Shown here: in pieces, positions 1 through 64,000 of the stretch
Numbering within the stretch: position 1 is the stretch's first letter
Layout of the letters: each line of letters opens with the position of its first letter
Origin: Klebsiella phage KP2025
Direction: 5' to 3' (one strand)
Sequence record: PP919962.1
DNA length: 64,000 nt
Notes under the pieces: generated by a model
Told to the model about the DNA's origin: nothing
What the model saw: the letters and a program-made list of their open reading frames with translations, nothing else
Databases searched by the model: none
Position numbers and translations under genes: made by a program

Positions 1-148
1 GGCAATAATTTCCCCTGTTTCATGACTTTCACATACAATACAATGCATGTCAAAACTATCTTTTAGTCGATAAGGGCTTGACAGGTAATCCACACTCTCA
101 TCATTTAATAAGTTATTACTTTCAATGTCGAAAGTGAATGCTCCCATT
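1..148 (-). CDS. DNA polymerase N-terminal fragment (DnaQ-like 3'-5' exonuclease Exo I motif); gene runs off the window
   Basis: AAGGAGG 7 nt before ATG at 148; N-terminus MGAFTFDIESNNL resembles the FDIET Exo I motif; sits downstream of primase-helicase as in T7 (gp4 then gp5). Confidence 0.35.
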
Positions 149-159
149 TTTCCTCCTTA

Positions 160-477
160 TTATTTAAGAATAGCCATTAATTCTTGGAATTGATTATAAA
201 TTATTTCATCGCCTTCTTCATACGCCCCACGGGCTTCGTAATATCCTGAGTAATGACTTCCACGATCTTCATACTTTTTAAAATAATACCCCATACTTGC
301 GGTATAGCAAAGTTTAATATCTGAATCAAGACCTTTACTACCTAACCACTTAAGATAAGCCATTTGTACAATTTCAAATACTGTAAAATTTTTCTGCGTT
401 TGAGTTGAGAGTTCTTTCGGAGTTATTTCTACATCCATTTCTTCTACTGTAGTAACAGAACCTTTTAACTTTATCAT
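160..477 (-). CDS. hypothetical protein (105 aa) between primase-helicase and polymerase
   Basis: ORF with RBS (AGGAGAAAATTATG); no recognisable motif. Confidence 0.5.
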   Translation of the reverse strand: MIKLKGSVTTVEEMDVEITPKELSTQTQKNFTVFEIVQMAYLKWLGSKGLDSDIKLCYTASMGYYFKKYEDRGSHYSGYYEARGAYEEGDEIIYNQFQELMAILK

Positions 478-497
478 AATTTTCTCCTCTATGTCAA

Positions 498-512
498 GGG
501 GGCTTTCGCCCC
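498..512 (-). promoter_or_regulatory. GGGGCGAAAGCCCC hairpin (GAAA tetraloop) copy 1
   Basis: identical 14-nt hairpin also at 5447-5462 and 16185-16200, all between minus-strand genes. Confidence 0.5.
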
Positions 513-516
513 TGTC

Positions 517-2286
517 TTAGTAACTCCCTTCCGGGATATTGTTTGGATTACTTGTGTATTGCTCGTAGTCATACAGAGTAGCTGTTTTAATTTCATAGAA
601 GAAACTTCCAGCTTTACCAGTTTCAGAGAACTCACGATTCTTCAAGATATAACAGTATGTACGATTACGTTCCATAGGGTCTTCTGCTTGCTTATCACGT
701 TCCAGAGCAATAGTAATACCTGCACCTTTAGCAAGGAAGCTACTCCCCATTGCATCATCCTCAGTAATATGCTCATCACTATTATTCGAAGATTTCTTAA
801 CGTGGGAAATAACAATAATCGTAATACCATACTCTTTCATAATACGTTTTAACCAAGTAGCCAGCTCTTCCTGCTCTTGTACAGACATACCTGAAAGCAA
901 ATCAGAATAAGGGTCAATTACAAGAATTGTAACACCATAATGGATGATCATTTCCAGTACTTTTTCTTGGATGCTTTCAACATTAGCGCCACGGTCATCA
1001 CAAACATAGAAACGAGGACTACCGTCAGGACGTTCATAAAATCTAACAATCTTATCTTTATTTTCTTCGAGAATGCGTTGCTTTTCTTCCGCTGTTTTTC
1101 TATGTAAAGGAACATGCAAGTATGCAGAAAGAAGGTTTCTGGAATACTTTTTATACGTTGCTTCCAAAGATAATATGCCTAACGTATGTTCTGGATGCGC
1201 TGTGATTATATGTTTAGTGATCTCATTCACTAGGAGAGTTTTACCGATACTTGTCTTAGCTAAAATAACAGTAATCTCTTCCTCAACTAAACCGCCTCCA
1301 AGCATGTTAGCAGCCACGCGCATGAAGCTAGGTAGGGTGATAACCTTTGCTTCTAAACATTCCAGTGCAGCCTCATACAGGACGTTTGAGGCATATACCC
1401 CAGCCGGAGTGTACAGTTTAGCTCCCCAGAAAGCTTTAACAAAATCTTTTTCTCGACCTTCTTCAAGATATTTATTAGCATCCTTCAGTTCCATCTTCAT
1501 TAGATAAACTTTATTCCGAGGTAACACTTTTAAGATATTCTGAAATGCTTCCTCTCCTGCTTTATCATTATCCATGCAGATAATGATTTTCTTAAATTGG
1601 CTAAGAAAATGGTATTGGGCTTGAATCTGTTTATATGCACTAGTTTCACCAGTAGTACCACATACAACAGCAGGCACCTCATATTTTTTATCCATATTCT
1701 CGGAAAGCATTTGGTAAGCGGCTAGTACGTCATGTTCGCCGCCTGTAATAAGAATGGTATGATTCCTCTCCTTAAATTTTACTTGCCCAAACAACTCTAC
1801 GTCTTTTCCTACTTGTCCAATTGGCTTACTAAAATCTTTAGGATGAATACGTTTTTTAAAACCTACTAAACTTCCATCGATAGTTGTAGGATATAATACA
1901 GAAACAACATTTCTTTCATTATCGTATTCATAACGAACAGCATAAAACTTAGAGTATTCTGTTTTTATACCACGATAATTTCTGGAGTCAGTTCCTGTAC
2001 TCTCTACAATAAGTTTACGAATTTCAGGATTAAACTCTGATCCCACTATTTCCTCCTCTTCCTCAAGCTCTTCCCCGTTTTCTCTTAGCCACTCTACGCT
2101 AGGTATCGTGTAATGACAAGCAAAACACTTAGCTCCTCTGTGTTCCAGATTTTGGTCTAGACCATACACCATTAGGTTATTACGTGACCTGTCATTACCA
2201 TTACTTATGCATCGTGGGCAACCTGTATGACCTTCTCGGCTTAAATCTATTGTTATACCAAATCTTGTGATTAAGTTTTCAGACAC
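517..2286 (-). CDS. T7 gp4-like bifunctional primase-helicase
   Basis: N-terminal Cys4 zinc ribbon (CPRC...CFAC), TOPRIM-like segment, C-terminal DnaB-type helicase with Walker A AKTSIGKT and Walker B ILVIDPYSDL. Confidence 0.85.
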   Translation of the reverse strand: MSENLITRFGITIDLSREGHTGCPRCISNGNDRSRNNLMVYGLDQNLEHRGAKCFACHYTIPSVEWLRENGEELEEEEEIVGSEFNPEIRKLIVESTGTDSRNYRGIKTEYSKFYAVRYEYDNERNVVSVLYPTTIDGSLVGFKKRIHPKDFSKPIGQVGKDVELFGQVKFKERNHTILITGGEHDVLAAYQMLSENMDKKYEVPAVVCGTTGETSAYKQIQAQYHFLSQFKKIIICMDNDKAGEEAFQNILKVLPRNKVYLMKMELKDANKYLEEGREKDFVKAFWGAKLYTPAGVYASNVLYEAALECLEAKVITLPSFMRVAANMLGGGLVEEEITVILAKTSIGKTLLVNEITKHIITAHPEHTLGILSLEATYKKYSRNLLSAYLHVPLHRKTAEEKQRILEENKDKIVRFYERPDGSPRFYVCDDRGANVESIQEKVLEMIIHYGVTILVIDPYSDLLSGMSVQEQEELATWLKRIMKEYGITIIVISHVKKSSNNSDEHITEDDAMGSSFLAKGAGITIALERDKQAEDPMERNRTYCYILKNREFSETGKAGSFFYEIKTATLYDYEQYTSNPNNIPEGSY

Positions 2287-2298
2287 TTAAAATCTCCA

Positions 2299-2562
2299 TT
2301 AAAAGGATGCATTGTGCTCCATTACAAATTCAATTTCTTTTTCTTCTAGATACTTTTTAAATTGATATTCAATTTCTTTAATTGGAAGATCAATATTAAA
2401 AACCTCTTTCTGTTCATGGAAAGCTCTTACAGCATCAATATATAAACCACCAGAGTAGTCCCAATCATTGTCTGCATATGGGTCTGGTTCTGTATAATAA
2501 AAATCTACTTCAATTGTAAGAGACATTCCGTCCATGTTATATAAAAAATCAAACGTATTCAT
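2299..2562 (-). CDS. hypothetical protein (87 aa)
   Basis: ORF in tight minus-strand operon spacing. Confidence 0.5.
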   Translation of the reverse strand: MNTFDFLYNMDGMSLTIEVDFYYTEPDPYADNDWDYSGGLYIDAVRAFHEQKEVFNIDLPIKEIEYQFKKYLEEKEIEFVMEHNASF

Positions 2563-2573
2563 ATTGCTCCTAA

Positions 2574-3536
2574 TTATAAACTTTCAACCACTTGGCGACG
2601 TAATTCATTAGCATCTTCTAATGCATAATGTAAACGAACATGTTCTGCTAGAGCCTCACCTTTATCTTTTCTATAGTTTGGATTTTTTAGTAATTTGTCA
2701 ACCTCTTGCTTCCATTCAAAAGTATTTTCAGCGTAAATTACTACTTTTTCATCTACAGGATTGTAGTAGGGTAGCACTTTAGAGCAAACAATAGGCAGAC
2801 CTTTAGCGCCAGCCTCTAAGATTTTAAGATTACTTTTACAAGCATTGAACTCATTCTCTACCAAAGGCGCGATTGCTATTTGATGACCATTATACACATT
2901 CATATACGTATTTAAATCTTTAACGGCTTTTACGTAATTGCTTGCTGGAAATTTAGTCATTACTTTAGCCCATTCAGAGTGTACTAAACATTCAATTGAT
3001 CCGGGCTTTGCGGTTGGATAAATATCATACCCGGCAATAGTGAATAGCCCTGCTGGAAAAGAATTTAAAACTAAACTCAAATCCCGTTCATGACTAGCAC
3101 CTCCCGCCCAAACGACAGGTGTGCTTGATGTAGTGTCTTCACTTAAAGTGAATTGCAGTTGATCAAAAGGCAATGCATTTTTAATCACCACAATATTTCT
3201 ATTTAAATGACGAAGTTTGTATGCTAAGTATTCTGTTGTAACAGTAACAACATCTGCCAACTTAACCATCTCTTCAATTACTTTAGCATGTTCTGTAAAA
3301 TGCTTGGCTAAATAGTGTTCTTTATTTAACTCATAATAGTCATCCAAATCCACAATTATTTTATAGCCCTTTAACTTAGCTATTTTTACTTCCTCGGCAC
3401 CAAGAGAAAAAACTCTATTAAAAACCAGTACATTTTCTTTTGGTTTAAAATTGCTATTAGCATAGGGCAGAACTATTCTATGATAATCGCAACCACTACC
3501 AAATTTGTTATCAAAATACAACTGTGGTTCTTGCAC
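2574..3536 (-). CDS. putative GT-B fold glycosyltransferase (GT1/GT4-like)
   Basis: C-terminal motif KILEAGAKGLPIVCSKV matches the E-x7-G-x-P-V-V nucleotide-sugar binding motif of GT4 enzymes. Confidence 0.5.
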   Translation of the reverse strand: MQEPQLYFDNKFGSGCDYHRIVLPYANSNFKPKENVLVFNRVFSLGAEEVKIAKLKGYKIIVDLDDYYELNKEHYLAKHFTEHAKVIEEMVKLADVVTVTTEYLAYKLRHLNRNIVVIKNALPFDQLQFTLSEDTTSSTPVVWAGGASHERDLSLVLNSFPAGLFTIAGYDIYPTAKPGSIECLVHSEWAKVMTKFPASNYVKAVKDLNTYMNVYNGHQIAIAPLVENEFNACKSNLKILEAGAKGLPIVCSKVLPYYNPVDEKVVIYAENTFEWKQEVDKLLKNPNYRKDKGEALAEHVRLHYALEDANELRRQVVESL

Positions 3537-3546
3537 AAAGTCCTCC

Positions 3547-4116
3547 TTAATATTTGATTACTTTTTCCATATCTTGGCAATGTATTAGATGTGAAATTGA
3601 CATTTGAGGATTTTGTGATCCTAGGCGATAGGTATGAAAAAGATACATCCCTCGCATGATACCTAAACGTTTCCCCTCTGAATGTAATTTATTTGAGAAT
3701 ATTAGATCGAACTGAATAGACCTTTCTTCGAAAGGTATTTCTTGCCAGAGTGATTTTCTGAATAAAAGGAAGAAACCTGCTAGCGGTACACCATAAGGAA
3801 CTTCTTCTATATCACCACCAAATACCAAACGAGCTACTCTGGCCTTTTGGATATGATTCTCTATGTTTGGGTCTTCGCTACGCTCTCCATCGAATAATTG
3901 GTATGTTGATCCTAGCCTATTACATGATGCCCCAATTACATCATACTGTGGATTAGAACGAACTAATGTTTCAATCCACATTGGTTGTTCAGGTAATAGG
4001 AACATCGTATCGATATCCCTTAAACAAATCCAACTATCTTCTGGTAACACCCGTATAGTATCATTGATACCTTTACCAATGTCTCCAGTGAGATAGGGAG
4101 TGATGTGATAAATCAT
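3547..4116 (-). CDS. hypothetical protein (189 aa)
   Basis: ORF; no confident motif. Confidence 0.5.
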   Translation of the reverse strand: MIYHITPYLTGDIGKGINDTIRVLPEDSWICLRDIDTMFLLPEQPMWIETLVRSNPQYDVIGASCNRLGSTYQLFDGERSEDPNIENHIQKARVARLVFGGDIEEVPYGVPLAGFFLLFRKSLWQEIPFEERSIQFDLIFSNKLHSEGKRLGIMRGMYLFHTYRLGSQNPQMSISHLIHCQDMEKVIKY

Positions 4117-4179
4117 TCTCCCTCTCCTGTATTGTTAATGTATCACCAATCAGAGCGAATGTCCAATCGGTATTGCCTA

Positions 4180-4377
4180 TCAATCTTTAGGTTTAATGAT
4201 TCCACGATTCTGTAGTTCTAACTGAATTGCAATACTACGATCACGTGCTGCCATATATTCTGTGAATGTATCTCGGAGATGATCCCCAGCTACATCACGT
4301 AACTTTAGCAACTTTTCATCTGTTACCGCAGTAAGGTCAACAAAGTGTTCTACATCATACGTCCCATTTGTTTTCAT
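4180..4377 (-). CDS. hypothetical protein (65 aa)
   Basis: ORF in operon context. Confidence 0.4.
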   Translation of the reverse strand: MKTNGTYDVEHFVDLTAVTDEKLLKLRDVAGDHLRDTFTEYMAARDRSIAIQLELQNRGIIKPKD

Positions 4378-4579
4378 CTACAATCCCCTTAATCTCTACT
4401 GAACATTCTTTACAAATACATTGCCCTTTACTTTTATTTAACTCAATAAAAGGCTCATTATCTTCCCTTCTAGAATCATATAATACAGAATTGAAACAGA
4501 TAATGCAAATGTGTTTAGTTAGAACATATTTTTGAACTTTTTCTTTCTTTTTGAAATTTACTTCAATAATATCGCCCAT
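4355..4579 (-). CDS. hypothetical zinc-ribbon protein (74 aa)
   Basis: CIIC...CICKEC cysteine pairs. Confidence 0.4.
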   Translation of the reverse strand: MGDIIEVNFKKKEKVQKYVLTKHICIICFNSVLYDSRREDNEPFIELNKSKGQCICKECSVEIKGIVDENKWDV

Positions 4580-4860
4580 TAATGTAATGCTCCTAAAATA
4601 TTATCCTGAGCTACAACACAAGAGAATTCCACCAGGTCATGAGTTCTACTGAATCTTTCCCAAACCTCAGTTTTAACTTGTAAGGTAAGACAAGGATAAA
4701 TACTATCACTCATTACAACAATTGAAAAACAATCCGCAGATTCCTCATCTGTGATGAATAAGGTTGCAAACTTTTCCAAATGTTTTCTTACATTGTGTAA
4801 ATCCTCTTCTGTTAGACCAATCATCAGATAACTGGCAACAACAATTGCATCATCTTCCAT
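4579..4860 (-). CDS. hypothetical protein (93 aa)
   Basis: ORF, RBS GGAGG upstream. Confidence 0.45.
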   Translation of the reverse strand: MEDDAIVVASYLMIGLTEEDLHNVRKHLEKFATLFITDEESADCFSIVVMSDSIYPCLTLQVKTEVWERFSRTHDLVEFSCVVAQDNILGALH

Positions 4861-4868
4861 ATAACCTC

Positions 4869-5384
4869 CTACCGGTAAAATTGATGTTCTTTATATCTGT
4901 ACACTAAAGTCATATCTTTTTCCCAATGGACACGAATACTTTTTTTCTTAAAGTATTTTGCTCCTTTAGTAAAGTCCGTAGCATCTCTAGCTTCAGGGAA
5001 ATTACGATTTAAGTAAAGTAAACGGTCTGCAATATGTTTTGCTTCTTGCCATTTATCTTTTTCTACTACATTGAAAGCCCCTTTGTTGGTATAAGAAAAC
5101 TGTCCGGGTTGGAACAGAACATCTTTTACAGTTTTAGGGAATTGTGGGTCATTAACGCGATTCAAGACCACATTGCCAACCGCCGCCATTCCTTTTTTAC
5201 CTTGGCCTCGGCTTTCGGCATACATCGCACAAGCTAAAAGATTTTCTTTCGTATCTCGCTTTGTACATTTGTGAACTACTTTAGCGGTCTTTACGTTTGC
5301 AGCTTCGGCAATGCCGATTACAGGTGTAAATGTAAAAGCAGTTAATGATAGTAACGCAATTGTTACAAAGTTTCGTATTAGCAA
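4869..5384 (-). CDS. secreted SleB/CwlJ-family cell-wall hydrolase
   Basis: N-terminal signal peptide; CAMYAESRGQG...AVGNVVLNRV matches the hydrolase_2 (SleB) signature; own promoter TTGCAA-17-TAGAAT upstream. Confidence 0.65.
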   Translation of the reverse strand: MLIRNFVTIALLSLTAFTFTPVIGIAEAANVKTAKVVHKCTKRDTKENLLACAMYAESRGQGKKGMAAVGNVVLNRVNDPQFPKTVKDVLFQPGQFSYTNKGAFNVVEKDKWQEAKHIADRLLYLNRNFPEARDATDFTKGAKYFKKKSIRVHWEKDMTLVYRYKEHQFYR

Positions 5385-5446
5385 ATTTGCCTCCTTTTTA
5401 TTTTACGAACTATTATTCTAACATAAGAAGGACTTTTTTGCAAGAA

Positions 5447-5462
5447 AAGGGGCTTTCGCCCC
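5447..5462 (-). terminator. GGGGCGAAAGCCCC hairpin copy 2, followed by TTTTCTTGC on minus strand (terminator-like)
   Basis: downstream of 5470..6096 and just upstream of the TTGCAA-17-TAGAAT promoter. Confidence 0.45.
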
Positions 5463-5469
5463 TCTGATA

Positions 5470-6096
5470 CTACAGTGTGAAAGTGGTAGTGAAGTCCACT
5501 TTAGTTCCGTCTTCGTTGACGGTAAGTTTGAGATTATCGCTCTGAACACTTTCCAAACTTTCCAGTTTAACAGTCACACGCTCGTAAGCTGGCTGACCGT
5601 CTTTTAGGAAGGTACGCTCGGTGATCACTACACGACTTGCCACATTGAACGTAGCTTTACCATCGTGCTCAAGATGATAAGTGCTACCATCTTTATAATT
5701 AATAACAACTACTCCGCCGCTAATAACTAGATCTCCACTTAGGGTATCACTTGCCGGTAAAACGGAAGAAACATTTTGTGCTTCTTTTTGAGCTGAAACA
5801 ACAATCTCCTCAAGCTCTTTTACTGTCAGCGCTTCATCATCACCCCAACTACCGTCACTGAGGAAGGTATTACCATTAAGAATACCAAAATATCCCCAGC
5901 CATTGAGACTGTAAGCATCGTTTGCTGTGTTGGTCATCCAAGTATCGTGAAATGCTTCGTCGATACAGTAGTGGATGCCAAGATCCCGTACTACTTTAAA
6001 TAGGTCAATGACTTTTCGGCTATTGGCTTCGTTAAAATCTACATCAATTGCAAAATTGCTGTTGAACAAATCTTTTAGTTTAGAAATTGCGCTCAT
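5470..6096 (-). CDS. hypothetical protein (208 aa)
   Basis: ORF with 5' leader hairpin GGAGGGTGAAAACCCTCC and RBS. Confidence 0.5.
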   Translation of the reverse strand: MSAISKLKDLFNSNFAIDVDFNEANSRKVIDLFKVVRDLGIHYCIDEAFHDTWMTNTANDAYSLNGWGYFGILNGNTFLSDGSWGDDEALTVKELEEIVVSAQKEAQNVSSVLPASDTLSGDLVISGGVVVINYKDGSTYHLEHDGKATFNVASRVVITERTFLKDGQPAYERVTVKLESLESVQSDNLKLTVNEDGTKVDFTTTFTL

Positions 6097-6155
6097 TTTA
6101 TTCTCCTTTTATTTATTAAAAATGGAGGGTTTTCACCCTCCGATGTAGGTAGTGA

Positions 6156-6758
6156 TTACGGGCATTCGTACCAAGTTTTATCACCGCCGAATGCTACCAC
6201 CACATCACAGATATCCATACCTGCTTTACCAACACCGTAGGCTTTCAGTTTCCATTCGCTGTCTTCACGAACGAGTGAAGCTACGTGGCAGATGGTGTTA
6301 CCAGCAACTTCCGGTGCGAGGAAGTCGAAGTCTAGGATCTCAACATTACGTTCTGCGTCGAAGATTTTCAGCATACCTTCGGAAGCATGACCGAGGCGCT
6401 TCTGACCAGTTTCATCGTCGATGGTGATGACGAATGCGATTTCATCTGCGTTCTGGGAGATTTTATCCAGAGTCACATCGATCTGCTCCAGGTTGCCAGT
6501 ACCATCACGAACATCTTCGCCAGCGAAGGTTGAACGCTCTGGGTCAACTTTGTTGCCGTAGCAAACCAGGTGACGGGCAGACAGCATTTCTGGATTACCG
6601 GAGGCGTTATGACGGCAGATTAGCGCGCTAACATCCAGATCGAGCTTTGAGCTTGATTTCCAGGAGAATTCCAGACGAATCTCTTTCAGCAGGGGTGCGA
6701 TCTTTTTCAGGGAAATCTTTTCGGTGGAACCTTTTTTCAGGGAAATTTTCTCAGACAT
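6156..6758 (-). CDS. terD: TerD-domain protein
   Basis: MSEKISLKKG...ISLKK N-terminus, LDLDVSALI core and Ca-binding-like DG-TGN / DDETG motifs typical of the TerD family. Confidence 0.6.
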   Translation of the reverse strand: MSEKISLKKGSTEKISLKKIAPLLKEIRLEFSWKSSSKLDLDVSALICRHNASGNPEMLSARHLVCYGNKVDPERSTFAGEDVRDGTGNLEQIDVTLDKISQNADEIAFVITIDDETGQKRLGHASEGMLKIFDAERNVEILDFDFLAPEVAGNTICHVASLVREDSEWKLKAYGVGKAGMDICDVVVAFGGDKTWYECP

Positions 6759-6817
6759 GTATATTCTCCTTTATTTTTGTTTACTGGGGAGAGCCATCTC
6801 TCCCCTTTGTGAAACTT

Positions 6818-6845
6818 ATTCTACTCTTTTCTTTCTAAGTGTCAA
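6818..6845 (-). promoter_or_regulatory. sigma70-like promoter for terD (TTGACA-16-TAGAAT) followed by leader hairpin GGGGAGAG-CCAT-CTCTCCCC (6786-6805)
   Basis: same promoter / hairpin / RBS architecture as plus-strand early cassettes. Confidence 0.45.
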
Positions 6846-6853
6846 GAAATATT

Positions 6854-7648
6854 TTAGCTTTTTGCACCAACTTTCTCAACCCACTGACCAAATTCGTCAG
6901 ACAGAAGCTTATCATACAGTTCTTCATCTGACAGGTCAAGGTCATCTACACCAATAAAATCGACGTTATCGTAATCACGGGCGAGTTCTTTCAGGAAGCT
7001 GAAGCTTTCCTGTCCTACGCCCACCATAAACCAATAAATAGGTTTACCACGATTACGAGAAAGCAAGCTACGTACAGCCTCTTTATCCGAGTTATCACCG
7101 TCTGTCTGGAAGAATACCATAGCAGGTGTTGTATCGACTGGTACAGAAGTATCTGGTACTTGTTCAGTGATAGTTTTCTTCACAGTTACAGTTTCGGTTT
7201 TGCCTGTCAGCTTAGCAAAGAAACCACTCACAGGACGTTTTTCTTGTACTTCGATTTCACGAGTAACAGTTTTCATTGGAACATTACCAAAGTACTCATC
7301 GTAAATCTCTTGCATTACCGGAGCATAGGCTGTACCGCCTGAGATTGAAATACCACGCATACACTTGCCTACATAATCATCATAGACAGACGCTGTTGCA
7401 GGAGGCAGCTCACGACAGCCGTGGTCAAACGCCCACATATCAATCTGAGCATTATCGTCAAATTGCATACCGAACGGTAAAAGTTTACCTACAAAATCAC
7501 TTACAGTGCCATTACGATACAGGCTACCCATACTACCGGAGATATCCAGCGCAGATGCTACACGCAGGGTGATCTGTGCAATCTTTTTCTTTTTGAGGCT
7601 GATTACCAGTTTCTCTTGGCGTTTAACCAGACTAATTTTTTCGCTCAT
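6854..7648 (-). CDS. vWA-domain protein with TerD-like N-terminal leader (TerY/TerF-like)
   Basis: MIDAS motif D-I-S-G-S-M; N-terminus paralogous to the adjacent TerD gene (MSEKISL...). Confidence 0.6.
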   Translation of the reverse strand: MSEKISLVKRQEKLVISLKKKKIAQITLRVASALDISGSMGSLYRNGTVSDFVGKLLPFGMQFDDNAQIDMWAFDHGCRELPPATASVYDDYVGKCMRGISISGGTAYAPVMQEIYDEYFGNVPMKTVTREIEVQEKRPVSGFFAKLTGKTETVTVKKTITEQVPDTSVPVDTTPAMVFFQTDGDNSDKEAVRSLLSRNRGKPIYWFMVGVGQESFSFLKELARDYDNVDFIGVDDLDLSDEELYDKLLSDEFGQWVEKVGAKS

Positions 7649-7798
7649 TCTTTATCTCCTTTTTCAACTTCTTTTAAGTCATCTGCACGGCGTGAATCAC
7701 GCCATGCAAACCATGTGTGAAACTTAAGTTCTTCTTTTTCTTCCTTTGTAAAGTAAGGTTTACTTTCATAAAAGCGTTCAAACCAAGTCAAAAATTCT

Positions 7799-8212
7799 TC
7801 ACTCATTATTGCCCTCCATTAAGTTTTTAAGTGCAATAGTTGTTTCACACTCATCACCATATTCATTGTGATGTTCAAGATATGCCTCCGCAGAGGCCCA
7901 ATCATTATCTTGCGTATTCCAACCGTCTATGAAAGCGTCTTCGATGATAGTCTTTAACTCAAGGCGTGTCAAGACAATTTTATCATGCATATTCTCGGAC
8001 TTTTCAGTCAAAATATCCTCCTCTAGGAGGATTTCTAGACCCGCTAACTGCTTTTCACTAATAGGATCATAAGAATATGAATATCTCAAATCTGTAACCA
8101 TCGAGATAAAACCTCTATCTAATTCAGATAGTGATAACATAGGTGCTACACGTAGTTCCTCATCATATCTAACTAAAATTGCGTCTTTGCCTTTGTATAC
8201 ACGAATAAGCAT
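7799..8212 (-). CDS. hypothetical protein (137 aa)
   Basis: ORF. Confidence 0.5.
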   Translation of the reverse strand: MLIRVYKGKDAILVRYDEELRVAPMLSLSELDRGFISMVTDLRYSYSYDPISEKQLAGLEILLEEDILTEKSENMHDKIVLTRLELKTIIEDAFIDGWNTQDNDWASAEAYLEHHNEYGDECETTIALKNLMEGNNE

Positions 8213-8221
8213 AATTTCTCC

Positions 8222-9319
8222 TTAGACTAAACCAGCTTTGACTTTCTGTACCATCCCATCCTCCAGGGATTGTACTTCATTGATGTAGTCAATACGGGCA
8301 GCACGCGCTTCAGTATTGATTCGGTTTGTTTCTTCCAGCATACGTACCAAGTTTTCCTGATCTTTACGCAGGGTTTCAATATCTAGGATCTGACGGTTAG
8401 ACAGAGCTGTAGCATTGATAATGTTTTGTGCAGCCAAATCACTTCCCATTTGAATTGCAGTATTGAATTCATCCAATACATTAGCTTGAGTTTGACCAGC
8501 TTCTGCTTGACGCAAACTCTCAATATACATTGAGAAGTTGGCAGAGTACGCTGGAATAACATTGTTCACGATGTTACGTGCAGAGCGCATAAGCATTTCG
8601 CTTACTTTGATCATACTATTAACACGTGGCCCCATTTGGACACAAAGAAGACGCAGTGCTTTTAAGTCAGCAATACGGATCTCCAGAATGTCTAAAGTAT
8701 CACGCACAGCCTGACGTTCTTCAACCTGATCCTCTGGTAATGTATTGAAACGTGCTTCTTCTTTCTCATAAGTATCTGTCAAAAGTTCTACATCTCGATT
8801 TAAACTTAATGCATATTGTCCAATAGCCATTTTAAGTTTTTCGAGATAAACAAGAGAATCTTCTTCTTTTCTAACATCGCCTTCAAGTTCTTTGACAAGA
8901 ACATCAATACGATTATTAATAGTATCGTACTCTGCAAACAGGTCTTCTTTCATACCCATCAACTTTTTGATGAATTTGCCAACACCTTTCGATTGTTTAA
9001 TCGAGCTGGGGTCTAATTGTTTTGCTTGTTTAATAAGAGCGGTGAGACGTTCATTCATTTCTCCGCCCTGATTACCACGTTGATGTTTCAACACTTCATT
9101 GTTTAAACTACGTAGAGTTAATCCGGCCTCTGCACCCACATTATCAATTTCTTTACGAGTCATTGCCGGAAGTTCTGGAACAGGTTTTACTACAGCAGGC
9201 GCATACACAGGGCTAGAATCAAAGACAGTTGGGGCTAATGCCGACCGTGTATCTTCTTTTGCAGCCAATGCACTCTTGCTTGGAGTTGTTTTAACAGCAG
9301 TTAAAAATGGACTAGACAT
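8222..9319 (-). CDS. TelA/KlaA-like (toxic anion resistance family) protein
   Basis: About 365 aa, helical and coiled-coil rich, size and composition like TelA; sits inside the TerC/TerD/vWA neighbourhood; assignment by context and weak similarity only. Confidence 0.4.
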   Translation of the reverse strand: MSSPFLTAVKTTPSKSALAAKEDTRSALAPTVFDSSPVYAPAVVKPVPELPAMTRKEIDNVGAEAGLTLRSLNNEVLKHQRGNQGGEMNERLTALIKQAKQLDPSSIKQSKGVGKFIKKLMGMKEDLFAEYDTINNRIDVLVKELEGDVRKEEDSLVYLEKLKMAIGQYALSLNRDVELLTDTYEKEEARFNTLPEDQVEERQAVRDTLDILEIRIADLKALRLLCVQMGPRVNSMIKVSEMLMRSARNIVNNVIPAYSANFSMYIESLRQAEAGQTQANVLDEFNTAIQMGSDLAAQNIINATALSNRQILDIETLRKDQENLVRMLEETNRINTEARAARIDYINEVQSLEDGMVQKVKAGLV

Positions 9320-9328
9320 GTTGCCTCC

Positions 9329-9907
9329 TTATTTTCTGTCTTCATAGTATGGAGAAATCCCCATAGCTTCACACTTCTTAAGCCATTCTTCCCAAGACAA
9401 TAACCAAATTTTATCAATGGTTCCTTCCTTATCTTTACTAAGGTAGGTTCCCCACATTATACTATTAGGTTTTTGCCTAGAAGGACGGCGATTATACCCT
9501 CTGATAAATCTTAATTCGTTATCTGATATGAGAGCCATTACCCAAGGGTATTCTGTTTTAACAGAACGCTTTGATACAGCTTTAGGAATAGCCCCTATTT
9601 CCTGCGCTATTGCTTTCCATGCAGCACCATGATCAGACCTACCTCTTTTACAAAAATCTATTGCATGGGCTATCTCATGTAGCATAGTATCAACAATGTT
9701 ATGCTCTTCCGAGTTTTTATGCAGATGCCAATTGATAATAACTAACTTACTTCTATTATCTGCCCAACCAAAGGATTTATTTCTTTTTTCTCTAACGCCT
9801 GCCCGCCATCCGTTGGCCTTTAGCAGGGCATCGTATTCAGGAAAGTCTTCTTTAAATTTACATAATGTAGTTTTCCATAAATTTAGAATATCCCTTGTAC
9901 TATACAT
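9329..9907 (-). CDS. SprT-like zinc metallopeptidase domain protein
   Basis: HEIAHAID (HExxH) motif in a SprT-like arrangement. Confidence 0.45.
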   Translation of the reverse strand: MYSTRDILNLWKTTLCKFKEDFPEYDALLKANGWRAGVREKRNKSFGWADNRSKLVIINWHLHKNSEEHNIVDTMLHEIAHAIDFCKRGRSDHGAAWKAIAQEIGAIPKAVSKRSVKTEYPWVMALISDNELRFIRGYNRRPSRQKPNSIMWGTYLSKDKEGTIDKIWLLSWEEWLKKCEAMGISPYYEDRK

Positions 9908-9909
9908 CT

Positions 9910-10452
9910 TTATACCCTAACAGTCAATTCGGATAAAATGATCTCCATGCCCTCTTGTTGCCATACCAAATAACCGTTATTAGTTAAAGACATATCCAAT
10001 AAAAATTGGTGATTAATCCCACGAACTTTAACTTCCACAACATCATCATTAGGCACAGTGATAGCCTGACGATAGTTTACCGTATCTTTCCAGTTATCTT
10101 CCATGATAAAGACAACCTTCTCCGCCGTTGCTTCAATAGATACAAAGTCTTTGATAGTGTATGTTTCACCGCTCATGAACAGGATGGTTGCCTTGTTCAC
10201 ACTTGGTGCTTTACGCGACGGGCCTTTCTTACGCTTAGAACGTGCTGGATGAAATGGCTTGATTTCAATTTCTCCACTATCAAGCATATCTTGAGTAGCC
10301 CATTGTACTACATTAGTCTTCGTGCCTCTAAACACCCAATCACCATGATCGTCCGTATGATAGAATGTGAAAAGATTATTGTTATTCATTAAGGCAGATT
10401 CAGCAAAGCCCTCTCCGCTTAGATGATAGATATTACCTTCAATAAAGTTCAT
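9910..10452 (-). CDS. hypothetical protein (180 aa)
   Basis: ORF. Confidence 0.5.
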   Translation of the reverse strand: MNFIEGNIYHLSGEGFAESALMNNNNLFTFYHTDDHGDWVFRGTKTNVVQWATQDMLDSGEIEIKPFHPARSKRKKGPSRKAPSVNKATILFMSGETYTIKDFVSIEATAEKVVFIMEDNWKDTVNYRQAITVPNDDVVEVKVRGINHQFLLDMSLTNNGYLVWQQEGMEIILSELTVRV

Positions 10453-10522
10453 ATTTTCTCCTTGATTTATTTATTTCTCTTGACAAGGGACACTATGAAG
10501 CATCCCTAAGCAAAAGTCAACC

Positions 10523-10762
10523 TTACTGCGGAATGATTTCTTTAATTGCTGGCTCACGTCCTGCCAACTTACCGTTGAAGTCAATACAGAAGCTGTATTC
10601 AACACCGCTGGCATGTTCGAAAAGGAGTCTGTCATTCGGATCATAGACGTAGATACCCTCTTCGTCAACTAGGACAATCTCCAGTTGATCTTTATCTCCG
10701 TGTGCTGAAAAGTCCGTATCTACCATTACCGCGATATCACCTTTCTTTGCATTATCAAACAT
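10523..10762 (-). CDS. hypothetical protein (79 aa)
   Basis: strong RBS AAGGAGG before ATG. Confidence 0.5.
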   Translation of the reverse strand: MFDNAKKGDIAVMVDTDFSAHGDKDQLEIVLVDEEGIYVYDPNDRLLFEHASGVEYSFCIDFNGKLAGREPAIKEIIPQ

Positions 10763-10774
10763 GTTTCCTCCTTA

Positions 10775-11338
10775 TTAGCGACGACGACTAGAGCTATAAC
10801 TTTTACGGCTAGAAGAACTACTGTAGCTACGAGAAGAACTTAGTGGGCTAGAGTAGGATTTTTTAGTAGTATAACTACTGTTAGTATTCATAGTAGGACG
10901 TGAATACGTTTGGGTGCTCATTGAACGTGGTTGGCTTTGATACACCTGTTTATTTGTTGAATAAGAGCTACGGCTATTTGAGGAGTAGCTACTGCGTGGT
11001 TGAGCCACAGTGTTGTTATTGATGATCGTGGTACGGCTAGAATTATTGCTATAGCCACCGCCATTGTTACCACCACCAGACATCATGTGACCTAAAATCA
11101 TACCTGTTGCAAAGTCTCCAACACCGGAATCATGACTACCACTCTGCACGATAACAGGCGCAGGAGCAGACTGAATCACTTGTGGAGGTTGTTGGTTAAC
11201 ATACTGCTCGTCCACTTGTTGTTGCTGTGGAGCAGGGATGTATTGGGTTTGTGCTGGGACATCATCATCACATGCGCTCAGCATTGTAACACCCAGGCCG
11301 ATAATGATTGCACCGATCACCAGTTTAGTTTTGTTCAT
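10775..11338 (-). CDS. lipoprotein with Q-rich and S/Y-rich low-complexity regions
   Basis: lipobox LGVTMLSAC after signal peptide; long QQQ and SSRSYSS repeats. Confidence 0.55.
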   Translation of the reverse strand: MNKTKLVIGAIIIGLGVTMLSACDDDVPAQTQYIPAPQQQQVDEQYVNQQPPQVIQSAPAPVIVQSGSHDSGVGDFATGMILGHMMSGGGNNGGGYSNNSSRTTIINNNTVAQPRSSYSSNSRSSYSTNKQVYQSQPRSMSTQTYSRPTMNTNSSYTTKKSYSSPLSSSRSYSSSSSRKSYSSSRRR

Positions 11339-11531
11339 GTTTTGTTTCCTCGCTTAAAGTGTTAATACATTGATTGTTATCTAACGAGTAGCAAAAAACT
11401 GGCTTCTCGTCTTTACTGATGCTAATACTACCACCGCTTACCACTGCTGTCAATGCTACAACTAAAATAAATAAACCTACACCGAAACAAATACTTTCAA
11501 ACACAAACCACACTGCTTTCAGGATTTTCAC
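11325..11531 (-). CDS. small membrane protein (68 aa, GTG start)
   Basis: hydrophobic helix; RBS AAGGAG; start overlaps upstream stop as GTGA. Confidence 0.4.
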   Translation of the reverse strand: MKILKAVWFVFESICFGVGLFILVVALTAVVSGGSISISKDEKPVFCYSLDNNQCINTLSEETKHEQN

Positions 11532-11707
11532 TGCTGCACTCCTTCATTAATGCACTGACTATAGCGCAGATATAGATTATCATTACCTGCCTCAAAATTA
11601 CGAATTTGCTGCGTACACTCTTGGTAAGTGAGGTGTGGGACAGTTAAATGTTCCGTACCTCCATTTGAGTTGGTTGCAATGCTCCAAATCAGAATCAAAG
11701 TATACAT
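11528..11707 (-). CDS. small protein (59 aa) missed by ORF track
   Basis: AGGAGAGAAACATG RBS; MYTLILIWSIATN hydrophobic N-terminus. Confidence 0.4.
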   Translation of the reverse strand: MYTLILIWSIATNSNGGTEHLTVPHLTYQECTQQIRNFEAGNDNLYLRYSQCINEGVQQ

Positions 11708-11748
11708 GTTTCTCTCCTGTAGAAAGCCTCCCGAAGGAGGCTATTTCA

Positions 11749-12729
11749 TTAAGCTGTTGCTTCTTCTTTCTCAGGGAAGACCAGACTTGCCAGTACACCC
11801 AGCGCCAGAGTACCCAGTACGATATACAGACTTACGTTAGCTGAGATATCGTGTGGCATGAACGCCCACTTAGCATGTAACGCTTCGCCAAACGGGTGAT
11901 ACATCAATTTCGCACCTACAAATACCAGAACTACAGCTACTGCTTTCTCCAGGTGAACCAGATACTTAACCGCAACACTTAGTACGAAGAACAGAGCACG
12001 TAAACCCAGGATTGCGAAGAGCATCGCAGAGTAAACTAGCAGAGGTTCTTGTGTCACACCGATCACCGCAGGTACAGAGTCGAAGGAGAAAATCACATCA
12101 GTGAATTCTACTACGAACACACACAGCAGTGCTGGAGTTGCATATTTAATACCATTTTTAATCGTGATGAACTTCTCACCATCCAGAGCGGGATGAACTG
12201 GAAGAATCTTACCAACCAGACGAGTCGCCCAGTGTTTAGAGTAATCAACTTCATCTTCCTCATCATCACCGCCTTTGATAATAGCCAGTGCAGACCATGC
12301 TACAATCAGACCGAACAGCACTTGGAAAAACCAGTGTAAATTAAAGATTGCCGTACCTGCTGCCACAAAGATACCTCGAAATACAATGGCACCAGCAATA
12401 CCCCAAAGTAGAATCTTATGCTGTAAGTGTGTTGATTTAATACCGAAACTCGCAAAGATTGCCATGAATACCATCAGGTTATCCACCGACAACGACTTCT
12501 CTAAAACATACCCACTCAAGAACAGGGATGCAAATTCTTTACCGTACTCAATCCAGATGAATGCGTAGTAACCAAACGCTAGGGCAATCCAGAACACCGA
12601 CCAGAGCAATGCGCTCTTGATACCGATTTCTTTATTTTCCTTATGCCCGAAAAAATCAACTACAATTGACAGTGCCAGCACACCTACGAGCACAGCAATG
12701 TCCAACAGTGGGAATCCAAAATGGTGCAT
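11749..12729 (-). CDS. terC: TerC-family integral membrane protein
   Basis: Multiple TM helices; LSVDNLMVFMAIF and EFTDVIFSFDSVPAV signature motifs of the TerC family. Confidence 0.75.
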   Translation of the reverse strand: MHHFGFPLLDIAVLVGVLALSIVVDFFGHKENKEIGIKSALLWSVFWIALAFGYYAFIWIEYGKEFASLFLSGYVLEKSLSVDNLMVFMAIFASFGIKSTHLQHKILLWGIAGAIVFRGIFVAAGTAIFNLHWFFQVLFGLIVAWSALAIIKGGDDEEDEVDYSKHWATRLVGKILPVHPALDGEKFITIKNGIKYATPALLCVFVVEFTDVIFSFDSVPAVIGVTQEPLLVYSAMLFAILGLRALFFVLSVAVKYLVHLEKAVAVVLVFVGAKLMYHPFGEALHAKWAFMPHDISANVSLYIVLGTLALGVLASLVFPEKEEATA

Positions 12730-12775
12730 GTTTATCTCCTTTTTGAGGAGGGAGCCTATCTCCCTCTTGACACAT

Positions 12776-12803
12776 ATATTACGCTAATTTAATTTCTTGT
12801 CAA
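12776..12803 (-). promoter_or_regulatory. sigma70-like promoter for terC (TTGACA-16-TAATAT)
   Basis: read on minus strand; followed by leader hairpin GAGGGAG-N5-CTCCCTC (12748-12766) and RBS AAAGGAG. Confidence 0.45.
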
Positions 12804-12809
12804 CTACTT

Positions 12810-13076
12810 TTATTCCACAATTTTGAAGTTTACACCGATAGTACCTGCAACATCACACGCACAATCGCAGTCTGTATCATCAAGGAATAGTACCGCTTGG
12901 TCTTCATCGTTCGTCTGACCTGGATAACCAGCAAAGCGCTTAGGTACTACTTCACCTGGCTCCAGAATAATAGCGTCATATTCTTTGTTCACTGTGGTGT
13001 CAATAAATGACCAGTGATCTTTGTTCAGAACAACAATCTTAACATTTTTCATAATTTCTCCTTTGTTAGTGAGCAA
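12810..13076 (-). CDS. hypothetical protein (88 aa)
   Basis: ORF. Confidence 0.45.
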   Translation of the reverse strand: MLTNKGEIMKNVKIVVLNKDHWSFIDTTVNKEYDAIILEPGEVVPKRFAGYPGQTNDEDQAVLFLDDTDCDCACDVAGTIGVNFKIVE

Positions 13077-13176
13077 CTCATTTCGTCTTGATGTAATGAA
13101 GTTTACGCTCTTCTCAGATTAAGTCAACAATTATTTTCAAAATAATTAAGCCTCCCGTAGGAGGCTCATGTTCCAA

Positions 13177-13389
13177 TCATTTTCTTGCAAATATGCCGCG
13201 CAACGTTGCTAGTATGAGTGTGACACACACCACACTCCAAAACGTTACAGGGACTTCCCAACTAACATGCCCCATCAGCGAGACAATATAGTTATAGGCC
13301 AACATCACTAGCCACGTTGGTATCAGGCAGATTAAGAACGCTACCACCACCATAGCTAAGAACATTACAACTCCAGCAATAATTTCCAT
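13177..13389 (-). CDS. small membrane protein (70 aa, two TM helices)
   Basis: hydrophobic profile. Confidence 0.45.
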   Translation of the reverse strand: MEIIAGVVMFLAMVVVAFLICLIPTWLVMLAYNYIVSLMGHVSWEVPVTFWSVVCVTLILATLRGIFARK

Positions 13390-13397
13390 AATTTCTC

Positions 13398-13859
13398 CTA
13401 ATTTAATTTAAAAATAGTAACTTCCAGACCTTTGGCGACGAGTGTCTCCTGAATCATAGCTTCAACTACAGACCACTTTCCGCCAGCTAATCCACAACCA
13501 ATGAGAGGGAGTCCTACCGTCTTCCCGCCACATGCAATTACGTCATCACCCATTGCGTCCAATGCATCAAAGATAGCGTCATAGTCTAAGTCACGAATAC
13601 CTGAATCACGTTTACTGTAGCCGTACTGTCCGTACAGATTGTAGACGGTTAGTTCACCATCCTCTACAATAGCTTTCGTGAAGGTTCCCAGTTTCGTGCT
13701 ATCACCTTTACGTGTTGCACAATCAGCAGCATACACTTCGGGCCATTCTTTTTTAATCTTAGGGGCTATGCCCTTGCCCATCGTGCAAAAACAATTGCAG
13801 CAGTGCCCAATAGCATCTACTTCAGCTTGAAGCAGATCTCCGATTTTATACTTTATCAT
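13398..13859 (-). CDS. macro-domain (ADP-ribose binding/processing) protein
   Basis: GDLLQAEVDAIGHCCN...GKGIA and CGGKTVGLPLIGCGLAGG resemble macro-domain ADP-ribose pocket motifs. Confidence 0.55.
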   Translation of the reverse strand: MIKYKIGDLLQAEVDAIGHCCNCFCTMGKGIAPKIKKEWPEVYAADCATRKGDSTKLGTFTKAIVEDGELTVYNLYGQYGYSKRDSGIRDLDYDAIFDALDAMGDDVIACGGKTVGLPLIGCGLAGGKWSVVEAMIQETLVAKGLEVTIFKLN

Positions 13860-13868
13860 TCTTTCTCC

Positions 13869-14726
13869 TTACTTATTCAGAACATTACCTTCGAAGAAAT
13901 GATGAAGAAACGCAAAGTTCTCCTCATACTTCGTAATTTTATTATATCCTTCTGCCAAGCAACCAAAATACAACGCCTCAACGTAAGATAGTGGAAGTTG
14001 GCTCAGTGCTACCTTAAAGGTCACTTCTGGTTGGCTCATTAGGTATTTGATTGGACGAACCAAACACTGGGCATCAGGCTCATCTTTAATCATCTGCACG
14101 AAAGCGGAAATAGTGTTAATGTCACTGAAATTCAGTGCCGCTTCTGTGTTGGCCTCAGTCCCATTGTACTTGGCGAAGTAGAGGAAGAATGTGTCATTAG
14201 TTATATTCTCTGCATCTAAGATCTCAATGAGCTTGTCTTCGTGTGTTCCGGTAATATTTACATCATCGATGAAGATCAGGTTTTTGTTTCCCCAGAAATC
14301 TTTGTTGATCGAGAAAGTATCACCGTCAATCAGAGCTTTGCGGTCTTCCTTACTGAGGAAGCCATAATCATTGATATAACTCACCTTACGATGAATGATA
14401 TCCCACTCTACAGCCTTGCCATGATTACTGTTCACAGCTACCAAATGGTTAAGATGGTCTACAAAATGCTCTGAGAGCAACGTAGCGGCGTTTTTAACGT
14501 AGTTATAGGGCGAAGGTATCACCACAAACTGACTATGTACCAAACGGCTCCAGTGGGCCTCAAAGAAGCTTTCTGCAAGAATGCGCCCCATACGCTTAGC
14601 TGCTTGATTGCTACCAAACTTCAGCCGGGAATAATCCGCTGTATTGAAACCGGCATTTTCTAAGGTAGAAAAAGTATGGGCAAAGTGTTGAGTTTGATTA
14701 CGCATTAATGATTTCTCCTTTTTCAA
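13869..14726 (-). CDS. phosphoribosyltransferase (PRTase) family protein
   Basis: PRPP-binding motif LIFIDDVNITGTHEDKL (hhhhDD-x2-TG-x-T). Confidence 0.6.
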   Translation of the reverse strand: MKKEKSLMRNQTQHFAHTFSTLENAGFNTADYSRLKFGSNQAAKRMGRILAESFFEAHWSRLVHSQFVVIPSPYNYVKNAATLLSEHFVDHLNHLVAVNSNHGKAVEWDIIHRKVSYINDYGFLSKEDRKALIDGDTFSINKDFWGNKNLIFIDDVNITGTHEDKLIEILDAENITNDTFFLYFAKYNGTEANTEAALNFSDINTISAFVQMIKDEPDAQCLVRPIKYLMSQPEVTFKVALSQLPLSYVEALYFGCLAEGYNKITKYEENFAFLHHFFEGNVLNK

Positions 14727-15378
14727 GTTTCTCTAGTAGGTCTTGTGGGTTTTTAACATGACAAAACTTAAAACCTAAATCAACACATTTCCCATCATAA
14801 ATTTCACTATCTCCAATATGCAAAATTTCATAGTTCGCTAGGCTAGATAGCTTACTAGAAAGCAGAGTTTTAGCAAAGAATAAAATGTCAGGCTTACAAA
14901 GCAGATGTTCGTCCGAAAAATGCATAAAACTCCACCAAGGCATTCTATCAAAGCCTACAGCTTGAGACAAGATTCTACCTGAGATAAAGTTAGTATTGCT
15001 TTTGATACTCAATTCATACTTGTCATCGAGGCTTATTAATTGATCAACTAAATCTTCATTTAAACGTGGTGAGAATGCAAGAAAAGCTTCTTCACATTCG
15101 CGTTGCATTTGAGTAATTGCTTTTGGTTCCATGTTTAAATTTTTACCTAAAACATGCCAAGCAGTCGAGGTAAAACTACAAATACCTTTTTCTGCGTTTT
15201 GGTCTAAATATTTCTTTACCTTCCTATACATTGTACCTGCTTCACGATCAGTTACATTTGCATATTTTGCAATTATTTTAGTACGAATTTCACTATACCA
15301 AGGATTTGCAGTAATCAAAGTATTCCATACGTCAAAAGAGATGTGTTTGATTATCATATTAAGCCCACCATGCGTCAA
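14698..15378 (-). CDS. HAD-superfamily phosphatase-like protein
   Basis: ISFDVWNTLI (motif I-like) and HIGDSEIYD (motif IV GDxxxD); motif I is non-canonical. Confidence 0.5.
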   Translation of the reverse strand: MTHGGLNMIIKHISFDVWNTLITANPWYSEIRTKIIAKYANVTDREAGTMYRKVKKYLDQNAEKGICSFTSTAWHVLGKNLNMEPKAITQMQRECEEAFLAFSPRLNEDLVDQLISLDDKYELSIKSNTNFISGRILSQAVGFDRMPWWSFMHFSDEHLLCKPDILFFAKTLLSSKLSSLANYEILHIGDSEIYDGKCVDLGFKFCHVKNPQDLLEKLEKGEIINA

Positions 15379-15964
15379 GGTTTAAGTTACTGTCCACTAT
15401 CACTTGTTCTACGTGATAGCTTTTCATTTCAATTCCACTTTCCAGAAGCATACCATACGCCTCATTAAAACGCAACTTATCTTCTGCGGAATATAGACGC
15501 GCATTATAGAAGCGATAATCCACCTCTTCAGCATTGGAAGAGACACGGAAGAAGCCAGTGTCAATCTCCGGCGCACTTGCAGGAGTCTTGATATGAACTT
15601 CACCATAATGCTCTTTACTCAAATCCATAAACATTACACACGCAATGTGTCGGAACATCTGTTCCAGTTTATAGCGTACAACTTTGAATCCAGCGGCTTG
15701 CAGTTTTGCTACACAATCCAACATAAGATCTGTTTCGATACCTGCCTGGTACTTAGTTAGCATACGGTCACGCTGTGATTGTGTATCACGGTGCAGATCA
15801 ATTGTAGTACATTTTGCACCAATCAGTTTTGCTGCATCCATGAGTTGCTCACTACTTACGTCTGCTAATGTAAGATGAAAATGTGCTTTCCATACTTTAT
15901 CCACAGGAACACCGAGAGGTTCATCGTTAGTTTGTGGTAGGTTTGCGATCAGCCTATGTTGCAT
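15359..15964 (-). CDS. hypothetical protein (201 aa)
   Basis: ORF. Confidence 0.5.
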   Translation of the reverse strand: MQHRLIANLPQTNDEPLGVPVDKVWKAHFHLTLADVSSEQLMDAAKLIGAKCTTIDLHRDTQSQRDRMLTKYQAGIETDLMLDCVAKLQAAGFKVVRYKLEQMFRHIACVMFMDLSKEHYGEVHIKTPASAPEIDTGFFRVSSNAEEVDYRFYNARLYSAEDKLRFNEAYGMLLESGIEMKSYHVEQVIVDSNLNLDAWWA

Positions 15965-15974
15965 TGTTTTCTCC

Positions 15975-16184
15975 TTAAAAAGGTGAGCGTTCTAATTCGT
16001 CTGGTTCAATACCAATAATATTAGCGATATCTCTATCAGAAAGCAACTCCTTTCTTTGCAGAATTTCTACCAGCGTACCAAGCATTTCACGAGTATCTCG
16101 ATCACTGCTCTCTACCAAACCTTTTGCACTATCAATCTGGTCTTTATAAAAATAAAATTGAATCATAAATCCTCCAAACAACAA
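15975..16184 (-). CDS. hypothetical protein (69 aa)
   Basis: ORF. Confidence 0.4.
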   Translation of the reverse strand: MLFGGFMIQFYFYKDQIDSAKGLVESSDRDTREMLGTLVEILQRKELLSDRDIANIIGIEPDELERSPF

Positions 16185-16200
16185 AGGGGCTTTCGCCCCT
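16185..16200 (-). terminator. GGGGCGAAAGCCCC hairpin copy 3, followed by TTTGTTGTTTGG on minus strand
   Basis: between AAA+ ATPase gene end and next gene; TTGACA immediately upstream. Confidence 0.45.
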
Positions 16201-16216
16201 TGTCAATTACTTCAGC

Positions 16217-17377
16217 TTAGTAGCTACGACCCTGAAAAGCGTAGTCAGTGTAGCTTTTCTGCTCTTTTGTTTTGATAACCAGTTCGATGACATTCTCACC
16301 TTCTTTGAACATGAAGTGGAAGCCATCTACGCCCATACTCTTAACATTTTGCTCGTTGTAAGAGATGGTGAACAGGTCAGAATCCCAGTGCCAATCTTCT
16401 GTCTCGTCATCGTAGATATCGAGAGTAATGTTTTCCATTTCCGGCAGACGCGCCTTACCTTTGTGGTGTTTAACACGGAAGTCAAACGTGCGGCCAGCGA
16501 ACAGACGCTGCGGAGCCAGCTCGTAAAGTTCGTACTCGTCCGTAATGTCATCCTTACGCTCAACACCGTTCACCTTGAAGGTTACAATTTCCTTCGCAGA
16601 ACGAGTACCGCCATCATTGATGGTAATACCCATCAGGTTCAATGCATCGGTAAACTTATCGTCAGGATAACGATTCAGTTCTTCAACCAGGGACTGAACA
16701 ACGTCGAAGTTCAGATCAGAGGACAGGTTGTACAGGGTTTCAAAGTCACCCACGAACGCTTTGTTTTCCAAGTTTTTAGCTAAGTAATCATCCAGCGTGG
16801 ACTTAGGCAGTTTCTTATAGCTAAAGCTATAGAAGATACGGCTTGGTCGGTTACGCAGAAATTCAGACACATAACCATCGTTCTTAGTCAGAACGAACAG
16901 TTTGTTATAGCCACCTACACCATCCAACAGAGTAAGCAGACCGTCCTGATGCTCTTTCTCGGCGTACAGCTTATCAAATTCATCAACCATCACCATAACT
17001 GGTTGCTTGATCTTAGACATGAAGTTGATAAAATCTTCACCGTTGAACGGGCTACCGATGGAGATGGTAGGGATACCGATCTTACGCAGCGCTACAGAGA
17101 GCATTTTTGCTTGCAGAGTTTTACCGCTGCCTTTAGTACCTTCAAGAAGGATACCAGTGTTCTTACCTTGACGGCTCAGGAACGTTTTGATAATACGATC
17201 AGATTTATCGTCGGTATCACCGTAGGTTACACTTGGTACTTCCATATCGTTTTTAGGGTAAAGGAACCACTCGCCATGCTGAGTAACACCAATACCATAA
17301 GTACCCGCTGGAATTACATCGATATCAATACCAGACTTCTGACGCAGGAAGATTTGACTACCAAATTGTGTGAACAT
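16217..17377 (-). CDS. AAA+ ATPase (paralog 1)
   Basis: Walker A GILLEGTKGSGKT, Walker B VMVMVDEFDKL; start set at ATG 17377 with AAGGAGAAATACATG RBS; full-length paralog of 35348..36472. Confidence 0.7.
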   Translation of the reverse strand: MFTQFGSQIFLRQKSGIDIDVIPAGTYGIGVTQHGEWFLYPKNDMEVPSVTYGDTDDKSDRIIKTFLSRQGKNTGILLEGTKGSGKTLQAKMLSVALRKIGIPTISIGSPFNGEDFINFMSKIKQPVMVMVDEFDKLYAEKEHQDGLLTLLDGVGGYNKLFVLTKNDGYVSEFLRNRPSRIFYSFSYKKLPKSTLDDYLAKNLENKAFVGDFETLYNLSSDLNFDVVQSLVEELNRYPDDKFTDALNLMGITINDGGTRSAKEIVTFKVNGVERKDDITDEYELYELAPQRLFAGRTFDFRVKHHKGKARLPEMENITLDIYDDETEDWHWDSDLFTISYNEQNVKSMGVDGFHFMFKEGENVIELVIKTKEQKSYTDYAFQGRSY

Positions 17378-17444
17378 GTATTTCTCCTTCTTTCTCTTTA
17401 AAGTGTAGGAGAAGTATATCAACCTCTCCTATGAAAATCAACCC

Positions 17445-18410
17445 TTATTTTTTAAAAACTCGCCCAAGCTGTTTACCGCTATTGATCACCGTACCATCTT
17501 CGGCCTGGAAGTCCCAAGTACCGTCAATGTTGCGGAAGAAGTTAGAACGATTACCCACTTCGTGGATCACTACCGCCATCACCAGATCGGAGTTGATTTC
17601 CGACTCAATGCTCTCTTTGATGCCTTCTGTGATATCCCGCTCATATTGGATATACACCTTATCATCAATGATCTGCACACTACGAACATTCTTGAACGTA
17701 TAAACCTGCTGTGTGGTGTACAGCACCCGTACAATTGTCTTAGCAACAGTAGGTTTTTGACGATTACGTTTACGATAACGTGGGCGCGGGTTTTTTGCAG
17801 TAGCCTGCTCTGTAACACCATAGTGTTCTTTAAGCAATTTTAAAAATTCTTCATAGCTTACTAACACTTGATTTCCAGTAATACCCCTCATATAGCCATC
17901 AATACCACACTCATCCGAGAAATAGGTAACATGTTTATCTTCGTAATTCTCCACATAACGCATGAAACGACTTCCGTCACTCCAGAAAGTTTTACCTTGC
18001 TCACGACAAATTTCCACTAGGAGTTGGATTTCATTCGAGCCTACCGATTTTGTGAGGAAAGCTGCTTCATGAATTGTTGGTTTTACTTTTGGTTTTATTT
18101 TGTCCATAATAACGTCAAACATCTCCTGTCCTGTAATAGTTTTTGTTTGCATATCCCATTTCTGAATAGTTCCTAAGTCAGCACCATCCATAATACCTTT
18201 ACTATCAAAGAAGATATGAGAAAATGGAGGCTCTCGCCCATTGTCGTTTGTAATGAACATAGAACGAACATCTGCTACGCTGTACAAGTCCTCATCATCA
18301 CCAGAAAAAACTTTAGCCAAAGCTTCGAAAAAACGCTCTTCTTTATTTACACTGCGGGCATATGCCAGCACATCAATCTTCGAGGCATTAATACTTACTG
18401 GAATGGTCAT
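17445..18410 (-). CDS. hypothetical protein (321 aa)
   Basis: RBS AAAAGGAG before ATG. Confidence 0.55.
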   Translation of the reverse strand: MTIPVSINASKIDVLAYARSVNKEERFFEALAKVFSGDDEDLYSVADVRSMFITNDNGREPPFSHIFFDSKGIMDGADLGTIQKWDMQTKTITGQEMFDVIMDKIKPKVKPTIHEAAFLTKSVGSNEIQLLVEICREQGKTFWSDGSRFMRYVENYEDKHVTYFSDECGIDGYMRGITGNQVLVSYEEFLKLLKEHYGVTEQATAKNPRPRYRKRNRQKPTVAKTIVRVLYTTQQVYTFKNVRSVQIIDDKVYIQYERDITEGIKESIESEINSDLVMAVVIHEVGNRSNFFRNIDGTWDFQAEDGTVINSGKQLGRVFKK

Positions 18411-18684
18411 TATGTTCTCCTTTTAGTGTTTTCATGGCTTCTTCGTACCAAACATCAAAGTCAACTACTTCTCTGCCGCCTGGTTTCAAACCATTACCAT
18501 TTAAATCAAATTTATCCCCATCCATTTCAAGCCAACTATAACCACCACCCAATCCGGCAAAGAACATGTAGTCTTCAGCATCCTCCCAGAAAGTTGAACC
18601 CCGCAGATGCAATTCGTCAATAACTTCCTGAATTTTATCTTCTTCTATGTCCTTGTCGGAAAAACAGATTTTAAAAATATTCAT
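18388..18684 (-). CDS. hypothetical protein (98 aa)
   Basis: ORF. Confidence 0.45.
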   Translation of the reverse strand: MNIFKICFSDKDIEEDKIQEVIDELHLRGSTFWEDAEDYMFFAGLGGGYSWLEMDGDKFDLNGNGLKPGGREVVDFDVWYEEAMKTLKGEHNDHSSKY

Positions 18685-19115
18685 CCTAAGATCTCCTTAG
18701 CAATACTAGATGCCAGTTTACCATCATACTGATTAGGGAAGACAGTACGTAAGTGTTTCATCATATCTGGCATCTTACGCCCCTGCGCACGCATTGCTTC
18801 GGCAATTTCACGCAATGTTTCTTCGTCTAGCATTTCCGGTAGGTAATTTTCCAGTACGATAATATCGCGCTCTGCACGTTCGATACGAACTTGCGGTGCC
18901 GACACAGCTTTCAGGGATTCAAGTTCTTCTTTTGCATGAGCGATCCCTAGTTTAACGATACCAATCATAATGTCGTCTTCAGATTTACCCAGATTTGCTT
19001 TCTGAGTACGAGCGAGATCAAACTCACCGATAATGTTAGTTAACAAGGCAAATGCACCTTTATCCGTGGTGCGTGCCAGAATACGATCTGCTTTCATTTG
19101 AGTTACAATACTCAT
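18681..19115 (-). CDS. GatB/YqeY-domain protein
   Basis: Alignment-quality match over the length to the YqeY fold (TDKGAFALLTNIIGEF...IERAERDIIVLENYLP...). Confidence 0.65.
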   Translation of the reverse strand: MSIVTQMKADRILARTTDKGAFALLTNIIGEFDLARTQKANLGKSEDDIMIGIVKLGIAHAKEELESLKAVSAPQVRIERAERDIIVLENYLPEMLDEETLREIAEAMRAQGRKMPDMMKHLRTVFPNQYDGKLASSIAKEILG

Positions 19116-19417
19116 TCTTTCTCTCCTTCTAATTCAGCCTTTTGTGCTCGGATGCGTTCCAGGTAGGTGTCGAGGTGTTCTCCTTCATACTGCACATCAC
19201 CTTTACACATCATCATGCTCTTTTCAATGTTCTGTGCGAGTAGATGTGCTGCTAAGTTCGGGGCATCTTTCAAGATACAGCCTTTATCATACCAGACTTT
19301 ACCAATCTTGCAACCTTTATTTTCGTCAATTTTGCTCACTTCGCCCTTATGCCAGAACCAAGGGCTAACTTTACCCATAAAGAAAACAACCTCACATACC
19401 TCGAATGTATGTTCCAT
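19112..19417 (-). CDS. hypothetical protein (101 aa)
   Basis: ORF. Confidence 0.45.
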   Translation of the reverse strand: MEHTFEVCEVVFFMGKVSPWFWHKGEVSKIDENKGCKIGKVWYDKGCILKDAPNLAAHLLAQNIEKSMMMCKGDVQYEGEHLDTYLERIRAQKAELEGEKE

Positions 19418-19764
19418 TATTTGTCACCATAATGGTAGAAGTTAATGATTAGGTTCGTAGGATTATCATAGATACAAGTACCCTTTGGTACAGAGGCTAC
19501 AATCCAATCCCGAATCATTTTCCAGTCAACTAACTGGCTGGTCGCTTCAACGTGCAGAACTTTAGCTCCACCTATTTCATGAATCAGTGGTGCGATACAG
19601 ATAGGGCGACTGTCAATTTCTCCGAGAGTGATCAGTGAGCCACTCATGTCTTGCACATACTTATATCCAGCAGCAGTTAGCTCTCGGTAAATACCAATTG
19701 ACTCATAGCCAGAGTTAATTAACACTACAACATCCACAGATTGGAAATCTTTTTCATGAGACAT
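19417..19764 (-). CDS. hypothetical protein (115 aa)
   Basis: ORF. Confidence 0.45.
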   Translation of the reverse strand: MSHEKDFQSVDVVVLINSGYESIGIYRELTAAGYKYVQDMSGSLITLGEIDSRPICIAPLIHEIGGAKVLHVEATSQLVDWKMIRDWIVASVPKGTCIYDNPTNLIINFYHYGDK

Positions 19765-19804
19765 AGGTTTATCCTCGCTTAGAATGCCCCCGAAGGGGCA
19801 TGTA

Positions 19805-19996
19805 TTATTTCTTCAAACTGTCTTCAGTACCATCCCACTTCTCAACAAGTTCAATGAGTTGTTCTTTGGTCTTTGTCCAGCCAAGTTTCAAAAGTGACTC
19901 TACTTTAGCATCCACAGAAGGATCATGCAAGCCCTTTTCTACTTCTTGTTCAATCCAGGTTAACACTTTATGTAAAATTGCATTACCGTCCATCAA
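19805..19996 (-). CDS. hypothetical protein (63 aa)
   Basis: ORF overlapping helicase start by 4 nt. Confidence 0.4.
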   Translation of the reverse strand: MMDGNAILHKVLTWIEQEVEKGLHDPSVDAKVESLLKLGWTKTKEQLIELVEKWDGTEDSLKK

Positions 19997-22872
19997 TAAT
20001 CATCTCCCATGAAGTTATCTTGGTCTATCTTACGTTCGAGAATTTCTAAGAGATGACAGTCTCCAGATGATCCACTAAGCTCGGTTTTTAGTCGAGACAA
20101 ATTAGGCATCATATTTATTTCACCAAAGAAATCCCCTTCACCATCTTCTAGCCAACTTTCGTAGGCTTGGATATGGTTATCATTACCATCGAAACTGTCA
20201 GCTATAAACTGTTTTATTTGGTCTGGTGTTGTGTACGCAGCACCAAAAACACCTAAGCGAACATTTTCAATGGGGATGCCGCCGTTAAGCAGCTTCTCCT
20301 TTGGGGCAGTGTGTTTCTCTCCCTCCACACGCTTAATATCTATAATTTCCTGGACAGTACTATTCCATTGTAGACATTTTATACATCGTGTATGTGCTAC
20401 ATAGAGCAGATTACGCTCTGCTTCTTCAAGCCCTACCCACTCCCTTTCTTTATTATAGTTAGAAGGGAAGTCATTTGCAACAACAACTTGATCCCATTCT
20501 AAACCTTTTGATTTATGCGCTGTTGTAAGAGTTACCTTTGCAGTTGGTGAATTTCGATGTGTCCGTAGAGTATGTGCGATTGTATTAGCTTTACCGCTGA
20601 CAACAACGTTTAACAAACGTTTAGCATCAGGATCACTTTCTGCACAGTCTACAAATTCTTCCCAAGTGGCATAGGGCAGTACAGTTTCATGTTTTACTTT
20701 TTCAATATCCCCTCGACGTAAAGCATTCACGCTATCTACCATTGAGATAAAATCTTTGGTGTCAACGTTAATGATAATATCTTCACCATCTGCGATACGA
20801 TCCATTGCTTCCATAAGCAAAGTTAGATTTTTACGGAAGATGATTGTATATGGTTTAGTATAATCTACTATATCAGATACATAGCTGCCTACAATCGTAT
20901 CATAACCCTTACCAACTAAAGGATGTGCCAGAGGTTGTTTATCTTCTAAGATCATATTAGCGACATCTGCCACTTTTGGGCCAAAACGGAAACAAGCTGT
21001 AAGAGGAAGTTCGACACCATAGGTGGCGGTTTCAACCATCATATTAGAACTTCCCCGGAATTGATAGATACAATTGTGACTAAGAATATCATTGCCAAAA
21101 AAGTTAGCTGTATCTTCCACTTCAATATCATAATAGATACCCTCACTATCTACAATGTCCACAATTTCTTCTGCCGTTACAGTATCACCATCTTTTACCA
21201 ACACAGACATACCTTTAAATAAACCCGCCGCAGGAATTAAATTATATTTAGTAGTGTTCACAGAAGACATGCACTCTTTCAATGATGCAAATGGAACTAT
21301 CTCCAATACTTTATTAGCAAAAGTTAAAGCATCACGGTAAGAGCTAAAATACTTACGCACACGAAAACGACCTTCATTTTTCGCATTTGTCACCTTAATA
21401 CCGGATTGCGTTAAACTTTCTATGATGTTCATTTCTACTTCTGTCCACTCAAAGTGAACTTGGGTTCCTTTTTTACATTGTGCTCGCAAAGTCACTGTTA
21501 ACATTTTTCTTTCATCTGCTGCACAATTGAGGCTGTGCCAATGTGGATAAGCAAAATGATAATCTTTATCATCTAAAAGTTTAAAACCATTTTGTCCAAA
21601 TTGTTCAAAGATGTTATTGATCCTTTCTTGATTAATACCGCGTGAACTTGCTTCAAATACACAAGTAGGAATGCCATATTGTAAACTGTATGCCATTTCT
21701 TTTTCCATAGCCGCTTCACGGTTTTCAACAATATCCAACACCCACAATTTCTGTGCTCTTTCAGAACGTGTACGTTGCCCCAGTTTAGAAAAACCTTCTT
21801 TATCATCGAATTTGTTAGTGATCCCTACTCGGAAACCTAGATCTTTCCTCCACATTAGGTATACCACCATCTGATCATCTTTCAGGGCATAAGGTGAAGC
21901 CCAAATACGATGGTTATGTGTCATATCTAAAGTTTTACCCTTGGTAGTAATAATATTCCTACCTTTTGTACGTGTAGATAAAGTCTTATTTGTTACTTTT
22001 CTAAATGTAACTTTACCGTTAGAATAAGACTCTACCTTATCACCGATTTGCAGGTCTTTCATTGCAACCTGACCATTCTCGGTATTAAGTACCGTGTTTT
22101 CTGACGCACATTGGAATTCATCACCAACAACCACAATTCGTTTAGCTGCCTTGGCATTACGCAGAATGGATAAGAAAGCAGGGTTAACGTCCTGGAACTC
22201 ATCGCCAAAGATAATATCATACCCCAAGTCTTTACCGGACAATTCAAACAACTTGACATAAGTATCGTGCGTCATGATCGTCTCAGATTTAGGGTCAATA
22301 CGCTCACGCCAAAGCTGTTTAGCATATGTCACTACTTCAGTGATCAGTTTATTCTCATTAATGTTCTTACGCTTGAGGTCTGCGAGATAAACTGTAGGAA
22401 AATGCTTACGCCCCAGATGAGCATCATCTGAAAATTCAAACTTACCTACAGTTTGTTTAACCATCAGCCCAATCATTGCACGAGTGAGTAGGGTTTTACC
22501 ATTCTTATCAATCAAGTTATTGATTTTGAACTTCTTGGCAATCTCATTACCAGTACCTGCTACATTCACATATGCACCCTCTGGACGTGTCAACTTGTGA
22601 CGCAGAGATTGATCAAGTTGTTGATAGCAAATAGAGTGAAGAGTACGACACTCCACATTATCCGGCATCTTGCGTCGGGCTTCCTCTGCCATGCTCTTGT
22701 TGAATGCAAGATACAGAATCTTATCCTCTGTACCATTAGCCAACATATAGAGTGTTGATGTTTTACCACTACCAGATTTGGCTTGAATAGTAGTAAAACG
22801 GTTTTCTTTGAATGCACCTTCGATTGCAAATTGTTCATCCGTAGGTGTAAAACTTAGTTCACTCTTAGCCAT
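19993..22872 (-). CDS. UvrD/PcrA-family SF1 DNA helicase interrupted by an intein
   Basis: Walker A AKSGSGKT, DEFQD motif II, motif III VVVGDEFQ / CIYQFRGSS split by a 346-aa insertion. Confidence 0.75.
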   Translation of the reverse strand: MAKSELSFTPTDEQFAIEGAFKENRFTTIQAKSGSGKTSTLYMLANGTEDKILYLAFNKSMAEEARRKMPDNVECRTLHSICYQQLDQSLRHKLTRPEGAYVNVAGTGNEIAKKFKINNLIDKNGKTLLTRAMIGLMVKQTVGKFEFSDDAHLGRKHFPTVYLADLKRKNINENKLITEVVTYAKQLWRERIDPKSETIMTHDTYVKLFELSGKDLGYDIIFGDEFQDVNPAFLSILRNAKAAKRIVVVGDEFQCASENTVLNTENGQVAMKDLQIGDKVESYSNGKVTFRKVTNKTLSTRTKGRNIITTKGKTLDMTHNHRIWASPYALKDDQMVVYLMWRKDLGFRVGITNKFDDKEGFSKLGQRTRSERAQKLWVLDIVENREAAMEKEMAYSLQYGIPTCVFEASSRGINQERINNIFEQFGQNGFKLLDDKDYHFAYPHWHSLNCAADERKMLTVTLRAQCKKGTQVHFEWTEVEMNIIESLTQSGIKVTNAKNEGRFRVRKYFSSYRDALTFANKVLEIVPFASLKECMSSVNTTKYNLIPAAGLFKGMSVLVKDGDTVTAEEIVDIVDSEGIYYDIEVEDTANFFGNDILSHNCIYQFRGSSNMMVETATYGVELPLTACFRFGPKVADVANMILEDKQPLAHPLVGKGYDTIVGSYVSDIVDYTKPYTIIFRKNLTLLMEAMDRIADGEDIIINVDTKDFISMVDSVNALRRGDIEKVKHETVLPYATWEEFVDCAESDPDAKRLLNVVVSGKANTIAHTLRTHRNSPTAKVTLTTAHKSKGLEWDQVVVANDFPSNYNKEREWVGLEEAERNLLYVAHTRCIKCLQWNSTVQEIIDIKRVEGEKHTAPKEKLLNGGIPIENVRLGVFGAAYTTPDQIKQFIADSFDGNDNHIQAYESWLEDGEGDFFGEINMMPNLSRLKTELSGSSGDCHLLEILERKIDQDNFMGDDY
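21073..22110 (-). mobile_element. intein (Hint domain plus central linker/putative endonuclease region) inserted in helicase motif III
   Basis: Starts with Cys after GDEFQ, block B TLDMTHNHRIW, ends ...DILSHN followed by extein Cys (CIYQFRGS); aa 255-600 of the ORF. Confidence 0.6.
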
Positions 22873-23359
22873 TCAATCCTCTCTTAATTTCTTCCACTAA
22901 CATTGGAACCAGATCACGTTGTAAGATTTGTTCCATGATGTGAGATGGCAGCTTACGGAACTGCCAGTTGTATGCCACACTCCCGCCGTTCGGCGTATAC
23001 ACCCGTAGGTAGAGCATTTCGCGTAGTTTATCGACTTCAATATCATACTCGATAGATTCTAAGCGGTGCAAGGTGAGTTCCATTTTCAGGATACGTTCTT
23101 GCATCTCATAGGGCGTAGGGTTAAATGGCCCATAGCTGCGGACTGAGAAGCTACCATATGGAACTTCGCGAGTTTGTGGCATGAGGGTTGGGAAGTATTC
23201 TCCCAAAAGGTCACATGTCATTTGTAGACATTCGCGCTCCATTCTATTCTCATTACGACTATTATCAAGATCTCTCTGCAAATTATTTAATTGTTTTTCC
23301 TGTGCAGCCAGAGATTCACGCATTTTTCGTTTTTGATTTCTTCCAAATCGCTTGCTCAT
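22865..23359 (-). CDS. hypothetical protein (164 aa)
   Basis: ORF. Confidence 0.5.
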   Translation of the reverse strand: MSKRFGRNQKRKMRESLAAQEKQLNNLQRDLDNSRNENRMERECLQMTCDLLGEYFPTLMPQTREVPYGSFSVRSYGPFNPTPYEMQERILKMELTLHRLESIEYDIEVDKLREMLYLRVYTPNGGSVAYNWQFRKLPSHIMEQILQRDLVPMLVEEIKRGLNG

Positions 23360-23368
23360 TGTTCCTCC

Positions 23369-23905
23369 TCAATAGAATTTTTCTACCTGATGTAATCTTC
23401 TCATAGTGATCCATGCAAATTCCTGATTTAACTCTTCAGGTAAATTTGCCATAATGTAGGCATATTGTTCTTCCCATGTCCATTTATTAGGGTTATCAGG
23501 AATTTTATCTGAAGCTTTTGTATTATCTTTCTGAGTTTGAATAATCCAATTAGAAGGGAAATGAACACCACCCTTTTTGAAAGGCATGTAATGGCCTAGA
23601 GTGAAGCTACGCTTACCTTCCAGACCACCCAGTTTATTTAAGTGGATGATTAAGCTACGAAATACATAATATTCGTAGACATTATCTACAGTGTAGAAAG
23701 CATAATATTTTAAGATGCCTGTATCCCGTTTGAAATTATGCACATCCAAACTACACCAGTTAACATTGTCTGGATCATAACTGTGATTCTCAATCCATTC
23801 CTCACGTTCGTCCCATTCTGGATAAATTACAGATTGACTTGAAGAGTCCACTAAAGGGGAAAAAACATCAAAAAACATTATAATCTCCTTTAACTTAGTT
23901 TTCAA
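23369..23905 (-). CDS. hypothetical protein (178 aa)
   Basis: ORF. Confidence 0.5.
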   Translation of the reverse strand: MKTKLKEIIMFFDVFSPLVDSSSQSVIYPEWDEREEWIENHSYDPDNVNWCSLDVHNFKRDTGILKYYAFYTVDNVYEYYVFRSLIIHLNKLGGLEGKRSFTLGHYMPFKKGGVHFPSNWIIQTQKDNTKASDKIPDNPNKWTWEEQYAYIMANLPEELNQEFAWITMRRLHQVEKFY

Positions 23906-24260
23906 TATCTACCAAAGCATTTCCCACCTTAAGTAAGATAATATCGTTGACAGCATCCTCATCATCTCCTTCTATCTGGGCAAACTTTTCGGTTGCAAAC
24001 ATAACCATATAATGTTCATCCATCTGGAAGACTTTCATATAACCATCCAGTTTAATCTCTTCGCTGAAACGGAAACTGAGGAACTTTTCAGACAGAGGAT
24101 GATCCCCTGAGCGGGCTAGTGCCATCGTATTTGGCGGGATGACATATTTATCAGATCCTACGTAGACATAAGTGTCCTGTTCACCATAGCTATACAGTGT
24201 TGCAGCTTTATCTTGAATCACGGATAAAGAAAAAATATCAAAATCTTCTACTGTTTTCAT
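23895..24260 (-). CDS. hypothetical protein (121 aa)
   Basis: ORF. Confidence 0.5.
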   Translation of the reverse strand: MKTVEDFDIFSLSVIQDKAATLYSYGEQDTYVYVGSDKYVIPPNTMALARSGDHPLSEKFLSFRFSEEIKLDGYMKVFQMDEHYMVMFATEKFAQIEGDDEDAVNDIILLKVGNALVDIEN

Positions 24261-24270
24261 GACACACTCC

Positions 24271-24522
24271 TTACTTGAAAATAAAATAAATAACTACACA
24301 AGCAATAAAAGTAAATAATAAACCTTTACCTGAAGTTCTGCTTCTTTTTGTCTCATAACTCAAGCCTATGCCATGAGCGCCTACCGTGTGCTTGACACCC
24401 TTACTATTGATGTTGGAAGTAAACCACCCAGCTTTTACACTTGTTGAATTTATTCCCTTTTTACCGAGATTAATATACACCCCAGGTATAATTTTAATTC
24501 TCTTTCTAAAGCGAAACCCCAT
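24271..24522 (-). CDS. small membrane protein (83 aa)
   Basis: C-terminal TM helix. Confidence 0.4.
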   Translation of the reverse strand: MGFRFRKRIKIIPGVYINLGKKGINSTSVKAGWFTSNINSKGVKHTVGAHGIGLSYETKRSRTSGKGLLFTFIACVVIYFIFK

Positions 24523-24896
24523 TAAAAATTTTCCTCCCAGTTCCAGTAATCGTCTTTATAATTTCTCCTGTTATATTCTTTCCTAGCCCATTCTACGGCA
24601 GCAACGAGAACATCCCCATGACAAGCAACCTCTTTATTAGGTTGTTTACAAAAGCAAACTAAGTCTTTTCCTTCTAATGCTAATAAGTCTTCCAATGTTA
24701 TCTTACCAGAGCGAATCTGCTCCCACAACCATTCTTTATACCGTTGTATAGTAGCACCACGAGGCTCATCCTCGGTTAGCTTAAATGGATTAGCAAACTT
24801 AGAAGCCTTCAGACCATAATGAGGCATTGCCCGTCCGATATACTCTGCGCCAGGAGGAATAACTTTTCCAAGGTGGTAGAAATTTAAAACTTTCAT
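24522..24896 (-). CDS. DUF4326-family protein
   Basis: KVLNFYHLGK...YIGRAMP...GNPF...LVCFCKQP..CHGDVL matches the DUF4326 pattern. Confidence 0.5.
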   Translation of the reverse strand: MKVLNFYHLGKVIPPGAEYIGRAMPHYGLKASKFANPFKLTEDEPRGATIQRYKEWLWEQIRSGKITLEDLLALEGKDLVCFCKQPNKEVACHGDVLVAAVEWARKEYNRRNYKDDYWNWEENF

Positions 24897-25255
24897 TTCT
24901 TTTCATCCTCCTTATATTCCAAGAATAAGTCTACCTCATATGTGTGTCTCTGATCAAATTTATTTGGGTCAAGAACAATAAAAAGAACACGATTAATATC
25001 GAGATATTCTTTCACAACAATGAACAGGTCTTTGCGGCAAGAGAATCCGGTGGCTTTAAAGGCATCGCCCCACTGGTCTACAGACTTTACACTCTTATCC
25101 AGTTTACAGCGAATGTCCTTACCTTCGTCTTGGTATAAAGCTACACCACCGTACCAGGTGAAGAATTTAGTGCCATTGGCAACCACTTTGAATCCTTCCC
25201 GCGCATTCACGCCAGTAGAAATGAGCAGCGTGATCACCAATAGCAACTTAATCAT
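24893..25255 (-). CDS. secreted protein (120 aa, signal peptide)
   Basis: MIKLLLVITLLISTGVNA signal sequence. Confidence 0.5.
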   Translation of the reverse strand: MIKLLLVITLLISTGVNAREGFKVVANGTKFFTWYGGVALYQDEGKDIRCKLDKSVKSVDQWGDAFKATGFSCRKDLFIVVKEYLDINRVLFIVLDPNKFDQRHTYEVDLFLEYKEDEKK

Positions 25256-25533
25256 TCAATCTCCAGTCGTTTACGTTTATCAAAAACAACATCATACTTA
25301 TCACCACACCCATTGTCAACATAAAACTTGATAAACTGGTCATCCTGTTCCACTGTATACCCAACTTCCAAACACAAGCCGTTGCCTGTATCTTCCAAAA
25401 TATCCTCAACTAAGTGACTATAAAGGATACTATCACCAGTGAATGCCCAGAAGTAGTCTGAGAGATTTTCGAAAGATAAGTTCAGTTCAGGATTTTCTTG
25501 GTGAAGTTTAACTGCCTTTGTTAAATAACTCAT
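25252..25533 (-). CDS. hypothetical protein (93 aa)
   Basis: ORF. Confidence 0.45.
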   Translation of the reverse strand: MSYLTKAVKLHQENPELNLSFENLSDYFWAFTGDSILYSHLVEDILEDTGNGLCLEVGYTVEQDDQFIKFYVDNGCGDKYDVVFDKRKRLEIE

Positions 25534-25754
25534 TCAACCTCCTCAAAATCCCAAAGATTTCCGTTTAATGGGCAACCATAGGCACCAACAAAGCCCGCTT
25601 CATTTGTCATCATGTAATCTCCATCTTCATCGTAACCTAGGATAGTATATTCGTTGCCTTTAATAAAGGCATGACTACGGGAGTCATCACGAGTACATCT
25701 TAAAGTAGACCCAATTGGAATTACTCTAGTTTCTTTATTTTCTACATGATTCAT
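25530..25754 (-). CDS. small protein, paralog family member (74 aa)
   Basis: ATG with GAGGAGAG RBS; pattern ...RC...Y.V.G...G.......ND.G......W.FEEVE shared with 26601..26915 and 27109..27333. Confidence 0.45.
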   Translation of the reverse strand: MNHVENKETRVIPIGSTLRCTRDDSRSHAFIKGNEYTILGYDEDGDYMMTNEAGFVGAYGCPLNGNLWDFEEVE

Positions 25755-25886
25755 AATTCTCTCCTCACTTCTACATGTCGCCAGGTGGCAAGATAATGTT
25801 CTTAAGAGCCACTTGCGCCGGACTAAGATTTGTGTACAGACAAACTGGCTCGCTGTCCCAACCCATTCTCCCATACAGGGAGTATT

Positions 25887-26582
25887 TTACTTGTTTTGCT
25901 TGCGCCATTGGTACACTCCAAACAGAGAGTTAAGCAGATATGCAACCCACATCGCCAACACTGCCGCTCCTCCGCCCTCGTGGTGCATGGTAGCCTGAAT
26001 CCACATGACGACGGCTACAATGTTTACCAACACCCAGGCGTACCATTGCTCCGCATAGCGGTACATCATCAGAGTTGTAGCCAGGATGGACAGAATCGCT
26101 GTAGCGGAGTCTAACCCAGGTATACTACCTTTCAGTTCAGCTACGAAGAGAGCATACACCCCAATCGCTACCAGCGTACCAATTGTTACCCAAACACGTT
26201 GTTTGGTGGTAAGCCATTTCTTTTCAACATCGGCACGATCCCCGTTTACGTTGAGTTTGCGACTCCAAACGACAGCACCCCAAAACTGCATCGGAAGGAA
26301 GACCAGTGTGTACATGATCGCTTCTCCGAAGAGTTGGTACTTATAGGAGATCCATGCGTACAGTGCGGTGGCTATTACGCCCCACCAGTAGCTGGAGATT
26401 TTACCCTTGGCTACCAGAATTGCACCGACGATACCTGTTACAGAGGAGATAAACTCCAGAGCAGAACTTTTCATCAGGATTGAGGTTGCAGCGATAGCCG
26501 CCGTACAAACGAACAGCCATACATACTCTAACTTTGTCCACCCGTAGAAATCTGTCCAGGTTGATTTAACGTATAAATTCAT
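25887..26582 (-). CDS. pnuC: PnuC-family nicotinamide riboside transporter
   Basis: About 7 TM helices; W-rich motifs (YWWGVIATALYAWISY, FWGAVVW) typical of PnuC. Confidence 0.65.
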   Translation of the reverse strand: MNLYVKSTWTDFYGWTKLEYVWLFVCTAAIAATSILMKSSALEFISSVTGIVGAILVAKGKISSYWWGVIATALYAWISYKYQLFGEAIMYTLVFLPMQFWGAVVWSRKLNVNGDRADVEKKWLTTKQRVWVTIGTLVAIGVYALFVAELKGSIPGLDSATAILSILATTLMMYRYAEQWYAWVLVNIVAVVMWIQATMHHEGGGAAVLAMWVAYLLNSLFGVYQWRKQNK

Positions 26583-26600
26583 GTTTACCTCCTCGTAAGG

Positions 26601-26915
26601 TTAGTCTTTTTTCGTGCGCCCTTGCGCTAAACCTTCCAGTGCTTCTTCGCGAGTCATTACGCGACCAGCCGCTACGTCAGCTTGGGAGAGTTCCAGCAGT
26701 TTGATTAGAGCCTCAGTTTGCTCATCTTCATCAACTGGTTCAAAGCCCCAAATAGCCCCATCCATCGGGATAGGAATAGGATCAAGATCGCCTTGGTTAT
26801 CACGCAACAGCATACCATTTACCCCTGCCAACCCTTCCACTTCGTAGAGAGTACCTACAGAGTAGAGTGATTCGCTATCACTACGAATACATCTTACACG
26901 AGTACCGATTTTCAT
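26601..26915 (-). CDS. small protein, paralog family member (104 aa)
   Basis: see 25530..25754. Confidence 0.45.
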   Translation of the reverse strand: MKIGTRVRCIRSDSESLYSVGTLYEVEGLAGVNGMLLRDNQGDLDPIPIPMDGAIWGFEPVDEDEQTEALIKLLELSQADVAAGRVMTREEALEGLAQGRTKKD

Positions 26916-26924
26916 GCAACCCCC

Positions 26925-27098
26925 TTAGAGTCTTTCGAATTCAATTTTGGCAAGGTGCATCTCTTTAACAGGAACAAACCCGTTGTAACCGTCAACAATC
27001 CACTCTTTACCATGTCTAACAACAATTTCATATTCACGCAGTTCCAGTTTAGGTACTGCTCGTTCTGTAGCCACCACTTTAAGACGTTTTCCAGACAT
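26925..27098 (-). CDS. small protein (57 aa) missed by ORF track
   Basis: AAGGAG RBS before ATG. Confidence 0.35.
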   Translation of the reverse strand: MSGKRLKVVATERAVPKLELREYEIVVRHGKEWIVDGYNGFVPVKEMHLAKIEFERL

Positions 27099-27108
27099 TG
27101 TCAACTCC

Positions 27109-27333
27109 TTACTCTACGATCTCCCAAACACCAAACAAGCATTCTGGATACAAAGCATAAATCTTAACGCCACGATCATTGGTAAGAATCATACCATTTT
27201 CCCCCACAGTACCACCAAAAACAATATCAGGATCACCAGATCCAGCTTCAACAGTATACAAACGGTCTTCTGTAATATAATCAAACCGGGATTGAACACA
27301 ACGTACAACATTACCTTTCTTCATTACTCGCAT
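27109..27333 (-). CDS. small protein, paralog family member (74 aa)
   Basis: see 25530..25754; ends GVWEIVE. Confidence 0.45.
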   Translation of the reverse strand: MRVMKKGNVVRCVQSRFDYITEDRLYTVEAGSGDPDIVFGGTVGENGMILTNDRGVKIYALYPECLFGVWEIVE

Positions 27334-27334
27334 A

Positions 27335-28402
27335 TTAATTCTCCTCTAAGAGCTTGTCAATGGCTTTGATAGCCTGATTGATACGATTTTCATAGTCCGT
27401 ACCAGTAATATGTACTACCGGAACGTCACGGTATAGGTCATGCACCATGTCCCACAATAAAGTGTTAGTGTACTCTCGCTTACTATCTGTATCTTGCAGA
27501 CGGAGAGGATCAGCCACCCATTCCACTTCTGGGGAAAGGTATAACACCATATCATAGAAGTTATGAGCTTCTTCAACAGCTAACGACATAAACATACCAT
27601 CATTATAGCCCACTTTACCAGCACAAATTGCAGAAAAATGCGTTATAAGATTGGTTGTATCTGAAATATGCACCACATGTGCCTGATTTGAGTTACTAAA
27701 TTCCTCAATACGATGGATCATAGCAATCTTAAGATATGCTTCACGATCCATTAAAAATTCACTGCCATTGTACATCTGTTCGCAAATATGCCGCCCTACT
27801 TCGGGTGTTGATGTTGTTCCATAGTGTTGTGCTAGAAGCTCAGTCATAGTGGATTTGCCAGTGCTCTCAACACCAATGATAGCTACACGTTTTACAAAAC
27901 GAGGACGAGCTTGATCTGACAGATAATCGAAGTTGTCGCGTAGATTAGTACGAATACGTGTTGCAGAGATATCCACTCCTGTACGCTCTGCATCCAACAC
28001 AACATGCTCCACCTCCGGGAAATGCTCAGAGAAGTATTCAGTATACTCCGGCTCAGAAGAGAAAGCATGAGTGAGGATCTCACCTTCTGGGATTTTAGCA
28101 CGAATCAACTCGGCATAAGCCTTACCACCTTCTGGATAGCCAGGGATATTAGACTCATCAACATAATCTACAATCACTCTGTGTTGTAATCCTGAATCTT
28201 GAATTAAAGATTTAAGATCCAATAAACGCTGGGTTAAACCAAGACGGTCTTGCATCCAAGGTGTTTGAGTGTTGTTAAACTTCTGGTCAAACGACAGAAA
28301 CAGGTATAGCCGATCAATACCTGAATCTACAGCCATACGAATGAAGTTGACGTGTCCTGCTGTTAGTGGTGCAAATTTACCGAAAATTAAGCCTACGTTC
28401 AT
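27335..28402 (-). CDS. nadR: NadR-like bifunctional NMN adenylyltransferase / ribosylnicotinamide kinase (no HTH domain)
   Basis: N-terminal nucleotidyltransferase motif GKFAPLTAGHVNFI (H-x-GH); C-terminal P-loop GVESTGKST as in NadR kinase domain. Confidence 0.75.
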   Translation of the reverse strand: MNVGLIFGKFAPLTAGHVNFIRMAVDSGIDRLYLFLSFDQKFNNTQTPWMQDRLGLTQRLLDLKSLIQDSGLQHRVIVDYVDESNIPGYPEGGKAYAELIRAKIPEGEILTHAFSSEPEYTEYFSEHFPEVEHVVLDAERTGVDISATRIRTNLRDNFDYLSDQARPRFVKRVAIIGVESTGKSTMTELLAQHYGTTSTPEVGRHICEQMYNGSEFLMDREAYLKIAMIHRIEEFSNSNQAHVVHISDTTNLITHFSAICAGKVGYNDGMFMSLAVEEAHNFYDMVLYLSPEVEWVADPLRLQDTDSKREYTNTLLWDMVHDLYRDVPVVHITGTDYENRINQAIKAIDKLLEEN

Positions 28403-28419
28403 GGGATCTCCTTTATTAA

Positions 28420-28872
28420 TCAGTCTTCATCGGAACTGTCTTCGACTGAGAAGACAATTTCCACACCATGCTCTTTCAAGATTTGGTTAACAATGCCAAC
28501 AGTAAGTTCAGCGATTTCCATGCCATCCATCATATAATCAAAATCTTCTTGGCACAAGCTAATTGTGAAGTCCATCGGAGCTTTAGTAACATTAGCAGAA
28601 GGATATGCAATACATCCGTCAGCTAAACCCACTACAGCGCCATCAACAACAACCAACAAAGCTTCAAGGTGGTCATCTGCCAGCGGAAGATATAAATTTT
28701 GATGTAATGGGGTTTGCAAGTAACCCATGAAAGATACACATGTCCAGTAACGTTTTGTATATCTTTGACCAGGATCAGAATGGTACATATTGATCAGCCC
28801 ATCGGCGTCCTGACTGACGAACTTAACATCAGGTGGGAACACTGTATCCTGTAACATCTCAAATAATTTCAT
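28420..28872 (-). CDS. hypothetical protein (150 aa)
   Basis: ORF. Confidence 0.5.
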   Translation of the reverse strand: MKLFEMLQDTVFPPDVKFVSQDADGLINMYHSDPGQRYTKRYWTCVSFMGYLQTPLHQNLYLPLADDHLEALLVVVDGAVVGLADGCIAYPSANVTKAPMDFTISLCQEDFDYMMDGMEIAELTVGIVNQILKEHGVEIVFSVEDSSDED

Positions 28873-28881
28873 ATTTTCTCC

Positions 28882-29082
28882 TTATACAATATTTACATCA
28901 TAAGTTTGCATAATATAACTAGCCAAGAACAATGCTTGCTCCTTGGTAAGGGCCATAGACTCATATTCCCAATTCTCCACTCCTTGCCTCTCCAGTAACA
29001 CCATATCATCGTACACAGTGAGTTCATACTTACGATCACAGGTAGCTGAGGGATTTTTAGGTAACATAACATTTACAAACAT
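28882..29082 (-). CDS. hypothetical protein (66 aa)
   Basis: ORF. Confidence 0.4.
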   Translation of the reverse strand: MFVNVMLPKNPSATCDRKYELTVYDDMVLLERQGVENWEYESMALTKEQALFLASYIMQTYDVNIV

Positions 29083-29296
29083 GATATTAATCCTTCTTAT
29101 AGTTAATTAATTGGGTACTTAGGTATGTAGTTTGTTTTACACTTACAATGATACACCTCTAGGTAGGATAATCAAGGAAATAATAGTAAATCGTATAACT
29201 ACTATGGACATAGTATCCATAATACCTCCTATAAAAGAAAAGCTATCCGTCCCTTCCTATCTAACGATAGTCAGGAACGAATAGCTACAGAATCTC

Positions 29297-29342
29297 CCCT
29301 CGCTTCGCTCGGCACCTTGTAGGGTTAGGGTAGCATATTTTT
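29297..29342. repeat. conserved intergenic element copy A (CCTCGCTTCGCTCGG...TAGGGTAGCATATTTTT)
   Basis: about 45 nt shared with 60739..60782 and partially 51599..51618. Confidence 0.55.
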
Positions 29343-29373
29343 CAGCGAAAGTCAATATCCCTGAGACATTTAT

Positions 29374-29649
29374 TTAAGGCAGTGGGAAGTAAATTGTATT
29401 GGACTCGTAATCGTAGTAGTATTGTACTCCAGTTTCACGAGATACACGTAGCGCCAGCTTAGCTCCTGCAATCAGTTTGTCCATTTCAGCAATCTCTTTA
29501 CGGAAGCGTGTTACGGTGTGAGAGAAAGCGCTGTGACTCACCCATTCACGATTTACACGATCACGTTTGAAGTGACGAAAATCTTCGATGACATCGTTGC
29601 GTTGTTTACGTAGTACCGCCACCAAGTAGTGGTATGGATGTTTTTTCAT
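29374..29649 (-). CDS. hypothetical protein (91 aa)
   Basis: AAGGAGG RBS. Confidence 0.5.
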   Translation of the reverse strand: MKKHPYHYLVAVLRKQRNDVIEDFRHFKRDRVNREWVSHSAFSHTVTRFRKEIAEMDKLIAGAKLALRVSRETGVQYYYDYESNTIYFPLP

Positions 29650-29660
29650 TATTTTCCTCC

Positions 29661-29939
29661 TTACTTAGGGAACACAGAGCCAGGGTTAGCTTCTTCCATT
29701 TGTAGAATCCGTTCACACATACTATACACCTCTCCGTATGTGATCTTGGTTATGCCTGTGTCGTCACAAATCATTTCACACAGTTTATTAATATCTATGC
29801 CACCGAAACGCTGCTCGGATTTACACATCTCTTCACCTTCTTTCCAGTCAACTGGAGACGGAAGGAGAATCAGTTTCCCATTAATCAGTTCAACTAGGTA
29901 ATCTGTAATATTTTCGCGCGGGGTATATTGTTCAGTCAT
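29661..29939 (-). CDS. hypothetical protein (92 aa)
   Basis: ORF. Confidence 0.5.
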   Translation of the reverse strand: MTEQYTPRENITDYLVELINGKLILLPSPVDWKEGEEMCKSEQRFGGIDINKLCEMICDDTGITKITYGEVYSMCERILQMEEANPGSVFPK

Positions 29940-29943
29940 TTTC

Positions 29944-30372
29944 TTATCCTTTCATAAATTGTTCTGCACGATCAAACCAGATAGTACAATGCTTATCAGT
30001 GGCATTCATTAAAGCATCAATAGCTTCTGCTGTCAACTCCACCGGAGTAAATTCATTTGGTCGAGCATAATACAAACCGTAAGCGTTTGAGTTACCTTCT
30101 TCAAAATGTTTCTGACGCTCTTTCAGGTCTTCAATGGTAAATCCTACCATGTATCCATCCTGTTTACAACCCCACCCAGCCTCTGATTCAATAACATTGA
30201 TATAGAAGCCATAACGACGCTCTGTAACGCCCTCTGGCGGGTTTTTAACAGAAGCCGCACCGTTTTCCCAACCTTCTTTAAAAATCGCATACAGTGAGTT
30301 ACGGAGGCTCTGGTTCATGCTTGGTGCATTCGGGTGAAGTTCTTCAAATTTGGCACGGATCACATCAGTCAT
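29944..30372 (-). CDS. hypothetical protein (142 aa)
   Basis: ORF. Confidence 0.5.
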   Translation of the reverse strand: MTDVIRAKFEELHPNAPSMNQSLRNSLYAIFKEGWENGAASVKNPPEGVTERRYGFYINVIESEAGWGCKQDGYMVGFTIEDLKERQKHFEEGNSNAYGLYYARPNEFTPVELTAEAIDALMNATDKHCTIWFDRAEQFMKG

Positions 30373-30384
30373 AAAAACCCCCTA

Positions 30385-30519
30385 TTCTAAGAGTGATAGA
30401 AGTAAGCAAACAACCTGGCAGCCCAAGAAGATGAGTCCCAAGCCAGGGTTATTGAATAGCCAAACAGCAATATTACATGCAACCATGAACATCAGGTTCA
30501 TTCCAAAGAAGACGGACAT
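30385..30519 (-). CDS. small membrane peptide (44 aa) missed by ORF track
   Basis: AAGGAGG RBS; fully hydrophobic. Confidence 0.35.
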
Positions 30520-30845
30520 TAAACACCTCCTTTTGGGATATACTCAGGCATAGGCATGTATGCTACCACTGGTTCCAGGTCAAAGTAGAAGTGACCATTG
30601 ATCACTGCAAACTTCCCACTACCACCTTGGGCCACTTCACAAACACCATATTCACCATCAGCCATGATGACAATCCAGTTGCCAAACGGCATGTTGTCGA
30701 TGCCGTCTACATCAATCCAAGGATGTTGTAAACTGTAAATTTTGTTTACGACCTCTGAGAAGTCTGGATCATACAAACCGAGGTCATGTGCAATGTTCAA
30801 CAACATTTCTTTGTACAGTTCTTCACGTACCATAGATTCAGCCAT
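30519..30845 (-). CDS. hypothetical protein (108 aa)
   Basis: ORF. Confidence 0.5.
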   Translation of the reverse strand: MAESMVREELYKEMLLNIAHDLGLYDPDFSEVVNKIYSLQHPWIDVDGIDNMPFGNWIVIMADGEYGVCEVAQGGSGKFAVINGHFYFDLEPVVAYMPMPEYIPKGGV

Positions 30846-31222
30846 TAGCGTACTTCCAAGCTTGGGATTAAGGTTTGTGGAGCAAAGATAACACGAGTGT
30901 GATCAACACTCACCTGAGCACCATCAATCTGCTCAATGAAATAGGTGGTGTCAGTAGATAGCCCCATGTAGTGTTTCTTCACAGAACCGTTCGCCTTATC
31001 ACGACAAGTGATGATTAGTGTACGATCAGTGCTACTGTTATCTTTCGCACAGTAACCTTCAATACGCATCAGCTCTTTGTCTGTACGAGTATTGATGAAG
31101 TGGGTAGAACGCAGCACTTCGAAGTTATCACCAGCGGTGGCGATGTTACGACTTGCAACGTCAGCAGCTTGTTCACAACCAGCTAAACCCAGGCATAAAG
31201 CAATCAGCAGAATCTTTTTCAT
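30845..31222 (-). CDS. lipoprotein (start set at MKKILLIAL...)
   Basis: lipobox LGLAGC; RBS AAGGAGAG supplied by end of upstream small gene. Confidence 0.55.
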   Translation of the reverse strand: MKKILLIALCLGLAGCEQAADVASRNIATAGDNFEVLRSTHFINTRTDKELMRIEGYCAKDNSSTDRTLIITCRDKANGSVKKHYMGLSTDTTYFIEQIDGAQVSVDHTRVIFAPQTLIPSLEVR

Positions 31223-31226
31223 TTTA

Positions 31227-31388
31227 CTCTCCTTCTTTATTGACAATTTTGTAGTATGGAAGTTTCTTAATCAACTCTTCCGGTGTACCGCTTTCAGACC
31301 AAGTGAATCCACCATCTAGAGAAGCGTAGCCCTTGTTACCAATGTATTTGCGCATGATAGCACGAAACTGGTTCTGATAGATAGTCAT
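31227..31388 (-). CDS. small protein (53 aa) missed by ORF track
   Basis: GGAGAATAAGTAATTATG RBS. Confidence 0.35.
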
Positions 31389-31390
31389 AA

Positions 31391-31570
31391 TTACTTATTC
31401 TCCAATGTAACGGCTGGGGCTTCTACAACCTCAAAGATATTTGGATTATCTGAAAGATCACGCTCAGTAAACGTAGAGGGCCACCAAATTATTCCGTCTT
31501 TACTGTAAGACACTCCGCCCCTTCTTACCCTATAATACCGCAGGTTGTACTTGTTTCTATAGAGAGTCAT
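31391..31570 (-). CDS. small protein (59 aa) missed by ORF track
   Basis: GAGGAAGAAAAAATG RBS. Confidence 0.35.
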   Translation of the reverse strand: MTLYRNKYNLRYYRVRRGGVSYSKDGIIWWPSTFTERDLSDNPNIFEVVEAPAVTLENK

Positions 31571-32004
31571 TTTTTCTTCCTCTTCTGCAATTTGTTGTGA
31601 CCACGACCTTTCGTAATGCGGAAGTTATAGTTCTGCTTCTCACGAGCGACTCTGGCAGACCGTGGGATGCCTGAAAAACAATCCGTAGTTTTCATATTAT
31701 AACCTTGGTTTGCATAAAAAGAAACTACCCGCTCTTCCAAAGAACCAAAATCTGCGTGTAATGGCATACCAGACCCTGTAACTTTAGTCAAAGTATCCTG
31801 ATCTTCTGAAACCGAGTCAATTACCATCCAACCTTCATCCTGCCAATCGTAGCCACGATACCAGCCAGCCATCGGATAACCTTCTTCATCCCACAACTGC
31901 CCGTTCTCCATATAAAAGAACTCGTCATCGGTGAAGCGACGGTTCTTAACACGTTTACCTTCACGCATTGCTTCTTGAGCTTGAGTCCAGTTCAGATTGT
32001 ACAT
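31567..32004 (-). CDS. hypothetical protein (145 aa)
   Basis: ORF. Confidence 0.5.
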   Translation of the reverse strand: MYNLNWTQAQEAMREGKRVKNRRFTDDEFFYMENGQLWDEEGYPMAGWYRGYDWQDEGWMVIDSVSEDQDTLTKVTGSGMPLHADFGSLEERVVSFYANQGYNMKTTDCFSGIPRSARVAREKQNYNFRITKGRGHNKLQKRKKK

Positions 32005-32372
32005 TAAAGTTTCCTCATTTTGTGAATGTGTTTAGGGGCAATATAACTTACAGTGTTAAAAATTTCCATCTCTTCTTTATCTACATGTACATTACCAGTT
32101 TCAGCACAAAACACACTTCCTAACCACACGTACATACAACGGCTATCACCAACGCCAAAGCAAGGCTTATCATTCATATCCCCAAAAATAAAATTCTCCT
32201 CTTTATTCATAGGAACACCATCAATGAACAGAATGTACCCTGCATCCTTAAGTTCTTGCATTTCAATTGCTCGTGTAAGCCCTTTCACGAAGCGACGATA
32301 TGAGAGTTTGTTTCTGAAATCACCCTCTTGAATTTCCGTTAGATGGCTTTTATTGATTTTAACATTTTTCAT
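32004..32372 (-). CDS. hypothetical protein (122 aa), first gene of leftward transcription unit
   Basis: ORF adjacent to divergent promoter region. Confidence 0.5.
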   Translation of the reverse strand: MKNVKINKSHLTEIQEGDFRNKLSYRRFVKGLTRAIEMQELKDAGYILFIDGVPMNKEENFIFGDMNDKPCFGVGDSRCMYVWLGSVFCAETGNVHVDKEEMEIFNTVSYIAPKHIHKMRKL

Positions 32373-32488
32373 GATTTGTCCTCTTGACTAGGTATGCAAC
32401 AATCTTATCAAACCGAAAAAGAAAGTCAAGACTTGACAGAAAATAAATTTCAGATAAGATGAAGCTATCTTAACAAAAGGAGGAACCC
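32373..32488. promoter_or_regulatory. divergent promoter region at strand switch
   Basis: leftward TTGACT-16-TAAGAT on minus strand; rightward TTGACA plus palindrome TAAGAT-gaagct-ATCTTA before RBS AAGGAGG of 32489 gene. Confidence 0.45.
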
Positions 32489-32719
32489 ATGAAGAAACTT
32501 ATTCTGATCGCAGCACTGCTGCTTGCTGGTTGTGACGCTTACACCGATGATGTAAGTGGTCGTTATGAACTGCCTAAAGGTCTAAAAGATTGTGAAGTGT
32601 ATCGTATGACCGCCTCACGAGGCAAAGATCTTTATGTTGTACGTTGTCCTAACAGCACAACTGGTGTATCATACACTGAAAACAAAAACACGGTATCCAC
32701 CACAACCATTTCGGAGTAA
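32489..32719 (+). CDS. small lipoprotein (76 aa)
   Basis: lipobox LLLAGC. Confidence 0.55.
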   Translation: MKKLILIAALLLAGCDAYTDDVSGRYELPKGLKDCEVYRMTASRGKDLYVVRCPNSTTGVSYTENKNTVSTTTISE

Positions 32720-32721
32720 TA

Positions 32722-33015
32722 ATGAATATCACTGCGTCTACTAAGAACATCTCAGAAACCGCAGAAGGTTATGGCATCATTATTGCCATTCACGGTGTTA
32801 ATGAGAAGTGGTTAGCTTCTTTCGAGGAGGACGAAGAGCGCAACATTCGTCTGGATGCACCAATCAAGGTGCTGCATCAAATTGGTGAGGAGAAGACATG
32901 CTTGCGTTCATATCAAGAGTGGAGTGTCACCAACGAGTTGATTAAAATGCTTGACTTTGTGATCGACTTGTTCGATACTGCACCTACCGAAACGAAGAAA
33001 GTGTTGGCATTCTAA
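32722..33015 (+). CDS. hypothetical protein (97 aa)
   Basis: ORF with RBS. Confidence 0.5.
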   Translation: MNITASTKNISETAEGYGIIIAIHGVNEKWLASFEEDEERNIRLDAPIKVLHQIGEEKTCLRSYQEWSVTNELIKMLDFVIDLFDTAPTETKKVLAF

Positions 33016-33028
33016 GAGGAGAACTCAA

Positions 33029-33499
33029 ATGGCTATTCCTGATTACGCAGACGAACGTTCATACGGTAACTTTAGTCGTGGTTTTGTTGGCACAGCACAC
33101 GGGGACAATGGTTCTAGTTATCGCACCAGTTGGAATACCCAGTGTGATGCAGAACCCACTAAAATGATTCTCACATATGGGCGTCCAGTATGCGCCTATT
33201 GTGGTAATATGGGCTTGGCTCTTCAACCCAATATTGATCGGTTCCGGGACTACGACGTCGTAGGTTACACTTGCGTATGCAAGGATGCTATGGATGAAGC
33301 AGAGTGGCGAAACGAAATGATAGCTCTTCAAAATAAGCATGAAGAAGAAATCCAAGCATTAAAATGTCGTGAGCCAAAGACAAACCCAGATGTAATTAAA
33401 CGCATCATTACACGCTTGACAAGCAAGCTTGAAGACGCTAAAACTATGTCAGAAGTGCAAGATATCCTAGAACAACTAAAAGCTGTACGCGAGGAGTAA
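33029..33499 (+). CDS. hypothetical Cys-rich protein (156 aa)
   Basis: CAYCGN...CVCKD. Confidence 0.5.
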   Translation: MAIPDYADERSYGNFSRGFVGTAHGDNGSSYRTSWNTQCDAEPTKMILTYGRPVCAYCGNMGLALQPNIDRFRDYDVVGYTCVCKDAMDEAEWRNEMIALQNKHEEEIQALKCREPKTNPDVIKRIITRLTSKLEDAKTMSEVQDILEQLKAVREE

Positions 33500-33503
33500 G
33501 AAT

Positions 33504-33896
33504 ATGAAGAATGAGAAAGGCGATACCATTACCGAAGTGATCCTGGAGAAAGAAGATGTGTTGGATCTGGATACTACTCTCGCCACCATCATTTTTCAGG
33601 GGTTGTGTCAGTTCCGGGTAGTGATTGCAAATGATCCATTCCGCGCTGTTCCTAGTCTGCTGTTGCGTGAGATGTTCCCAACTGTTTCACAGGGAGAGCA
33701 TACGGAAGAACAAATTGAACAGGCTGATAAAGAGTGGTTGCGGATTGTTGACCGCATGATTGAGGCATTTGATCAGAGCAAAGGCATCATTCATCATTCA
33801 GACCCTTATTATGTTGCAAAACGTACAGAACGTCTTGACATTGAACGAGAAGGGCGTATACTCTTTGCTAAATACTTCAACAGCCTCTATAACTAA
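33504..33896 (+). CDS. hypothetical protein (130 aa)
   Basis: ORF. Confidence 0.5.
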   Translation: MKNEKGDTITEVILEKEDVLDLDTTLATIIFQGLCQFRVVIANDPFRAVPSLLLREMFPTVSQGEHTEEQIEQADKEWLRIVDRMIEAFDQSKGIIHHSDPYYVAKRTERLDIEREGRILFAKYFNSLYN

Positions 33897-33905
33897 GGAG
33901 AAAAT

Positions 33906-34241
33906 ATGTTTAGCCCAAACGTACTGGAAATGTTTGAACACTTGGTTGATAATGATATTGACGTGTCTTTGCATAAACGCGAAGATGGGATTTACTACGC
34001 TGATCTACATAGCTTAGCTAAGAGCCACTTGCACGTTTTCGAGCAAAATGGTAAAGTGGTGTTTGATATGCGTTATGGCAGACAGGAAGAGGTTTCTCGT
34101 GAGGAAGATGCAGAAGCTCTTCTTTACCAAGCTGCTTGCTGCTTCGCTTACCACTGTATCTGTGGGCGTAGCTTCGGTAATCATGCGTGGAATAAACTTT
34201 GTAGAGAATTGGATATTACCGTTAATTATGGAGAACTGTAA
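33906..34241 (+). CDS. hypothetical protein (111 aa)
   Basis: ORF. Confidence 0.5.
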   Translation: MFSPNVLEMFEHLVDNDIDVSLHKREDGIYYADLHSLAKSHLHVFEQNGKVVFDMRYGRQEEVSREEDAEALLYQAACCFAYHCICGRSFGNHAWNKLCRELDITVNYGEL

Positions 34242-34483
34242 TGAACTTCGGTAAAGGTCAGAAGATAACGGTTTATTGCGAAGACGATATGATCTTTGCA
34301 CTGGAACTGCTTGAAGATGCAGGTTTCAAATGGATCAACGGTAATGAGAAGCCGACAGAATGGCTTCCACATGAAAAAATTGCTGGACATACGTTTCCTG
34401 ATAGCATAAACTGGCATTCAGACGGCAAGATTTGCCGAGGAAACTATCCGTCAGGTAAAGAGTGGACGACGAGGGTATTTTGA
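34241..34483 (+). CDS. hypothetical protein (80 aa)
   Basis: ORF, ATGA overlap with upstream gene. Confidence 0.5.
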   Translation: MNFGKGQKITVYCEDDMIFALELLEDAGFKWINGNEKPTEWLPHEKIAGHTFPDSINWHSDGKICRGNYPSGKEWTTRVF

Positions 34484-34731
34484 TTAAAGTTAAAAAGAAA
34501 ATGATCTCCGAAGATGCAGCAGACCATTTGTACCTCTGCGGCAAGGTATGGCGTGAGTACGTCGCTGGTAAGGAAGTAGTGGTTGTCACCGAACATAAGA
34601 TCTGCGCCACAGAGTTATTCGGAGATTATTATAAAATAATCAAGTTAGGTATTGACAAAGGACTAGTACAACTAGTAACCTTGTCTCAAGTTAAAGCAGA
34701 ACACTTTGATAAGTGTTTGGTAGAATTCTAG
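34462..34731 (+). CDS. hypothetical protein (GTG start; alternative ATG at 34501)
   Basis: ORF; start ambiguous. Confidence 0.4.
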   Translation: MDDEGILIKVKKKMISEDAADHLYLCGKVWREYVAGKEVVVVTEHKICATELFGDYYKIIKLGIDKGLVQLVTLSQVKAEHFDKCLVEF

Positions 34732-34745
34732 CAGAGGGGACTGAC

Positions 34746-35138
34746 ATGGATAAACAATTAGAAGTAAAAGCAAGTGAATTACTCGTCAAAATGATCGATG
34801 TTACCGTTCAATCCGTTAGTGATGTAGTTGAATTTGGTAAGCAGCAAATACCAGAGGTTATTCATCAGCTTCTGATGTGGAATGCACTCAAAGCCAGTAT
34901 CTGGGTGGTTGTTGCAGTAGTATTCAGCATCTTTCTCTGTACAGTGGTTAACCGTGCGAAGCCTGTACTCAACGAGTCAGAATCCGGTTTCGGTACTTTC
35001 ATACAGATTCTGGGTTGGCTGATTGCGATGGTAGTTGGCGGATCGGTGTTCATGATTAACTTGCTGCAAGCAGCATACATCTTGATTGCACCGAAGGTAT
35101 GGCTCATTGAATACGCAGCAGAGTTGATTAAAAAATGA
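34746..35138 (+). CDS. membrane protein (about 3 TM)
   Basis: GAGGGG RBS before ATG 34746. Confidence 0.5.
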   Translation: MDKQLEVKASELLVKMIDVTVQSVSDVVEFGKQQIPEVIHQLLMWNALKASIWVVVAVVFSIFLCTVVNRAKPVLNESESGFGTFIQILGWLIAMVVGGSVFMINLLQAAYILIAPKVWLIEYAAELIKK

Positions 35139-35338
35139 CAGAATTATTTATTCAAAAACTAACCTTGGTAGTCTTTTTGATTGGTTGGTTGTGTGGCTCC
35201 ATCTGGTTCTGGTTCAAAGGGGATTGGGTGATAAGGAAAGACTTTGTTTTATCCTTTTTGGCTGGTCTTATATGTAGCGCGGGAGCAATCATAACAGTTT
35301 ACAGTATTATTTTCACAGTCTTATTTTTAATTTCATAA
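35135..35338 (+). CDS. small membrane protein (67 aa)
   Basis: two TM helices. Confidence 0.45.
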   Translation: MTELFIQKLTLVVFLIGWLCGSIWFWFKGDWVIRKDFVLSFLAGLICSAGAIITVYSIIFTVLFLIS

Positions 35339-35347
35339 GGAGGCAAT

Positions 35348-36472
35348 GTGTCATACACAATTTATGGGGATATTGCAGTAGTGGATAAAGAGGCGGGTGT
35401 TAAGAGTGAAACTCTCCCCGCTGGTTTCTGGACAGTGAGCCGTGATCCACTGGGGAACTACTTCCTGAGTCGTGGTGATTTGACAGGCGTACCAAGCGTC
35501 TTGTATGGTGAAACAGAGAAACGTGCCGCGCATATCATTTCCACCTACAAACGTCGTGCAGAGCAGGGCAAGAACACAGGTGTTCTCCTGTCAGGCACAA
35601 AAGGTAGCGGTAAAACCATGCTGGCTAAAGTAATTAGCCGTAAGCTCGCCGCCGAAGGTTTGCCAGTGATTATGGTAACGCAAGCGTATAGCGATGCCAA
35701 CTTCATTGAACTGATGAGCAAGATTGCAGAAAAAGCCATCATCATCTTCGATGAGTTTGACAAAGTGTACGAGAAGAAACAGGATCAGGAGGCGCTGTTA
35801 ACGCTTCTGGATGGAACTGGTAGCGGTAATAAACTATTCATTCTCACGAAGAATAGTGGTTTTATCTCCGAGTTCTTCCTGAACCGTCCAAGCCGTGTGT
35901 TCTATAGTTTCAACTATGATAAGATCTCCTTGGAAACAATGCTTGATTATCTGGATAAGAATCTGGATAATAAGGAGCATCAGGCAAGCTTCCAGCGTCT
36001 GTGGGATGTGAGTTTAGAACTCTCCTTCGATGTGATTCAAGGCATCGTGGAAGAGCTTAACTTCTACAAAGACATGACCTTCAAAGCATGTCTGGATATG
36101 ATGGGTATTTCCCTGGGCGGTGAAGCCAAGTGGGATATCAGTAGTATCACCGTGAACGGCAAACTGGCAGAAGTGAACTGGGTTAGCAACTGGCATGGAT
36201 TCAATCCAATGTCATTCCTGAGTGGCATCAAAACCCTTGATGTTTACCTGCGTCCGGCAACGCAGGACAATCAGGAAGCATTCGAAGACTGTTCCGCAGT
36301 CACCATCGATGACGAAGGTGATCCACGCATTCACCTGAACGCCACGAAGTGGAAAACAGACCTGATTGCAGGTGGTAAACTGGTGGTTTACAGTGATGTG
36401 CCAGGTGATAGTTTCCGAATTGTGTTAGAGCCAAGTACAACACGTTCAGCAAATCTGTCACTGCTTTACTAA
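35348..36472 (+). CDS. AAA+ ATPase (paralog 2, GTG start)
   Basis: Walker A GVLLSGTKGSGKT, Walker B IIIFDEFDKV; AAGGAGG RBS; collinear with 16217..17377 over full length. Confidence 0.7.
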   Translation: MSYTIYGDIAVVDKEAGVKSETLPAGFWTVSRDPLGNYFLSRGDLTGVPSVLYGETEKRAAHIISTYKRRAEQGKNTGVLLSGTKGSGKTMLAKVISRKLAAEGLPVIMVTQAYSDANFIELMSKIAEKAIIIFDEFDKVYEKKQDQEALLTLLDGTGSGNKLFILTKNSGFISEFFLNRPSRVFYSFNYDKISLETMLDYLDKNLDNKEHQASFQRLWDVSLELSFDVIQGIVEELNFYKDMTFKACLDMMGISLGGEAKWDISSITVNGKLAEVNWVSNWHGFNPMSFLSGIKTLDVYLRPATQDNQEAFEDCSAVTIDDEGDPRIHLNATKWKTDLIAGGKLVVYSDVPGDSFRIVLEPSTTRSANLSLLY

Positions 36473-36476
36473 AATA

Positions 36477-36497
36477 AGCCCCGGAAGGGGCTTTCTT
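36477..36497 (+). terminator. rho-independent terminator (AGCCCC-GGAA-GGGGCT + TTCTT)
   Basis: GC stem with tetraloop followed by T-rich tract. Confidence 0.5.
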
Positions 36498-36513
36498 CAT
36501 GTGGAGGGTTAAA

Positions 36514-36861
36514 ATGAAAGTAGAAGTTGCAGTTGCAGTTGTACGTTGGGAAGAAGTAGACCTCGTAGAAGCAATGGAGTTTCATCGTATTGCTTGGGAC
36601 TATGACATTATTACAGGTAATTTTGCAGAACGCTACTATCCTGCGGAGAGGGATGATGTTATTCTGGAGATAAACCAAGAGCTAGTTAATACATGGGGTG
36701 GAGGTAATGACAGCCATAGTATTGCATGGTTGGAGTGTGCTTCGTTATTACCTATTCTTGAAGGTCTGCGCGGCAGTGATATTAAACGTGCAGTGGTACA
36801 GTATGTTAAAGACAATATCGAACGTGTGATTGACACAAATAAAACAGGAGGTTATTGGTGA
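36514..36861 (+). CDS. hypothetical protein (115 aa)
   Basis: GGAGGG RBS. Confidence 0.5.
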   Translation: MKVEVAVAVVRWEEVDLVEAMEFHRIAWDYDIITGNFAERYYPAERDDVILEINQELVNTWGGGNDSHSIAWLECASLLPILEGLRGSDIKRAVVQYVKDNIERVIDTNKTGGYW

Positions 36862-37475
36862 AATTTGATAACCTAATCGTAGTGGGTATGCGAGACAAAA
36901 TACCGGAAGGGTTTACAGTGGTTAACACTACGAGTCGTGATAAAGAGGGCTATGGACAGCAGCTTAGCCCGTTCTATTTACGTAATATACCAATGTACGA
37001 TGGCATAATAGCAAAGAATATGGAGAACGCCTGGCAGTTTAGTAAAGTGTACGAAGAGCACGTAGACGAGAATGGTGATCCGACGGAAGCGTATTACACG
37101 TGGGCGCGAGCTGGTTGGGCCAACTGGAGAGCAGAACGCTACCCTATGGGTAAGGGTAGAAAGCCTCTATACAACCTATGGGACGGCAAGAAACTGGACT
37201 ACATCTCCGCTCGTCGTAATCTCTACTTCCCAATGTACGCTCGTGCAGTGGTGCAAACAGAAACGTTCAAAGATCTGTGGAAACGGGTTAATGATGGTGA
37301 AAAGATTGCACTATTGGACTTTGACGGCTATCATTACCAAAAGTTAAGTATGGATTATTATGATGTAATTCATGCTGAGGACAAAAAGTGTGGTCATGGT
37401 TTCGTTATCTACGGGTTAATTCAAAGAGAACTAATTCTAAGTGGCGACCGACTTTTCCTACCAATGCTAGGCTAA
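36858..37475 (+). CDS. hypothetical protein (205 aa, GTG start)
   Basis: ORF; no confident motif. Confidence 0.5.
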   Translation: MKFDNLIVVGMRDKIPEGFTVVNTTSRDKEGYGQQLSPFYLRNIPMYDGIIAKNMENAWQFSKVYEEHVDENGDPTEAYYTWARAGWANWRAERYPMGKGRKPLYNLWDGKKLDYISARRNLYFPMYARAVVQTETFKDLWKRVNDGEKIALLDFDGYHYQKLSMDYYDVIHAEDKKCGHGFVIYGLIQRELILSGDRLFLPMLG

Positions 37476-38060
37476 CCTGATATTATCTGATATTTTAAAA
37501 ATTTTATTTTTAGAATAAAGGGGGCGGGGGTTCAGATTTCCAGAGCCTCCAGCTTTCTAATCTAAATTACTACGTATTCTTAATAAATGATAACCGAATG
37601 TTCTCCCTACTTAAAACCAATTTGGAGCGAACATTTTTTGTTGCATAAACAGGTCATAAAACATAACCCTACCTTAGTTATAGAACAAATCAAAGGAAAA
37701 GTTTCTAAAATTATTTAAAGTTTCTACAGATTTCTTTGAACTTTTACCTAAAAACAAAATTTAAAATTTCCCTAAATTATTTAAACTTTTTCTGTATCTT
37801 ACTACAGAAAAAACGTAAACTAAAATTTAAAATTTCCAAAAAATTCCCCAATTATTAAAAGTTTTTCAACTTTTCGATCTGCATTTTTCCAAAAGCAAAA
37901 TTTAGAATTCTCTAAAAATTTCCAGATGCATATGATAATCATTATTATTTGCAAATGAGAATCATTCCCATTTAAAAAGTTGAATGAGAATCATTCTCAT
38001 CTACAAACCGAAATGATTCTCATTCGCATCTGCGGAATGACAGGCAGGTTCGGTGTTTGT
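37476..38060. repeat. AT-rich non-coding island with direct repeats and palindromes (ori / regulator-site candidate)
   Basis: AAAATTTAAAATTTCC at 37757 and 37822, variant at 37897; Fur-box-like TGATAATCATTATTAT at 37933; ATGAGAAT-C-ATTCTCAT perfect palindrome at 37984-38000; related half-sites at 37955 and 38012. Confidence 0.6.
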
Positions 38061-38063
38061 CTC
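38042..38063 (-). repeat. 22-nt repeat GAGACAAACACCGAACCTGCCT (inverted partner of 49354..49375)
   Basis: exact 22/22 match in opposite orientation, both followed by AATGAGAAT. Confidence 0.7.
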
Positions 38064-38246
38064 GCGATTCCCGTTACCCCTCGCCATGTAGAAATAATAA
38101 CACAACCAACACCAGGATCAAGCGTCTTTACATTTCTTTACAAAACTCATTAAGGCGATCTACCGGCGATCTACCTTACATCCAGTGCCCTGGTATGCTA
38201 GCCCCGTTTAACGCCAGGGGCGGCGCTTCCTCTTCTGTATGTGATG

Positions 38247-38276
38247 ATTATAGCCCAGCTTGCGCCAGGCTGTCAA
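38247..38276 (-). promoter_or_regulatory. leftward sigma70-like promoter (TTGACA-18-TATAAT) reading into the non-coding island
   Basis: minus-strand TTGACAGCCTGGCGCAAGCTGGGCTATAAT. Confidence 0.45.
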
Positions 38277-38281
38277 CACGT

Positions 38282-38476
38282 TTAATGAGAATCCTGGGAC
38301 AATCTTTTCTCGATCTCTCGTTTAGCCCGCTCCAGGCCTATCTCACCTTTATAGCCGATGATAGCGCAACGTGTGGAATGTGTGATCCCTGTCTTATACA
38401 CGTCATAACCGTATCCAACAATCTTTACCCAATATTTACCGCAAGGTGATTCGTAAGCAATATCTGACTCTTTCAT
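38282..38476 (-). CDS. hypothetical protein (64 aa)
   Basis: GAGG RBS 9 nt before ATG; preferred over the overlapping plus-strand ORF. Confidence 0.4.
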   Translation of the reverse strand: MKESDIAYESPCGKYWVKIVGYGYDVYKTGITHSTRCAIIGYKGEIGLERAKREIEKRLSQDSH

Positions 38477-38581
38477 TTTATTAACCTCGTTATGCCTCCA
38501 CCGTGGCGGCTTGATAACTACTATATACTAATGAAGGTAAAACGCAAGCGAAAAGATTTAGAAAATATTTGCATCCAAGTA

Positions 38582-38610
38582 TTGACGCGAGGATCACACC
38601 GAGCTATTAT
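38582..38610 (+). promoter_or_regulatory. sigma70-like promoter TTGACG-17-TATTAT
   Basis: upstream of 38663 gene. Confidence 0.5.
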
Positions 38611-38662
38611 TTCCTACACAAGGCGAGGCGATAGGCGCTGCGCGCACTAGGAAGAAAAGAAA

Positions 38663-38884
38663 ATGGCAACATTACACGTCGTAGTTTATAAGCACGCTGT
38701 AACGGGTGATGATATGATCCAGGTGCTTGTTAATGGCTTTTGTGAAATGGAAAGAGAAGGCGATTTTAACGGTTATTGTATTGTGTGTGCTTTCCTTGAT
38801 TCCCTGGTCGAAATGTGCGTGATCACTCACGACCAGCGCGAAGCGAAGATCAACCGCCTGAAAAAACTTTTAGATATCGAATAA
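38663..38884 (+). CDS. hypothetical protein (73 aa)
   Basis: ORF. Confidence 0.5.
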   Translation: MATLHVVVYKHAVTGDDMIQVLVNGFCEMEREGDFNGYCIVCAFLDSLVEMCVITHDQREAKINRLKKLLDIE

Positions 38885-38891
38885 AAACCGC

Positions 38892-38950
38892 TTGACAGAT
38901 TCACACAGTAACGTATAATTCACTTCATAGGCAGCGGGAATGGTTCCCGC
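38892..38950 (+). promoter_or_regulatory. early cassette: TTGACA-16-TATAAT promoter plus leader hairpin GCGGGAA-TGG-TTCCCGC
   Basis: hairpin 38934-38950 ends 23 nt before ATG 38974. Confidence 0.55.
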
Positions 38951-38973
38951 GCCGATACAAAGAGATTAAAATT

Positions 38974-39510
38974 ATGTCTGACATCATCGAAACTTTCAAA
39001 TTCTCCCGTAATAACATCGACTTTACTGTTAATGTAGTATGTGCACAATGTTATGATGGTTTTGGTGATCAATGGAAGATGACCGATACGCACGAGGGCG
39101 GCGTGACTATCAAAAATGCCGACGCCGGGCGGAATAGTTATAAATATGCCATTCCCCAGCAAACTACCCTGGCGGAGCTGGCAAGCTACTACGCTGCACA
39201 AGGGCGAGAAAACCCTAGCCGCGAAGCCTATGAAAGTTTACAGCGGCAATTATCACGAGATATTAACGCAAGTGATTATTATTTCACGGTTGACGCTAGC
39301 GCCGGATCTCATACCCTGTTAGATGGTGCGGTGATCGCTTGCGGGTTCGACTACTCATATGATGATGAGGGATCATTGTTAGACGCCGCCCAGGAAGTGT
39401 GGAAAGAGCACGATGGGGAAGCCGAAGCCCTGGAAGAGGCAACAAAAGCGGCGCGTGTTCTCTTGGAAGCTGTGGATGTGTTGAAAAGTATTGTTGAAAA
39501 CGCGCAATAA
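38974..39510 (+). CDS. hypothetical protein (178 aa, acidic C-terminus)
   Basis: ORF. Confidence 0.55.
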   Translation: MSDIIETFKFSRNNIDFTVNVVCAQCYDGFGDQWKMTDTHEGGVTIKNADAGRNSYKYAIPQQTTLAELASYYAAQGRENPSREAYESLQRQLSRDINASDYYFTVDASAGSHTLLDGAVIACGFDYSYDDEGSLLDAAQEVWKEHDGEAEALEEATKAARVLLEAVDVLKSIVENAQ

Positions 39511-39513
39511 TAC

Positions 39514-39542
39514 TTGACGCGCCCAAAGAAAGGGCGCATAAT
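39514..39542 (+). promoter_or_regulatory. promoter TTGACG-[GCGCCC aaagaaa GGGCGC]-CATAAT with palindromic spacer
   Basis: 17-nt spacer is an inverted repeat. Confidence 0.55.
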
Positions 39543-39572
39543 TCTCCTACACCAACAAAAGAGATTTGAAAA

Positions 39573-39863
39573 ATGAAAATTTCAGAGAACAAAGATTTAA
39601 TTTTCACCGTTAAAAATTATATCCGCCACCCGTATGAATTTGGCGGATATCCGAAAATTTTAATTATGCGTGATGGTAGTTGCCTTTGCTCAAAGTGTAC
39701 GCATGAAAATTTTCCCCGCCTATTGGAAGAATTAAGAGATGAGAGTGATCTAGCATGGATGCCCGCGGACGTGGATGTTTTCTGGGAAGGTGCGGATTTC
39801 CCGTGTGGTAATTGCGGGACTCCGATCCATAGTGCATATGGAGATCCCGAAGAAGAAGAATAA
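39573..39863 (+). CDS. hypothetical Cys-rich protein (96 aa)
   Basis: CLCSKC...CGNCG, acidic tail. Confidence 0.5.
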   Translation: MKISENKDLIFTVKNYIRHPYEFGGYPKILIMRDGSCLCSKCTHENFPRLLEELRDESDLAWMPADVDVFWEGADFPCGNCGTPIHSAYGDPEEEE

Positions 39864-39866
39864 ATA

Positions 39867-39924
39867 TTGACAAGCATCTAAAAGATAATAAACTGTTAAT
39901 CAAAGGGCGGGAATGGTTCCCGCC
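39867..39924 (+). promoter_or_regulatory. early cassette: TTGACA-16-TAAACT promoter plus hairpin GGCGGGAA-TGG-TTCCCGCC
   Basis: near-identical to cassette at 41452. Confidence 0.55.
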
Positions 39925-39944
39925 ACAATAAAGAGAGAAAAATT

Positions 39945-40091
39945 ATGAAACAACGTGTAATGAAAATCCACACCAACACCGGATCAACCGTTGTAACTCC
40001 CTCCCGTTTCGCTATCGCAAGCCGTTGCGCTCGTTTGAAACGTGAGTTAAAATCTAACCAGGGCGCGGGGTTTACCAGATGGGGGAAATAA
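39945..40091 (+). CDS. small basic protein (48 aa) missed by ORF track
   Basis: ATG 21 nt after hairpin; AGAGAGAAAAATT leader. Confidence 0.4.
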   Translation: MKQRVMKIHTNTGSTVVTPSRFAIASRCARLKRELKSNQGAGFTRWGK

Positions 40092-40098
40092 TAACGTA

Positions 40099-40359
40099 AT
40101 GAAGCCACTGTTTTTAAACTGTGAGGGCGAGGTGATCGCCTTCATGGATTCAACAGCCTACGATCTGGCACGGTATGCAATGACGTTTAAAGAGAACGTT
40201 TACAAACGGATTGGCGGCGGATACACTATCTTTAATCATCGTAATGCTGAGGTAAAGGACGTCACAAAGGTCGAGATAGGCAAATATCGGATCGGATGGA
40301 TGCCGTCAAGAGACGCGGCGAGCCTTTACCGTGTTTGCGAGTTAGTAACAAGGGGTTAG
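40099..40359 (+). CDS. hypothetical protein (86 aa)
   Basis: ORF. Confidence 0.5.
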   Translation: MKPLFLNCEGEVIAFMDSTAYDLARYAMTFKENVYKRIGGGYTIFNHRNAEVKDVTKVEIGKYRIGWMPSRDAASLYRVCELVTRG

Positions 40360-40362
40360 CCT

Positions 40363-40911
40363 ATGGGGCGCGAGCATGTTGTACAATCTTGGGTAAAACA
40401 TGATGAGGATGATTGGCGGGTAATACCGCCCCACCTCCTAGAAACTGCCAGCGGATACAGTGGCGAGCAAGTGGGGCAACGTGTAGCCCGTAACAACGGG
40501 AACACGGCGATTCGCGCCACGATTCCTGGTTGGCTGCCAAATGGCCGCGCCGACATTGCAGGGGCGGCAGATCCAGCGGATGAAGCAAAAGGTGATCCGC
40601 TACTGCTAGTAGATCCAGCGTTTAAGACGCTGTTAGAATACCCTAGCAAGGTGGCGGCACTGGAAGCGGCGTATCGGGCGGGTAAATTGCCGGATAGCTT
40701 ATATCGTAGCGCCTTGCGCGTCTTAGACGTGAAAGCAGATAAGGCACAGCGTAAAATTGATAAGCTGATTGGATCTGTCCTCCTGGAGGAAGAGAACGCG
40801 CCGGAGGAAGAGCCGGAGCTTGACCCGGTAGTCCTGGAAGAGGACGCGATCACGCCGTATCATCCTACGCCGGAAGAGGCAGCGCAAGCCCTGCGAAATT
40901 ATTTCAAATAA
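40363..40911 (+). CDS. hypothetical protein (182 aa, acidic Pro/Glu-rich C-terminus)
   Basis: ORF. Confidence 0.5.
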   Translation: MGREHVVQSWVKHDEDDWRVIPPHLLETASGYSGEQVGQRVARNNGNTAIRATIPGWLPNGRADIAGAADPADEAKGDPLLLVDPAFKTLLEYPSKVAALEAAYRAGKLPDSLYRSALRVLDVKADKAQRKIDKLIGSVLLEEENAPEEEPELDPVVLEEDAITPYHPTPEEAAQALRNYFK

Positions 40912-40915
40912 GGGA

Positions 40916-40976
40916 TTGACAAGCGCCCAAGAGGGGCGCATAATTCATCACATAGGGCGGCAATGATGCCGACACC
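40916..40976 (+). promoter_or_regulatory. early cassette: TTGACA-[GCGCCC aagag GGGCGC]-CATAAT plus GGCGGCA-like leader hairpin
   Basis: palindromic spacer; hairpin 40956-40976. Confidence 0.55.
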
Positions 40977-40990
40977 AAAGAGGATAGATT

Positions 40991-41107
40991 ATGTTAATCA
41001 AGAAAGAAAACTGCTTTTTCACTGGTATTATTAATGCGCTGATCCTTTCGGTTCCATTGTGGGTAGTTATCGGTTTTACTTTGTGGTTAGTATCAAAAGC
41101 AGCGTAA
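40991..41107 (+). CDS. small membrane peptide (38 aa) missed by ORF track
   Basis: hydrophobic helix. Confidence 0.35.
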   Translation: MLIKKENCFFTGIINALILSVPLWVVIGFTLWLVSKAA

Positions 41108-41114
41108 AAACTAG

Positions 41115-41175
41115 TTGACAGGCAGATCCAAAGGGTCTAATATTCATATCAAGGCGGGGAGATAGGCGAACCGCC
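41115..41175 (+). promoter_or_regulatory. early cassette: TTGACA-17-TAATAT plus leader hairpin GGCGG...CCGCC
   Basis: upstream of 41197. Confidence 0.5.
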
Positions 41176-41196
41176 AAAGCTGAAAAGGTTAGCATT

Positions 41197-41424
41197 ATGG
41201 CAAAGTCAAAAGGTTTTAACGGTCACAAAAACTGGAATCATTGGAACGTTTCATTATGGATCAATAATGACGAGGGATTATACCGCCTTGCAATGAATTG
41301 CATTTCATCCACTGACAACCGCGACGAAGCCGCCGCCAAAATGTTGCGCAGCGTGAGCAAGAAAACGCCGGACGGCGCACCGTACAGCAAAACCACGATC
41401 CGCGCTGCGATGGTTGGAATGTAG
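41197..41424 (+). CDS. hypothetical protein (75 aa)
   Basis: ORF. Confidence 0.5.
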   Translation: MAKSKGFNGHKNWNHWNVSLWINNDEGLYRLAMNCISSTDNRDEAAAKMLRSVSKKTPDGAPYSKTTIRAAMVGM

Positions 41425-41451
41425 AAAAATCGTCAATCTTATAAAATAAGG

Positions 41452-41507
41452 TTGACAACCTTCTAAAATAAAGTAAACTGTTAATCAAGGCGGGAATAGT
41501 TCCCGCC
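41452..41507 (+). promoter_or_regulatory. early cassette: TTGACA-16-TAAACT plus hairpin GGCGGGAA-TAG-TTCCCGCC
   Basis: paralog of 39867 cassette. Confidence 0.55.
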
Positions 41508-41526
41508 ACAACAAAGAGAGAAAATT

Positions 41527-41688
41527 ATGATTGCCATGAATACTCGCGAAGCCGCTCGCAACGTAGCCCGTAAAGTTAACGCCGTTGCACCTGCTAAATT
41601 GAAAGCACCAGTGAAAGGCGAAAACGGCTGGATCTTCCCTGGCTTGTCTCATGCTGACGGAAAAGGCACCTTGAGCCTGAAAAAATAA
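41527..41688 (+). CDS. small basic protein (53 aa) missed by ORF track
   Basis: ATG 20 nt after hairpin. Confidence 0.4.
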   Translation: MIAMNTREAARNVARKVNAVAPAKLKAPVKGENGWIFPGLSHADGKGTLSLKK

Positions 41689-41689
41689 G

Positions 41690-41726
41690 TTGACTTTTCG
41701 TTATGCCGTGCTATCCTGTACGGCAT
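41690..41726 (+). promoter_or_regulatory. promoter TAAGTTGACTTTTCG...TATCCT with -10 inside palindrome ATGCCGT-N10-ACGGCAT
   Basis: first of three paralogous promoters (41690, 42034, 42290). Confidence 0.5.
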
Positions 41727-41782
41727 AGAGAAAAAGAAACATCCGGCAATAATGCCAAAATCATCAATAAAGGAGATAAACA

Positions 41783-42027
41783 TGACTACTACTAACCTGC
41801 TGAAAACCCCGCGTATCGGTGATTCTGTATTCATTGGTTTTGCCACTAATGGGGACGGCAAAATGGTTAAAGGTGGCGCTGAAATTCCGTTCGATAAGGT
41901 GGCGGCAATCTACGCCGAAACTTCCACCACTAAGGACGGCAAAATCATGCATCATGTACGCACAGCAAGCGGCGACGCCGTTGCAGTGATCGGTTGTTCA
42001 AAAAACTACTGGCACGCTGTTAAATAA
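41783..42027 (+). CDS. hypothetical protein (81 aa)
   Basis: AAGGAG RBS. Confidence 0.5.
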
Positions 42028-42033
42028 ATATCG

Positions 42034-42070
42034 TTGACTTTTCGTTATAGCGTCCTATAATGGGCGCTAT
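42034..42070 (+). promoter_or_regulatory. promoter TTGACT-16-TATAAT with -10 inside palindrome TATAGCG...CGCTATA
   Basis: paralog of 41690. Confidence 0.5.
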
Positions 42071-42108
42071 AGAGAAGAGAAACTAGCCCAACAAAAGAGA
42101 GTAAGAAA

Positions 42109-42282
42109 ATGGAAATTATCGCAGAACTTAGAATAAAAGGTATCGATCCGGTCATTATGACTTATGAGGATCTGCAATATACCGTAACATATGGTGAACA
42201 ATCTGAAACTTACGATTATTACGATGAAGCGGAGCAGGCTTTTAACGCGTTTGCCGAGATTGCCCTAGATGAATATCGTTAA
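42109..42282 (+). CDS. small acidic protein (57 aa) missed by ORF track
   Basis: ORF. Confidence 0.4.
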   Translation: MEIIAELRIKGIDPVIMTYEDLQYTVTYGEQSETYDYYDEAEQAFNAFAEIALDEYR

Positions 42283-42289
42283 AAATAAG

Positions 42290-42326
42290 TTGACTTTCTG
42301 TGATGCCCCTTTATAATAAGGGGCAT
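42290..42326 (+). promoter_or_regulatory. promoter TTGACT-16-TATAAT with -10 in loop of ATGCCCCTT-TATAAT-AAGGGGCAT
   Basis: perfect 9-bp arms flank the -10 hexamer. Confidence 0.55.
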
Positions 42327-42362
42327 TGAAGAGAGAAGACCAACAATCTAACGAGGTGTAAA

Positions 42363-42584
42363 ATGGTTACATTTGCAATTATTTCCCTGGTGGCTGGCAA
42401 CGTGTTTATCAATGATACTTTCGCGGCGGATGATAGCAAGCCAGGAGAAATCAGCACAGCTTATGCAGATTGTAAAGCCGCTGAACGTATGTTATCGCCT
42501 TGCCTGCTGATGAGTGAACGCGAGGACGGGAAAATCGTATTCACCAACGTTGAAACCTGGTATCAATTGGTAGTTGCAAAATAA
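42363..42584 (+). CDS. secreted or membrane small protein (73 aa)
   Basis: N-terminal hydrophobic segment. Confidence 0.5.
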   Translation: MVTFAIISLVAGNVFINDTFAADDSKPGEISTAYADCKAAERMLSPCLLMSEREDGKIVFTNVETWYQLVVAK

Positions 42585-42632
42585 ATTTCATCTGATAGAA
42601 TACTGACATCACTTAAGTAAAAGGGAAATAAT

Positions 42633-42860
42633 ATGAAACGCAAAATCACTATTTCTTATGAGTGGACGCAAGCAGATGGTAGTGAAGTACTGGATCACCA
42701 CAAAGAGTACTTGGAAGAGTCAGCCGATGAGCGTATCCGGGAACAGATTGGAGCAGGTTGTATTAAGGGGCAATTGCTCGACAACATCCACACGCAGGAA
42801 GATCCCGACGACCACGAAGGGACAGAGTATAAAGGTTGGTGGACTTTAATTATCGAGTAA
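42633..42860 (+). CDS. hypothetical protein (75 aa)
   Basis: ORF. Confidence 0.5.
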   Translation: MKRKITISYEWTQADGSEVLDHHKEYLEESADERIREQIGAGCIKGQLLDNIHTQEDPDDHEGTEYKGWWTLIIE

Positions 42861-42947
42861 AATTAGTGGCAAAATAAATTTAGTACTTTATAATACTTAC
42901 CTACAGACAGATAGTCTGTTCTTATTTGACTACAACAGAGTAATGAA

Positions 42948-43100
42948 ATGAATCCTAATCATAAAATGATGATGGAAGCAAGCCGTTTTATCAATAAAAC
43001 AGAAAAAAGAAAATGTTTTGTTTTATGTCTCATAACGCTTGCAATTGGTTTAGCTTGTGTTATTATTACTTACGCTGATTTATCAAATACCACTAAATAA
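42948..43100 (+). CDS. small membrane peptide (50 aa) missed by ORF track
   Basis: ORF. Confidence 0.35.
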   Translation: MNPNHKMMMEASRFINKTEKRKCFVLCLITLAIGLACVIITYADLSNTTK

Positions 43101-43111
43101 GAGATAAGATT

Positions 43112-43468
43112 ATGAATAACATCCTGATCGAGAAACGCGCCGAACTGCTGGAAGTTAAACAGGCTATCTATGCAAAACAGAGGGAGATCCGCAACTTCTC
43201 TTATGAGTCAACTGATGATGAGTATGATTCTTATTTGGATGGATGCTATGGCGATCTTGACGTTTGCGGCAGCACTTTCAGCGCGTCCTATGCTCTTAAA
43301 AACCTTGACCCTACGGCGTACCGTTGCGGCAAGTCAGATTATGACAGCGAAAAAGATCTTGACGATGTGCCGGAGTATGTTACACTCACGGAAGAGCTGG
43401 AAGAGCTGGAAGAGCTGGAAAGCGATCTTGAAAGTGAGATTGAAGAGCTGGAAGAGAGCGAAGAATAA
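43112..43468 (+). CDS. highly acidic protein with LEELEE repeats (118 aa)
   Basis: C-terminus TEELEELEELESDLESEIEELEESEE. Confidence 0.55.
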   Translation: MNNILIEKRAELLEVKQAIYAKQREIRNFSYESTDDEYDSYLDGCYGDLDVCGSTFSASYALKNLDPTAYRCGKSDYDSEKDLDDVPEYVTLTEELEELEELESDLESEIEELEESEE

Positions 43469-43481
43469 TTTTAAAAACAGG

Positions 43482-43537
43482 TTGACACGGTAGACGGTTT
43501 AAAGTAGATTAGTATTCAAGGGGGAGCGGTTCCCCCC
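43482..43537 (+). promoter_or_regulatory. early cassette: TTGACA-17-TAGATT plus hairpin GGGGGA-GCGGT-TCCCCC
   Basis: upstream of 43561. Confidence 0.5.
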
Positions 43538-43560
43538 ACTAACAACAAAGGCGATACATC

Positions 43561-43932
43561 ATGAAATCAGCAGAGAAAATTAAATCTTACATCCTGGCGG
43601 CGATTGATTTTGAAGGTGAGAACGGCAAAACGTTTACCACCGAGGGAGAGAAGATCACCGAACTGATGCGCCGCTTTAAATGTGAATATTGGTATCCAGC
43701 AAATCAGCAGCGCTACGGCACCATGACAAAAGCAATGGCCTCGTGGTTGCAGGGATTGCCGAGTGAAATCGGCATTGCATTCTATTATGATGAGATTGAT
43801 TCTCTTTTGATTGAGTGGGGTTATCTGAAACATACTAGCCGCGAAGCAACAATTGACCGCGAGCGGGATCAATACTGGCTTTATCTGGCAGGTTCACTAA
43901 TGAGCCTTGCGAAGCGGTATAATCTAGCTTGA
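43561..43932 (+). CDS. hypothetical protein (123 aa)
   Basis: ORF. Confidence 0.5.
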   Translation: MKSAEKIKSYILAAIDFEGENGKTFTTEGEKITELMRRFKCEYWYPANQQRYGTMTKAMASWLQGLPSEIGIAFYYDEIDSLLIEWGYLKHTSREATIDRERDQYWLYLAGSLMSLAKRYNLA

Positions 43933-43961
43933 GATTGAATCTGGCATAAGATACACAATAA

Positions 43962-43979
43962 GAGCGGCAGCAATGCCGC
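43962..43979 (+). promoter_or_regulatory. leader hairpin AGCGGCA-GCAA-TGCCGCT (GNRA tetraloop family)
   Basis: upstream of small gene 44009. Confidence 0.5.
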
Positions 43980-44008
43980 TAACATTAAAATAAAACGAGG
44001 GTTTAAAA

Positions 44009-44143
44009 ATGAATGGTAGCCACCACGTCGAAAAAATGGCAAGCGATAAACAGCGAAAAGCATGGGACGATGAAACCGGGCGCAAAGGAGACAAGCGCAA
44101 CAAAACAAAACGAGATCGAAGTCAAAAACGGAATTGGGAATAA
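44009..44143 (+). CDS. small very basic protein (44 aa) missed by ORF track
   Basis: ORF. Confidence 0.35.
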   Translation: MNGSHHVEKMASDKQRKAWDDETGRKGDKRNKTKRDRSQKRNWE

Positions 44144-44145
44144 TA

Positions 44146-44178
44146 AGGAGGGGCGCTGAATGCGCCTCTTTCCGTTTA
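44146..44178 (+). terminator. rho-independent terminator AGGGGCGC-TGAAT-GCGCCTCT + TTCCGTTT
   Basis: GC stem plus T-rich tail. Confidence 0.5.
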
Positions 44179-44260
44179 TACAGCGTTTTCTATAGTGAGC
44201 CATACAAACACCAGGGAGCACCATAAAAACCGCTTAGAACGCATTACAGGAGCTTAGACA

Positions 44261-44443
44261 ATGACATTAGAACAGATTCAAAAGGCACTAGCCCAGGGCG
44301 GCAGACTTTCAGCACGTTACCGTGATCAATGGGGCTTTATCATTAGCGGCGTGATCCTGGCTATTGAGGGCGGCGACCTGCTGATCGATACCCTGAAAAA
44401 CCGAGTGAAGCCGGAGATGGTGATATCTATCAAGTACCTTTGA
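44261..44443 (+). CDS. hypothetical protein (60 aa)
   Basis: leader contains conserved CCGCTTAGAACGCATTACAGGAGCTTAGACA block. Confidence 0.45.
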   Translation: MTLEQIQKALAQGGRLSARYRDQWGFIISGVILAIEGGDLLIDTLKNRVKPEMVISIKYL

Positions 44444-44534
44444 TTGATAGGTTTAAACGATTAGACACTGCATCGATAATGGCACATAGTGAATACATAA
44501 AGCGGGGCAAAGGCCAGCTAGGGGAGGAAACGAA

Positions 44535-44918
44535 ATGAAAAAATTTATCATCGCCGCTATGCTGGCAGCAGTAAGCGCCAGCGCAGCAGCAGACACCGAG
44601 ATCAACGTGATGAGCGCAAGCCGTGATTTACGCGCCAGCATTGAAAAAATGTTAATTGTATCAGGCGATAATAACGCAACGTTACGATCTTACACCTTAT
44701 CAAAAACCTTTGAGGACGCGCTTGATTCTCAAATGATACCTATTCTCAATAATAACCCTGATGCATCATGCGAGCTTATCGCAGCGCGGATCGCGGAAAA
44801 CGGGCGGCAGAACTACGCGCCTTATCAGGTTAACCCACTTATGACAAGGGCTATCGATAATATGATCGGTAAAATGGTTGTTTATACTATGGCGCGGTGT
44901 TATTACTTAAAGGGTTGA
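44535..44918 (+). CDS. secreted protein (127 aa, signal peptide)
   Basis: MKKFIIAAMLAAVSASAAA. Confidence 0.55.
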   Translation: MKKFIIAAMLAAVSASAAADTEINVMSASRDLRASIEKMLIVSGDNNATLRSYTLSKTFEDALDSQMIPILNNNPDASCELIAARIAENGRQNYAPYQVNPLMTRAIDNMIGKMVVYTMARCYYLKG

Positions 44919-44943
44919 CAGGAAGCACTTGATCGATTATCTT
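44915..44943 (+). promoter_or_regulatory. promoter TTGACA-17-TATCTT
   Basis: upstream of 44974. Confidence 0.4.
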
Positions 44944-44973
44944 TAAGCCAGGCAAACAAAAGGGTAAAGAAAA

Positions 44974-45249
44974 ATGATTCAGGCTAACACTTTAATGATG
45001 TTTCAGGAAGTGCAAAACGCCGCTGTAATGGTTGAGCAATTCCAGGACGGCGACACCATGATCGCCACGTTGAAAGAGAACGCCGAAAGCATCCTAATCA
45101 TTAGCTTGAAAACAGTTTCAAAAGGTTACTACTCCCTTGCTTATCATTTCATTACTAATGATGATGAAACAAGCCAGGATTTTTCCTTGCCTTTCCCGGC
45201 AAATTATGCGCCTTCTTTTGTAGCGGCAATTGTTAATGATGTTTTCTAA
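44974..45249 (+). CDS. hypothetical protein (91 aa)
   Basis: ORF. Confidence 0.5.
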   Translation: MIQANTLMMFQEVQNAAVMVEQFQDGDTMIATLKENAESILIISLKTVSKGYYSLAYHFITNDDETSQDFSLPFPANYAPSFVAAIVNDVF

Positions 45250-45532
45250 TGGGTAACGAATAAAGAAAGTCAATAGCTTTTCCAGTTATTTTTCATTTTT
45301 GCGTTATGCAAAAAAGTGAATTTAAAGACTTCTCACGCAAGATGATTAAGGGTATGGCAAACGGTTAGAGCCTCTTAGAATGCGTTTTAGAGCGTTTTAG
45401 AGGGTATTGACTTTTCCCGAAATACTCAAAGCGTCTTAAATTTAGTTTCATCGTGTGATTATTTGCATACGGGTGCATTTCTATGCAATTTAGTGAATAA
45501 TGTAAAAATGCAGAATATTACATTCCTCCCTA

Positions 45533-45598
45533 TTGACTACCGCGCCCAATTTGTTATGATTTATCACATAGGGCGGGGCAATAATGCAGCGCCACAAA
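45533..45598 (+). promoter_or_regulatory. early cassette: TTGACT-16-TATGAT (half-palindromic spacer ACCGCGCCC) plus GGCGGGGCA...GCGCC leader hairpin
   Basis: upstream of ATG 45616. Confidence 0.5.
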
Positions 45599-45615
45599 AT
45601 CCGAAGGATTGCATC

Positions 45616-46074
45616 ATGAATAAATTCTGTGTAGGTCAAAAAGTTATTGATTGTTTCAATGATCGTAAACTGTTAACGATTGTTAAAACTTTTGAATCTG
45701 GTCAAATCGAGCTTGAAAACGGCGTGATCACCTATACGGATCGGGTTCAACGCCAAGAGCATTACCTTGACCATACAAATTACCTGTACCATCATTCTCG
45801 TTTTGGTGATGCTGTATGCATGATCAATGAAGCGTTTCAAGAGTACATTTCAGCACTTGCCGAAATGGGAGATTTATGCTCTTATCCTGGGGAATCTGTT
45901 TTCATAATGAAAGCGCGTACCATGTGCCAAACGTGGATCGACGAAGCCGCCGCGAGGATTGAGCATGGTTTAGCCTGGAAGCGTACAGCAGAACATAATT
46001 TATCACAGTGGTATCGTGTACCGCTTGATCATCACTTCCCATTCCTTAACCCTGAAAATGTGACAGACTACTAA
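45616..46074 (+). CDS. hypothetical protein (152 aa); ORF-track start at 45463 rejected
   Basis: AAGGA RBS 8 nt before ATG 45616; upstream extension would span the promoter. Confidence 0.5.
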   Translation: MNKFCVGQKVIDCFNDRKLLTIVKTFESGQIELENGVITYTDRVQRQEHYLDHTNYLYHHSRFGDAVCMINEAFQEYISALAEMGDLCSYPGESVFIMKARTMCQTWIDEAAARIEHGLAWKRTAEHNLSQWYRVPLDHHFPFLNPENVTDY

Positions 46075-46083
46075 AAAATAGTG

Positions 46084-46143
46084 TTGACAGCGCCCAATAA
46101 AGGGCGCATAATTCATTACATAAGGCGGGGAGTGGTTCCCCGC
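46084..46143 (+). promoter_or_regulatory. early cassette: TTGACA-[GCGCCC aataaa GGGCGC]-CATAAT plus hairpin GCGGGGA-N5-TCCCCGC
   Basis: palindromic spacer promoter class. Confidence 0.55.
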
Positions 46144-46161
46144 TAAATGAGAGATTTAATT

Positions 46162-46386
46162 ATGTTCGATTTAGACAGACTGGCAACAGCGATTGAAAAA
46201 GCAGGTGATGCAAAGTATGGCATCCAAGATCATTACTTTATCGGTCAATATCCTGATGGTACTTACTACGGTGTATTGTCTAATAAAGTGAAAAGCCGTA
46301 GCAGCGCCGCGCAACTGCGAAGCCCGGAATTTTTCGAACAAAAAGGCATTAAAGCGATCAAGGTTATGAAGCGTAAAGCTAAATAA
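46162..46386 (+). CDS. hypothetical basic protein (74 aa; alternative start 46147)
   Basis: ATG 19 nt after hairpin as in sister cassettes. Confidence 0.45.
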   Translation: MFDLDRLATAIEKAGDAKYGIQDHYFIGQYPDGTYYGVLSNKVKSRSSAAQLRSPEFFEQKGIKAIKVMKRKAK

Positions 46387-46388
46387 AT

Positions 46389-46418
46389 TTGACAACGCGC
46401 CCGGTAAGGGCGCATAAT
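46389..46418 (+). promoter_or_regulatory. promoter TTGACA-[ACGCGCCC ggtaa GGGCGC]-ATAAT with palindromic spacer
   Basis: upstream of 46448. Confidence 0.5.
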
Positions 46419-46447
46419 GCTACCAAGTCAATAGCGAGAGCGACAAT

Positions 46448-46684
46448 ATGAAAACGAAAAGCATTCTCATTAACAAAAAATTTCCCAATCGTGTATGGGA
46501 GATCAGCGAAGTGATCAACGCGGGGACGATTGAACAATATAACCGTTTGATCGGGTATATCCGGGAAACTGAATGCGGTTATGTGTGGACTCATTCTGGA
46601 CTAAACCGCGAAAGCGCAAGCTATTTCCCAACAAAACCCCTTGCGCTGGTAGGTTTAAAGCTGGTGCATCAAGATTATAAATAA
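46448..46684 (+). CDS. hypothetical protein (78 aa)
   Basis: ORF. Confidence 0.5.
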   Translation: MKTKSILINKKFPNRVWEISEVINAGTIEQYNRLIGYIRETECGYVWTHSGLNRESASYFPTKPLALVGLKLVHQDYK

Positions 46685-46691
46685 TTTATTT

Positions 46692-46725
46692 CGCCCCGGG
46701 GCTTGATCTCCCTGGGGCGTTTTGC
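46692..46725 (+). terminator. rho-independent terminator CGCCCCGG...CCTGGGGCG + TTTTGCTAT
   Basis: GC stem plus T run. Confidence 0.55.
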
Positions 46726-46740
46726 TATCCTTATTTTGTG

Positions 46741-46759
46741 GGCGGGAATGGTTCCCGAC
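46741..46759 (+). promoter_or_regulatory. leader hairpin GGCGGGAA-TGG-TTCCCGAC
   Basis: 19 nt before ATG 46778. Confidence 0.5.
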
Positions 46760-46777
46760 ACATAACGGGGATTTAAC

Positions 46778-47077
46778 ATGCAACCTTTACAATTACTTTC
46801 CACTTTACGCGCTATCGCCAACAACACTCTGATCGCTTGCCAGCGCCAGGAGTTTAAACCTGAATTCATCTATAAGAATCATAACCAGCAGTTAGCCACA
46901 ATTGAACAGGCAATTAGTGGTTACAAAATGGGGGTAAAGGTTAACGCGAAATATAAAGCGGAGATCAAGAAAATAACGCTTGCACCAATGAAGGAAAAGA
47001 CCTATTATCTAATCAGCGAGCAGGTGAAAGGCGGCGTAAGCCAGTTAACAAGCGCCATAGAATTTATGAAGCGCTAA
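46778..47077 (+). CDS. hypothetical protein (99 aa)
   Basis: ORF. Confidence 0.5.
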   Translation: MQPLQLLSTLRAIANNTLIACQRQEFKPEFIYKNHNQQLATIEQAISGYKMGVKVNAKYKAEIKKITLAPMKEKTYYLISEQVKGGVSQLTSAIEFMKR

Positions 47078-47088
47078 CAATCCAGGAG

Positions 47089-47106
47089 GGCGGCAGCAAT
47101 GCCGCC
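47089..47106 (+). promoter_or_regulatory. leader hairpin GGCGGCA-GCAA-TGCCGCC (GNRA tetraloop)
   Basis: perfect 7-bp stem. Confidence 0.55.
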
Positions 47107-47117
47107 AACAATGAAGA

Positions 47118-47381
47118 ATGAAAAACATCATTTACCGATTGACAAAACGCAACATTCTGATCGCTACTGTGATCGCTTGCCTTTTCGCTTTCGTTAGTAA
47201 CGCAACGTTTAACGCTGTGGGCGGGATGATGTTTAACGCTGGCAACGTTTCAACAGCTAACACAATGATCGACCTTTTGCAACTTTTCTTTTATGTTGCC
47301 TTTCGTTTAAAAATAGCTTGCAAACTGGATCGCTATGATGTACCTTTTATTTGTGGCGGCGTGATAGCTATTGTATGTTAA
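47118..47381 (+). CDS. small membrane protein (87 aa)
   Basis: hydrophobic helix; alternative 28-aa ORF from ATG 47111. Confidence 0.45.
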   Translation: MKNIIYRLTKRNILIATVIACLFAFVSNATFNAVGGMMFNAGNVSTANTMIDLLQLFFYVAFRLKIACKLDRYDVPFICGGVIAIVC

Positions 47382-47395
47382 CCGGAGTAAAAACA

Positions 47396-47688
47396 TGTTA
47401 AGATCTAACAAAAATTTAAAATTACGTCAATCCCTCGTTAATATGGCGATCAGTGTTGAGCCGTACAAACGAAAAGAGCCTAAGCAAGATATGCGAGGAC
47501 GGAAAACAACCTGGACAGATCAACAGGTATTAGAGATCCGGGCCTTACATAAATATGGCGGCATGTTACCCGCCGAAATTGCAGAACGTTACAACACGAC
47601 AAAAGGCGCAATAAATAGCTTGCTTTCTTATGTAACCCGCGTACACTTAGAGCCAGAAAGAAAACATTTACCAGCGAGAGAGGCTTGA
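47396..47688 (+). CDS. putative HTH DNA-binding protein (about 97 aa)
   Basis: GGAG RBS before ATG 47396; LPAEIAERYNTTKGAINSLLS resembles a helix-turn-helix. Confidence 0.4.
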
Positions 47689-47763
47689 CAATAGCAGCGG
47701 GTCTGGTAAAGTGTATCACGTAGGCCGAGGAATAAGCCGAAGCCCGTCAAAGAGGTTAGAAAC

Positions 47764-47961
47764 ATGTTTACTTACTTGCTAATTAATGATTCATCTAATG
47801 AAGTGGTACATACTGATAAACCATCTTTACCGGGTTTTCGTCATTTTGGTAAATATGAAAATTGCAAGCAAATTTCGTGCTTTACTGGAAAGGTCATTTC
47901 CACCGTTGAGGATGATTTGGAAATCCTCACAAAAATTTGTAACTTGCGTTTAACTAAATAG
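47764..47961 (+). CDS. hypothetical protein (65 aa)
   Basis: ORF. Confidence 0.45.
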   Translation: MFTYLLINDSSNEVVHTDKPSLPGFRHFGKYENCKQISCFTGKVISTVEDDLEILTKICNLRLTK

Positions 47962-47963
47962 GA

Positions 47964-48356
47964 ATGATTCTCATGTCCAACTTCGATATCTTTTTAGCGG
48001 CTTATATTGAGGCTATGTTGTGGAGTAGTAGCGGGACAACCCCGGACGGGGAAGATCTGGAAAGTCTGGAAGGGTTCGAACTTTCCACCGAAGCAAAACG
48101 CAAGGCAAAGGAAGAATGCGAACAATTCTTATTTGTATCACAGATCCTTTTCCTGGGGCTGCCTGAATGGTACGGAAAAGGCGACGGCGGGATCTATACT
48201 TATGCGGGGCATGATTTTTGGCTTACTCGCAACGGTCACGGCGCTGGATTCTGGGATCGTGGGCTTGAGGATATAGGCGACCGCTTAACAGAAGTTAGTA
48301 AAACTTTTGGGGAGCTTGATCCATACATTGGCGACGATGGGAAAATTTATTTTTAA
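47964..48356 (+). CDS. hypothetical protein (about 127 aa; start 47964 or 47973)
   Basis: leader contains GAATGATTCTCAT half-palindrome. Confidence 0.5.
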   Translation: MILMSNFDIFLAAYIEAMLWSSSGTTPDGEDLESLEGFELSTEAKRKAKEECEQFLFVSQILFLGLPEWYGKGDGGIYTYAGHDFWLTRNGHGAGFWDRGLEDIGDRLTEVSKTFGELDPYIGDDGKIYF

Positions 48357-48362
48357 AAACGC

Positions 48363-48419
48363 TTGCAACGCTGATCGCCGTTTGCTATAGTTACTTTGAA
48401 GGGCGGGAACTTCTCCCGC
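48363..48419 (+). promoter_or_regulatory. early cassette: TTGCAA-17-TATAGT plus hairpin GCGGGA-ACTTC-TCCCGC
   Basis: upstream of 48442. Confidence 0.55.
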
Positions 48420-48441
48420 TCAATCCTCAAAGGGTAAGAAA

Positions 48442-48705
48442 ATGGAAATCATCCTGGAACGTTACACCGTCAAAGAAACTGGCCTGATCGCTTTCAAACG
48501 TTTGGTAGTGGTTCAAAATGCAAATGGACTCTTTGAGGTTGTTAAAGAAGTTGATTATGGTCGGGGCGCTGGTGTGACAGTGGCAAAGATGCCTATCAAG
48601 CCTTATAAAACCCGTAAGGGCGCAGAAAAGGCGATGCAAGCCTATCAGCCTAAACGCTATCAAATGACCCTAGTCGAGGGTTTAATGATGGAAGGTAAAA
48701 TCTAA
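48442..48705 (+). CDS. hypothetical protein (87 aa)
   Basis: ORF. Confidence 0.5.
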   Translation: MEIILERYTVKETGLIAFKRLVVVQNANGLFEVVKEVDYGRGAGVTVAKMPIKPYKTRKGAEKAMQAYQPKRYQMTLVEGLMMEGKI

Positions 48706-48712
48706 CAATTCA

Positions 48713-48734
48713 GGGGAGCCGCTACGGTTCCCCA
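48713..48734 (+). promoter_or_regulatory. leader hairpin GGGGAGCC-GCTAC-GGTTCCCC
   Basis: 18 nt before ATG 48752. Confidence 0.5.
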
Positions 48735-48751
48735 TCTTTGGAATAATAAAA

Positions 48752-48946
48752 ATGACTAGTAGCGAAGAAATTAGAAAAGCCATAGCTGTTTTACGCTATC
48801 ATAACCGATTAAAGGTTATTAATGACCCTGATTATGTAGGATCAACATTTGAGGCGGATACATTGGACAGTATATCATCGTTAGCAGAGTTACATAAACG
48901 TATGACCGAAAGTAACAGATCGGATTTTATCGGTGGGGAAATATAA
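48752..48946 (+). CDS. hypothetical protein (64 aa)
   Basis: ORF. Confidence 0.45.
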   Translation: MTSSEEIRKAIAVLRYHNRLKVINDPDYVGSTFEADTLDSISSLAELHKRMTESNRSDFIGGEI

Positions 48947-48947
48947 T

Positions 48948-49274
48948 ATGATTATCTTTTGCAACATTCTCAAAAAGTATGTTTTCCAAATGTCAAGTTT
49001 TCGTGTCTATTGGTCTAAGCGTGGACACTACACTGCCAGCAGTAAAGCGGGAGCTATGCCAGGCACTGGAAACGGAGAGATCGAAAGCACAGGAGCCACA
49101 ACAGGAGAGGCCGTTAAAAACTTACATTTAGCCTTGATCCAACGTAGAGCAGCATTGCAAGCCAAAATTGAAGAGGTGGAGGAAGCAATGTATCAAGTCT
49201 CCCGTAATGGATGGAAAGCAGAGGATTTGTTATTGTTACCGAAAGAAGGCGAGATCGGCAGCAAGAAACGCTAA
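48948..49274 (+). CDS. hypothetical protein (108 aa; ATG 48948 preferred over GTG 48933)
   Basis: TAATATG junction with upstream stop. Confidence 0.45.
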   Translation: MIIFCNILKKYVFQMSSFRVYWSKRGHYTASSKAGAMPGTGNGEIESTGATTGEAVKNLHLALIQRRAALQAKIEEVEEAMYQVSRNGWKAEDLLLLPKEGEIGSKKR

Positions 49275-49287
49275 AATCTTTACAATT

Positions 49288-49318
49288 CCAGGGCTTGCTT
49301 TTTGCCCTGGTTTTGCTA
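49288..49318 (+). terminator. rho-independent terminator CCAGGGC-TTGCTTTTT-GCCCTGG + TTTTGCTATT
   Basis: paralog of terminator at 46692. Confidence 0.55.
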
Positions 49319-49353
49319 TTATCTTTTATAGGCGATGGCACCTGATGCAGGGG

Positions 49354-49375
49354 GAGACAAACACCGAACCTGCCT
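49354..49375 (+). repeat. 22-nt repeat GAGACAAACACCGAACCTGCCT (inverted partner of 38042..38063)
   Basis: exact match; second ACCGAACCTGG half-copy 20 nt downstream. Confidence 0.7.
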
Positions 49376-49661
49376 AGCATTCAGGGAAGCTAACCGAACC
49401 TGGACGCCTCCCTTCAAATGAGAATTACTCGCAACAAACATCGTGCCAACTTTACTTTCTAAATGAGAAAAATTCTTATTAGTGAGATCTATTTGTTTAT
49501 GAGCTAGGGTATTGCCAGGACACAAAAGCGCTTAAAATCGATTCTAGAGCGTTTTAAAGGTATGTATGTTTATACAGGACTTGAAAATAAATTTGACAAA
49601 GATTTTATAGTGTGCTATTCGCATATGATTGTTTTCTTTACAGTTCTTTACAAATCTACTC

Positions 49662-49689
49662 TTGCATGAAATATCGGTTATGGTATTAT
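49662..49689 (+). promoter_or_regulatory. promoter TTGCAT-16-TATTAT
   Basis: upstream of 49739; long leader with AGCGTTTTAAAGG motif at 49545. Confidence 0.5.
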
Positions 49690-49738
49690 TTATCTCGTAG
49701 GGCAGGAACACGAAATCAACTTAACGAGGTAAACGAAA

Positions 49739-50107
49739 ATGACTATCATCAATCTGAATACTACTATTAAAGGTAAAGATTTTGGCGGCGTAGTAGATCA
49801 TGATCCGATGTGGTCACTTTCTGTTTTCAAAGGTGATTTAATCGATGTTGTAACCATTGACAGCGGGTCAGATGATTATAAGTGTGAAATTCATCTTACA
49901 AACTGGTACACTGGCAAAGTTTACGCCCTGGATCGCGTGATCATCGGTCGAATCGAAACATTAGAGGACGAAGAAACCGGAGAAACCTTTGATTATTATA
50001 TCAATAGCACTAACCGCGCAGAACGCTTGTTAGAGAAGATGAAAGAAAAAGGAACTATTGATTTATCTCACTGGGTGGACATTACAAACGATCCAGCCTA
50101 CAAATAA
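49739..50107 (+). CDS. hypothetical protein (122 aa)
   Basis: ORF. Confidence 0.55.
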   Translation: MTIINLNTTIKGKDFGGVVDHDPMWSLSVFKGDLIDVVTIDSGSDDYKCEIHLTNWYTGKVYALDRVIIGRIETLEDEETGETFDYYINSTNRAERLLEKMKEKGTIDLSHWVDITNDPAYK

Positions 50108-50118
50108 AACACCATTTC

Positions 50119-50147
50119 AAAGGGGCGCACAAAGCGCCCTTTCTTTT
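50119..50147 (+). terminator. rho-independent terminator AAAGGGGCGC-ACAAA-GCGCCCTTT + CTTTTT
   Basis: 10-bp stem and T run. Confidence 0.65.
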
Positions 50148-51670
50148 TGCCTATCGTTTAATGATAGCTTTTACCGATTGAAATCACTCACAGCAGAAAA
50201 GTGAATAAATCGCGTTATGAGGTTTTCTAAGCAAGGTTGACTAACTACCAGGGGCAAACGGTAAGCCGCTTAGAATGGCTTACAGGAGCTTTAAAGGGCA
50301 TAGCCACTATCTAAATAATCAATAAGTCCATAAATCTAACGATCTAATCAATAATGATAATCAATCTCATATATCCGTGATTAATTATGCAGAATATTGC
50401 ATAGTGTGATAGTGAGAATCATTTACAATCAAAGTAACAATTGACAATTTATCCAATCATAAACAATCAAATAATAAATAGATAAATAGTTATCTTGCTA
50501 ATCTATGCACCTGATATCATTTCAATAATTAACAATAACACAATAAAACAATCAACTAGTCAATAATAAGCAATGAAACTATTATTAACACTATTAATCT
50601 ACAATTCATTCTTACAATAATAATCTATGAAATAATTAGCAAAGAATGTATTAGCAAGCCTACGCGGGAAACGTAGGCTGCTAATAATAACACAACTACA
50701 CCACCTCATTTCGGAATAATCCCTGATTATCCCTCATGTGATTATGTAGCTTGCAATGCTTGCAAGCGTAATGATGTATGTGATACATCATAACACTCAC
50801 AATCATTACGTGTGTTATTATTAGCATATAAAGTAATTAACATTCTAACAGAATCATTCATTGTGAAACAATTAGCACACTATCTATTTGCGGAGGAATT
50901 ATTGAGTGAATAACGAAAATAATTCTATAGCTAATGATTAATGATAGAACTATTACGCAGCGAAAATATTACACGCTGAAGCGTGGAATGTTGAGCATTA
51001 ATGAGAATAAGAATTAATATTATTCGGGCGAGCAAATGCCCACGAAGTGGGCTATTGTTGAGCCACTTCTCTTAAAAGAGAAATTTTTAGGAATTATCTT
51101 GATTTTCGAGCCGTTTGATGCTATGCGCAGCATACCACTGTTCACTTATACAGTGGATTTGTCATGAGAATCGTTATCAGTCGCCTTTTGTGGCAATTTG
51201 GCACCTTGTAAACACATGTTTATTAATGCCAAACTATTGATTTATAAGGATTTATTGTCAGTTTATCGTGATGGGCATGGAATACGGTCAATCTTTGACC
51301 AAAAGTGTCGTAAGTTATTGAATGATATTAAGAATGAGAATGATTCGCATTGATATTTGGGACTCGCGGAAATTTGAAAATGGGGGTGCCCGAAAATCGC
51401 GTTAAGCACCTCTCGCAAGCGAGCCATATTACCGCCAACATATTGATATTATTGACATTTCTTTGCCAAATAGGGGGTGGCTTAAAAATTCCGGATATAT
51501 GGGAGAAATTTTGTAGTTTTTGTGGTAAATTGTATGTAAAATAATCAGCAATAATAATGTTTAATTGATAGATATTTCCGATGATAATCCTATGTAAATA
51601 GGGTAGCTTTTTATTTCCGGGTGTTGTAGGATGATTGTCATGAAAGATTGCTATGTGTAAGGAGAGAAAG
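50148..51670. other. 1.5-kb AT-rich non-coding island lacking ORFs, dense in short palindromes and hairpins
   Basis: hairpins AGCCTACG-CGGGAAA-CGTAGGCT (50657), GCTTGCAA-TG-CTTGCAAGC (50749), ATGATGTAT-GT-GATACATCAT (50771), CACGC-TGAA-GCGTG (50984), GCCCAC-GAAG-TGGGC (51037), GGTCAA-TCT-TTGACC (51286); GAGAATGATTCGCATTG at 51345; no ORF over 60 aa. Confidence 0.5.
51599..51618 (+). repeat. partial copy C of conserved element (TAGGGTAGCTTTTTATTTCC)
   Basis: shares the TAGGGTAGC-T-run core with 29326 and 60766. Confidence 0.4.
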
Positions 51671-51766
51671 ATGGAAGCGTTAATGATACTTGGTGCTATA
51701 GTTGTGTTGCTGCTGGTACTATATTTTGCTCCAAGAGATGGTTCAGACTGGGATACATATTTCTAA
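51671..51766 (+). CDS. small membrane peptide (31 aa) missed by ORF track
   Basis: strong RBS AAGGAGAGAAAGATG. Confidence 0.4.
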   Translation: MEALMILGAIVVLLLVLYFAPRDGSDWDTYF

Positions 51767-51780
51767 GAGAGGAGAGTGCA

Positions 51781-51924
51781 ATGACGTATAGAACACGTAC
51801 AGAATGGTTGAAGAAAGGGTTGTATGTCATTCCTCATGCAAAGCCCACTGCTAAGACGAATAAAGGTGAGAGCTTGTTTAAAAGATCTCAGGTGCAATAT
51901 AGTTTCGAAGGGAGAGAGTCATGA
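51781..51924 (+). CDS. small basic protein (47 aa) missed by ORF track
   Basis: GAGAGGAGAGTGCAATG RBS. Confidence 0.4.
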   Translation: MTYRTRTEWLKKGLYVIPHAKPTAKTNKGESLFKRSQVQYSFEGRES

Positions 51925-51973
51925 CAAAGGGTGAAGACGACTATTATGAAAAATTGCTAGAGGAGAGTGTTAA

Positions 51974-52285
51974 GTGCAATATGAGAGTAAAAATTTAAGA
52001 CTGGCTACGAAAGTTCTGCAAGATATGGCGAACACGCCGAATCCGCCCTTCAAGAGAAGGAAAGTAGAGAAAGTATCACTGTGCGAAGAAGAGAAAGAAA
52101 TCCTTCTTATACGATTGCTCTATGAGCAGGCTGGATGGAATGTGAAACAACTGCAAGATTGCTTCGGGAAACAACTATCTACAGTGCAGAGGATTGTGAA
52201 CTACGAAAACTATAAACATATCCTCACCGAAGGATTCCGTTTATCAGAGGAAGCTTTGATAATGTCTCAAATGGAAGTCATGTAA
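51974..52285 (+). CDS. putative DNA-binding protein (103 aa, GTG start)
   Basis: KQLSTVQRIVNYENY resembles an HTH recognition helix; weak. Confidence 0.35.
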   Translation: MQYESKNLRLATKVLQDMANTPNPPFKRRKVEKVSLCEEEKEILLIRLLYEQAGWNVKQLQDCFGKQLSTVQRIVNYENYKHILTEGFRLSEEALIMSQMEVM

Positions 52286-52317
52286 TAGGCAGTGATCGTC
52301 ATAACAAAGGAGAAATT

Positions 52318-52515
52318 ATGTATCAATTGAAAGTGAACAGTGTGATTAATCATCCGATTAATCTGGTGATTAATGGTGCAATTGCCACAGGCTTCGGGGT
52401 GTATTATTATGATGGCTGGGATGCTGTAACTTATAGCTTGGCTATGTTTGCAATGATGCAAATGTTTGATGCTTTATGGGTTTACATCAAAACTAAGTGG
52501 TGCAATAAGGAGTGA
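52318..52515 (+). CDS. small membrane protein (65 aa)
   Basis: AAGGAG RBS. Confidence 0.5.
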   Translation: MYQLKVNSVINHPINLVINGAIATGFGVYYYDGWDAVTYSLAMFAMMQMFDALWVYIKTKWCNKE

Positions 52516-52520
52516 TTAAC

Positions 52521-52685
52521 ATGCAAGAAGAGCGTAGTGTTTGGTATGCTGAGGGATTTGTCCATGCTCTTTCATATGGGCGATTCTATCGTCGTAATCC
52601 CTACAGGGTGGGGAGCAGACCATTTAATGAGTGGGAAGCAGGTTTTGATCATGGTGTACGTAAATATTCTGAGGAGAAGGTATGA
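52521..52685 (+). CDS. small protein (54 aa) with ribosome-modulation-factor-like motif
   Basis: AEGFVHALSYGRFYRRNPYRVGSRPFNEWEAGFDHG loosely matches RMF G-Y/F-x-AG...P-Y...W..GW..G; low confidence. Confidence 0.3.
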   Translation: MQEERSVWYAEGFVHALSYGRFYRRNPYRVGSRPFNEWEAGFDHGVRKYSEEKV

Positions 52686-53392
52686 TCAGTAAAGAAGAGT
52701 TAGAGAAGTGGGCTTTTCAGCTAAATATGGATGGTGATTGTGATGCAACAGATAAAGATATTGAAACTCTCATTACTCAGGCGCTGGACACAATGGAAGA
52801 GCTTGAAAAAGCAAAACGTTGTTTGCCTGTAGATAAAGAATTCGAAGTGAGAGGTTCATGGATTGGTTCTGTGCAAAACTACATTGTTCACCTTGAAGAG
52901 TCTTTGAAGGATGCAACTGCTTATATTGAAAAACTACGGGAGTGGAATGCAGGCTTAGCTCAAGAATCTTTTGAAAGGCAGGAACGAATTGCAGAGTTGA
53001 CAGCGGGGAAGGTTGGTAATGCTTTGCTTGAAAGAGAAAATCATCATGCCGAAGTTGTTGGACATTTGGTTGATCTGATTATTGAGCTTAAAGCAAAACT
53101 CTCAGAGTCTTCTGAGAGCGAGTTAGATCGTAACCCTGTACTAGCGTATGCCGACAGTTATCGTGATATGGCGAAACAAGGTGTCGAGTCAGTCCCAATT
53201 TGGAGCGTCATCACCGACCTAGAGCGAAACATAGCGCCGCTATGTCGCCACACGCAGCCAGCGCCGGAAGTGCCAACGTTTGATGAATGGCTGGAGCTTA
53301 GCGGTAATAAGCCACTTGGTTGGGTCAAAGACGCGATGCGCGAATCTTATGACGCCTGCCGTTCTGCCATGCTTAACGGAGGTAAATTATGA
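52682..53392 (+). CDS. hypothetical protein (236 aa)
   Basis: ORF, ATGA overlap upstream. Confidence 0.55.
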   Translation: MISKEELEKWAFQLNMDGDCDATDKDIETLITQALDTMEELEKAKRCLPVDKEFEVRGSWIGSVQNYIVHLEESLKDATAYIEKLREWNAGLAQESFERQERIAELTAGKVGNALLERENHHAEVVGHLVDLIIELKAKLSESSESELDRNPVLAYADSYRDMAKQGVESVPIWSVITDLERNIAPLCRHTQPAPEVPTFDEWLELSGNKPLGWVKDAMRESYDACRSAMLNGGKL

Positions 53393-53754
53393 AGTTCGAA
53401 GAATGGTTAGCACAACAGGATGGGGTTATTGAAGTAGATTGCGGCTGTGTTACCGCAGAAGCTTTTTATCACTGGATGCGCGTAGCTTATGAGTCGGGCA
53501 ACTCTCTGGCACAATCTGATTGCTATCCGGTGCAAAACCAAGGATGGATTCCCGTAAGCGAGCGTCTACCAGAGAATAAACCGGGAGGTTACGAATACTT
53601 GGTATTTGAAACACTCAACGGATGTGTAAATCATGATTACTGGGCTGTGCCAGATACAGGACAGGAATTTACTCCTTTCTGGAACCGTTATGGCGACTAT
53701 GTAACCCACTGGATGCCACTGCCCGCTGGGCCAAAGGAGCAAGATAATGTTTAA
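53389..53754 (+). CDS. DUF551-domain protein
   Basis: WIPVSERLPE...VTHWMPLPAGP matches the phage DUF551 C-terminal pattern. Confidence 0.55.
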   Translation: MKFEEWLAQQDGVIEVDCGCVTAEAFYHWMRVAYESGNSLAQSDCYPVQNQGWIPVSERLPENKPGGYEYLVFETLNGCVNHDYWAVPDTGQEFTPFWNRYGDYVTHWMPLPAGPKEQDNV

Positions 53755-53944
53755 TCCTAATGAAAGTTTTACTTCTGTATTCATTGTGCTAGGAATTGTT
53801 TGTGGGGTTGTTGGATGGGCAGCCATCGAACTCCTCTGTTGGTTGTTTTCCTTCGTGCATATCACTTTTGGGAGATAAACAAGCCTTGCAATTTCTTATG
53901 AATGTGTATAATGTATGTACAAGATATAGAAATGGAGGTGGAAG

Positions 53945-54448
53945 ATGAAAATTCGTTTATTACACGATGGTGGTTATGAGGGATTAGCTAACGTGCAATT
54001 CCCTGTAGAAGTGGAAGTTGAGCGTGAGGGTTACGGCGGCGGCGTCTATGTGGGGTGGGATGCAATCTCTGCTATTCCTGAGTGGTTCTACAATAAAAAT
54101 GATGCTTACGTAGGAGGTTCTTATTATTTCTGTAAGCATGAAGTGGAACTCGTTGGCAGCGAGGTAGAGGAGCGTATCTCTGCTCTACGTGAAAAAGGCA
54201 TAACTATGTTCCCTAACCTCTCGAAGGAAGAAAAGATAGACGTGTTGTATATTGAGGATGAACCTGCGGTATCCGCTGAATGCTGTGTTGATACACGGAA
54301 AGACAAACTGATCTCGCTTGTGAGAGATTACGGGGAGATCATTACCGAGGGATACAAACACGACTCTCTTCTAGCTATGCTTGCTTGTCACGAAGAAGAG
54401 AAGCGTCTGTTGAAAGAGATCATTAAGATGATTAACGAGGGTGTTTAG
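53945..54448 (+). CDS. hypothetical protein (167 aa)
   Basis: GGAGGTGGAAGATG RBS. Confidence 0.55.
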   Translation: MKIRLLHDGGYEGLANVQFPVEVEVEREGYGGGVYVGWDAISAIPEWFYNKNDAYVGGSYYFCKHEVELVGSEVEERISALREKGITMFPNLSKEEKIDVLYIEDEPAVSAECCVDTRKDKLISLVRDYGEIITEGYKHDSLLAMLACHEEEKRLLKEIIKMINEGV

Positions 54449-54456
54449 GAGGGTAT

Positions 54457-54696
54457 ATGAATGTATACCGTGTAGAGTTTGACGTGGTGGACTCTGTATC
54501 ATTACTGTACCCTGCTATTCCAAGTAAAACAGGGCGTGAAGCGCTATTTATTAATGCAGAGAACCCGCAAGATGCAATGTTCTATGCTGGTATGGTGTGG
54601 ATGGAGCAGTGTGTTATTAACGGTTTCCAAATCAGATGGAAGACCTTAGAAAACGTGACTGCGATTTTTCTGGAAGAGTTGAAGGAGGGCTTATGA
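54457..54696 (+). CDS. hypothetical protein (79 aa)
   Basis: ORF. Confidence 0.5.
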   Translation: MNVYRVEFDVVDSVSLLYPAIPSKTGREALFINAENPQDAMFYAGMVWMEQCVINGFQIRWKTLENVTAIFLEELKEGL

Positions 54697-54707
54697 GAGG
54701 TAATAAG

Positions 54708-54923
54708 ATGAAAGTGAAAGATGTACCTAGTGCATACACCTTATGGTTGGCACGTCTTATTCATCAGTCGATGGTGACAAAACACCGTATGCCTCTTTCT
54801 AAGCGTATGCTGAAAAAGGGACGTACCACCTTTGGCTTCACGGCTACTGCCAGAAAGATGAGGGACTTGGGGTATATTCCCAAATATGCCCGTTATCCTT
54901 CTACTTATGCTGGGTTTGATTAA
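54708..54923 (+). CDS. small basic protein (71 aa; internal ATG of ORF 54636..54923)
   Basis: avoids overlap with upstream gene. Confidence 0.45.
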   Translation: MKVKDVPSAYTLWLARLIHQSMVTKHRMPLSKRMLKKGRTTFGFTATARKMRDLGYIPKYARYPSTYAGFD

Positions 54924-54934
54924 CAGGAGTAAAT

Positions 54935-55120
54935 ATGGAAAAGCCAGAACAAAAATTTAAGATTGGGGATCGTGTAGCGGATATTCACACAGGTAAAGTG
55001 GGAAATATCACAGCTATCCACTGGAGTGAAGGCGATAAACATAACCCAGCAGGGTTGGCATACTCTATGGATAAAATGGGGTGGTTATTTATTGGGGAAT
55101 CAGATTTAGTAGCAGTGTAA
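54935..55120 (+). CDS. hypothetical protein (61 aa)
   Basis: ORF. Confidence 0.45.
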   Translation: MEKPEQKFKIGDRVADIHTGKVGNITAIHWSEGDKHNPAGLAYSMDKMGWLFIGESDLVAV

Positions 55121-55130
55121 GGAGGTAGTG

Positions 55131-55301
55131 ATGCGTGTGTTTATAGATGAGTTTGATAGAGATTACAGAACTATTACCAATAACTTTGAGAAGGAGTTTG
55201 CTTCTATCCAGGAAGCAGAAGAGTGGTGCAAAGAAGCCTCTGGGTCAGGGTACACTTACCTTATTGATATGAGCTTGACAAAAGCTATAAATGAGGGTTA
55301 A
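55131..55301 (+). CDS. small acidic protein (56 aa) missed by ORF track
   Basis: GGAGGTAGTGATG RBS. Confidence 0.4.
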   Translation: MRVFIDEFDRDYRTITNNFEKEFASIQEAEEWCKEASGSGYTYLIDMSLTKAINEG

Positions 55302-55381
55302 ATATGCTTGTACACTTCTTGATGGATGTTTGGTTTATTATACTTATAGCTTGGGTCTTTGTATCAAGGGGAGAATTTTGA

Positions 55382-55672
55382 ATGAACGTTAAGAAACAAT
55401 CTAAAATAAAGTCTCTAGGTCGTTATAAACATTATAAAAGTTTTGGATGGTTGGCTAGAGTAGTTTATCGTCTACGCGGTGATAAAACTATTCGCCACTA
55501 TCTTGCCACTGGTAAGTATGTCAGAACAGAGTCGGAAGAAGCCTATGAACTTGTGCCAGGATCTGGTATGTTGTTCAAAGATTTATTTATCACCAGCAAA
55601 GTGAGGCGTTCACGTGTTAAAAATGTTCCTGATGGTGCGCGATTTGTGGGTAAAACATATGGTTTATCGTGA
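55382..55672 (+). CDS. hypothetical basic protein (96 aa)
   Basis: ORF. Confidence 0.5.
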   Translation: MNVKKQSKIKSLGRYKHYKSFGWLARVVYRLRGDKTIRHYLATGKYVRTESEEAYELVPGSGMLFKDLFITSKVRRSRVKNVPDGARFVGKTYGLS

Positions 55673-55732
55673 GTATCTCATTGATAATGCACAGTATAAA
55701 CAGCTTGGGATATCTTAGGGAGGTGTTAAACC

Positions 55733-55900
55733 GTGGAGATTGAGAAAGTAAAGGTTGCCCCGAAGGAACGCACTCGTTTATGTGATTGTGGTCATACTAT
55801 GATTGAAACAGAGGTGTTATACTCTGATCTTTATGAGTGCTGCGTTGCATTCTGGGAATGCACACATTGTCACGATGTTTATGAGGAGTGGTTGGAGTAA
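55733..55900 (+). CDS. small zinc-ribbon protein (55 aa, GTG start) missed by ORF track
   Basis: CDCGH...CCVAFWECTHCHD; TAATG overlap with next gene. Confidence 0.35.
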   Translation: MEIEKVKVAPKERTRLCDCGHTMIETEVLYSDLYECCVAFWECTHCHDVYEEWLE

Positions 55901-57108
55901 TGGTTGCAAAGGCTTGGGAAGAGTATAAAGCAGAGTGTGAAGCAGTAGCTAAACCTGGGATAACCATCTTGGGTTGGGTTGGAGAATGGAAGGGACATGT
56001 TACAAAATTAAGATGCGTATGTGCAAAACATGGAGAGTGGCAGAGTACAACTATCCATAATTTTAAGAGTGGGCGTAGTTGTCCTGGTTGTAAGAGAAGT
56101 TTGCTTAGTCAAAATAACTCTAAAACTTGGGAGGAGTATCTCCCCTCTATTAAATCTACAGCAGAGGTAAAAGGGTATACTATAGAGGGGTATGAAGGGT
56201 GGAACGGAAATCAGACGCGGTTACGATTAGTTTGCCCTGTTCATGGAAGATTTAATAGTACCACCATCGGCAATTTCCTGCAAGGTAGTGGTTGTCCTAA
56301 ATGTGGTAAAAAAACCGCAGGGGAGAAGAATAGCAAACCTGATGAAGAGCATGTTGCAGAGTTTTTTGCGACAGGGATGTTTAAGGATGGGTGTAAGTTT
56401 TGGAGAAGTCCGAAGTTGACTGCACGGGGATGGGCGCAGTATTGGTATCACACATGCCCTATTTGTTCGGAGGACGAGTTTGTTAAAGCCGGACTTTGCA
56501 CAGGGGTTTTTGAGTCGCATACGAGTCAGTTGAAAAGAGGGGGATTACCTTGTCGGTGTTCAGGTATCTATCGTTTCACAAAAGCTCAATGGGAATGGCG
56601 TTTAGTTAAAGAATGTGAAAATAGGGGCTATGTATTCGTAGGCTGGAGAGGTAAACGTTGGGGCCGTAAGTTTAAATTTAGTTATGAATGCACTTTACAT
56701 GGAGAACAAAGTATCACTCCACATAATTTATTCGCGGGTCATGGTTGTCCTTTGTGTGCAGGTTATAATCAACAACAATGCTACATTAACTTAGTGAGCG
56801 ACCAGAACATTCCTTTGGCATGTAAAATAGGCATAGCTAAAGATTCAGAGGCTCGTTTAAAATCACAAAACCAACGTAATCTTTTTCAGATGCAACAGTT
56901 AGCCGTGTACGAATTCCCAACAGTAGAAGATTGCAAAGCCGCAGAAAGAGCTTGTCTGTCTGAGCTTACTTGTGGAGTTTTATCAGCGCAGGAACTTCAA
57001 GATGGCTATACAGAAACTGTAGCCTTGACAGACTACGATAAAGTGGTTAGTATCTATGAAAGATTCGGTGGTGCGCGTGTGGATACCCTTGCGGAGGAGG
57101 ATGAATGA
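55900..57108 (+). CDS. protein with four tandem zinc-ribbon repeats and C-terminal T5orf172/GIY-YIG-like domain (homing-endonuclease-like)
   Basis: four repeats of C-x2-HG-x16-GxGCPxC; C-terminus YINLVSDQNIPLACKIGIAKDSEARL...YEF resembles the T5orf172 (GIY-YIG superfamily) motif set. Confidence 0.45.
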   Translation: MVAKAWEEYKAECEAVAKPGITILGWVGEWKGHVTKLRCVCAKHGEWQSTTIHNFKSGRSCPGCKRSLLSQNNSKTWEEYLPSIKSTAEVKGYTIEGYEGWNGNQTRLRLVCPVHGRFNSTTIGNFLQGSGCPKCGKKTAGEKNSKPDEEHVAEFFATGMFKDGCKFWRSPKLTARGWAQYWYHTCPICSEDEFVKAGLCTGVFESHTSQLKRGGLPCRCSGIYRFTKAQWEWRLVKECENRGYVFVGWRGKRWGRKFKFSYECTLHGEQSITPHNLFAGHGCPLCAGYNQQQCYINLVSDQNIPLACKIGIAKDSEARLKSQNQRNLFQMQQLAVYEFPTVEDCKAAERACLSELTCGVLSAQELQDGYTETVALTDYDKVVSIYERFGGARVDTLAEEDE

Positions 57109-57431
57109 CAGATCGTGAAATGGTAAATTTTATGAGAAACTACTGTTTCTCTATTGGTCATACAGACGGGACACCGTTTGATGAGGCCACAGTGACAATT
57201 CATGATGTTCGTCCTAACAGTATGAACATTATCTCAATGAAAGAGATACGGGAACTGTTAGACTACTATGGCAAGCTAGCTATGATGCTGGATTTAGGAC
57301 ATATTATCAGTCCTCCAGAGAAGTTTGTCTACTGGATGTTAAAGGACATTGGCCTCATTGATGGGTATGCTGCTCTTCAAGATGCTTTATCACATGAAGA
57401 AAATGATATTTCAAATAACATAGGAGAATAA
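57105..57431 (+). CDS. hypothetical protein (108 aa)
   Basis: ORF. Confidence 0.5.
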   Translation: MTDREMVNFMRNYCFSIGHTDGTPFDEATVTIHDVRPNSMNIISMKEIRELLDYYGKLAMMLDLGHIISPPEKFVYWMLKDIGLIDGYAALQDALSHEENDISNNIGE

Positions 57432-57432
57432 T

Positions 57433-58011
57433 ATGTCAAATTATGATATTTTTGCAATAGAACCACGTCAACGTGGAGGAGAACGTAACTGGTATCCGGT
57501 TCCTCATGGTGCAGCGCCATTACCGCTTACCCTGAAAGTCTTACCTCTGCCAAAAACATATGTAACAAATTTAAGTGACGTTTTTCATGACGAGTTTATG
57601 GATCGGATTAGCCCCTATCTTATCCCAGGGGATAAGCTTGTGTTCACAGGAAACGCAAACTACCATACATATTACCCTTTAGATACTACATACAGGGCTG
57701 GAGATTTTACATTTCGCCTGGAAAATTCCTCTTGTTCTTTTAATGAGGTGTTATACGCAGCGCAGGAAGGGGTCATCTTGGAGGAAGGATATATATCTGC
57801 AATGATCGATTGCCATGTAAAGACACTGATTATGAAAATGTCAGAATTTCGCCCAGGCAATGTTGAAGTATCTTTTGCTCTTCCTGACCTTATCGATCCG
57901 AGACAGTATGGTGATAAAACCTTGTATGCCTTCTTCATGTTTGAACCCCGCCATGCTAGGCTGGAAACAGAAATGTCTTTTAACGTCAGAAGTATTAAGG
58001 CAGATGAGTAA
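57433..58011 (+). CDS. hypothetical protein (192 aa)
   Basis: ORF. Confidence 0.55.
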   Translation: MSNYDIFAIEPRQRGGERNWYPVPHGAAPLPLTLKVLPLPKTYVTNLSDVFHDEFMDRISPYLIPGDKLVFTGNANYHTYYPLDTTYRAGDFTFRLENSSCSFNEVLYAAQEGVILEEGYISAMIDCHVKTLIMKMSEFRPGNVEVSFALPDLIDPRQYGDKTLYAFFMFEPRHARLETEMSFNVRSIKADE

Positions 58012-58261
58012 AACTATTTGGTTAGTCCAAATACAGCGGCATGGAAGCTGCTGGCAACCAGTAGAGCCTACTTGTCGTGTAGTGTGTGCTTGCGATAGTG
58101 AAGAAGCAGCACACAAAGCAGGGCAACAGATTACATGGATGTATAATAATCCTCGGTTTAATCCTGATGCAAATCTTGCTGGAGTTGTTACACAGGATAT
58201 TTTAATCCCAGAGCTTGAATACAGGTATGCAGTTAAAAAACACGAAGGAGAATGGCATTGA
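58004..58261 (+). CDS. hypothetical protein (85 aa; internal ATG of ORF 57860..58261)
   Basis: ATG overlaps upstream stop. Confidence 0.4.
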   Translation: MSKTIWLVQIQRHGSCWQPVEPTCRVVCACDSEEAAHKAGQQITWMYNNPRFNPDANLAGVVTQDILIPELEYRYAVKKHEGEWH

Positions 58262-58479
58262 GAGAACAAATTGAATTCCATTTTATGGATACAGAAGATC
58301 CGTTGGTAATCGACCCAAAGGATATCCGACTTGTGTATAAACACCTTAATGGTTGTATTATCAGGACTTCGTGGAATGAAGAGCTGGTACTGAGTGAGAG
58401 TTATGAAACAGCGAAACGCCGTATAGCCGACTTCTATAAGCCACTGGAGAATGTTTCTGGGTGGCCTTATGGAGAATAA
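58252..58479 (+). CDS. hypothetical protein (75 aa)
   Basis: GAAGGAG RBS. Confidence 0.5.
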   Translation: MALREQIEFHFMDTEDPLVIDPKDIRLVYKHLNGCIIRTSWNEELVLSESYETAKRRIADFYKPLENVSGWPYGE

Positions 58480-58951
58480 ATATCCCGTTTACCATTGGCG
58501 AGTGAAGTCTCATTGGTTGAGTGGCACTACATCTTTTGATGATGTGTACATTGCGCTTCCTGATCTGGAATTGGCAAGAGATTTCATTCAGGCTCATGTG
58601 CGGCTGCACTATGCTACTTCAGATATTCGTGTAGCTACATGCGTGTCTTTGATGAACATCATCCCACAAGTCGAAACCCTCCCTGCGGCGTACCGCCTGG
58701 AAAGTGAAGCCGTTTGGGGCGAACAAGATGTACTGGACATGTACCCTGCTATTCGTAATTATTGGGTGAGTAAAGGTTTCACAGATATTCGTATAATGCC
58801 TTGTAGACCTGTAGACGAGGATTGTCTTTATCTGGATGGTAAATGGCACAGTTACTGTCGCCATGCACACGAATGGATGCAACCAGAGGATTTATGTGCT
58901 GAATTAAAGCCTCGGCCTGCAAAGCAGCGCCGCCGTAACTGTACGGTGTAA
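58469..58951 (+). CDS. hypothetical protein (about 160 aa)
   Basis: ORF. Confidence 0.5.
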   Translation: MENKYPVYHWRVKSHWLSGTTSFDDVYIALPDLELARDFIQAHVRLHYATSDIRVATCVSLMNIIPQVETLPAAYRLESEAVWGEQDVLDMYPAIRNYWVSKGFTDIRIMPCRPVDEDCLYLDGKWHSYCRHAHEWMQPEDLCAELKPRPAKQRRRNCTV

Positions 58952-58960
58952 GGAGAAGAG

Positions 58961-59116
58961 ATGGTGAGTGAACACTTTGTTATTCTTTGTATGTTCGGGT
59001 GGATTGCTTGGTGTTGCATTATAAATGCTGATAAGTATTCTACTCCGAAAGAAAGAGCTTTACAACTAATTCCAATTCCAGTATGCTTCCTGCTAATGGG
59101 GTTGACACTTACTTAG
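58961..59116 (+). CDS. small membrane peptide (51 aa) missed by ORF track
   Basis: AGGAGAAGAGATG RBS. Confidence 0.4.
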   Translation: MVSEHFVILCMFGWIAWCCIINADKYSTPKERALQLIPIPVCFLLMGLTLT

Positions 59117-59361
59117 GAGGCGCTATGCGACGTATACTGTGTTGGTTTTTAGCTGGGGTTTTAGGGCTTTCTTTTTAGTAGTGTGTGATAAGCTGGCAGA
59201 ACTTGCAAGTGGTGCTGCACATAAGCAGAAGGTACAAACAGAAGAGTGTATCTATCTAAAATACAAAAAAGATGCTGAAAAGTTCCTTGACAAGGATTGT
59301 CAAAGGTATGTAAGATATAAGCAAGATAACTGACTAGGTAATTAACTTAGAGAGGTAGAGT

Positions 59362-59625
59362 ATGACTCTGGCAGACAAAGTGCTACAAAACGTTAAGAGT
59401 AAAGCCATAGTGTGTAGAGCTAAAGCTTTCGAATCCTATTACTATGATTTGAAGAAAATGGTGAAAGATCCTGACCTACTAGAAACAGGGGTTGTACACT
59501 ACTATCATCGTAACCATTTAACTAATCAAATATTCAACAATAGAGGCACGAATAGCAGATGGTATGCAACTACTACGTATACCACTGAAAATAAAACTGG
59601 TATTAGTCTTTCTTTAATGAGATAA
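59362..59625 (+). CDS. hypothetical protein (87 aa)
   Basis: ORF. Confidence 0.5.
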   Translation: MTLADKVLQNVKSKAIVCRAKAFESYYYDLKKMVKDPDLLETGVVHYYHRNHLTNQIFNNRGTNSRWYATTTYTTENKTGISLSLMR

Positions 59626-59633
59626 GGAAGTAT

Positions 59634-59876
59634 ATGAACATATTCACTGAGCAACGTATGGGTACACCAATTACAGAAGATGAAAGATTCGCTATTTCTA
59701 CAGAGCTTAACAATCTGGAAGCCCTGTGTCATGATGAAGCATGGATTGCTAAGGAGGTAGCCGCTTGCACAGATTTGATGGGAAGTTGGGATAAAGATCT
59801 AGTGCTATTGTGTCTTGAGCATGACATAAACATGTTGCGTCGTACTCTCGAAACAGGTATAGTGACAGAACATTAA
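59634..59876 (+). CDS. hypothetical protein (80 aa)
   Basis: AAGGAAG RBS. Confidence 0.5.
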   Translation: MNIFTEQRMGTPITEDERFAISTELNNLEALCHDEAWIAKEVAACTDLMGSWDKDLVLLCLEHDINMLRRTLETGIVTEH

Positions 59877-59901
59877 CGCTACATACAAGGTGTCTTCCAT
59901 A

Positions 59902-60192
59902 ATGAATGATATAGTTAAGTTTGCTCTGGTGATTTCAGTGTTAAGTTTGTTTGGATGGCTTATTCTCACCATAGCTTCACATTTCTTGATGAGAGAGTTA
60001 AGAAAGGAAGAGAAAGCATATGAAGAGACAATGAGACATTTAAGACTATTATGCAGACATGCAAGTTTTGCAGGAGCATATTCTGCCTATAGGGATTACT
60101 ATAAAAAGGATGAAAATCATCTTCCAGCAGATTTATTAAGAAGACACTACCAAGCCGCACGTATAGAATGGTTAGCACGTAACCCAAGATAG
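59902..60192 (+). CDS. membrane-anchored protein (about 96 aa; GTG alternative at 59890)
   Basis: N-terminal TM helix. Confidence 0.45.
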   Translation: MNDIVKFALVISVLSLFGWLILTIASHFLMRELRKEEKAYEETMRHLRLLCRHASFAGAYSAYRDYYKKDENHLPADLLRRHYQAARIEWLARNPR

Positions 60193-60202
60193 GAGAATAG
60201 AT

Positions 60203-60631
60203 ATGAATTTTAAAGTAGGCGATACGATTGTTTTTCAACCGCAAGGTAATAATATTGAAGATTACTTCCTTAACGGAGTACAAGAAGGGGATACTGGAAC
60301 TGTTACTTACGTAGATGAAGAAGACGTTGCTGCGGATATGACTACCCAGTGGGGAGAGGTTGTTGAATGTTTTTATCTTAACCCTGAAGATTGTATTGTT
60401 CAGGAGGAAACTCTTCCTTCTGTGGAAGCTACTCTACATCTAGATGCATATGGTAAGCTAGTGTTAGTTGAGCGTAGTAATTGGGAGGATGTATTCATTG
60501 CTGTAGGTAATGACTATAAGAATGGATGCCTACCTACTGGAGAAGGTATTCACCTTACAGCAGAAGAAGCTCTACAGTTAGCTTATGACATTAAACGTAT
60601 GGCTCTAGCTGTACAGAGAGGAAAACTATAA
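60203..60631 (+). CDS. hypothetical protein (142 aa)
   Basis: ORF. Confidence 0.55.
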   Translation: MNFKVGDTIVFQPQGNNIEDYFLNGVQEGDTGTVTYVDEEDVAADMTTQWGEVVECFYLNPEDCIVQEETLPSVEATLHLDAYGKLVLVERSNWEDVFIAVGNDYKNGCLPTGEGIHLTAEEALQLAYDIKRMALAVQRGKL

Positions 60632-60738
60632 TTAATAAATAGATAGTTAATTAGTTAATAATTAATTAGTTTATTAGTTAATTGGTTAATAGGTAGTAGA
60701 TAGATTAACATAACATGTTTCTCATAACAAATCTACTA

Positions 60739-60782
60739 CCTCGCTATCGCTCGGTATATAATACTAGGGTAGCATGTTTTTT
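60739..60782 (+). repeat. conserved intergenic element copy B (CCTCGCTATCGCTCGGTATATAATACTAGGGTAGCATGTTTTTT)
   Basis: shared with 29297..29342; contains TATAAT; preceded by TTAATTAGTTAAT-type AT repeats. Confidence 0.55.
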
Positions 60783-60841
60783 CTCAAAAGTAAAACAGAT
60801 AATTCCTATTAATAAGGGGAAGATTGACAGTTGGAGGCTAT

Positions 60842-61075
60842 ATGGCAAAGAAGTCTAAAAAAGTGAATGAAGAAACCTCTGAACAAGAAACCTTTGCACA
60901 GATTGAAGATCTGTGTAATGAACCAGCGGCTCCTACAGAGGCGCTGGAAGAGGTTATGTCCTGCAAAGAAGAAAAAAGATTTTGCCCTGTTTGTGGTGGA
61001 ACAGGTTTTGTCTTTGTTGGAGAAGGACAGCTAGAAAGATGCTGGCCTTGTGAAGGCATCGGAATAGTAGTTTAA
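60842..61075 (+). CDS. small zinc-ribbon protein (77 aa)
   Basis: CPVCGG...CWPCEG. Confidence 0.5.
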   Translation: MAKKSKKVNEETSEQETFAQIEDLCNEPAAPTEALEEVMSCKEEKRFCPVCGGTGFVFVGEGQLERCWPCEGIGIVV

Positions 61076-61168
61076 GCGTTTACAATGTGCGGCTACCGCA
61101 CAGAAGTAAATCGCTATATACTAAAGATCGCGCCTTCGGCGCTCGGATAAATCCTAAGCGGGGGTCAA

Positions 61169-61360
61169 ATGATTAGAAGTTATCACAGATGGTTAACCAT
61201 CCAAGAGAAGAATACCCTCCGTGGTGTTCCAGGGTACAGCCCAAGCACGGATGATATCTTAGATAAGATGGAGGAATTCTTCAACGAGCCTCGTTCTCAT
61301 CTAAAAGAGGTACTTGGGGCATGGGATGGTACGCCGGAAAGTGTAGGAGAACGTGGATGA
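61169..61360 (+). CDS. hypothetical protein (63 aa)
   Basis: ORF. Confidence 0.45.
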   Translation: MIRSYHRWLTIQEKNTLRGVPGYSPSTDDILDKMEEFFNEPRSHLKEVLGAWDGTPESVGERG

Positions 61361-61764
61361 TTACCTTAGAGCAATTCCAAAACATGGAGCGAGGTACTAT
61401 CTTCTACGTTTGTTGTGGAGGTAACGCCAATAACCTCGTGGTAGAACGATTCCATTCACTAAAAGACTTGGACAGAGGTGAGGATAGTGTTATGGTGTTG
61501 ACTTATTGTGGTGGCAGCACTTTCCAAGGTCATCTGCACGGCGGCAATGGGTTATACCTGAACGAGGAAGAAGCCAAAGAGCACATGGCAAAACGTGCCA
61601 AATGGATACATGATCGCAGAACGGAAAATTTAAAATCCATGTTGCTTAACTTACAAGCTGACCTGGATAAGCATCTTGACAGTGAGCCTAAATTAGATTA
61701 TGTTTATCTGGACAGAACAGATGAACCTGAACCAGAGGGGTGGTGGTATGACAAAACAATATAG
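61357..61764 (+). CDS. hypothetical protein (135 aa)
   Basis: AGGAGA RBS before ATG 61357. Confidence 0.5.
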   Translation: MITLEQFQNMERGTIFYVCCGGNANNLVVERFHSLKDLDRGEDSVMVLTYCGGSTFQGHLHGGNGLYLNEEEAKEHMAKRAKWIHDRRTENLKSMLLNLQADLDKHLDSEPKLDYVYLDRTDEPEPEGWWYDKTI

Positions 61765-62032
61765 GATTTTAGAACGCCCACAATTCGAAAAAGAAAGTGT
61801 ATATATTGTTCAACGGACTCGAAAATTCCTTTGGTTGTTTCCTTATTGGGCTACCTATCAAGGCTACACATTAGCCGGTAATGAAGATTGTATCTTCAAT
61901 ACTATAGAAGATGCTAAAAGTTTTATTAAAGATACTGCAAAGTTTAATCGCTGGTGCGCCGAGAGAGGTGATCGTGTGATTGCTGTGTACCAGCTAAATA
62001 ACGATGGTGAACTGGAGGAAGTTGAAACATGA
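61748..62032 (+). CDS. hypothetical protein (94 aa)
   Basis: GAGGGG RBS before ATG 61748. Confidence 0.5.
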   Translation: MTKQYRILERPQFEKESVYIVQRTRKFLWLFPYWATYQGYTLAGNEDCIFNTIEDAKSFIKDTAKFNRWCAERGDRVIAVYQLNNDGELEEVET

Positions 62033-62187
62033 AAATAGCCCTTGTGTTTTTGGTAGGATTTGTGGTATCATTCTTTATGCTTTGTGGAGGTAGTGTTCTC
62101 TTTCATTATGGACTCGATGGTTTTGCTGTCTTTTTAGGGAGTCTTGCCATTGGATCTATTACCGCGATTATTGCAGCCAATAACTAA
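62029..62187 (+). CDS. small membrane peptide (52 aa) missed by ORF track
   Basis: two TM helices; ATGA overlap. Confidence 0.4.
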   Translation: MKIALVFLVGFVVSFFMLCGGSVLFHYGLDGFAVFLGSLAIGSITAIIAANN

Positions 62188-62203
62188 TGAAGGATATTGC
62201 AAA

Positions 62204-62836
62204 ATGAAAATTGGTATCGGTGTGATCACTATGGGTGTTCGCACCATTAATAGAAAACTATTTGAAAACAGTGAACATGGGATTTTTATCTACACAGATA
62301 AGGAACGTTTAGGCCCAAGTCATGCTCGTAATAAAGTGTTAGAGCACTTTGACGGTTATGATCATATTTTTATATTTGATGATGATTGTTTCCCTACAAA
62401 ACTTGGTTGGGAAAATTATTTCATCACTCAAGCTTCTGAGCATAACATCCATTATATGGCTATTCCAGAAGTATTTGGTGGTCAGTTTGTATCTAGTGAC
62501 AAAGAAATGCAGTATTGGTTTAGCGCATTAGGTTGTTTCGTGTATCAAGATAAGGTTGCAATGGATGTTATTGGTGGGTATAATACTGCGTATAACAGAT
62601 ATGGTTATGAAGATGCAGGGCGATCTCGTAGAGCATTACAGGCTGGCTTAACAGGACATAACAATGCTTGGGGCTTTCCTGTGCGAGGGTTGTCTTACAT
62701 ACATTCTGAAGATGTATTCGGAGAGAATCCTGCCCCGAACATTCAGACTTCTGAAAAGCTGGCGTATATCGCACAAAACCAACCGATCTACCAGAAAGAG
62801 ATTGAAGGTAAACAACTTTTCTACCCATACAAATAA
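62204..62836 (+). CDS. putative GT-A-like glycosyltransferase (210 aa)
   Basis: IFIFDDDCFP acidic D-x-D-type motif after a beta strand; weak. Confidence 0.35.
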   Translation: MKIGIGVITMGVRTINRKLFENSEHGIFIYTDKERLGPSHARNKVLEHFDGYDHIFIFDDDCFPTKLGWENYFITQASEHNIHYMAIPEVFGGQFVSSDKEMQYWFSALGCFVYQDKVAMDVIGGYNTAYNRYGYEDAGRSRRALQAGLTGHNNAWGFPVRGLSYIHSEDVFGENPAPNIQTSEKLAYIAQNQPIYQKEIEGKQLFYPYK

Positions 62837-62846
62837 GGAGAGAGAA

Positions 62847-63056
62847 ATGGAAATGCCAAACCAAGAGATTATCGAGCAAGCAATTATCCTCCTAGCTGAA
62901 AGTTGCCAGGCAGACATGGCGGTTCTGTTTGTTGCAGAGCCAACTCAGGATGCTATTGATCGTATGATCGCAGCAGACACTGCGTGGAGAGAGTTTAGCG
63001 CTGCTCACCCTGAGATTGAACAGTACGTTGATTGGAAAGAGTTGCAGGGGGATTAA
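62847..63056 (+). CDS. hypothetical protein (69 aa)
   Basis: ORF. Confidence 0.45.
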   Translation: MEMPNQEIIEQAIILLAESCQADMAVLFVAEPTQDAIDRMIAADTAWREFSAAHPEIEQYVDWKELQGD

Positions 63057-63057
63057 C

Positions 63058-63423
63058 ATGTTAATTAAAGAAAACTACAAAAACTATAGCAGCAGCATAA
63101 ACTTCATTGACTCCAATGATAACTTCGTTGGTTTCGATATGGGTGGTCAGTATTGCGAACAGTTCGGCTGGTACATCAGTCGTGAAGCGATTGCTTTCGA
63201 CGATTATGGAAGTTCTGTCGAACTTCAAGAAGAAGATCTGGTAGGTTATCGTTTTGATACCACTTTTGTCGATAACTACAATTTTGATGAAACTGTAGTG
63301 TTTCGTCTGGTGAGTGATAAAGGCGGTGTTGCATACCTGCATCTGTTCAACTCTCATAATGGCTACTACAGCCACGGTTGGGAGTCTACAATGGATGGCA
63401 TTTCTCGTGAAGGGTATCTATGA
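63058..63423 (+). CDS. hypothetical protein (121 aa)
   Basis: ORF. Confidence 0.5.
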   Translation: MLIKENYKNYSSSINFIDSNDNFVGFDMGGQYCEQFGWYISREAIAFDDYGSSVELQEEDLVGYRFDTTFVDNYNFDETVVFRLVSDKGGVAYLHLFNSHNGYYSHGWESTMDGISREGYL

Positions 63424-64000
63424 GTGATGCTAATTACTGGGACAGGGTGAAACCCCTCGTTCCAGGTGTAGTAGTGAAGTACGCTGGGTCAAAAAGCAGC
63501 GATTTTTACCTACTACCTGAGCTAGGTACACTACTAACTCTTATTGCAGAAGATATTCAGATGGGTTTCAACCCTGTTTGGATTTGTCTCTGGTATGATG
63601 AGGCTGGCAGAGTGAATCTCGTCCCTCTTTTGAAGAATGTGCTAGCGCCTGCCGAAGAACCGATTGATCCACGTACACAGGAAGTAGCTGATCGTTATTA
63701 TCCGTGGACAGGCAAAGCCTTAGATCTGAAATTCTTACAGAAGTCTCTTGACTCCCTGTTGAATCCAGTGCAAAATGAACCTGTTCCTGATGAGAAACCT
63801 GCCTCAAAGTTTTCTGAGGTAACGTTCCTCACTGATGGAGGTAGTGCAGCATTAAGTAACGTTCGCTTCCCTGTCACTCTACGATTGACGGACGAAGAAC
63901 ATAAACTATACCCAGAGCTAGATGGTGTTACCATCCTTGGTGGAATACTTAACATGCTTCCTGGTATTGATAAAGACCATAAATTCGATGATGATAAGTT
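63420..64000 (+). CDS. hypothetical protein, 5' part (open to window end)
   Basis: ATG overlapping upstream stop (ATGA); frame open for 193 codons. Confidence 0.5.
   Translation, partial: MSDANYWDRVKPLVPGVVVKYAGSKSSDFYLLPELGTLLTLIAEDIQMGFNPVWICLWYDEAGRVNLVPLLKNVLAPAEEPIDPRTQEVADRYYPWTGKALDLKFLQKSLDSLLNPVQNEPVPDEKPASKFSEVTFLTDGGSAALSNVRFPVTLRLTDEEHKLYPELDGVTILGGILNMLPGIDKDHKFDDDK

Follow-up and report, generated by a model that had tools for sequence, protein, structure and literature searches.

What are the GC-rich hairpins that precede so many start codons in one part of the Klebsiella phage KP2025 genome, and on which molecule would they act? The window (the whole 64,000 nt stretch analysed, from record PP919962.1) belongs to a Klebsiella myophage of the Stephanstirmvirinae, which is rV5/phi92-like. 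A sequence-only reading had listed twelve conserved hairpins directly upstream of start codons, and all twelve were present: six of its family 1 (38934, 39906, 41489, 46125, 46741 and 48401), four of its family 2 (40956, 43963, 45572 and 47089) and two related forms (43520 and 48713). The 38.5–49 kb segment contained 13 perfect GC-rich hairpins, every one intergenic, against 1.24±1.1 (maximum 5) in 200 dinucleotide-preserving shuffles, and the other 10.5-kb parts of the window contained 0 to 5 each. The sequence GGCGGGAANNNTTCCCGCC, with two mismatches at most, occurred five times and was absent from every shuffle. The hairpin was the minimum-free-energy structure of every predicted leader (-9.8 to -17.6 kcal/mol, z -1.0 to -5.7), in which the Shine-Dalgarno (SD) sequence and the AUG were mostly unpaired.

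The hairpins occupied a constant place in a repeated arrangement, in which an AT-rich stretch is followed by a sigma-70 promoter, 9–12 nt, a stem-loop, an A-rich SD leader and the ATG of an ORFan (Table 1). Most small genes of the hyperplastic early region are headed by such a promoter-hairpin-ribosome-site cassette. The stems are G-then-C, of about 6–9 bp (up to 11 bp), with loops of 3–6 nt, and the AT content upstream of the cassettes was 0.70 compared to 0.56 for the region. The genes behind the cassettes gave no hits in Pfam. Sister hairpins were located within the promoter spacer or across the -10 hexamer. The same layout was found in relatives, in Vequintavirinae and in the jumbo phage 121Q. 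The sequence-only reading had overlooked that the hairpins form part of a larger promoter/stem-loop/SD cassette, of the promoter-early stem-loop (PeSL) type (PMC2839356).

Table 1. Cassettes, hairpins and associated elements in the window.
Feature	Coordinates	Strand	Promoter	Hairpin or palindrome	Leader, start codon
Minus-strand cassette	6786..6805	-	TTGACA-16-TAGAAT	12 nt, then GGGGAGA-GATGGC-TCTCCCC	A-rich SD, ATG
Minus-strand cassette	12746..12768	-	TTGACA-16-TAATAT	7 nt, then AAGAGGGAG-ATAGG-CTCCCTCCT	SD, ATG
Cassette	38582..38665	+	TTGACG-17-TATTAT (38582-38610)	38623-38643, weak, imperfect; -9.9 kcal/mol, z -1.0 (weakest member)	SD, ATG 38663
Cassette	38892..38976	+	consensus TTGACA-16-TATAAT (38892-38919)	38931-38953, core at 38934 GCGGGAA-TGG-TTCCCGC; -16.5 kcal/mol, z -3.7	A-rich SD leader, ATG 38974
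Spacer-class cassette	39514..39575	+	TTGACG-[GCGCCC-AAAGAAA-GGGCGC]-CATAAT	palindrome 39519-39537; post -10 hairpin absent	ATG 39573
Cassette	39867..39947	+	TTGACA-16-TAAACT (39867-39894)	39906-39924, GGCGGGAA-TGG-TTCCCGCC	ATG 39945
Two-hairpin cassette	40916..40993	+	TTGACA-17-CATAAT	spacer palindrome 40923-40939; leader hairpin 40956-40973, GGCGGCA-ATGA-TGCCGAC, one G.A mismatch	ATG 40991
Cassette	41115..41199	+	TTGACA-17-TAATAT	41153-41175, GGCGG/CCGCC, 13-nt loop; -13.5 kcal/mol, z -2.4	ATG 41197
Cassette	41452..41529	+	TTGACA-16-TAAACT	41489-41507, GGCGGGAA-TAG-TTCCCGCC; z -5.7	ATG 41527
Over -10 class	41690..42335	+	three in succession	41695-41734, 42038-42079, 42294-42335; 17-18 bp with U.G pairs, -10 hexamer as loop	
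Cassette	43482..43563	+	TTGACA-17-TAGATT	43520-43536, GGGGGA-GCGGT-TCCCCC	ATG 43561
Hairpin	43963..44011	+	at best weak	43963-43980, AGCGGCA-GCAA-TGCCGCT; z -4.1	ATG 44009
Cassette	45533..45618	+	TTGACT-16-TATGAT	45572-45593, imperfect, 2x2 internal loop	ATG 45616
Two-hairpin cassette	46084..46164	+	TTGACA-17-CATAAT	spacer palindrome 46090-46107; leader hairpin 46124-46144, outer G.U pair plus GCGGGGA-GTGGT-TCCCCGC (core at 46125)	ATG 46162
Spacer-class-only cassette	46389..46450	+	TTGACA-[GCGCCC-GGTAA-GGGCGC]-CATAAT	palindrome 46397-46413	ATG 46448
Intrinsic terminator and leader hairpin	46692..46780	+	weak TTGATC-17-TATCCT, overlapping the terminator	canonical terminator 46692-46719, 10-bp stem then TTTT; leader hairpin 46741-46759, GGCGGGAA-TGG-TTCCCGAC, one G.A mismatch	ATG 46778
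Mobile module	47089..47381	+	none of its own	47089-47106, GGCGGCA-GCAA-TGCCGCC	ORF 47118-47381
Cassette	48363..48444	+	TTGCAA-17-TATAGT	48401-48421, GGGCGGGA-ACTTC-TCCCGCTC, one G.U pair	ATG 48442
Intercistronic hairpin	48713..48754	+	none	48713-48733, GGGGAGCCG-CTA-CGGTTCCCC; tail AUCUUUGG, weakly terminator-like	ATG 48752

Comparison with related phages indicated what is conserved. The proposal that sequence rather than structure is kept held inside one genome only, where the hairpins resemble each other because paralogous cassettes recombine (cassettes 39867..39947 and 41452-41530 are paralogues with 88% identity over 75 nt). Across relatives, at least 25 different 5' arms were found, and 55 hairpins carried 34 different loops. 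Pairing exceeded the column shuffles at stem positions 1–7 and, at position 8, exceeded all but 1 in 1000. The FBKp34 orthologue of the 41489 hairpin, AGCGGTAA-TAG-TTATCGCT, showed five stem changes between near-identical flanks, all of them pair-preserving (two double changes and one G-C to G.U). Hairpin 48713 was kept in four relatives, between different flanking genes, with G.U to A-U and C-G to U.G changes in phi1_175008, and the outer G.U of the 46124-46144 hairpin is A-U in KP13-26 and FBKp34. The counterpart of the 43520 hairpin reads GGCGGGAA-TTG-TTCCCGCC in KP13-26 and GCGGGA-GTTGT-TCCCGC in FKP3. A GNRA loop had been put forward as the mark of a second family with the arm GGCGGCA, but this loop is not conserved. 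At 43963 the arm is in fact AGCGGCA, the orthologues of this hairpin read GGCGGGA-ACT-TCCCGCC, and in place of GCAA the PD06 cassette, 90% identical, has ATGA and KP13-26 has ACT; another set of orthologues has TAG, TGA, ATGG or TGG. An excess of G.U over A.C would prove an RNA-level element, yet the asymmetry is weak here, with 4 G.U versus 0 A.C under a strict rule and, with all cases counted, 10 versus 6 or 15 versus 6 (p=0.08). Since the orthologue substitutions preserve the pairs, the covariance check once suggested for these hairpins came out in favour of selection on pairing and not on one sequence. The repeated GC-rich hairpins are very probably the stem-loop parts of early-gene expression cassettes, with their pairing under selection.

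The hairpins had been placed at the extreme 5' end of each mRNA, at a fixed distance of about 11–23 nt from the ATG. The distance in fact ranged from 11 to 28 nt in the window, and from 15 to 28 nt across ten loci, in 38 cases linked to a promoter. The 5' position agrees with most copies, which have a sigma-70 promoter directly upstream. Among 144 distinct promoter-like sites from these ten loci (at least 10 of 12 matches), 45 were followed by a hairpin starting 5–15 nt after the -10, where about 2 were expected from a background of 1.26 hairpins per kb. In 31 of the 38 distinct promoter-linked cases the stem starts 9–12 nt after the -10, so that the hairpin would lie within about 2–6 nt of the predicted 5' end; promoters are independently annotated at matching positions in the FBKp34 record. 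Given these predicted start sites, the hairpin probably sits at the RNA 5' end. This does not extend to the copies at 43963, 47089 and 48713, where a convincing own promoter is missing, nor to the spacer and over -10 hairpins, which cannot serve their own transcripts as 5' leaders. The over -10 hairpins can only form in read-through RNA or single-stranded DNA. Therefore one function cannot cover all classes. The arms were also strongly polarised, with 182 G and 44 C in the 5' arms, and the G-rich arm came first along the direction of transcription, the two minus-strand cassettes (6786, 12746) included.

Gains, losses and swaps of single genes between related phages took place at the repeated cassettes, often at the very hairpin, as seen directly at mosaic junctions located in or at hairpins. 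The left crossover of a two-gene indel in FKP3 lies inside hairpin 38931-38953. Homology with KP13-26 stops within the 48401-48421 hairpin (at 48409), beyond which a different gene is found. FBKp34, phi1_175008 and KP13-16 lack the module 47089..47381, the junction coinciding with the end of its hairpin (47108). The E. coli phages PD06 and FV3 carry this module at 90% identity, behind a promoter.

The explanation that we favour overall, by a modest degree, is that of early-gene cassettes whose hairpins cap the mRNA 5' ends and serve gene shuffling. In this model, each early mRNA would begin with 2–6 free nucleotides, followed by the G-then-C hairpin and an open A-rich ribosome site. By the most likely mechanism, the hairpin would form in the RNA, limit 5'-end-dependent decay (RppH conversion and 5'-sensor entry of RNase E) and hold upstream sequence away from the ribosome site; within polycistronic RNA, whether read-through or processed, it would be an intercistronic barrier. 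5'-terminal stem-loops stabilise E. coli RNAs such as ompA, papA and RNA I. A start at the canonical 7–8 nt after the -10 would leave 4–6 unpaired 5' nucleotides in roughly half of the cases, which work by Belasco reportedly puts at the limit of protection or past it. RppH requires only 2–3 free nucleotides, as stated for the B. subtilis enzyme (PMC3997798, a review citing the primary papers on stabilising 5'-terminal stem-loops). A stabilising function is a plausible but tentative proposal, with the chances slightly against it, and a pure stability model leaves the strong G-first polarity unexplained.

It is also possible, albeit rather unlikely, that the hairpins act on read-through RNA from the previous promoter, either terminating or attenuating transcription, or blocking 3' exonucleases and so delimiting and stabilising the cistron before them; that they also open the next transcript would be a coincidence. 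Hairpins of the spacer and over -10 types could act only in such RNA, the promoterless copies 47089 and 48713 sit 5–12 nt after a stop codon, the latter with a U-rich tail, and a homologous element is labelled terminator in one GenBank record. In RB49, the PeSL211/210 stem-loop lowered lacZ expression to the same extent as rrnB T1, a terminator-like behaviour (PMC2839356). However, the tails of the promoter-linked hairpins are A-rich, with no more than 2 T in the 8 nt behind the stem in 36 of the 38, and the phage possesses canonical U-tract terminators where needed (46692, 44149 and 50120), the first of them directly upstream of leader hairpin 46741, which begins about 20 nt beyond its end. 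Nor does such a barrier require the tight spacing to the -10.

The alternative raised in the sequence-only reading, recognition by an RNA-binding or processing factor of phage or host origin (perhaps a regulator of translation, or a nuclease marking or sparing early mRNAs), appears improbable. It would suit the apex GAA-URG-UUC common to many copies, which 121Q cassettes with a different lower stem retain (GGGGAGAA-TAG-TTCTCCCC), and the G-first polarity, for which structure alone does not account. Against it, loops and stems vary even among orthologues, an Rfam search of the hairpins matched no family, and a scan of 30 ORFs revealed no RNA-binding or nuclease domain. Slightly less probable again is recombination homology alone, in which hairpins without RNA function would have spread with the genes they accompany. 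The indel and gene-replacement junctions, the single hairpin-plus-ORF modules at 90% identity between subfamilies and the paralogy of the cassettes within the genome would all follow; but homologous recombination has no need of self-complementarity, which compensatory changes nevertheless maintain, and three phage lineages show constrained spacing to promoter and ATG. A palindromic DNA operator overlapping +1, through which a dimeric repressor would shut off the early promoters, is very improbable: the site just downstream of the -10 is the classical operator position and several copies within one genome are near-identical, but the half-site distance varies with loop and stem length, at least 25 different arms exist, substitutions in one arm are compensated in the other and do not keep a half-site constant, the transcribed sense contains G.U pairs, some copies lack a promoter, and the scan of early ORFs revealed no DNA-binding domain.

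Judged from their sequence, the cassettes are the counterpart of the PeSLs, a kind of element already described in T4-type phages and defined in PMC2839356 and PMC4122927. The consensus promoters, the AT-rich upstream stretch, the G-then-C stems, the ORFans without Pfam hits and the indel junctions in or at hairpins are all shared. The three positional classes of PeSLs (spacer, over -10 and post -10) are present here, and the hairpins that were first flagged match the subclass in which the stem-loop lies downstream of the -10. For the T4-type elements, the authors proposed that they attenuate upstream transcripts or form a barrier at the 3' ends of these (PMC2839356).

The hairpins fall in a plus-strand block of very small genes, at about 38.5–50 kb of the window, in which genes lie on the minus strand up to approximately 32 kb and on the plus strand beyond. 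Megablast assigned this block to Klebsiella myophages of the Stephanstirmvirinae, with KP13-26 as the top match (93.5% identity over 94% of the query) and patchy matches to FKP3, phi1_175008, FBKp34 and KP13-16. The relatives are annotated there as rows of "hypothetical protein" genes, to which the FBKp34 record adds predicted promoters between genes. Gene content varies among phages that are 86–93% identical, and nine of ten early ORFs gave no Pfam match, the picture of a hyperplastic ORFan region as found in the definition of the promoter-early stem-loops (PeSLs) of T4-type phages. The only early-block ORF with a Pfam match, at 49739–50107, belongs to the Phage_30_8 family (T4 gp30.8-like, E=1.5e-31); the cassette upstream of it contains a degenerate, non-pairing hairpin relic, GGGCAGGAACACG.

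Within a cassette, the stop codon of the preceding gene is located in an AT-rich stretch (AT fraction of 0.70 in the 20 nt upstream of the -35 box versus 0.56 regionally). The -35 hexamer TTGACA, 16–18 nt and the -10 hexamer follow, then 9–12 nt often reading ...ATCACATAG or ...TTAATCAA, the stem-loop, an A-rich leader with a Shine-Dalgarno (SD) sequence (ACAAYAAAGAGAGAAAA) and the ATG. At least ten plus-strand promoters with 10–12 of 12 matches stand immediately upstream of hairpins in the window, and the promoter annotations of FBKp34 coincide with the orthologous sites. Hairpins, promoters and starts were tabulated for ten loci, the window and nine related ones (five Klebsiella relatives, PD06 of E. 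coli, Tr1 of Citrobacter, and KpS8 and FV3 of the Vequintavirinae). At 45 of the 144 distinct promoter-like sites a hairpin started 5–15 nt past the -10 box, where about two were expected from a background of 1.26 hairpins per kilobase. In the 38 distinct cases with promoter, hairpin and ATG, the distance from the -10 box to the stem was 9–12 nt in 31, the stem lay 15–28 nt from the ATG, and loops and stems measured 3–6 nt and 6–11 bp, respectively. No more than two T were present in the 8 nt past the stem in 36 of these 38 hairpins, which therefore lack a U tract; the hairpin at 48713 was the only one noted with a weakly U-rich tail. A canonical terminator with TTTT is located at 46692–46719, 20 nt upstream of the leader hairpin at 46741, which argues that the hairpins are not simply terminators.

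The sequence-only reading had described two hairpin families, with a UGG loop and a GNRA loop (GCAA), in front of start codons. All the hairpins that it listed were found, the one at 43963 with the corrected sequence AGCGGCA-GCAA-TGCCGCT. Thirteen perfect GC-rich hairpins (stem of at least 6 bp with at least five G-C pairs) were counted at 38.5–49 kb, compared to 1.24±1.1 (maximum 5) in 200 dinucleotide-preserving shuffles and to 0–5 in each of the other 10.5-kb stretches of the window. The pattern of family 1, with up to two mismatches, occurred five times, and in no shuffle. The RNA between the predicted start and the ATG was folded for 14 leaders, and in all of them the hairpin was the minimum-free-energy structure (-9.8 to -17.6 kcal/mol), leaving 3–5 nt free 5' of it and the SD and AUG mostly unpaired. 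Nothing in the window matched Rfam at the gathering threshold, and a scan to an E-value of 1 gave a single sub-threshold match (E=0.82). The covariance model R1 is sequence-specific: it picks up family 1, together with the mirror images of that family on the other strand, and overlooks other stems such as those of both minus-strand cassettes.

Many of the hairpin copies inside the window's genome are near-identical. Across the group at least 25 distinct 5' arms were observed (for example GGCGGGAA, GGCGGCA, GGCGGTGG, GGGGCG, GTGGCGG, GCCCCGG and GGGAGAG), as well as 34 different loops in 55 hairpins. Because MAFFT alignments mis-register the 3' arms, pairs were counted on loop-centred sequences. 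Stem positions 1–6 were paired in 96–100% of the hairpins and position 7 in 88%, each stem position showing several pair types. The observed pairing was reached by none of 1000 column shuffles at positions 1–7 and by one of 1000 at position 8, an analysis which is partly circular as the hairpins had been chosen for pairing, so that comparisons of orthologues carry more weight. The leader of gene 41527 reads GGCGGGAA-TAG-TTCCCGCC in the window and AGCGGTAA-TAG-TTATCGCT in FBKp34, with nearly unchanged flanks and five stem substitutions comprising two double compensatory changes and one change from G-C to G.U. The hairpin at 48713 shows G.U to A-U and C-G to U.G in phi1_175008, and the outer G.U of the hairpin at 46125 is A-U in two relatives. 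These three comparisons support selection on the pairing. The GNRA loop is not kept: the GCAA of hairpin 47089 is ATGA in the 90%-identical cassette of PD06, and that of hairpin 43963 is ACT in KP13-26, FKP3 and phi1_175008, so that a conserved GNRA-tetraloop recognition motif was discarded. A GAA-URG-UUC apex is recurrent among the hairpins.

The 5' arms are G-rich and the 3' arms C-rich (182 G versus 44 C in the 5' arms). The G arm likewise comes first in two minus-strand cassettes, at 6805→6786 and 12768→12746, and the polarity thus follows the direction of transcription. Wobble pairs of the G.U and A.C types numbered 4 and 0 under a strict rule, and 10 and 6 or 15 and 6 when all were counted, an asymmetry that favours the sense strand with too few events to serve as proof of an RNA-level element.

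Apart from the 45 post -10 hairpins, the 144 promoter-like sites included six with a hairpin in the spacer that separates the -35 box from the -10 box and eight with a hairpin over the -10 box; all three classes are present in the window. The over -10 hairpins of the window belong to three consecutive early promoters, and their outer stem is conserved while the inner stems differ between copies.

Spacer and over -10 hairpins at early promoters of the window
Feature	Window positions	Description
Spacer palindrome GCGCCC-N5-7-GGGCGC	39519-39537, 40923-40939, 46090-46107, 46397-46413	Takes up the whole 17-18 bp spacer in each of four early promoters
Over -10 hairpins, 17-18 bp	41695-41734, 42038-42079, 42294-42335	Loop is the -10 hexamer; U.G pairs on the plus strand

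Neither the spacer nor the over -10 hairpins can be the 5' leader of their own transcript; read-through RNA and single-stranded DNA are the only forms in which they can fold. The over -10 hairpins have a length that makes them candidate RNase III-type processing sites.

The ends of the BLAST blocks between the window and its relatives coincided with cassette landmarks, and three cases were clear at the nucleotide level. FKP3, which is devoid of the two genes at 38974–39863, tracks the cassette at 38892 as far as the hairpin and then goes over to a KP13-26-type leader of gene 39945; the crossover is therefore placed inside the shared GCGGGAATGGTTCCCGCGCC. The hairpin at 47089 and the ORF at 47118–47381 are absent from FBKp34, phi1_175008 and KP13-16, the junction corresponding to the stem end (47108). 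The homology with KP13-26 stops at 48409, inside the hairpin at 48401, with a different gene beyond. Junctions between genes are expected after selection anyway, and the coincidence with cassettes rests on these case comparisons. The cassettes at 39867–39941 and 41452–41524 are paralogues with 88% identity. E. coli phages PD06 (Stephanstirmvirinae) and FV3 (Vequintavirinae) carry the segment 47087–47382 at about 90% identity, and the single-ORF segment 39573–39863 is about 90% identical to Mydovirus KpS8, both with unrelated flanks; such identity across genera and subfamilies points to a recent horizontal transfer of single-gene modules. Some records wrongly label the ORF of 39573–39863 a "DNA ligase".

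Using one cassette as a blastn query, similar sequences were found in 162 phage records (Vequintavirus, Justusliebigvirus, Phapecoctavirus and others). Among the 40 matches listed, one was labelled, as a "terminator", and almost all were unannotated. In the jumbo Escherichia phage 121Q (KM507819, approximately 138.7–153 kb) six near-identical cassettes are present per 10 kb, each with TTGACA-16-TATAAT, 12 nt, the hairpin GGGGAGAA-TAG-TTCTCCCC, whose stem is other than those of the window, an A-rich SD and the ATG; jumbo phages therefore share the element type. An exact-pattern scan of IMG/VR with GGCGGGAANNNTTCCCGCC returned mostly single unrelated matches, the informative ones being a few loci or contigs of the 121Q, rV5-like and phi92-like types. 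The rV5 genome paper lists promoters and terminators and does not mention leader hairpins (PMC3606486). The literature on rV5-like and phi92-like phages yielded no description of leader hairpins and no transcription start data, which is weak evidence as subscription papers were under-covered. Several records labelled "Campylobacter phage" (A142, A145, B15; about 140–150 kb) match E. coli rV5-like and phi92-like cassettes, and the hosts named in these records seem doubtful.

At window positions 37480–38280, some 800 nt of AT-rich sequence contained no convincing ORF, yet it was 69–83% conserved even in PD06 and KpS8. It includes three direct repeats with a period of 66–75 nt (37697–37923) and a cluster of palindromic boxes AATGAGAATCATTCTCAT (37931–38025), which are Fur-box-like in look, but none was within three mismatches of the 19-mer Fur consensus. 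A "non-coding" box is also drawn in the rV5 genome paper (PMC3606486). This stretch could serve as an origin of replication or as a regulatory hub. Pointing into it on the minus strand, at 38276–38247, is a perfect sigma-70 promoter (TTGACA-18-TATAAT) that may drive a non-coding RNA. Elsewhere on the minus strand, the region 25887–28402 encodes an NMN transporter of the PnuC type (PF04973) and an AAA_28 protein resembling NadR, whose cytidylyltransferase-like match is weak (E=0.006, under the Pfam cut-off); the pair suggests an NAD salvage module.

Sequence comparison thus documents the structure of the cassettes, their spread, the selection on pairing and the coincidence with mosaic junctions. 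The geometry of the promoters indicates that the post -10 hairpins probably sit at the RNA's 5' end. By analogy with the E. coli ompA, papA and RNA I hairpins, and with the T7 phi10 leader, we infer that such a hairpin would slow 5'-end-dependent decay and insulate the ribosome site. The sequence-only reading is in this way upheld in part: as to the pairing, which is selected, and to the promoter geometry, which fits a 5' leader, and not as to the GNRA loop and the conservation of sequence across relatives. The predicted 5' tails of 2–6 nt are borderline, there are promoterless copies, and the other hairpin classes need a role in read-through RNA, points which stand against such a stabilising function. 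The most economical reading is therefore a dual one: the hairpin would act as a cap-like structure at the 5' end of the cassette's own transcript, and would separate cistrons as a barrier in RNA that is processed or results from read-through.

The hairpin might instead be an attenuator or a 3' barrier, as proposed for PeSLs. It resembles an intrinsic (Rho-independent) terminator in its GC-rich stem of 6–9 bp, its short loop and its intergenic position; the missing U tract is against classical termination and, together with the true U-tract terminators that coexist in the region, led us to reject an intrinsic terminator, and we hold the attenuator or barrier role to be rather unlikely. The recurrent GAA-URG-UUC apex and the G-first polarity would be the sole support for a recognition site for some factor, which seems improbable; nothing relevant to a binding protein, a nuclease or an Srd homologue was found in 30 ORFs of the window. 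It is equally doubtful that the hairpins are kept for recombination homology alone, as this leaves the compensatory changes unexplained. A palindromic DNA operator is very improbable, being contradicted by the compensatory changes and by loops of 3–6 nt, stems of 6–11 bp and 25 arms that leave no fixed half-site or spacing.

More speculatively, the hairpin could be a shared "self" tag of early mRNAs in unrelated myophage lineages (Stephanstirmvirinae, Vequintavirinae and 121Q-like), moving between phages on single-gene cassettes, an idea to which we give little credence. A phage or host factor would then read the G-first stem and the GAA-URG-UUC apex, and phage mRNAs might, for example, be spared when host mRNA is destroyed in an RNase E-dependent way that the phage stimulates. 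The Srd protein of T4 activates RNase E. An Srd homologue is reported in rV5 (PMC3606486).

With these cassettes the PeSL idea, in which one unit serves both for regulation and for recombination, reaches beyond the T4-type phages to large enterobacterial myophages of at least three further groups (Stephanstirmvirinae, Vequintavirinae and 121Q-like), where the elements are almost wholly unannotated. They offer an explanation for the source of early-region mosaicism in these phages, a practical rule by which early promoters and the true start codons can be annotated in therapeutic-candidate phages of Klebsiella and E. coli, and a natural library of strong promoter, 5' hairpin and RBS units for expression design. 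As a single phage possesses hairpins in three promoter-relative positions, it provides a clean test of 5'-end protection versus attenuation.

The T7 class III (phi10) leader hairpin, GGGAGACCACAACGGTTTCCC, is used in pET vectors; it begins at +1 of the T7 RNA polymerase transcript, and the polymerase imposes the G run. As is predicted here, a G-first, C-last stem-loop starts the phage mRNA a few tens of nucleotides before a strong SD, whereas the promoters of the cassettes are of the host sigma-70 type. The hairpin at 48713 (GGGGAGCCGCTACGGTTCCCC) looks strikingly similar to that of phi10, a likeness that we take as a lead and not as evidence of homology. The 5' stem-loops of E. coli ompA, papA and RNA I (Emory, Bouvet, Bricker, Belasco; listed in PMC3997798) share with the cassettes a short stable hairpin close to the 5' end, here a predicted one, followed by an accessible ribosome binding site. 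They are single, experimentally proven elements with at most 2–4 free 5' nucleotides, whereas the cassettes are multi-copy with predicted start sites, and their tails of 2–6 nt are deduced from the 9–12 nt between the -10 box and the stem.

The closest likeness is with the PeSLs described in the T4-type phages RB49/phi1, PST and nt-1 (Arbiol et al. 2010, PMC2839356; Comeau et al. 2014, PMC4122927). A PeSL is made up of an AT-rich stretch, an early promoter close to the sigma-70 consensus, a stem-loop of "Gn-loop-Cn" form that includes some G-T pairs, an SD and a start codon, and is repeated many times in hyperplastic ORFan regions; copies recombine, sometimes within the loop, whereby ORFans are inserted or deleted (PMC2839356, PMC4122927). 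The position of the stem-loop defines five subclasses, including one "downstream of -10", and the attributes given to PeSLs include a terminator or attenuator function of the stem-loop and the formation of mini-circles through recombination between cassettes (PMC2839356, PMC4122927). The cassettes of the window possess every sequence-level feature of this definition: the composite unit, the multi-copy ORFan region, the spacer, over -10 and post -10 positions, and indel junctions in cassettes or in the stem-loop. They differ in their carriers, Stephanstirmvirinae, Vequintavirinae and 121Q-like phages as opposed to T4-type myoviruses, a matter of taxonomic scope and not of mechanism. Spacer and over -10 positions dominate in RB49, the spacer being the commonest, and in PST and nt-1 the stem-loop is upstream of the promoter, whereas here it is mostly just downstream of the -10 box, at the predicted 5' end of the RNA. 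Another difference is the lack of a U tract in the hairpins, which makes a terminator role doubtful, and their coexistence with true terminators. On these sequence features, the cassettes are PeSL-like elements of phages that are not T4-type, and most of their stem-loops lie in the predicted 5' leader.

Follow-up and report, generated by a model that had tools for sequence, protein, structure and literature searches.

The closest described systems are the promoter-early stem-loop (PeSL) elements of RB49/phi1, PST/T4 and nt-1/KVP40 (Arbiol et al. 2010, PMC2839356; Comeau et al. 2014, PMC4122927), in which the stem-loop lies mostly between the -35 and -10 hexamers and, in other subclasses, over or past the -10. 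In PMC2839356, the stem-loop of PeSL211/210 is reported to cut lacZ downstream to the same extent as rrnB T1, and the promoter of PeSL206/205 to be very strong. Our scan of RB49 placed both of them in the spacer-hairpin class. The RB49 variable region contains TTGACA-GGGGAT-cacgt-ATCCCC-TATACT and similar sites, with a 6+5+6 = 17 layout; the last -35 base is sometimes borrowed and a G.T pair is sometimes present.

The same layout, with a 6-bp arm, a 5-nt loop and a 6-bp arm across a 17-bp spacer, was found in the 64,000-nucleotide stretch analysed here (the window), which belongs to a Klebsiella phage of the Stephanstirmvirinae. The sites sit within 10 kb of arrayed small genes without known function, a region that is mosaic from one relative to another. 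Four predicted promoters, all on the + strand, carry the hairpin GCGCCC/GGGCGC. Promoter S1 (39514-39542) is composed of TTGACG (39514-39519), GCGCCC-aaagaaa-GGGCGC (39519-39537) and CATAAT (39537-39542), with N17 between the hexamers; it begins 3 nt past the stop codon of ORF 38974-39510, is predicted to drive ORF 39573-39863, has an RNA hairpin of -12.8 kcal/mol and carries a promoter annotation in FBKp34. Promoter S2 (40916-40944, TTGACA-N17-CATAAT, hairpin GCGCCC-aagag-GGGCGC at 40923-40939) is preceded by ORF 40363-40911 and would drive the small ORF 40991-41107, with an extra hairpin in the leader at 40956-40973. Promoter S3 (46084-46112, TTGACA-N17-CATAAT, hairpin GCGCCC-aataaa-GGGCGC at 46090-46107) follows ORF 45616-46074, has a leader hairpin at 46125-46143 and would drive ORF 46147-46386. 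The latter ORF precedes promoter S4 (46389-46418), in which TTGACA is followed by ac, the spacer is N18, the -10 is again CATAAT and the hairpin is GCGCCC-ggtaa-GGGCGC (46397-46413); S4 would drive ORF 46448-46684. Each site is thus a predicted strong host-sigma70 early promoter, the 17-18 bp spacer of which, usually free in sequence, is filled by a 6-bp all-G/C stem and a 5-7 nt loop. As the final C of the 3' arm doubles as the first base of the -10 hexamer, the latter reads CATAAT, and in S1 the initial G of the 5' arm is also base six of the -35, so that the hairpin is packed tightly into the spacer and reaches slightly past it.

These four hairpins are exactly the matches to GCGCCC-N(3-12)-GGGCGC in the window, each within a near-consensus sigma70-type promoter, TTGAC(A/G)-N17/18-CATAAT. 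None of 100 dinucleotide-preserving shuffles contained any match, compared with four in the real window. The four palindromic promoters that a sequence-only reading had proposed at 39514, 40916, 46084 and 46389 are therefore real, and these positions are the starts of the -35 hexamers; the design is shared as claimed, with the refinement that the -10 is CATAAT and the -35 of S1 TTGACG. The closest relative, KP13-26, likewise has four copies of the motif in its complete genome; they are at 4.6-12 kb of the record, and the remaining ~132 kb has none. Four identical arm pairs in one genome would also fit a sequence-specific reader. The same reading had counted a half copy at 45533-45560 (+ strand, TTGACT-N16-TATGAT), which has the left arm only (TTGACT-ACC-GCGCCC-aatttgt-TATGAT). 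Its GCGCCC is not kept in the orthologues, which have AGGCCC (FBKp34 and phi1_175008), CGACCC (KP13-26) or CGTCCC (FKP3), and we rejected it as a decayed or functional member of the class; it is an ordinary promoter with a chance resemblance.

Among the promoters of the array, the hairpin is found in the spacer, around the -10 or in the 5' leader. A sister promoter at 41115-41143 (+ strand) has a weaker spacer hairpin, AGATCC-aaa-GGGTCT (41124-41138), with a T.G pair and a centroid structure of -5.6 kcal/mol. On the minus strand, directly after ORF 38282-38476 of that strand, the promoter at 38247-38276 (TTGACA-N18-TATAAT) has a spacer formed by the hairpin AGCCTGGC-gcaa-GCTGGGCT (38252-38271), in which two pairs are G.T when read on the promoter's own sense strand; the FBKp34 orthologue has the same arms and the loop aaaa. 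In two other sister promoters of the + strand the -10 TATAAT is itself the loop: at 42034-42070 of the hairpin ATAGCGTCC/GGGCGCTAT (42047-42070), whose inner arms GCGTCC/GGGCGC are similar to GCGCCC/GGGCGC and whose extended stem reaches -26.3 kcal/mol (z = -6.4), and at 42290-42326 of the hairpin ATGCCCCTT/AAGGGGCAT (42303-42326; -26.8 kcal/mol, z = -7.1). At 41690-41726 (+ strand), the hairpin ATGCCGT-gctatcctgt-ACGGCAT (41703-41726) surrounds a -10-like TATCCT.

The sequence-only reading had regarded the spacer as not transcribed and so as a DNA-level feature. However, the hairpins of S1-S4 start 8, 11, 15 and 10 nt, respectively, past the TAA of the preceding same-strand gene. These upstream genes are real, with PHROG families assigned, and each has its own predicted promoter a few hundred bases 5' of it. 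No canonical terminator was found between each site and the promoter of its upstream gene, and the terminator scan gave no canonical + strand terminator between 38.6 and 42.9 kb. Consequently, read-through RNA would carry the hairpin, which in its context is the minimum-energy or centroid RNA structure, with about -13 kcal/mol. Like an intrinsic (Rho-independent) terminator, each site has, a few nt past a stop codon, a GC-rich hairpin and then an A/U-rich segment, which here is the -10 hexamer, but the stem is just 6 bp, no U-tract follows (AUAAUUCU) and the terminator scan called none of the spacer hairpins. There is no T-run 3' of any of them, with 4 U in the first 8 nt, while the canonical intrinsic terminator of the array at 46692-46719 (+ strand; 10-bp GC stem, then TTTT) passes the scan, which makes efficient intrinsic termination doubtful. 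A search of the accessible literature turned up neither transcript ends nor expression measurements for this phage group. In the T7 early mRNA, intercistronic hairpins are cut by RNase III, and the 3' stems that remain are protective. The hairpins described here likewise lie between early-gene pairs of co-directional transcripts and have a likely message-stability role; they differ in that 6-bp stems are too short for RNase III and that every gene has a promoter of its own. A length suitable for this enzyme is approached only by the long hairpins centred on the -10 at 42034 and 42290. The idea that adjacent transcription units have their start and stop signals physically coupled has also been put forward for bacterial promoter-terminator elements (bioRxiv 10.64898/2026.08.19.745784).

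The resemblance to PeSLs extends to the near-consensus sigma70 promoter with AT-rich DNA upstream, to the -10-centred and downstream subclasses of the array, to cassettes placed directly after stop codons among tandemly arrayed small genes without known function, to a lineage-specific arm consensus and to a location at the edges of segments inserted, deleted or replaced between close relatives. The differences are that the phage belongs to the Stephanstirmvirinae (the design is also found in Vequintavirinae) and not to the Straboviridae, that the arms are GCGCCC/GGGCGC and not G(n)/C(n), that the 3' arm forces a C as first base of the -10, and that many cassettes have an additional conserved leader hairpin. 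Promoter, terminator and mini-circle activity are known from RB49/phi1, whereas the cassettes described here are known from their sequence; the likeness is one of layout, which common descent or independent origin could both have produced. The most probable explanation, to which we give a probability of roughly 0.6, is that the four sites are PeSL-type composites of a promoter and an intercistronic hairpin, the latter acting as attenuator or 3'-end protector on read-through RNA, and that they mark gene-shuffling boundaries. The hairpin would not be active in the transcript of its own promoter, whose start is downstream of it, but in read-through RNA initiated at upstream genes' promoters. The hairpin could fold as RNA polymerase arrives at the A/U-rich -10 segment (AUAAUUC), and we infer that it then attenuates or terminates read-through and/or that the 3' hairpin left behind shields the upstream message from exonucleases. 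The small early genes would thereby each be expressed largely from their own promoter, and promoter, hairpin, leader and ribosome-binding site would move together as a unit of roughly 70 bp.

The cassettes coincide with the edges of genes gained, lost or replaced. At S4, a mosaic junction, homology with KP13-26 and FBKp34 stops right behind GGGCGCATAAT and the downstream genes differ; in phi1_175008, the entire S4 cassette is missing and the two flanking genes overlap at ATGA. Overall, 29 of 76 homology-block ends fall within the cassette windows, which make up 17% of the region. Block boundaries in intergenic cassettes are also expected from selection for intact genes alone. Such junctions and clean insertions or deletions would suit a DNA-level recombination element with little role in transcription, in which the palindrome, acting either in single-stranded form or through its short identical sequence, is a crossover or nuclease target that mobilises the cassettes. 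HNH endonuclease genes in or beside the array in relatives, a stable single-stranded DNA hairpin (-7.8 to -8.6 kcal/mol) and the crossovers inside PeSLs and excised mini-circles demonstrated for RB49/phi1 (PMC2839356) point in the same direction. Nevertheless, we consider this explanation unlikely. Junctions were seen at only two of the four sites in the relatives examined, at positions ranging from the -35 to the start codon and not at the palindrome itself, and the kept pairing despite changes of arm sequence is left unexplained. Additionally, with arms of 6 bp around a loop of 5-7 nt, the palindrome is too short for cruciform extrusion from duplex DNA.

Operators of the lambda/P22 or LacI type are palindromes overlapping promoters, and here too a perfect inverted repeat lies within the footprint of RNA polymerase. 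A dimeric phage or host regulator bound to double-stranded GCGCCC-N-GGGCGC, with joint switch-off of the promoter subset, was the first proposal of the sequence-only reading. It agrees with arms that are identical at the four sites and invariant in close relatives while loops drift, and with a motif limited to four promoters per genome. Among the S4 orthologues, 4 of 5 loop columns but 0 of 12 arm columns are variable, which bears out the earlier view that the arms are selected and the loops free. However, the loops of S1-S4 (AAAGAAA, AAGAG, AATAAA and GGTAA; 7, 5, 6 and 5 nt) are conserved neither in sequence nor in length, and the half-site spacing thus differs by 2 bp inside one genome. The arms also differ: at least 12 distinct arm pairs occupy the same spacer position in the relatives and in Vequintavirinae phages. 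The phi1_175008 orthologue of S1 has AGCCCC-GAAA-GGGGCT, while its S3 retains GCGCCC/GGGCGC, and Cronobacter phage CR3 has at least 4 different arm pairs within one array; a CR3 cassette whose -35, -10 and start region are the same has GGGGCC/GGCCCC, two C-G to G-C flips. A repressor co-evolving with its operator would also produce symmetric arm changes from lineage to lineage. TGGGGC pairs with both GTCCCA and GCCCCA among orthologues, and several stems tolerate G.T pairs on the sense strand. In the relative with GCACCC/GGGCGC, an A.C mismatch weakens the spacer stem; we take this to be S3 of FKP3, since FKP3 matches at 96% there yet has only one exact motif copy. Few stems were informative on an asymmetry between G.T and A.C pairs. 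Similar hairpins have a free position relative to the hexamers in the sister promoters, and in Mydovirus-like contigs the hairpin after the stop codon is retained even where the -35 is missing. The all-G/C arms can be accounted for by the stability demanded of a 6-bp stem. In uninfected E. coli, RB49 cassettes of identical geometry work as strong constitutive promoters and as terminators (PMC2839356). An operator with co-regulated shut-off is therefore disfavoured, and we regard it as quite improbable. Since arm pairs differ at the same position, arms are fixed while loops vary and arm spacing varies, selection appears to act on the pairing of the arms and not on a fixed protein-recognition sequence, which favours the second option of that reading, a structure-prone element.

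The palindrome could also have no function of its own and be a passenger of a promoter cassette duplicated four times, with arms alike through recent descent or gene conversion. The cassettes do have the -35 and CATAAT in common, three of the four also the start region TTCAYYACATAG; sites 1 and 3 are identical across 29 bp in KP13-26 and FBKp34, and the hairpin is lost at site 2 of phi1_175008 and site 3 of contig L051. Against this, the loop has diverged in sequence and length while both flanking arms are intact, an outcome not expected of contiguous gene conversion, and other lineages and RB49 have the same structure at this place with unrelated arms. Perfect, GC-rich spacer stems of at least 5 bp occur at 34 of 99 promoter-like sites in the window and relatives, compared with 11.8 on average and at most 20 in composition-preserving spacer shuffles, a ~3-fold enrichment. 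A mere passenger is thus quite unlikely. Least probable is that a phage protein binds the hairpin on the read-through RNA, as with a boxB-like signal for antitermination or stabilisation. The short GC stem, the purine-rich pentaloop and the GAAGA and GAAAA loops of S4 orthologues, which equal those of lambda boxB, suggest it; the unconserved loops, the many coexisting arm types, the lack of any noticed boxA-like partner and the absence of an Rfam match speak against it.

Since promoter, hairpin, leader and ribosome-binding site would travel together, the PeSL-type cassettes may serve as portable homology patches for gene swaps between phages. The PeSL cassette, already described in T4-like phages, would now be seen in another phage group.

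We searched the 64-kb window with the pattern GCGCCC-N(3-12)-GGGCGC and obtained four matches, as the sequence-only reading had claimed, all on the plus strand and starting at 39519, 40923, 46090 and 46397. None of 100 dinucleotide-preserving shuffles of the window gave a match. The palindromes form the spacers of four plus-strand predicted promoters, named here by the start of the -35 element: site 1 at 39514 (TTGACG-N17-CATAAT), sites 2 and 3 at 40916 and 46084 (both TTGACA-N17-CATAAT) and site 4 at 46389 (TTGACA-N18-CATAAT). These sequences agree with the consensus of the sigma70-like early class at 10-11 of 12 positions, rank among the best promoter-like sites of the region in a promoter scan, and correspond in position to promoters annotated by the depositors of the related phage FBKp34. 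The -10 element reads CATAAT because the final C of the 3' arm is its first base, and at 39514 the last base of the -35 element is the first G of the 5' arm. The loops are 7, 5, 6 and 5 nt long at sites 1 to 4. With their 6-bp GC stems, the spacer hairpins fold at about -13 kcal/mol as RNA and at -7.8 to -8.6 kcal/mol as single-stranded DNA, and in single-stranded form they are the minimum-energy or centroid structure in their context. At each site a Shine-Dalgarno sequence (AAAGAG/GAGAG) is found 30-60 nt past the -10 element and 6-9 nt before an ATG. The promoter at 45533, previously counted as a half copy, leaves the class and is regarded as an ordinary promoter, since orthologues have AGGCCC, CGACCC or CGTCCC in place of its GCGCCC.

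Its relatives place this Klebsiella phage in the subfamily Stephanstirmvirinae. KP13-26, the closest record, shows 93.7% identity across 97% of 39-47 kb and carries all four motif copies within 4.6-12 kb of its own record; FKP3, phi1_175008 and FBKp34 follow. The region 38.5-48 kb is a rightward tandem array of small genes with about 17 sigma70-type promoters in 9.5 kb. The genes adjoining sites 1-4 gave no Pfam domain and matched only PHROG families of unknown function, and a DNA-binding domain was sought among them with no match. The ORF at 39573-39863 encodes a 96-aa Cys-rich protein matching phrog_18452, labelled 'DNA ligase', a label that several GenBank records give to its homologues; the label has probably been propagated in error, since a Pfam ligase domain is missing and the product is far too small for such an enzyme.

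At sites 1-4 a stop codon lies 2-9 nt ahead of the -35 element, the hairpin starts 8-15 nt 3' of the TAA of the preceding same-strand gene, and the 20 nt upstream contain 65-80% A+T compared with 59% window-wide. In this part of the array a terminator scan returned a single canonical terminator, at 46692-46719; RNA initiated upstream should therefore traverse the spacers, and the earlier statement that the spacer is not transcribed does not hold. A divergent control region occupies 38247-38620, where a minus-strand promoter at 38276, a perfect TTGACA-N18-TATAAT, faces the first rightward promoter, at 38582. The spacer of the former holds the hairpin AGCCTGGC-gcaa-GCTGGGCT, with two G.T pairs on its own sense strand. 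The promoter at 38582 has neither an upstream same-strand gene nor a spacer hairpin, which, as a single case, fits the read-through idea. A permissive Rfam scan of 37-50 kb found nothing relevant; its sole match, to mir-304 (37951-38027, minus strand), scored 30.5 bits against a gathering score of 99 (E = 0.004) and is most likely another hairpin of the divergent region.

We then considered whether the pairing or the sequence of the arms is conserved, using orthologous replacements and enrichment over shuffled sequences. Among the site-4 orthologues four of the five loop columns vary (GGTAA, GAAGA, GATAA, GAAAA and AATAA in the five available) and none of the 12 arm positions changes, so the proposal that the arms are under selection while the loops are free is borne out. 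In phi1_175008 the orthologous site 1 carries another hairpin at the same place, AGCCCC-gaaa-GGGGCT, and its site 3 keeps the standard arms (GCGCCC-cataaa-GGGCGC). When cassettes were searched by their -35, -10 and start regions with the spacer left free, we recovered TTGAC-GGGGCC-gacgata-GGCCCC-ATAATTCACCACATAG in a contig identical to Cronobacter phage CR3 (Vequintavirinae), where GGGGCC/GGCCCC differs from GCGCCC/GGGCGC by two compensatory C-G to G-C flips. The same CR3 array contains GCCGGGA/TCCCGGC, CGGCCC/GGGCCG and GCCGGG/CCCGGC as further arm pairs, and in orthologues TGGGGC pairs with either GTCCCA or GCCCCA, which is wobble-compatible. Taking the window, its relatives and related contigs together, 34 of 99 promoter-like sites have a perfect GC-rich spacer stem of at least 5 bp, against a mean of 11.8 and at most 20 such sites when those spacers were shuffled; at least a dozen distinct arm pairs occur among the spacer hairpins. 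There are counter-cases: site 2 of phi1_175008 and site 3 of contig L051 have no hairpin, and the spacer of one relative, GCACCC/GGGCGC, has an A.C mismatch. This last spacer was taken as FKP3 site 3 because of a 96% site-3 match and a single exact motif copy. A comparison of G.T with A.C pairs for strand asymmetry, meant to tell an RNA structure from a DNA palindrome, involved too few informative stems to separate the two, and its A.C class is inflated by the conserved AC...AT hexamer flanks.

A comparable hairpin follows the stop codon in Mydovirus-like IMG/VR contigs, with or without a -35 element. IMG/VR orthologues were located through two flanking proteins, at 2 and 6 loci, and serve as examples rather than statistics. 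Four of these contigs (L053-L056) show CGGGGCG-N5-CGCCCCG followed by CTATCCTTTGAGG, 3' of a stop codon and upstream of homologues of 46147-46386; in L054 a TTGACA is positioned so that the hairpin becomes the spacer, and L053, L055 and L056 have no -35 element. In this group the hairpin seems to be constant and the promoter optional. IMG/VR matches to the arms plus ATAAT in unrelated contigs, L003, L005 and others, were set aside as unrelated hairpins, being palindromes without a -35 element.

Altogether, the sequence comparisons point to selection on pairing rather than on a recognition sequence. The sequence-only reading preferred an operator for a dimeric regulator, with a structure-prone element as the alternative. 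Such an operator on double-stranded DNA would call for a fixed half-site spacing and a single half-site sequence, but the arm-to-arm distance is 5-7 nt, with up to 2 bp difference among copies of one genome, and the arms differ both at an orthologous site and within genomes. We consequently judged the operator less likely; structure and selection are the parts of that interpretation that stand, and the operator and the untranscribed spacer are the parts that find no support. A functionless passenger of cassette duplication was also judged less likely, the arms of the site-4 orthologues remaining unchanged beside variable loops. Restriction or methylation sites (GCGC or RGCGCY in the arms) were rejected, as they fit only some copies, and cruciform extrusion from duplex DNA was rejected on general grounds, the arms being 6 bp and the loops 5-7 nt.

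An inspection of every TTGAC site in the array showed that nearly every promoter bears a GC-rich hairpin, at differing positions. The promoter at 41115 has it in the spacer (AGATCC-aaa-GGGTCT, with one T.G pair). At 42034-42070, 42290-42326 and 41690-41726, whose promoters belong to a TTGACT class, it surrounds the -10 element, and the hexamer (TATAAT in the first two) forms the loop between the arms of a long inverted repeat. The first two fold at -26.3 kcal/mol (z = -6.4) and -26.8 kcal/mol (z = -7.1), values for extended stems that include an outer CTTTTC/GAGAAG pairing. The transcripts of these three promoters would begin within the 3' arm, so that the full hairpin would exist only in read-through RNA. 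Their stems are near a length suitable for RNase III, and the inner arms at 42034 (GCGTCC/GGGCGC) are similar to those of sites 1-4.

The promoters at 38892, 39867, 41452 and 43482 have a hairpin in the 5' leader, and sites 2 and 3 (40916 and 46084) have one there besides that of the spacer. A recurrent leader element is a 7-8 bp GC hairpin with the loop RYGGU, for example GGCGGGGAGTGGTTCCCCGC, found at 38934-38950, 39907-39923, 41489-41507, 43520-43537, 46125-46143 and 46740-46759; it begins about 6-20 nt past the predicted transcription start and precedes the ribosome-binding site. An identical 20-mer lies 3' of sigma70-type promoters in phAPEC8 (Phapecoctavirus) and likewise in the 352-kb jumbo phage phAPEC6 (Asteriusvirus), KaOmega (Vequintavirinae) has a variant with one base changed, and IMG/VR contigs of an unrelated group also contain the exact 19-mer, in another context. 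The permissive Rfam scan gave no match to the element, which may act at the 5' terminus as an mRNA stabiliser or be a piece of cassette common to several families. The hairpin-free leaders have in common the motif ACACCAAC(A)AAAGAG, which runs from about +1 to the ribosome-binding site (window 39543-39572 and other cassette leaders; L001, 8562-8590), and which follows different promoters and precedes different genes in different phages.

The units formed by promoter, hairpin, leader and ribosome-binding site also coincide with points of gene exchange. When the window was compared with five relatives, homology blocks recurrently began or ended inside these cassettes, with 29 of 76 block ends, which are not independent of one another, falling inside cassette windows that cover 17% of the region. 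At site 4, the homology of KP13-26 and FBKp34 stops at 46418-46419, right after GGGCGCATAAT, with other genes downstream; KP13-26 has an additional gene of about 500 bp there. At site 1, that of FBKp34 and phi1_175008 stops near the ribosome-binding site. The entire site-4 cassette is missing from phi1_175008, where the flanking genes overlap at ATGA (window 46330-46480 versus 10604-10690 of L023, the phi1_175008 sequence), which points to translational coupling. It follows that the cassette is a unit of insertion/deletion, dispensable for the existence of the downstream gene. Among the relatives examined no junctions were found at sites 2 and 3. These junctions would suit a purely recombinational DNA element, which we nevertheless judged less likely. 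As evidence for gene exchange at the cassettes they are supportive and not decisive, because selection for intact genes also favours intergenic junctions.

This organisation resembles that of the promoter-early stem-loops (PeSLs) described in the variable regions of the T4-like phages RB49 and phi1 (Arbiol et al. 2010, PMC2839356). A PeSL combines a strong sigma70-like promoter with a stem-loop, mostly between -35 and -10 or over the -10, preceded by AT-rich DNA and followed by a Shine-Dalgarno sequence and start codon; PeSLs preferentially accompany small orphan genes, mark the ends of insertions, deletions and replacements, and can yield excised mini-circles (PMC2839356). The stem-loop of RB49 PeSL211/210 cut downstream lacZ as much as rrnB T1, and PeSL206/205 gave about 13,000 Miller units (PMC2839356). 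In other T4-like pairs the stem consensus is lineage-specific (Comeau et al. 2014, PMC4122927). Scanning the RB49 region with ORFs 185-211, we read these two elements as TTGACA-GGGGAT-cacgt-ATCCCC-TATACT and TTGACA-GGGGAT-cggtg-ATCCCC-TATAAT, respectively. The RB49 elements have the 6+5+6 = 17 layout seen here, one copy takes in the final base of the -35 element, one has a G.T pair, and their leaders, ACACMCATACCGAAACGA, are comparable to the hairpin-free leader motif of the window phage. The present sites share with PeSLs the sigma70-like promoter, a stem-loop mostly in the spacer, the AT-rich upstream DNA, the Shine-Dalgarno sequence and start codon at the 3' end, the setting in regions of small genes of unknown function, and the flanking of indels and replacements (junctions at sites 1 and 4 in several relatives). 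They differ in lineage, in arm sequence and in the frequent additional leader hairpin. At the level of sequence they agree with the PeSL definition in each feature tested. The relatives of the window phage are Stephanstirmvirinae and not T4-like phages, and the design occurs also in Vequintavirinae, hence we file the sites as PeSL-like elements of a new lineage. The searchable literature contained no transcript maps and no description of a spacer palindrome for phAPEC8-, rV5- and FBKp34-like phages.

Concerning mechanism, the hairpin would act not in RNA made from its own promoter but in the read-through RNA of the upstream genes. It would fold while the polymerase enters the A/U-rich -10 segment, and could then attenuate read-through, leave a protective 3' stem on the upstream message, or both. 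The spacer would serve as the one segment of a strong promoter free of sequence requirements, and the arms would be all G/C because stability is needed within 6 bp. The hairpins do not qualify as canonical intrinsic terminators: there is no U-tract, the tail ATAATTCT having 4 T in 8, and the sites are absent from the terminator-like sites called. An RNA site bound by a protein was judged less likely. What is firm in this account is the anatomy of the sites, together with selection on pairing and modular boundaries, and we hold the attenuator or 3'-protector step with moderate confidence, because the absent U-tract argues against efficient classical termination.

A further reading, which we consider rather improbable, is that of a dual-use signal, in which the -10 hexamer would double as the A/U tract of a weak terminator and termination would be coupled to re-initiation. 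If so, polymerase from the upstream gene would be paused or released right atop the next promoter; the termination of each small gene would be linked to the next re-initiation, as a polymerase hand-off, and each gene of the array would be insulated. Selection would then have favoured the signal more than once, in T4-like, phAPEC8-like and rV5-like phages, using any G/C arms that pair.

The result adds no new regulatory principle. The cassettes, units of about 70 bp, mark the points at which therapeutic Klebsiella and E. coli phages exchange accessory genes, and they are compact natural parts that would combine a promoter with a presumed insulator. The range of promoter/stem-loop cassettes now reaches from the T4-like phages to the Stephanstirmvirinae and Vequintavirinae, two further subfamilies of large enterobacterial myoviruses. 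This suggests that, where early accessory genes are densely arrayed, a hairpin set into the one stretch of a strong promoter that is free of sequence constraint is a general solution, and that such packing is a general substrate for gene shuffling.
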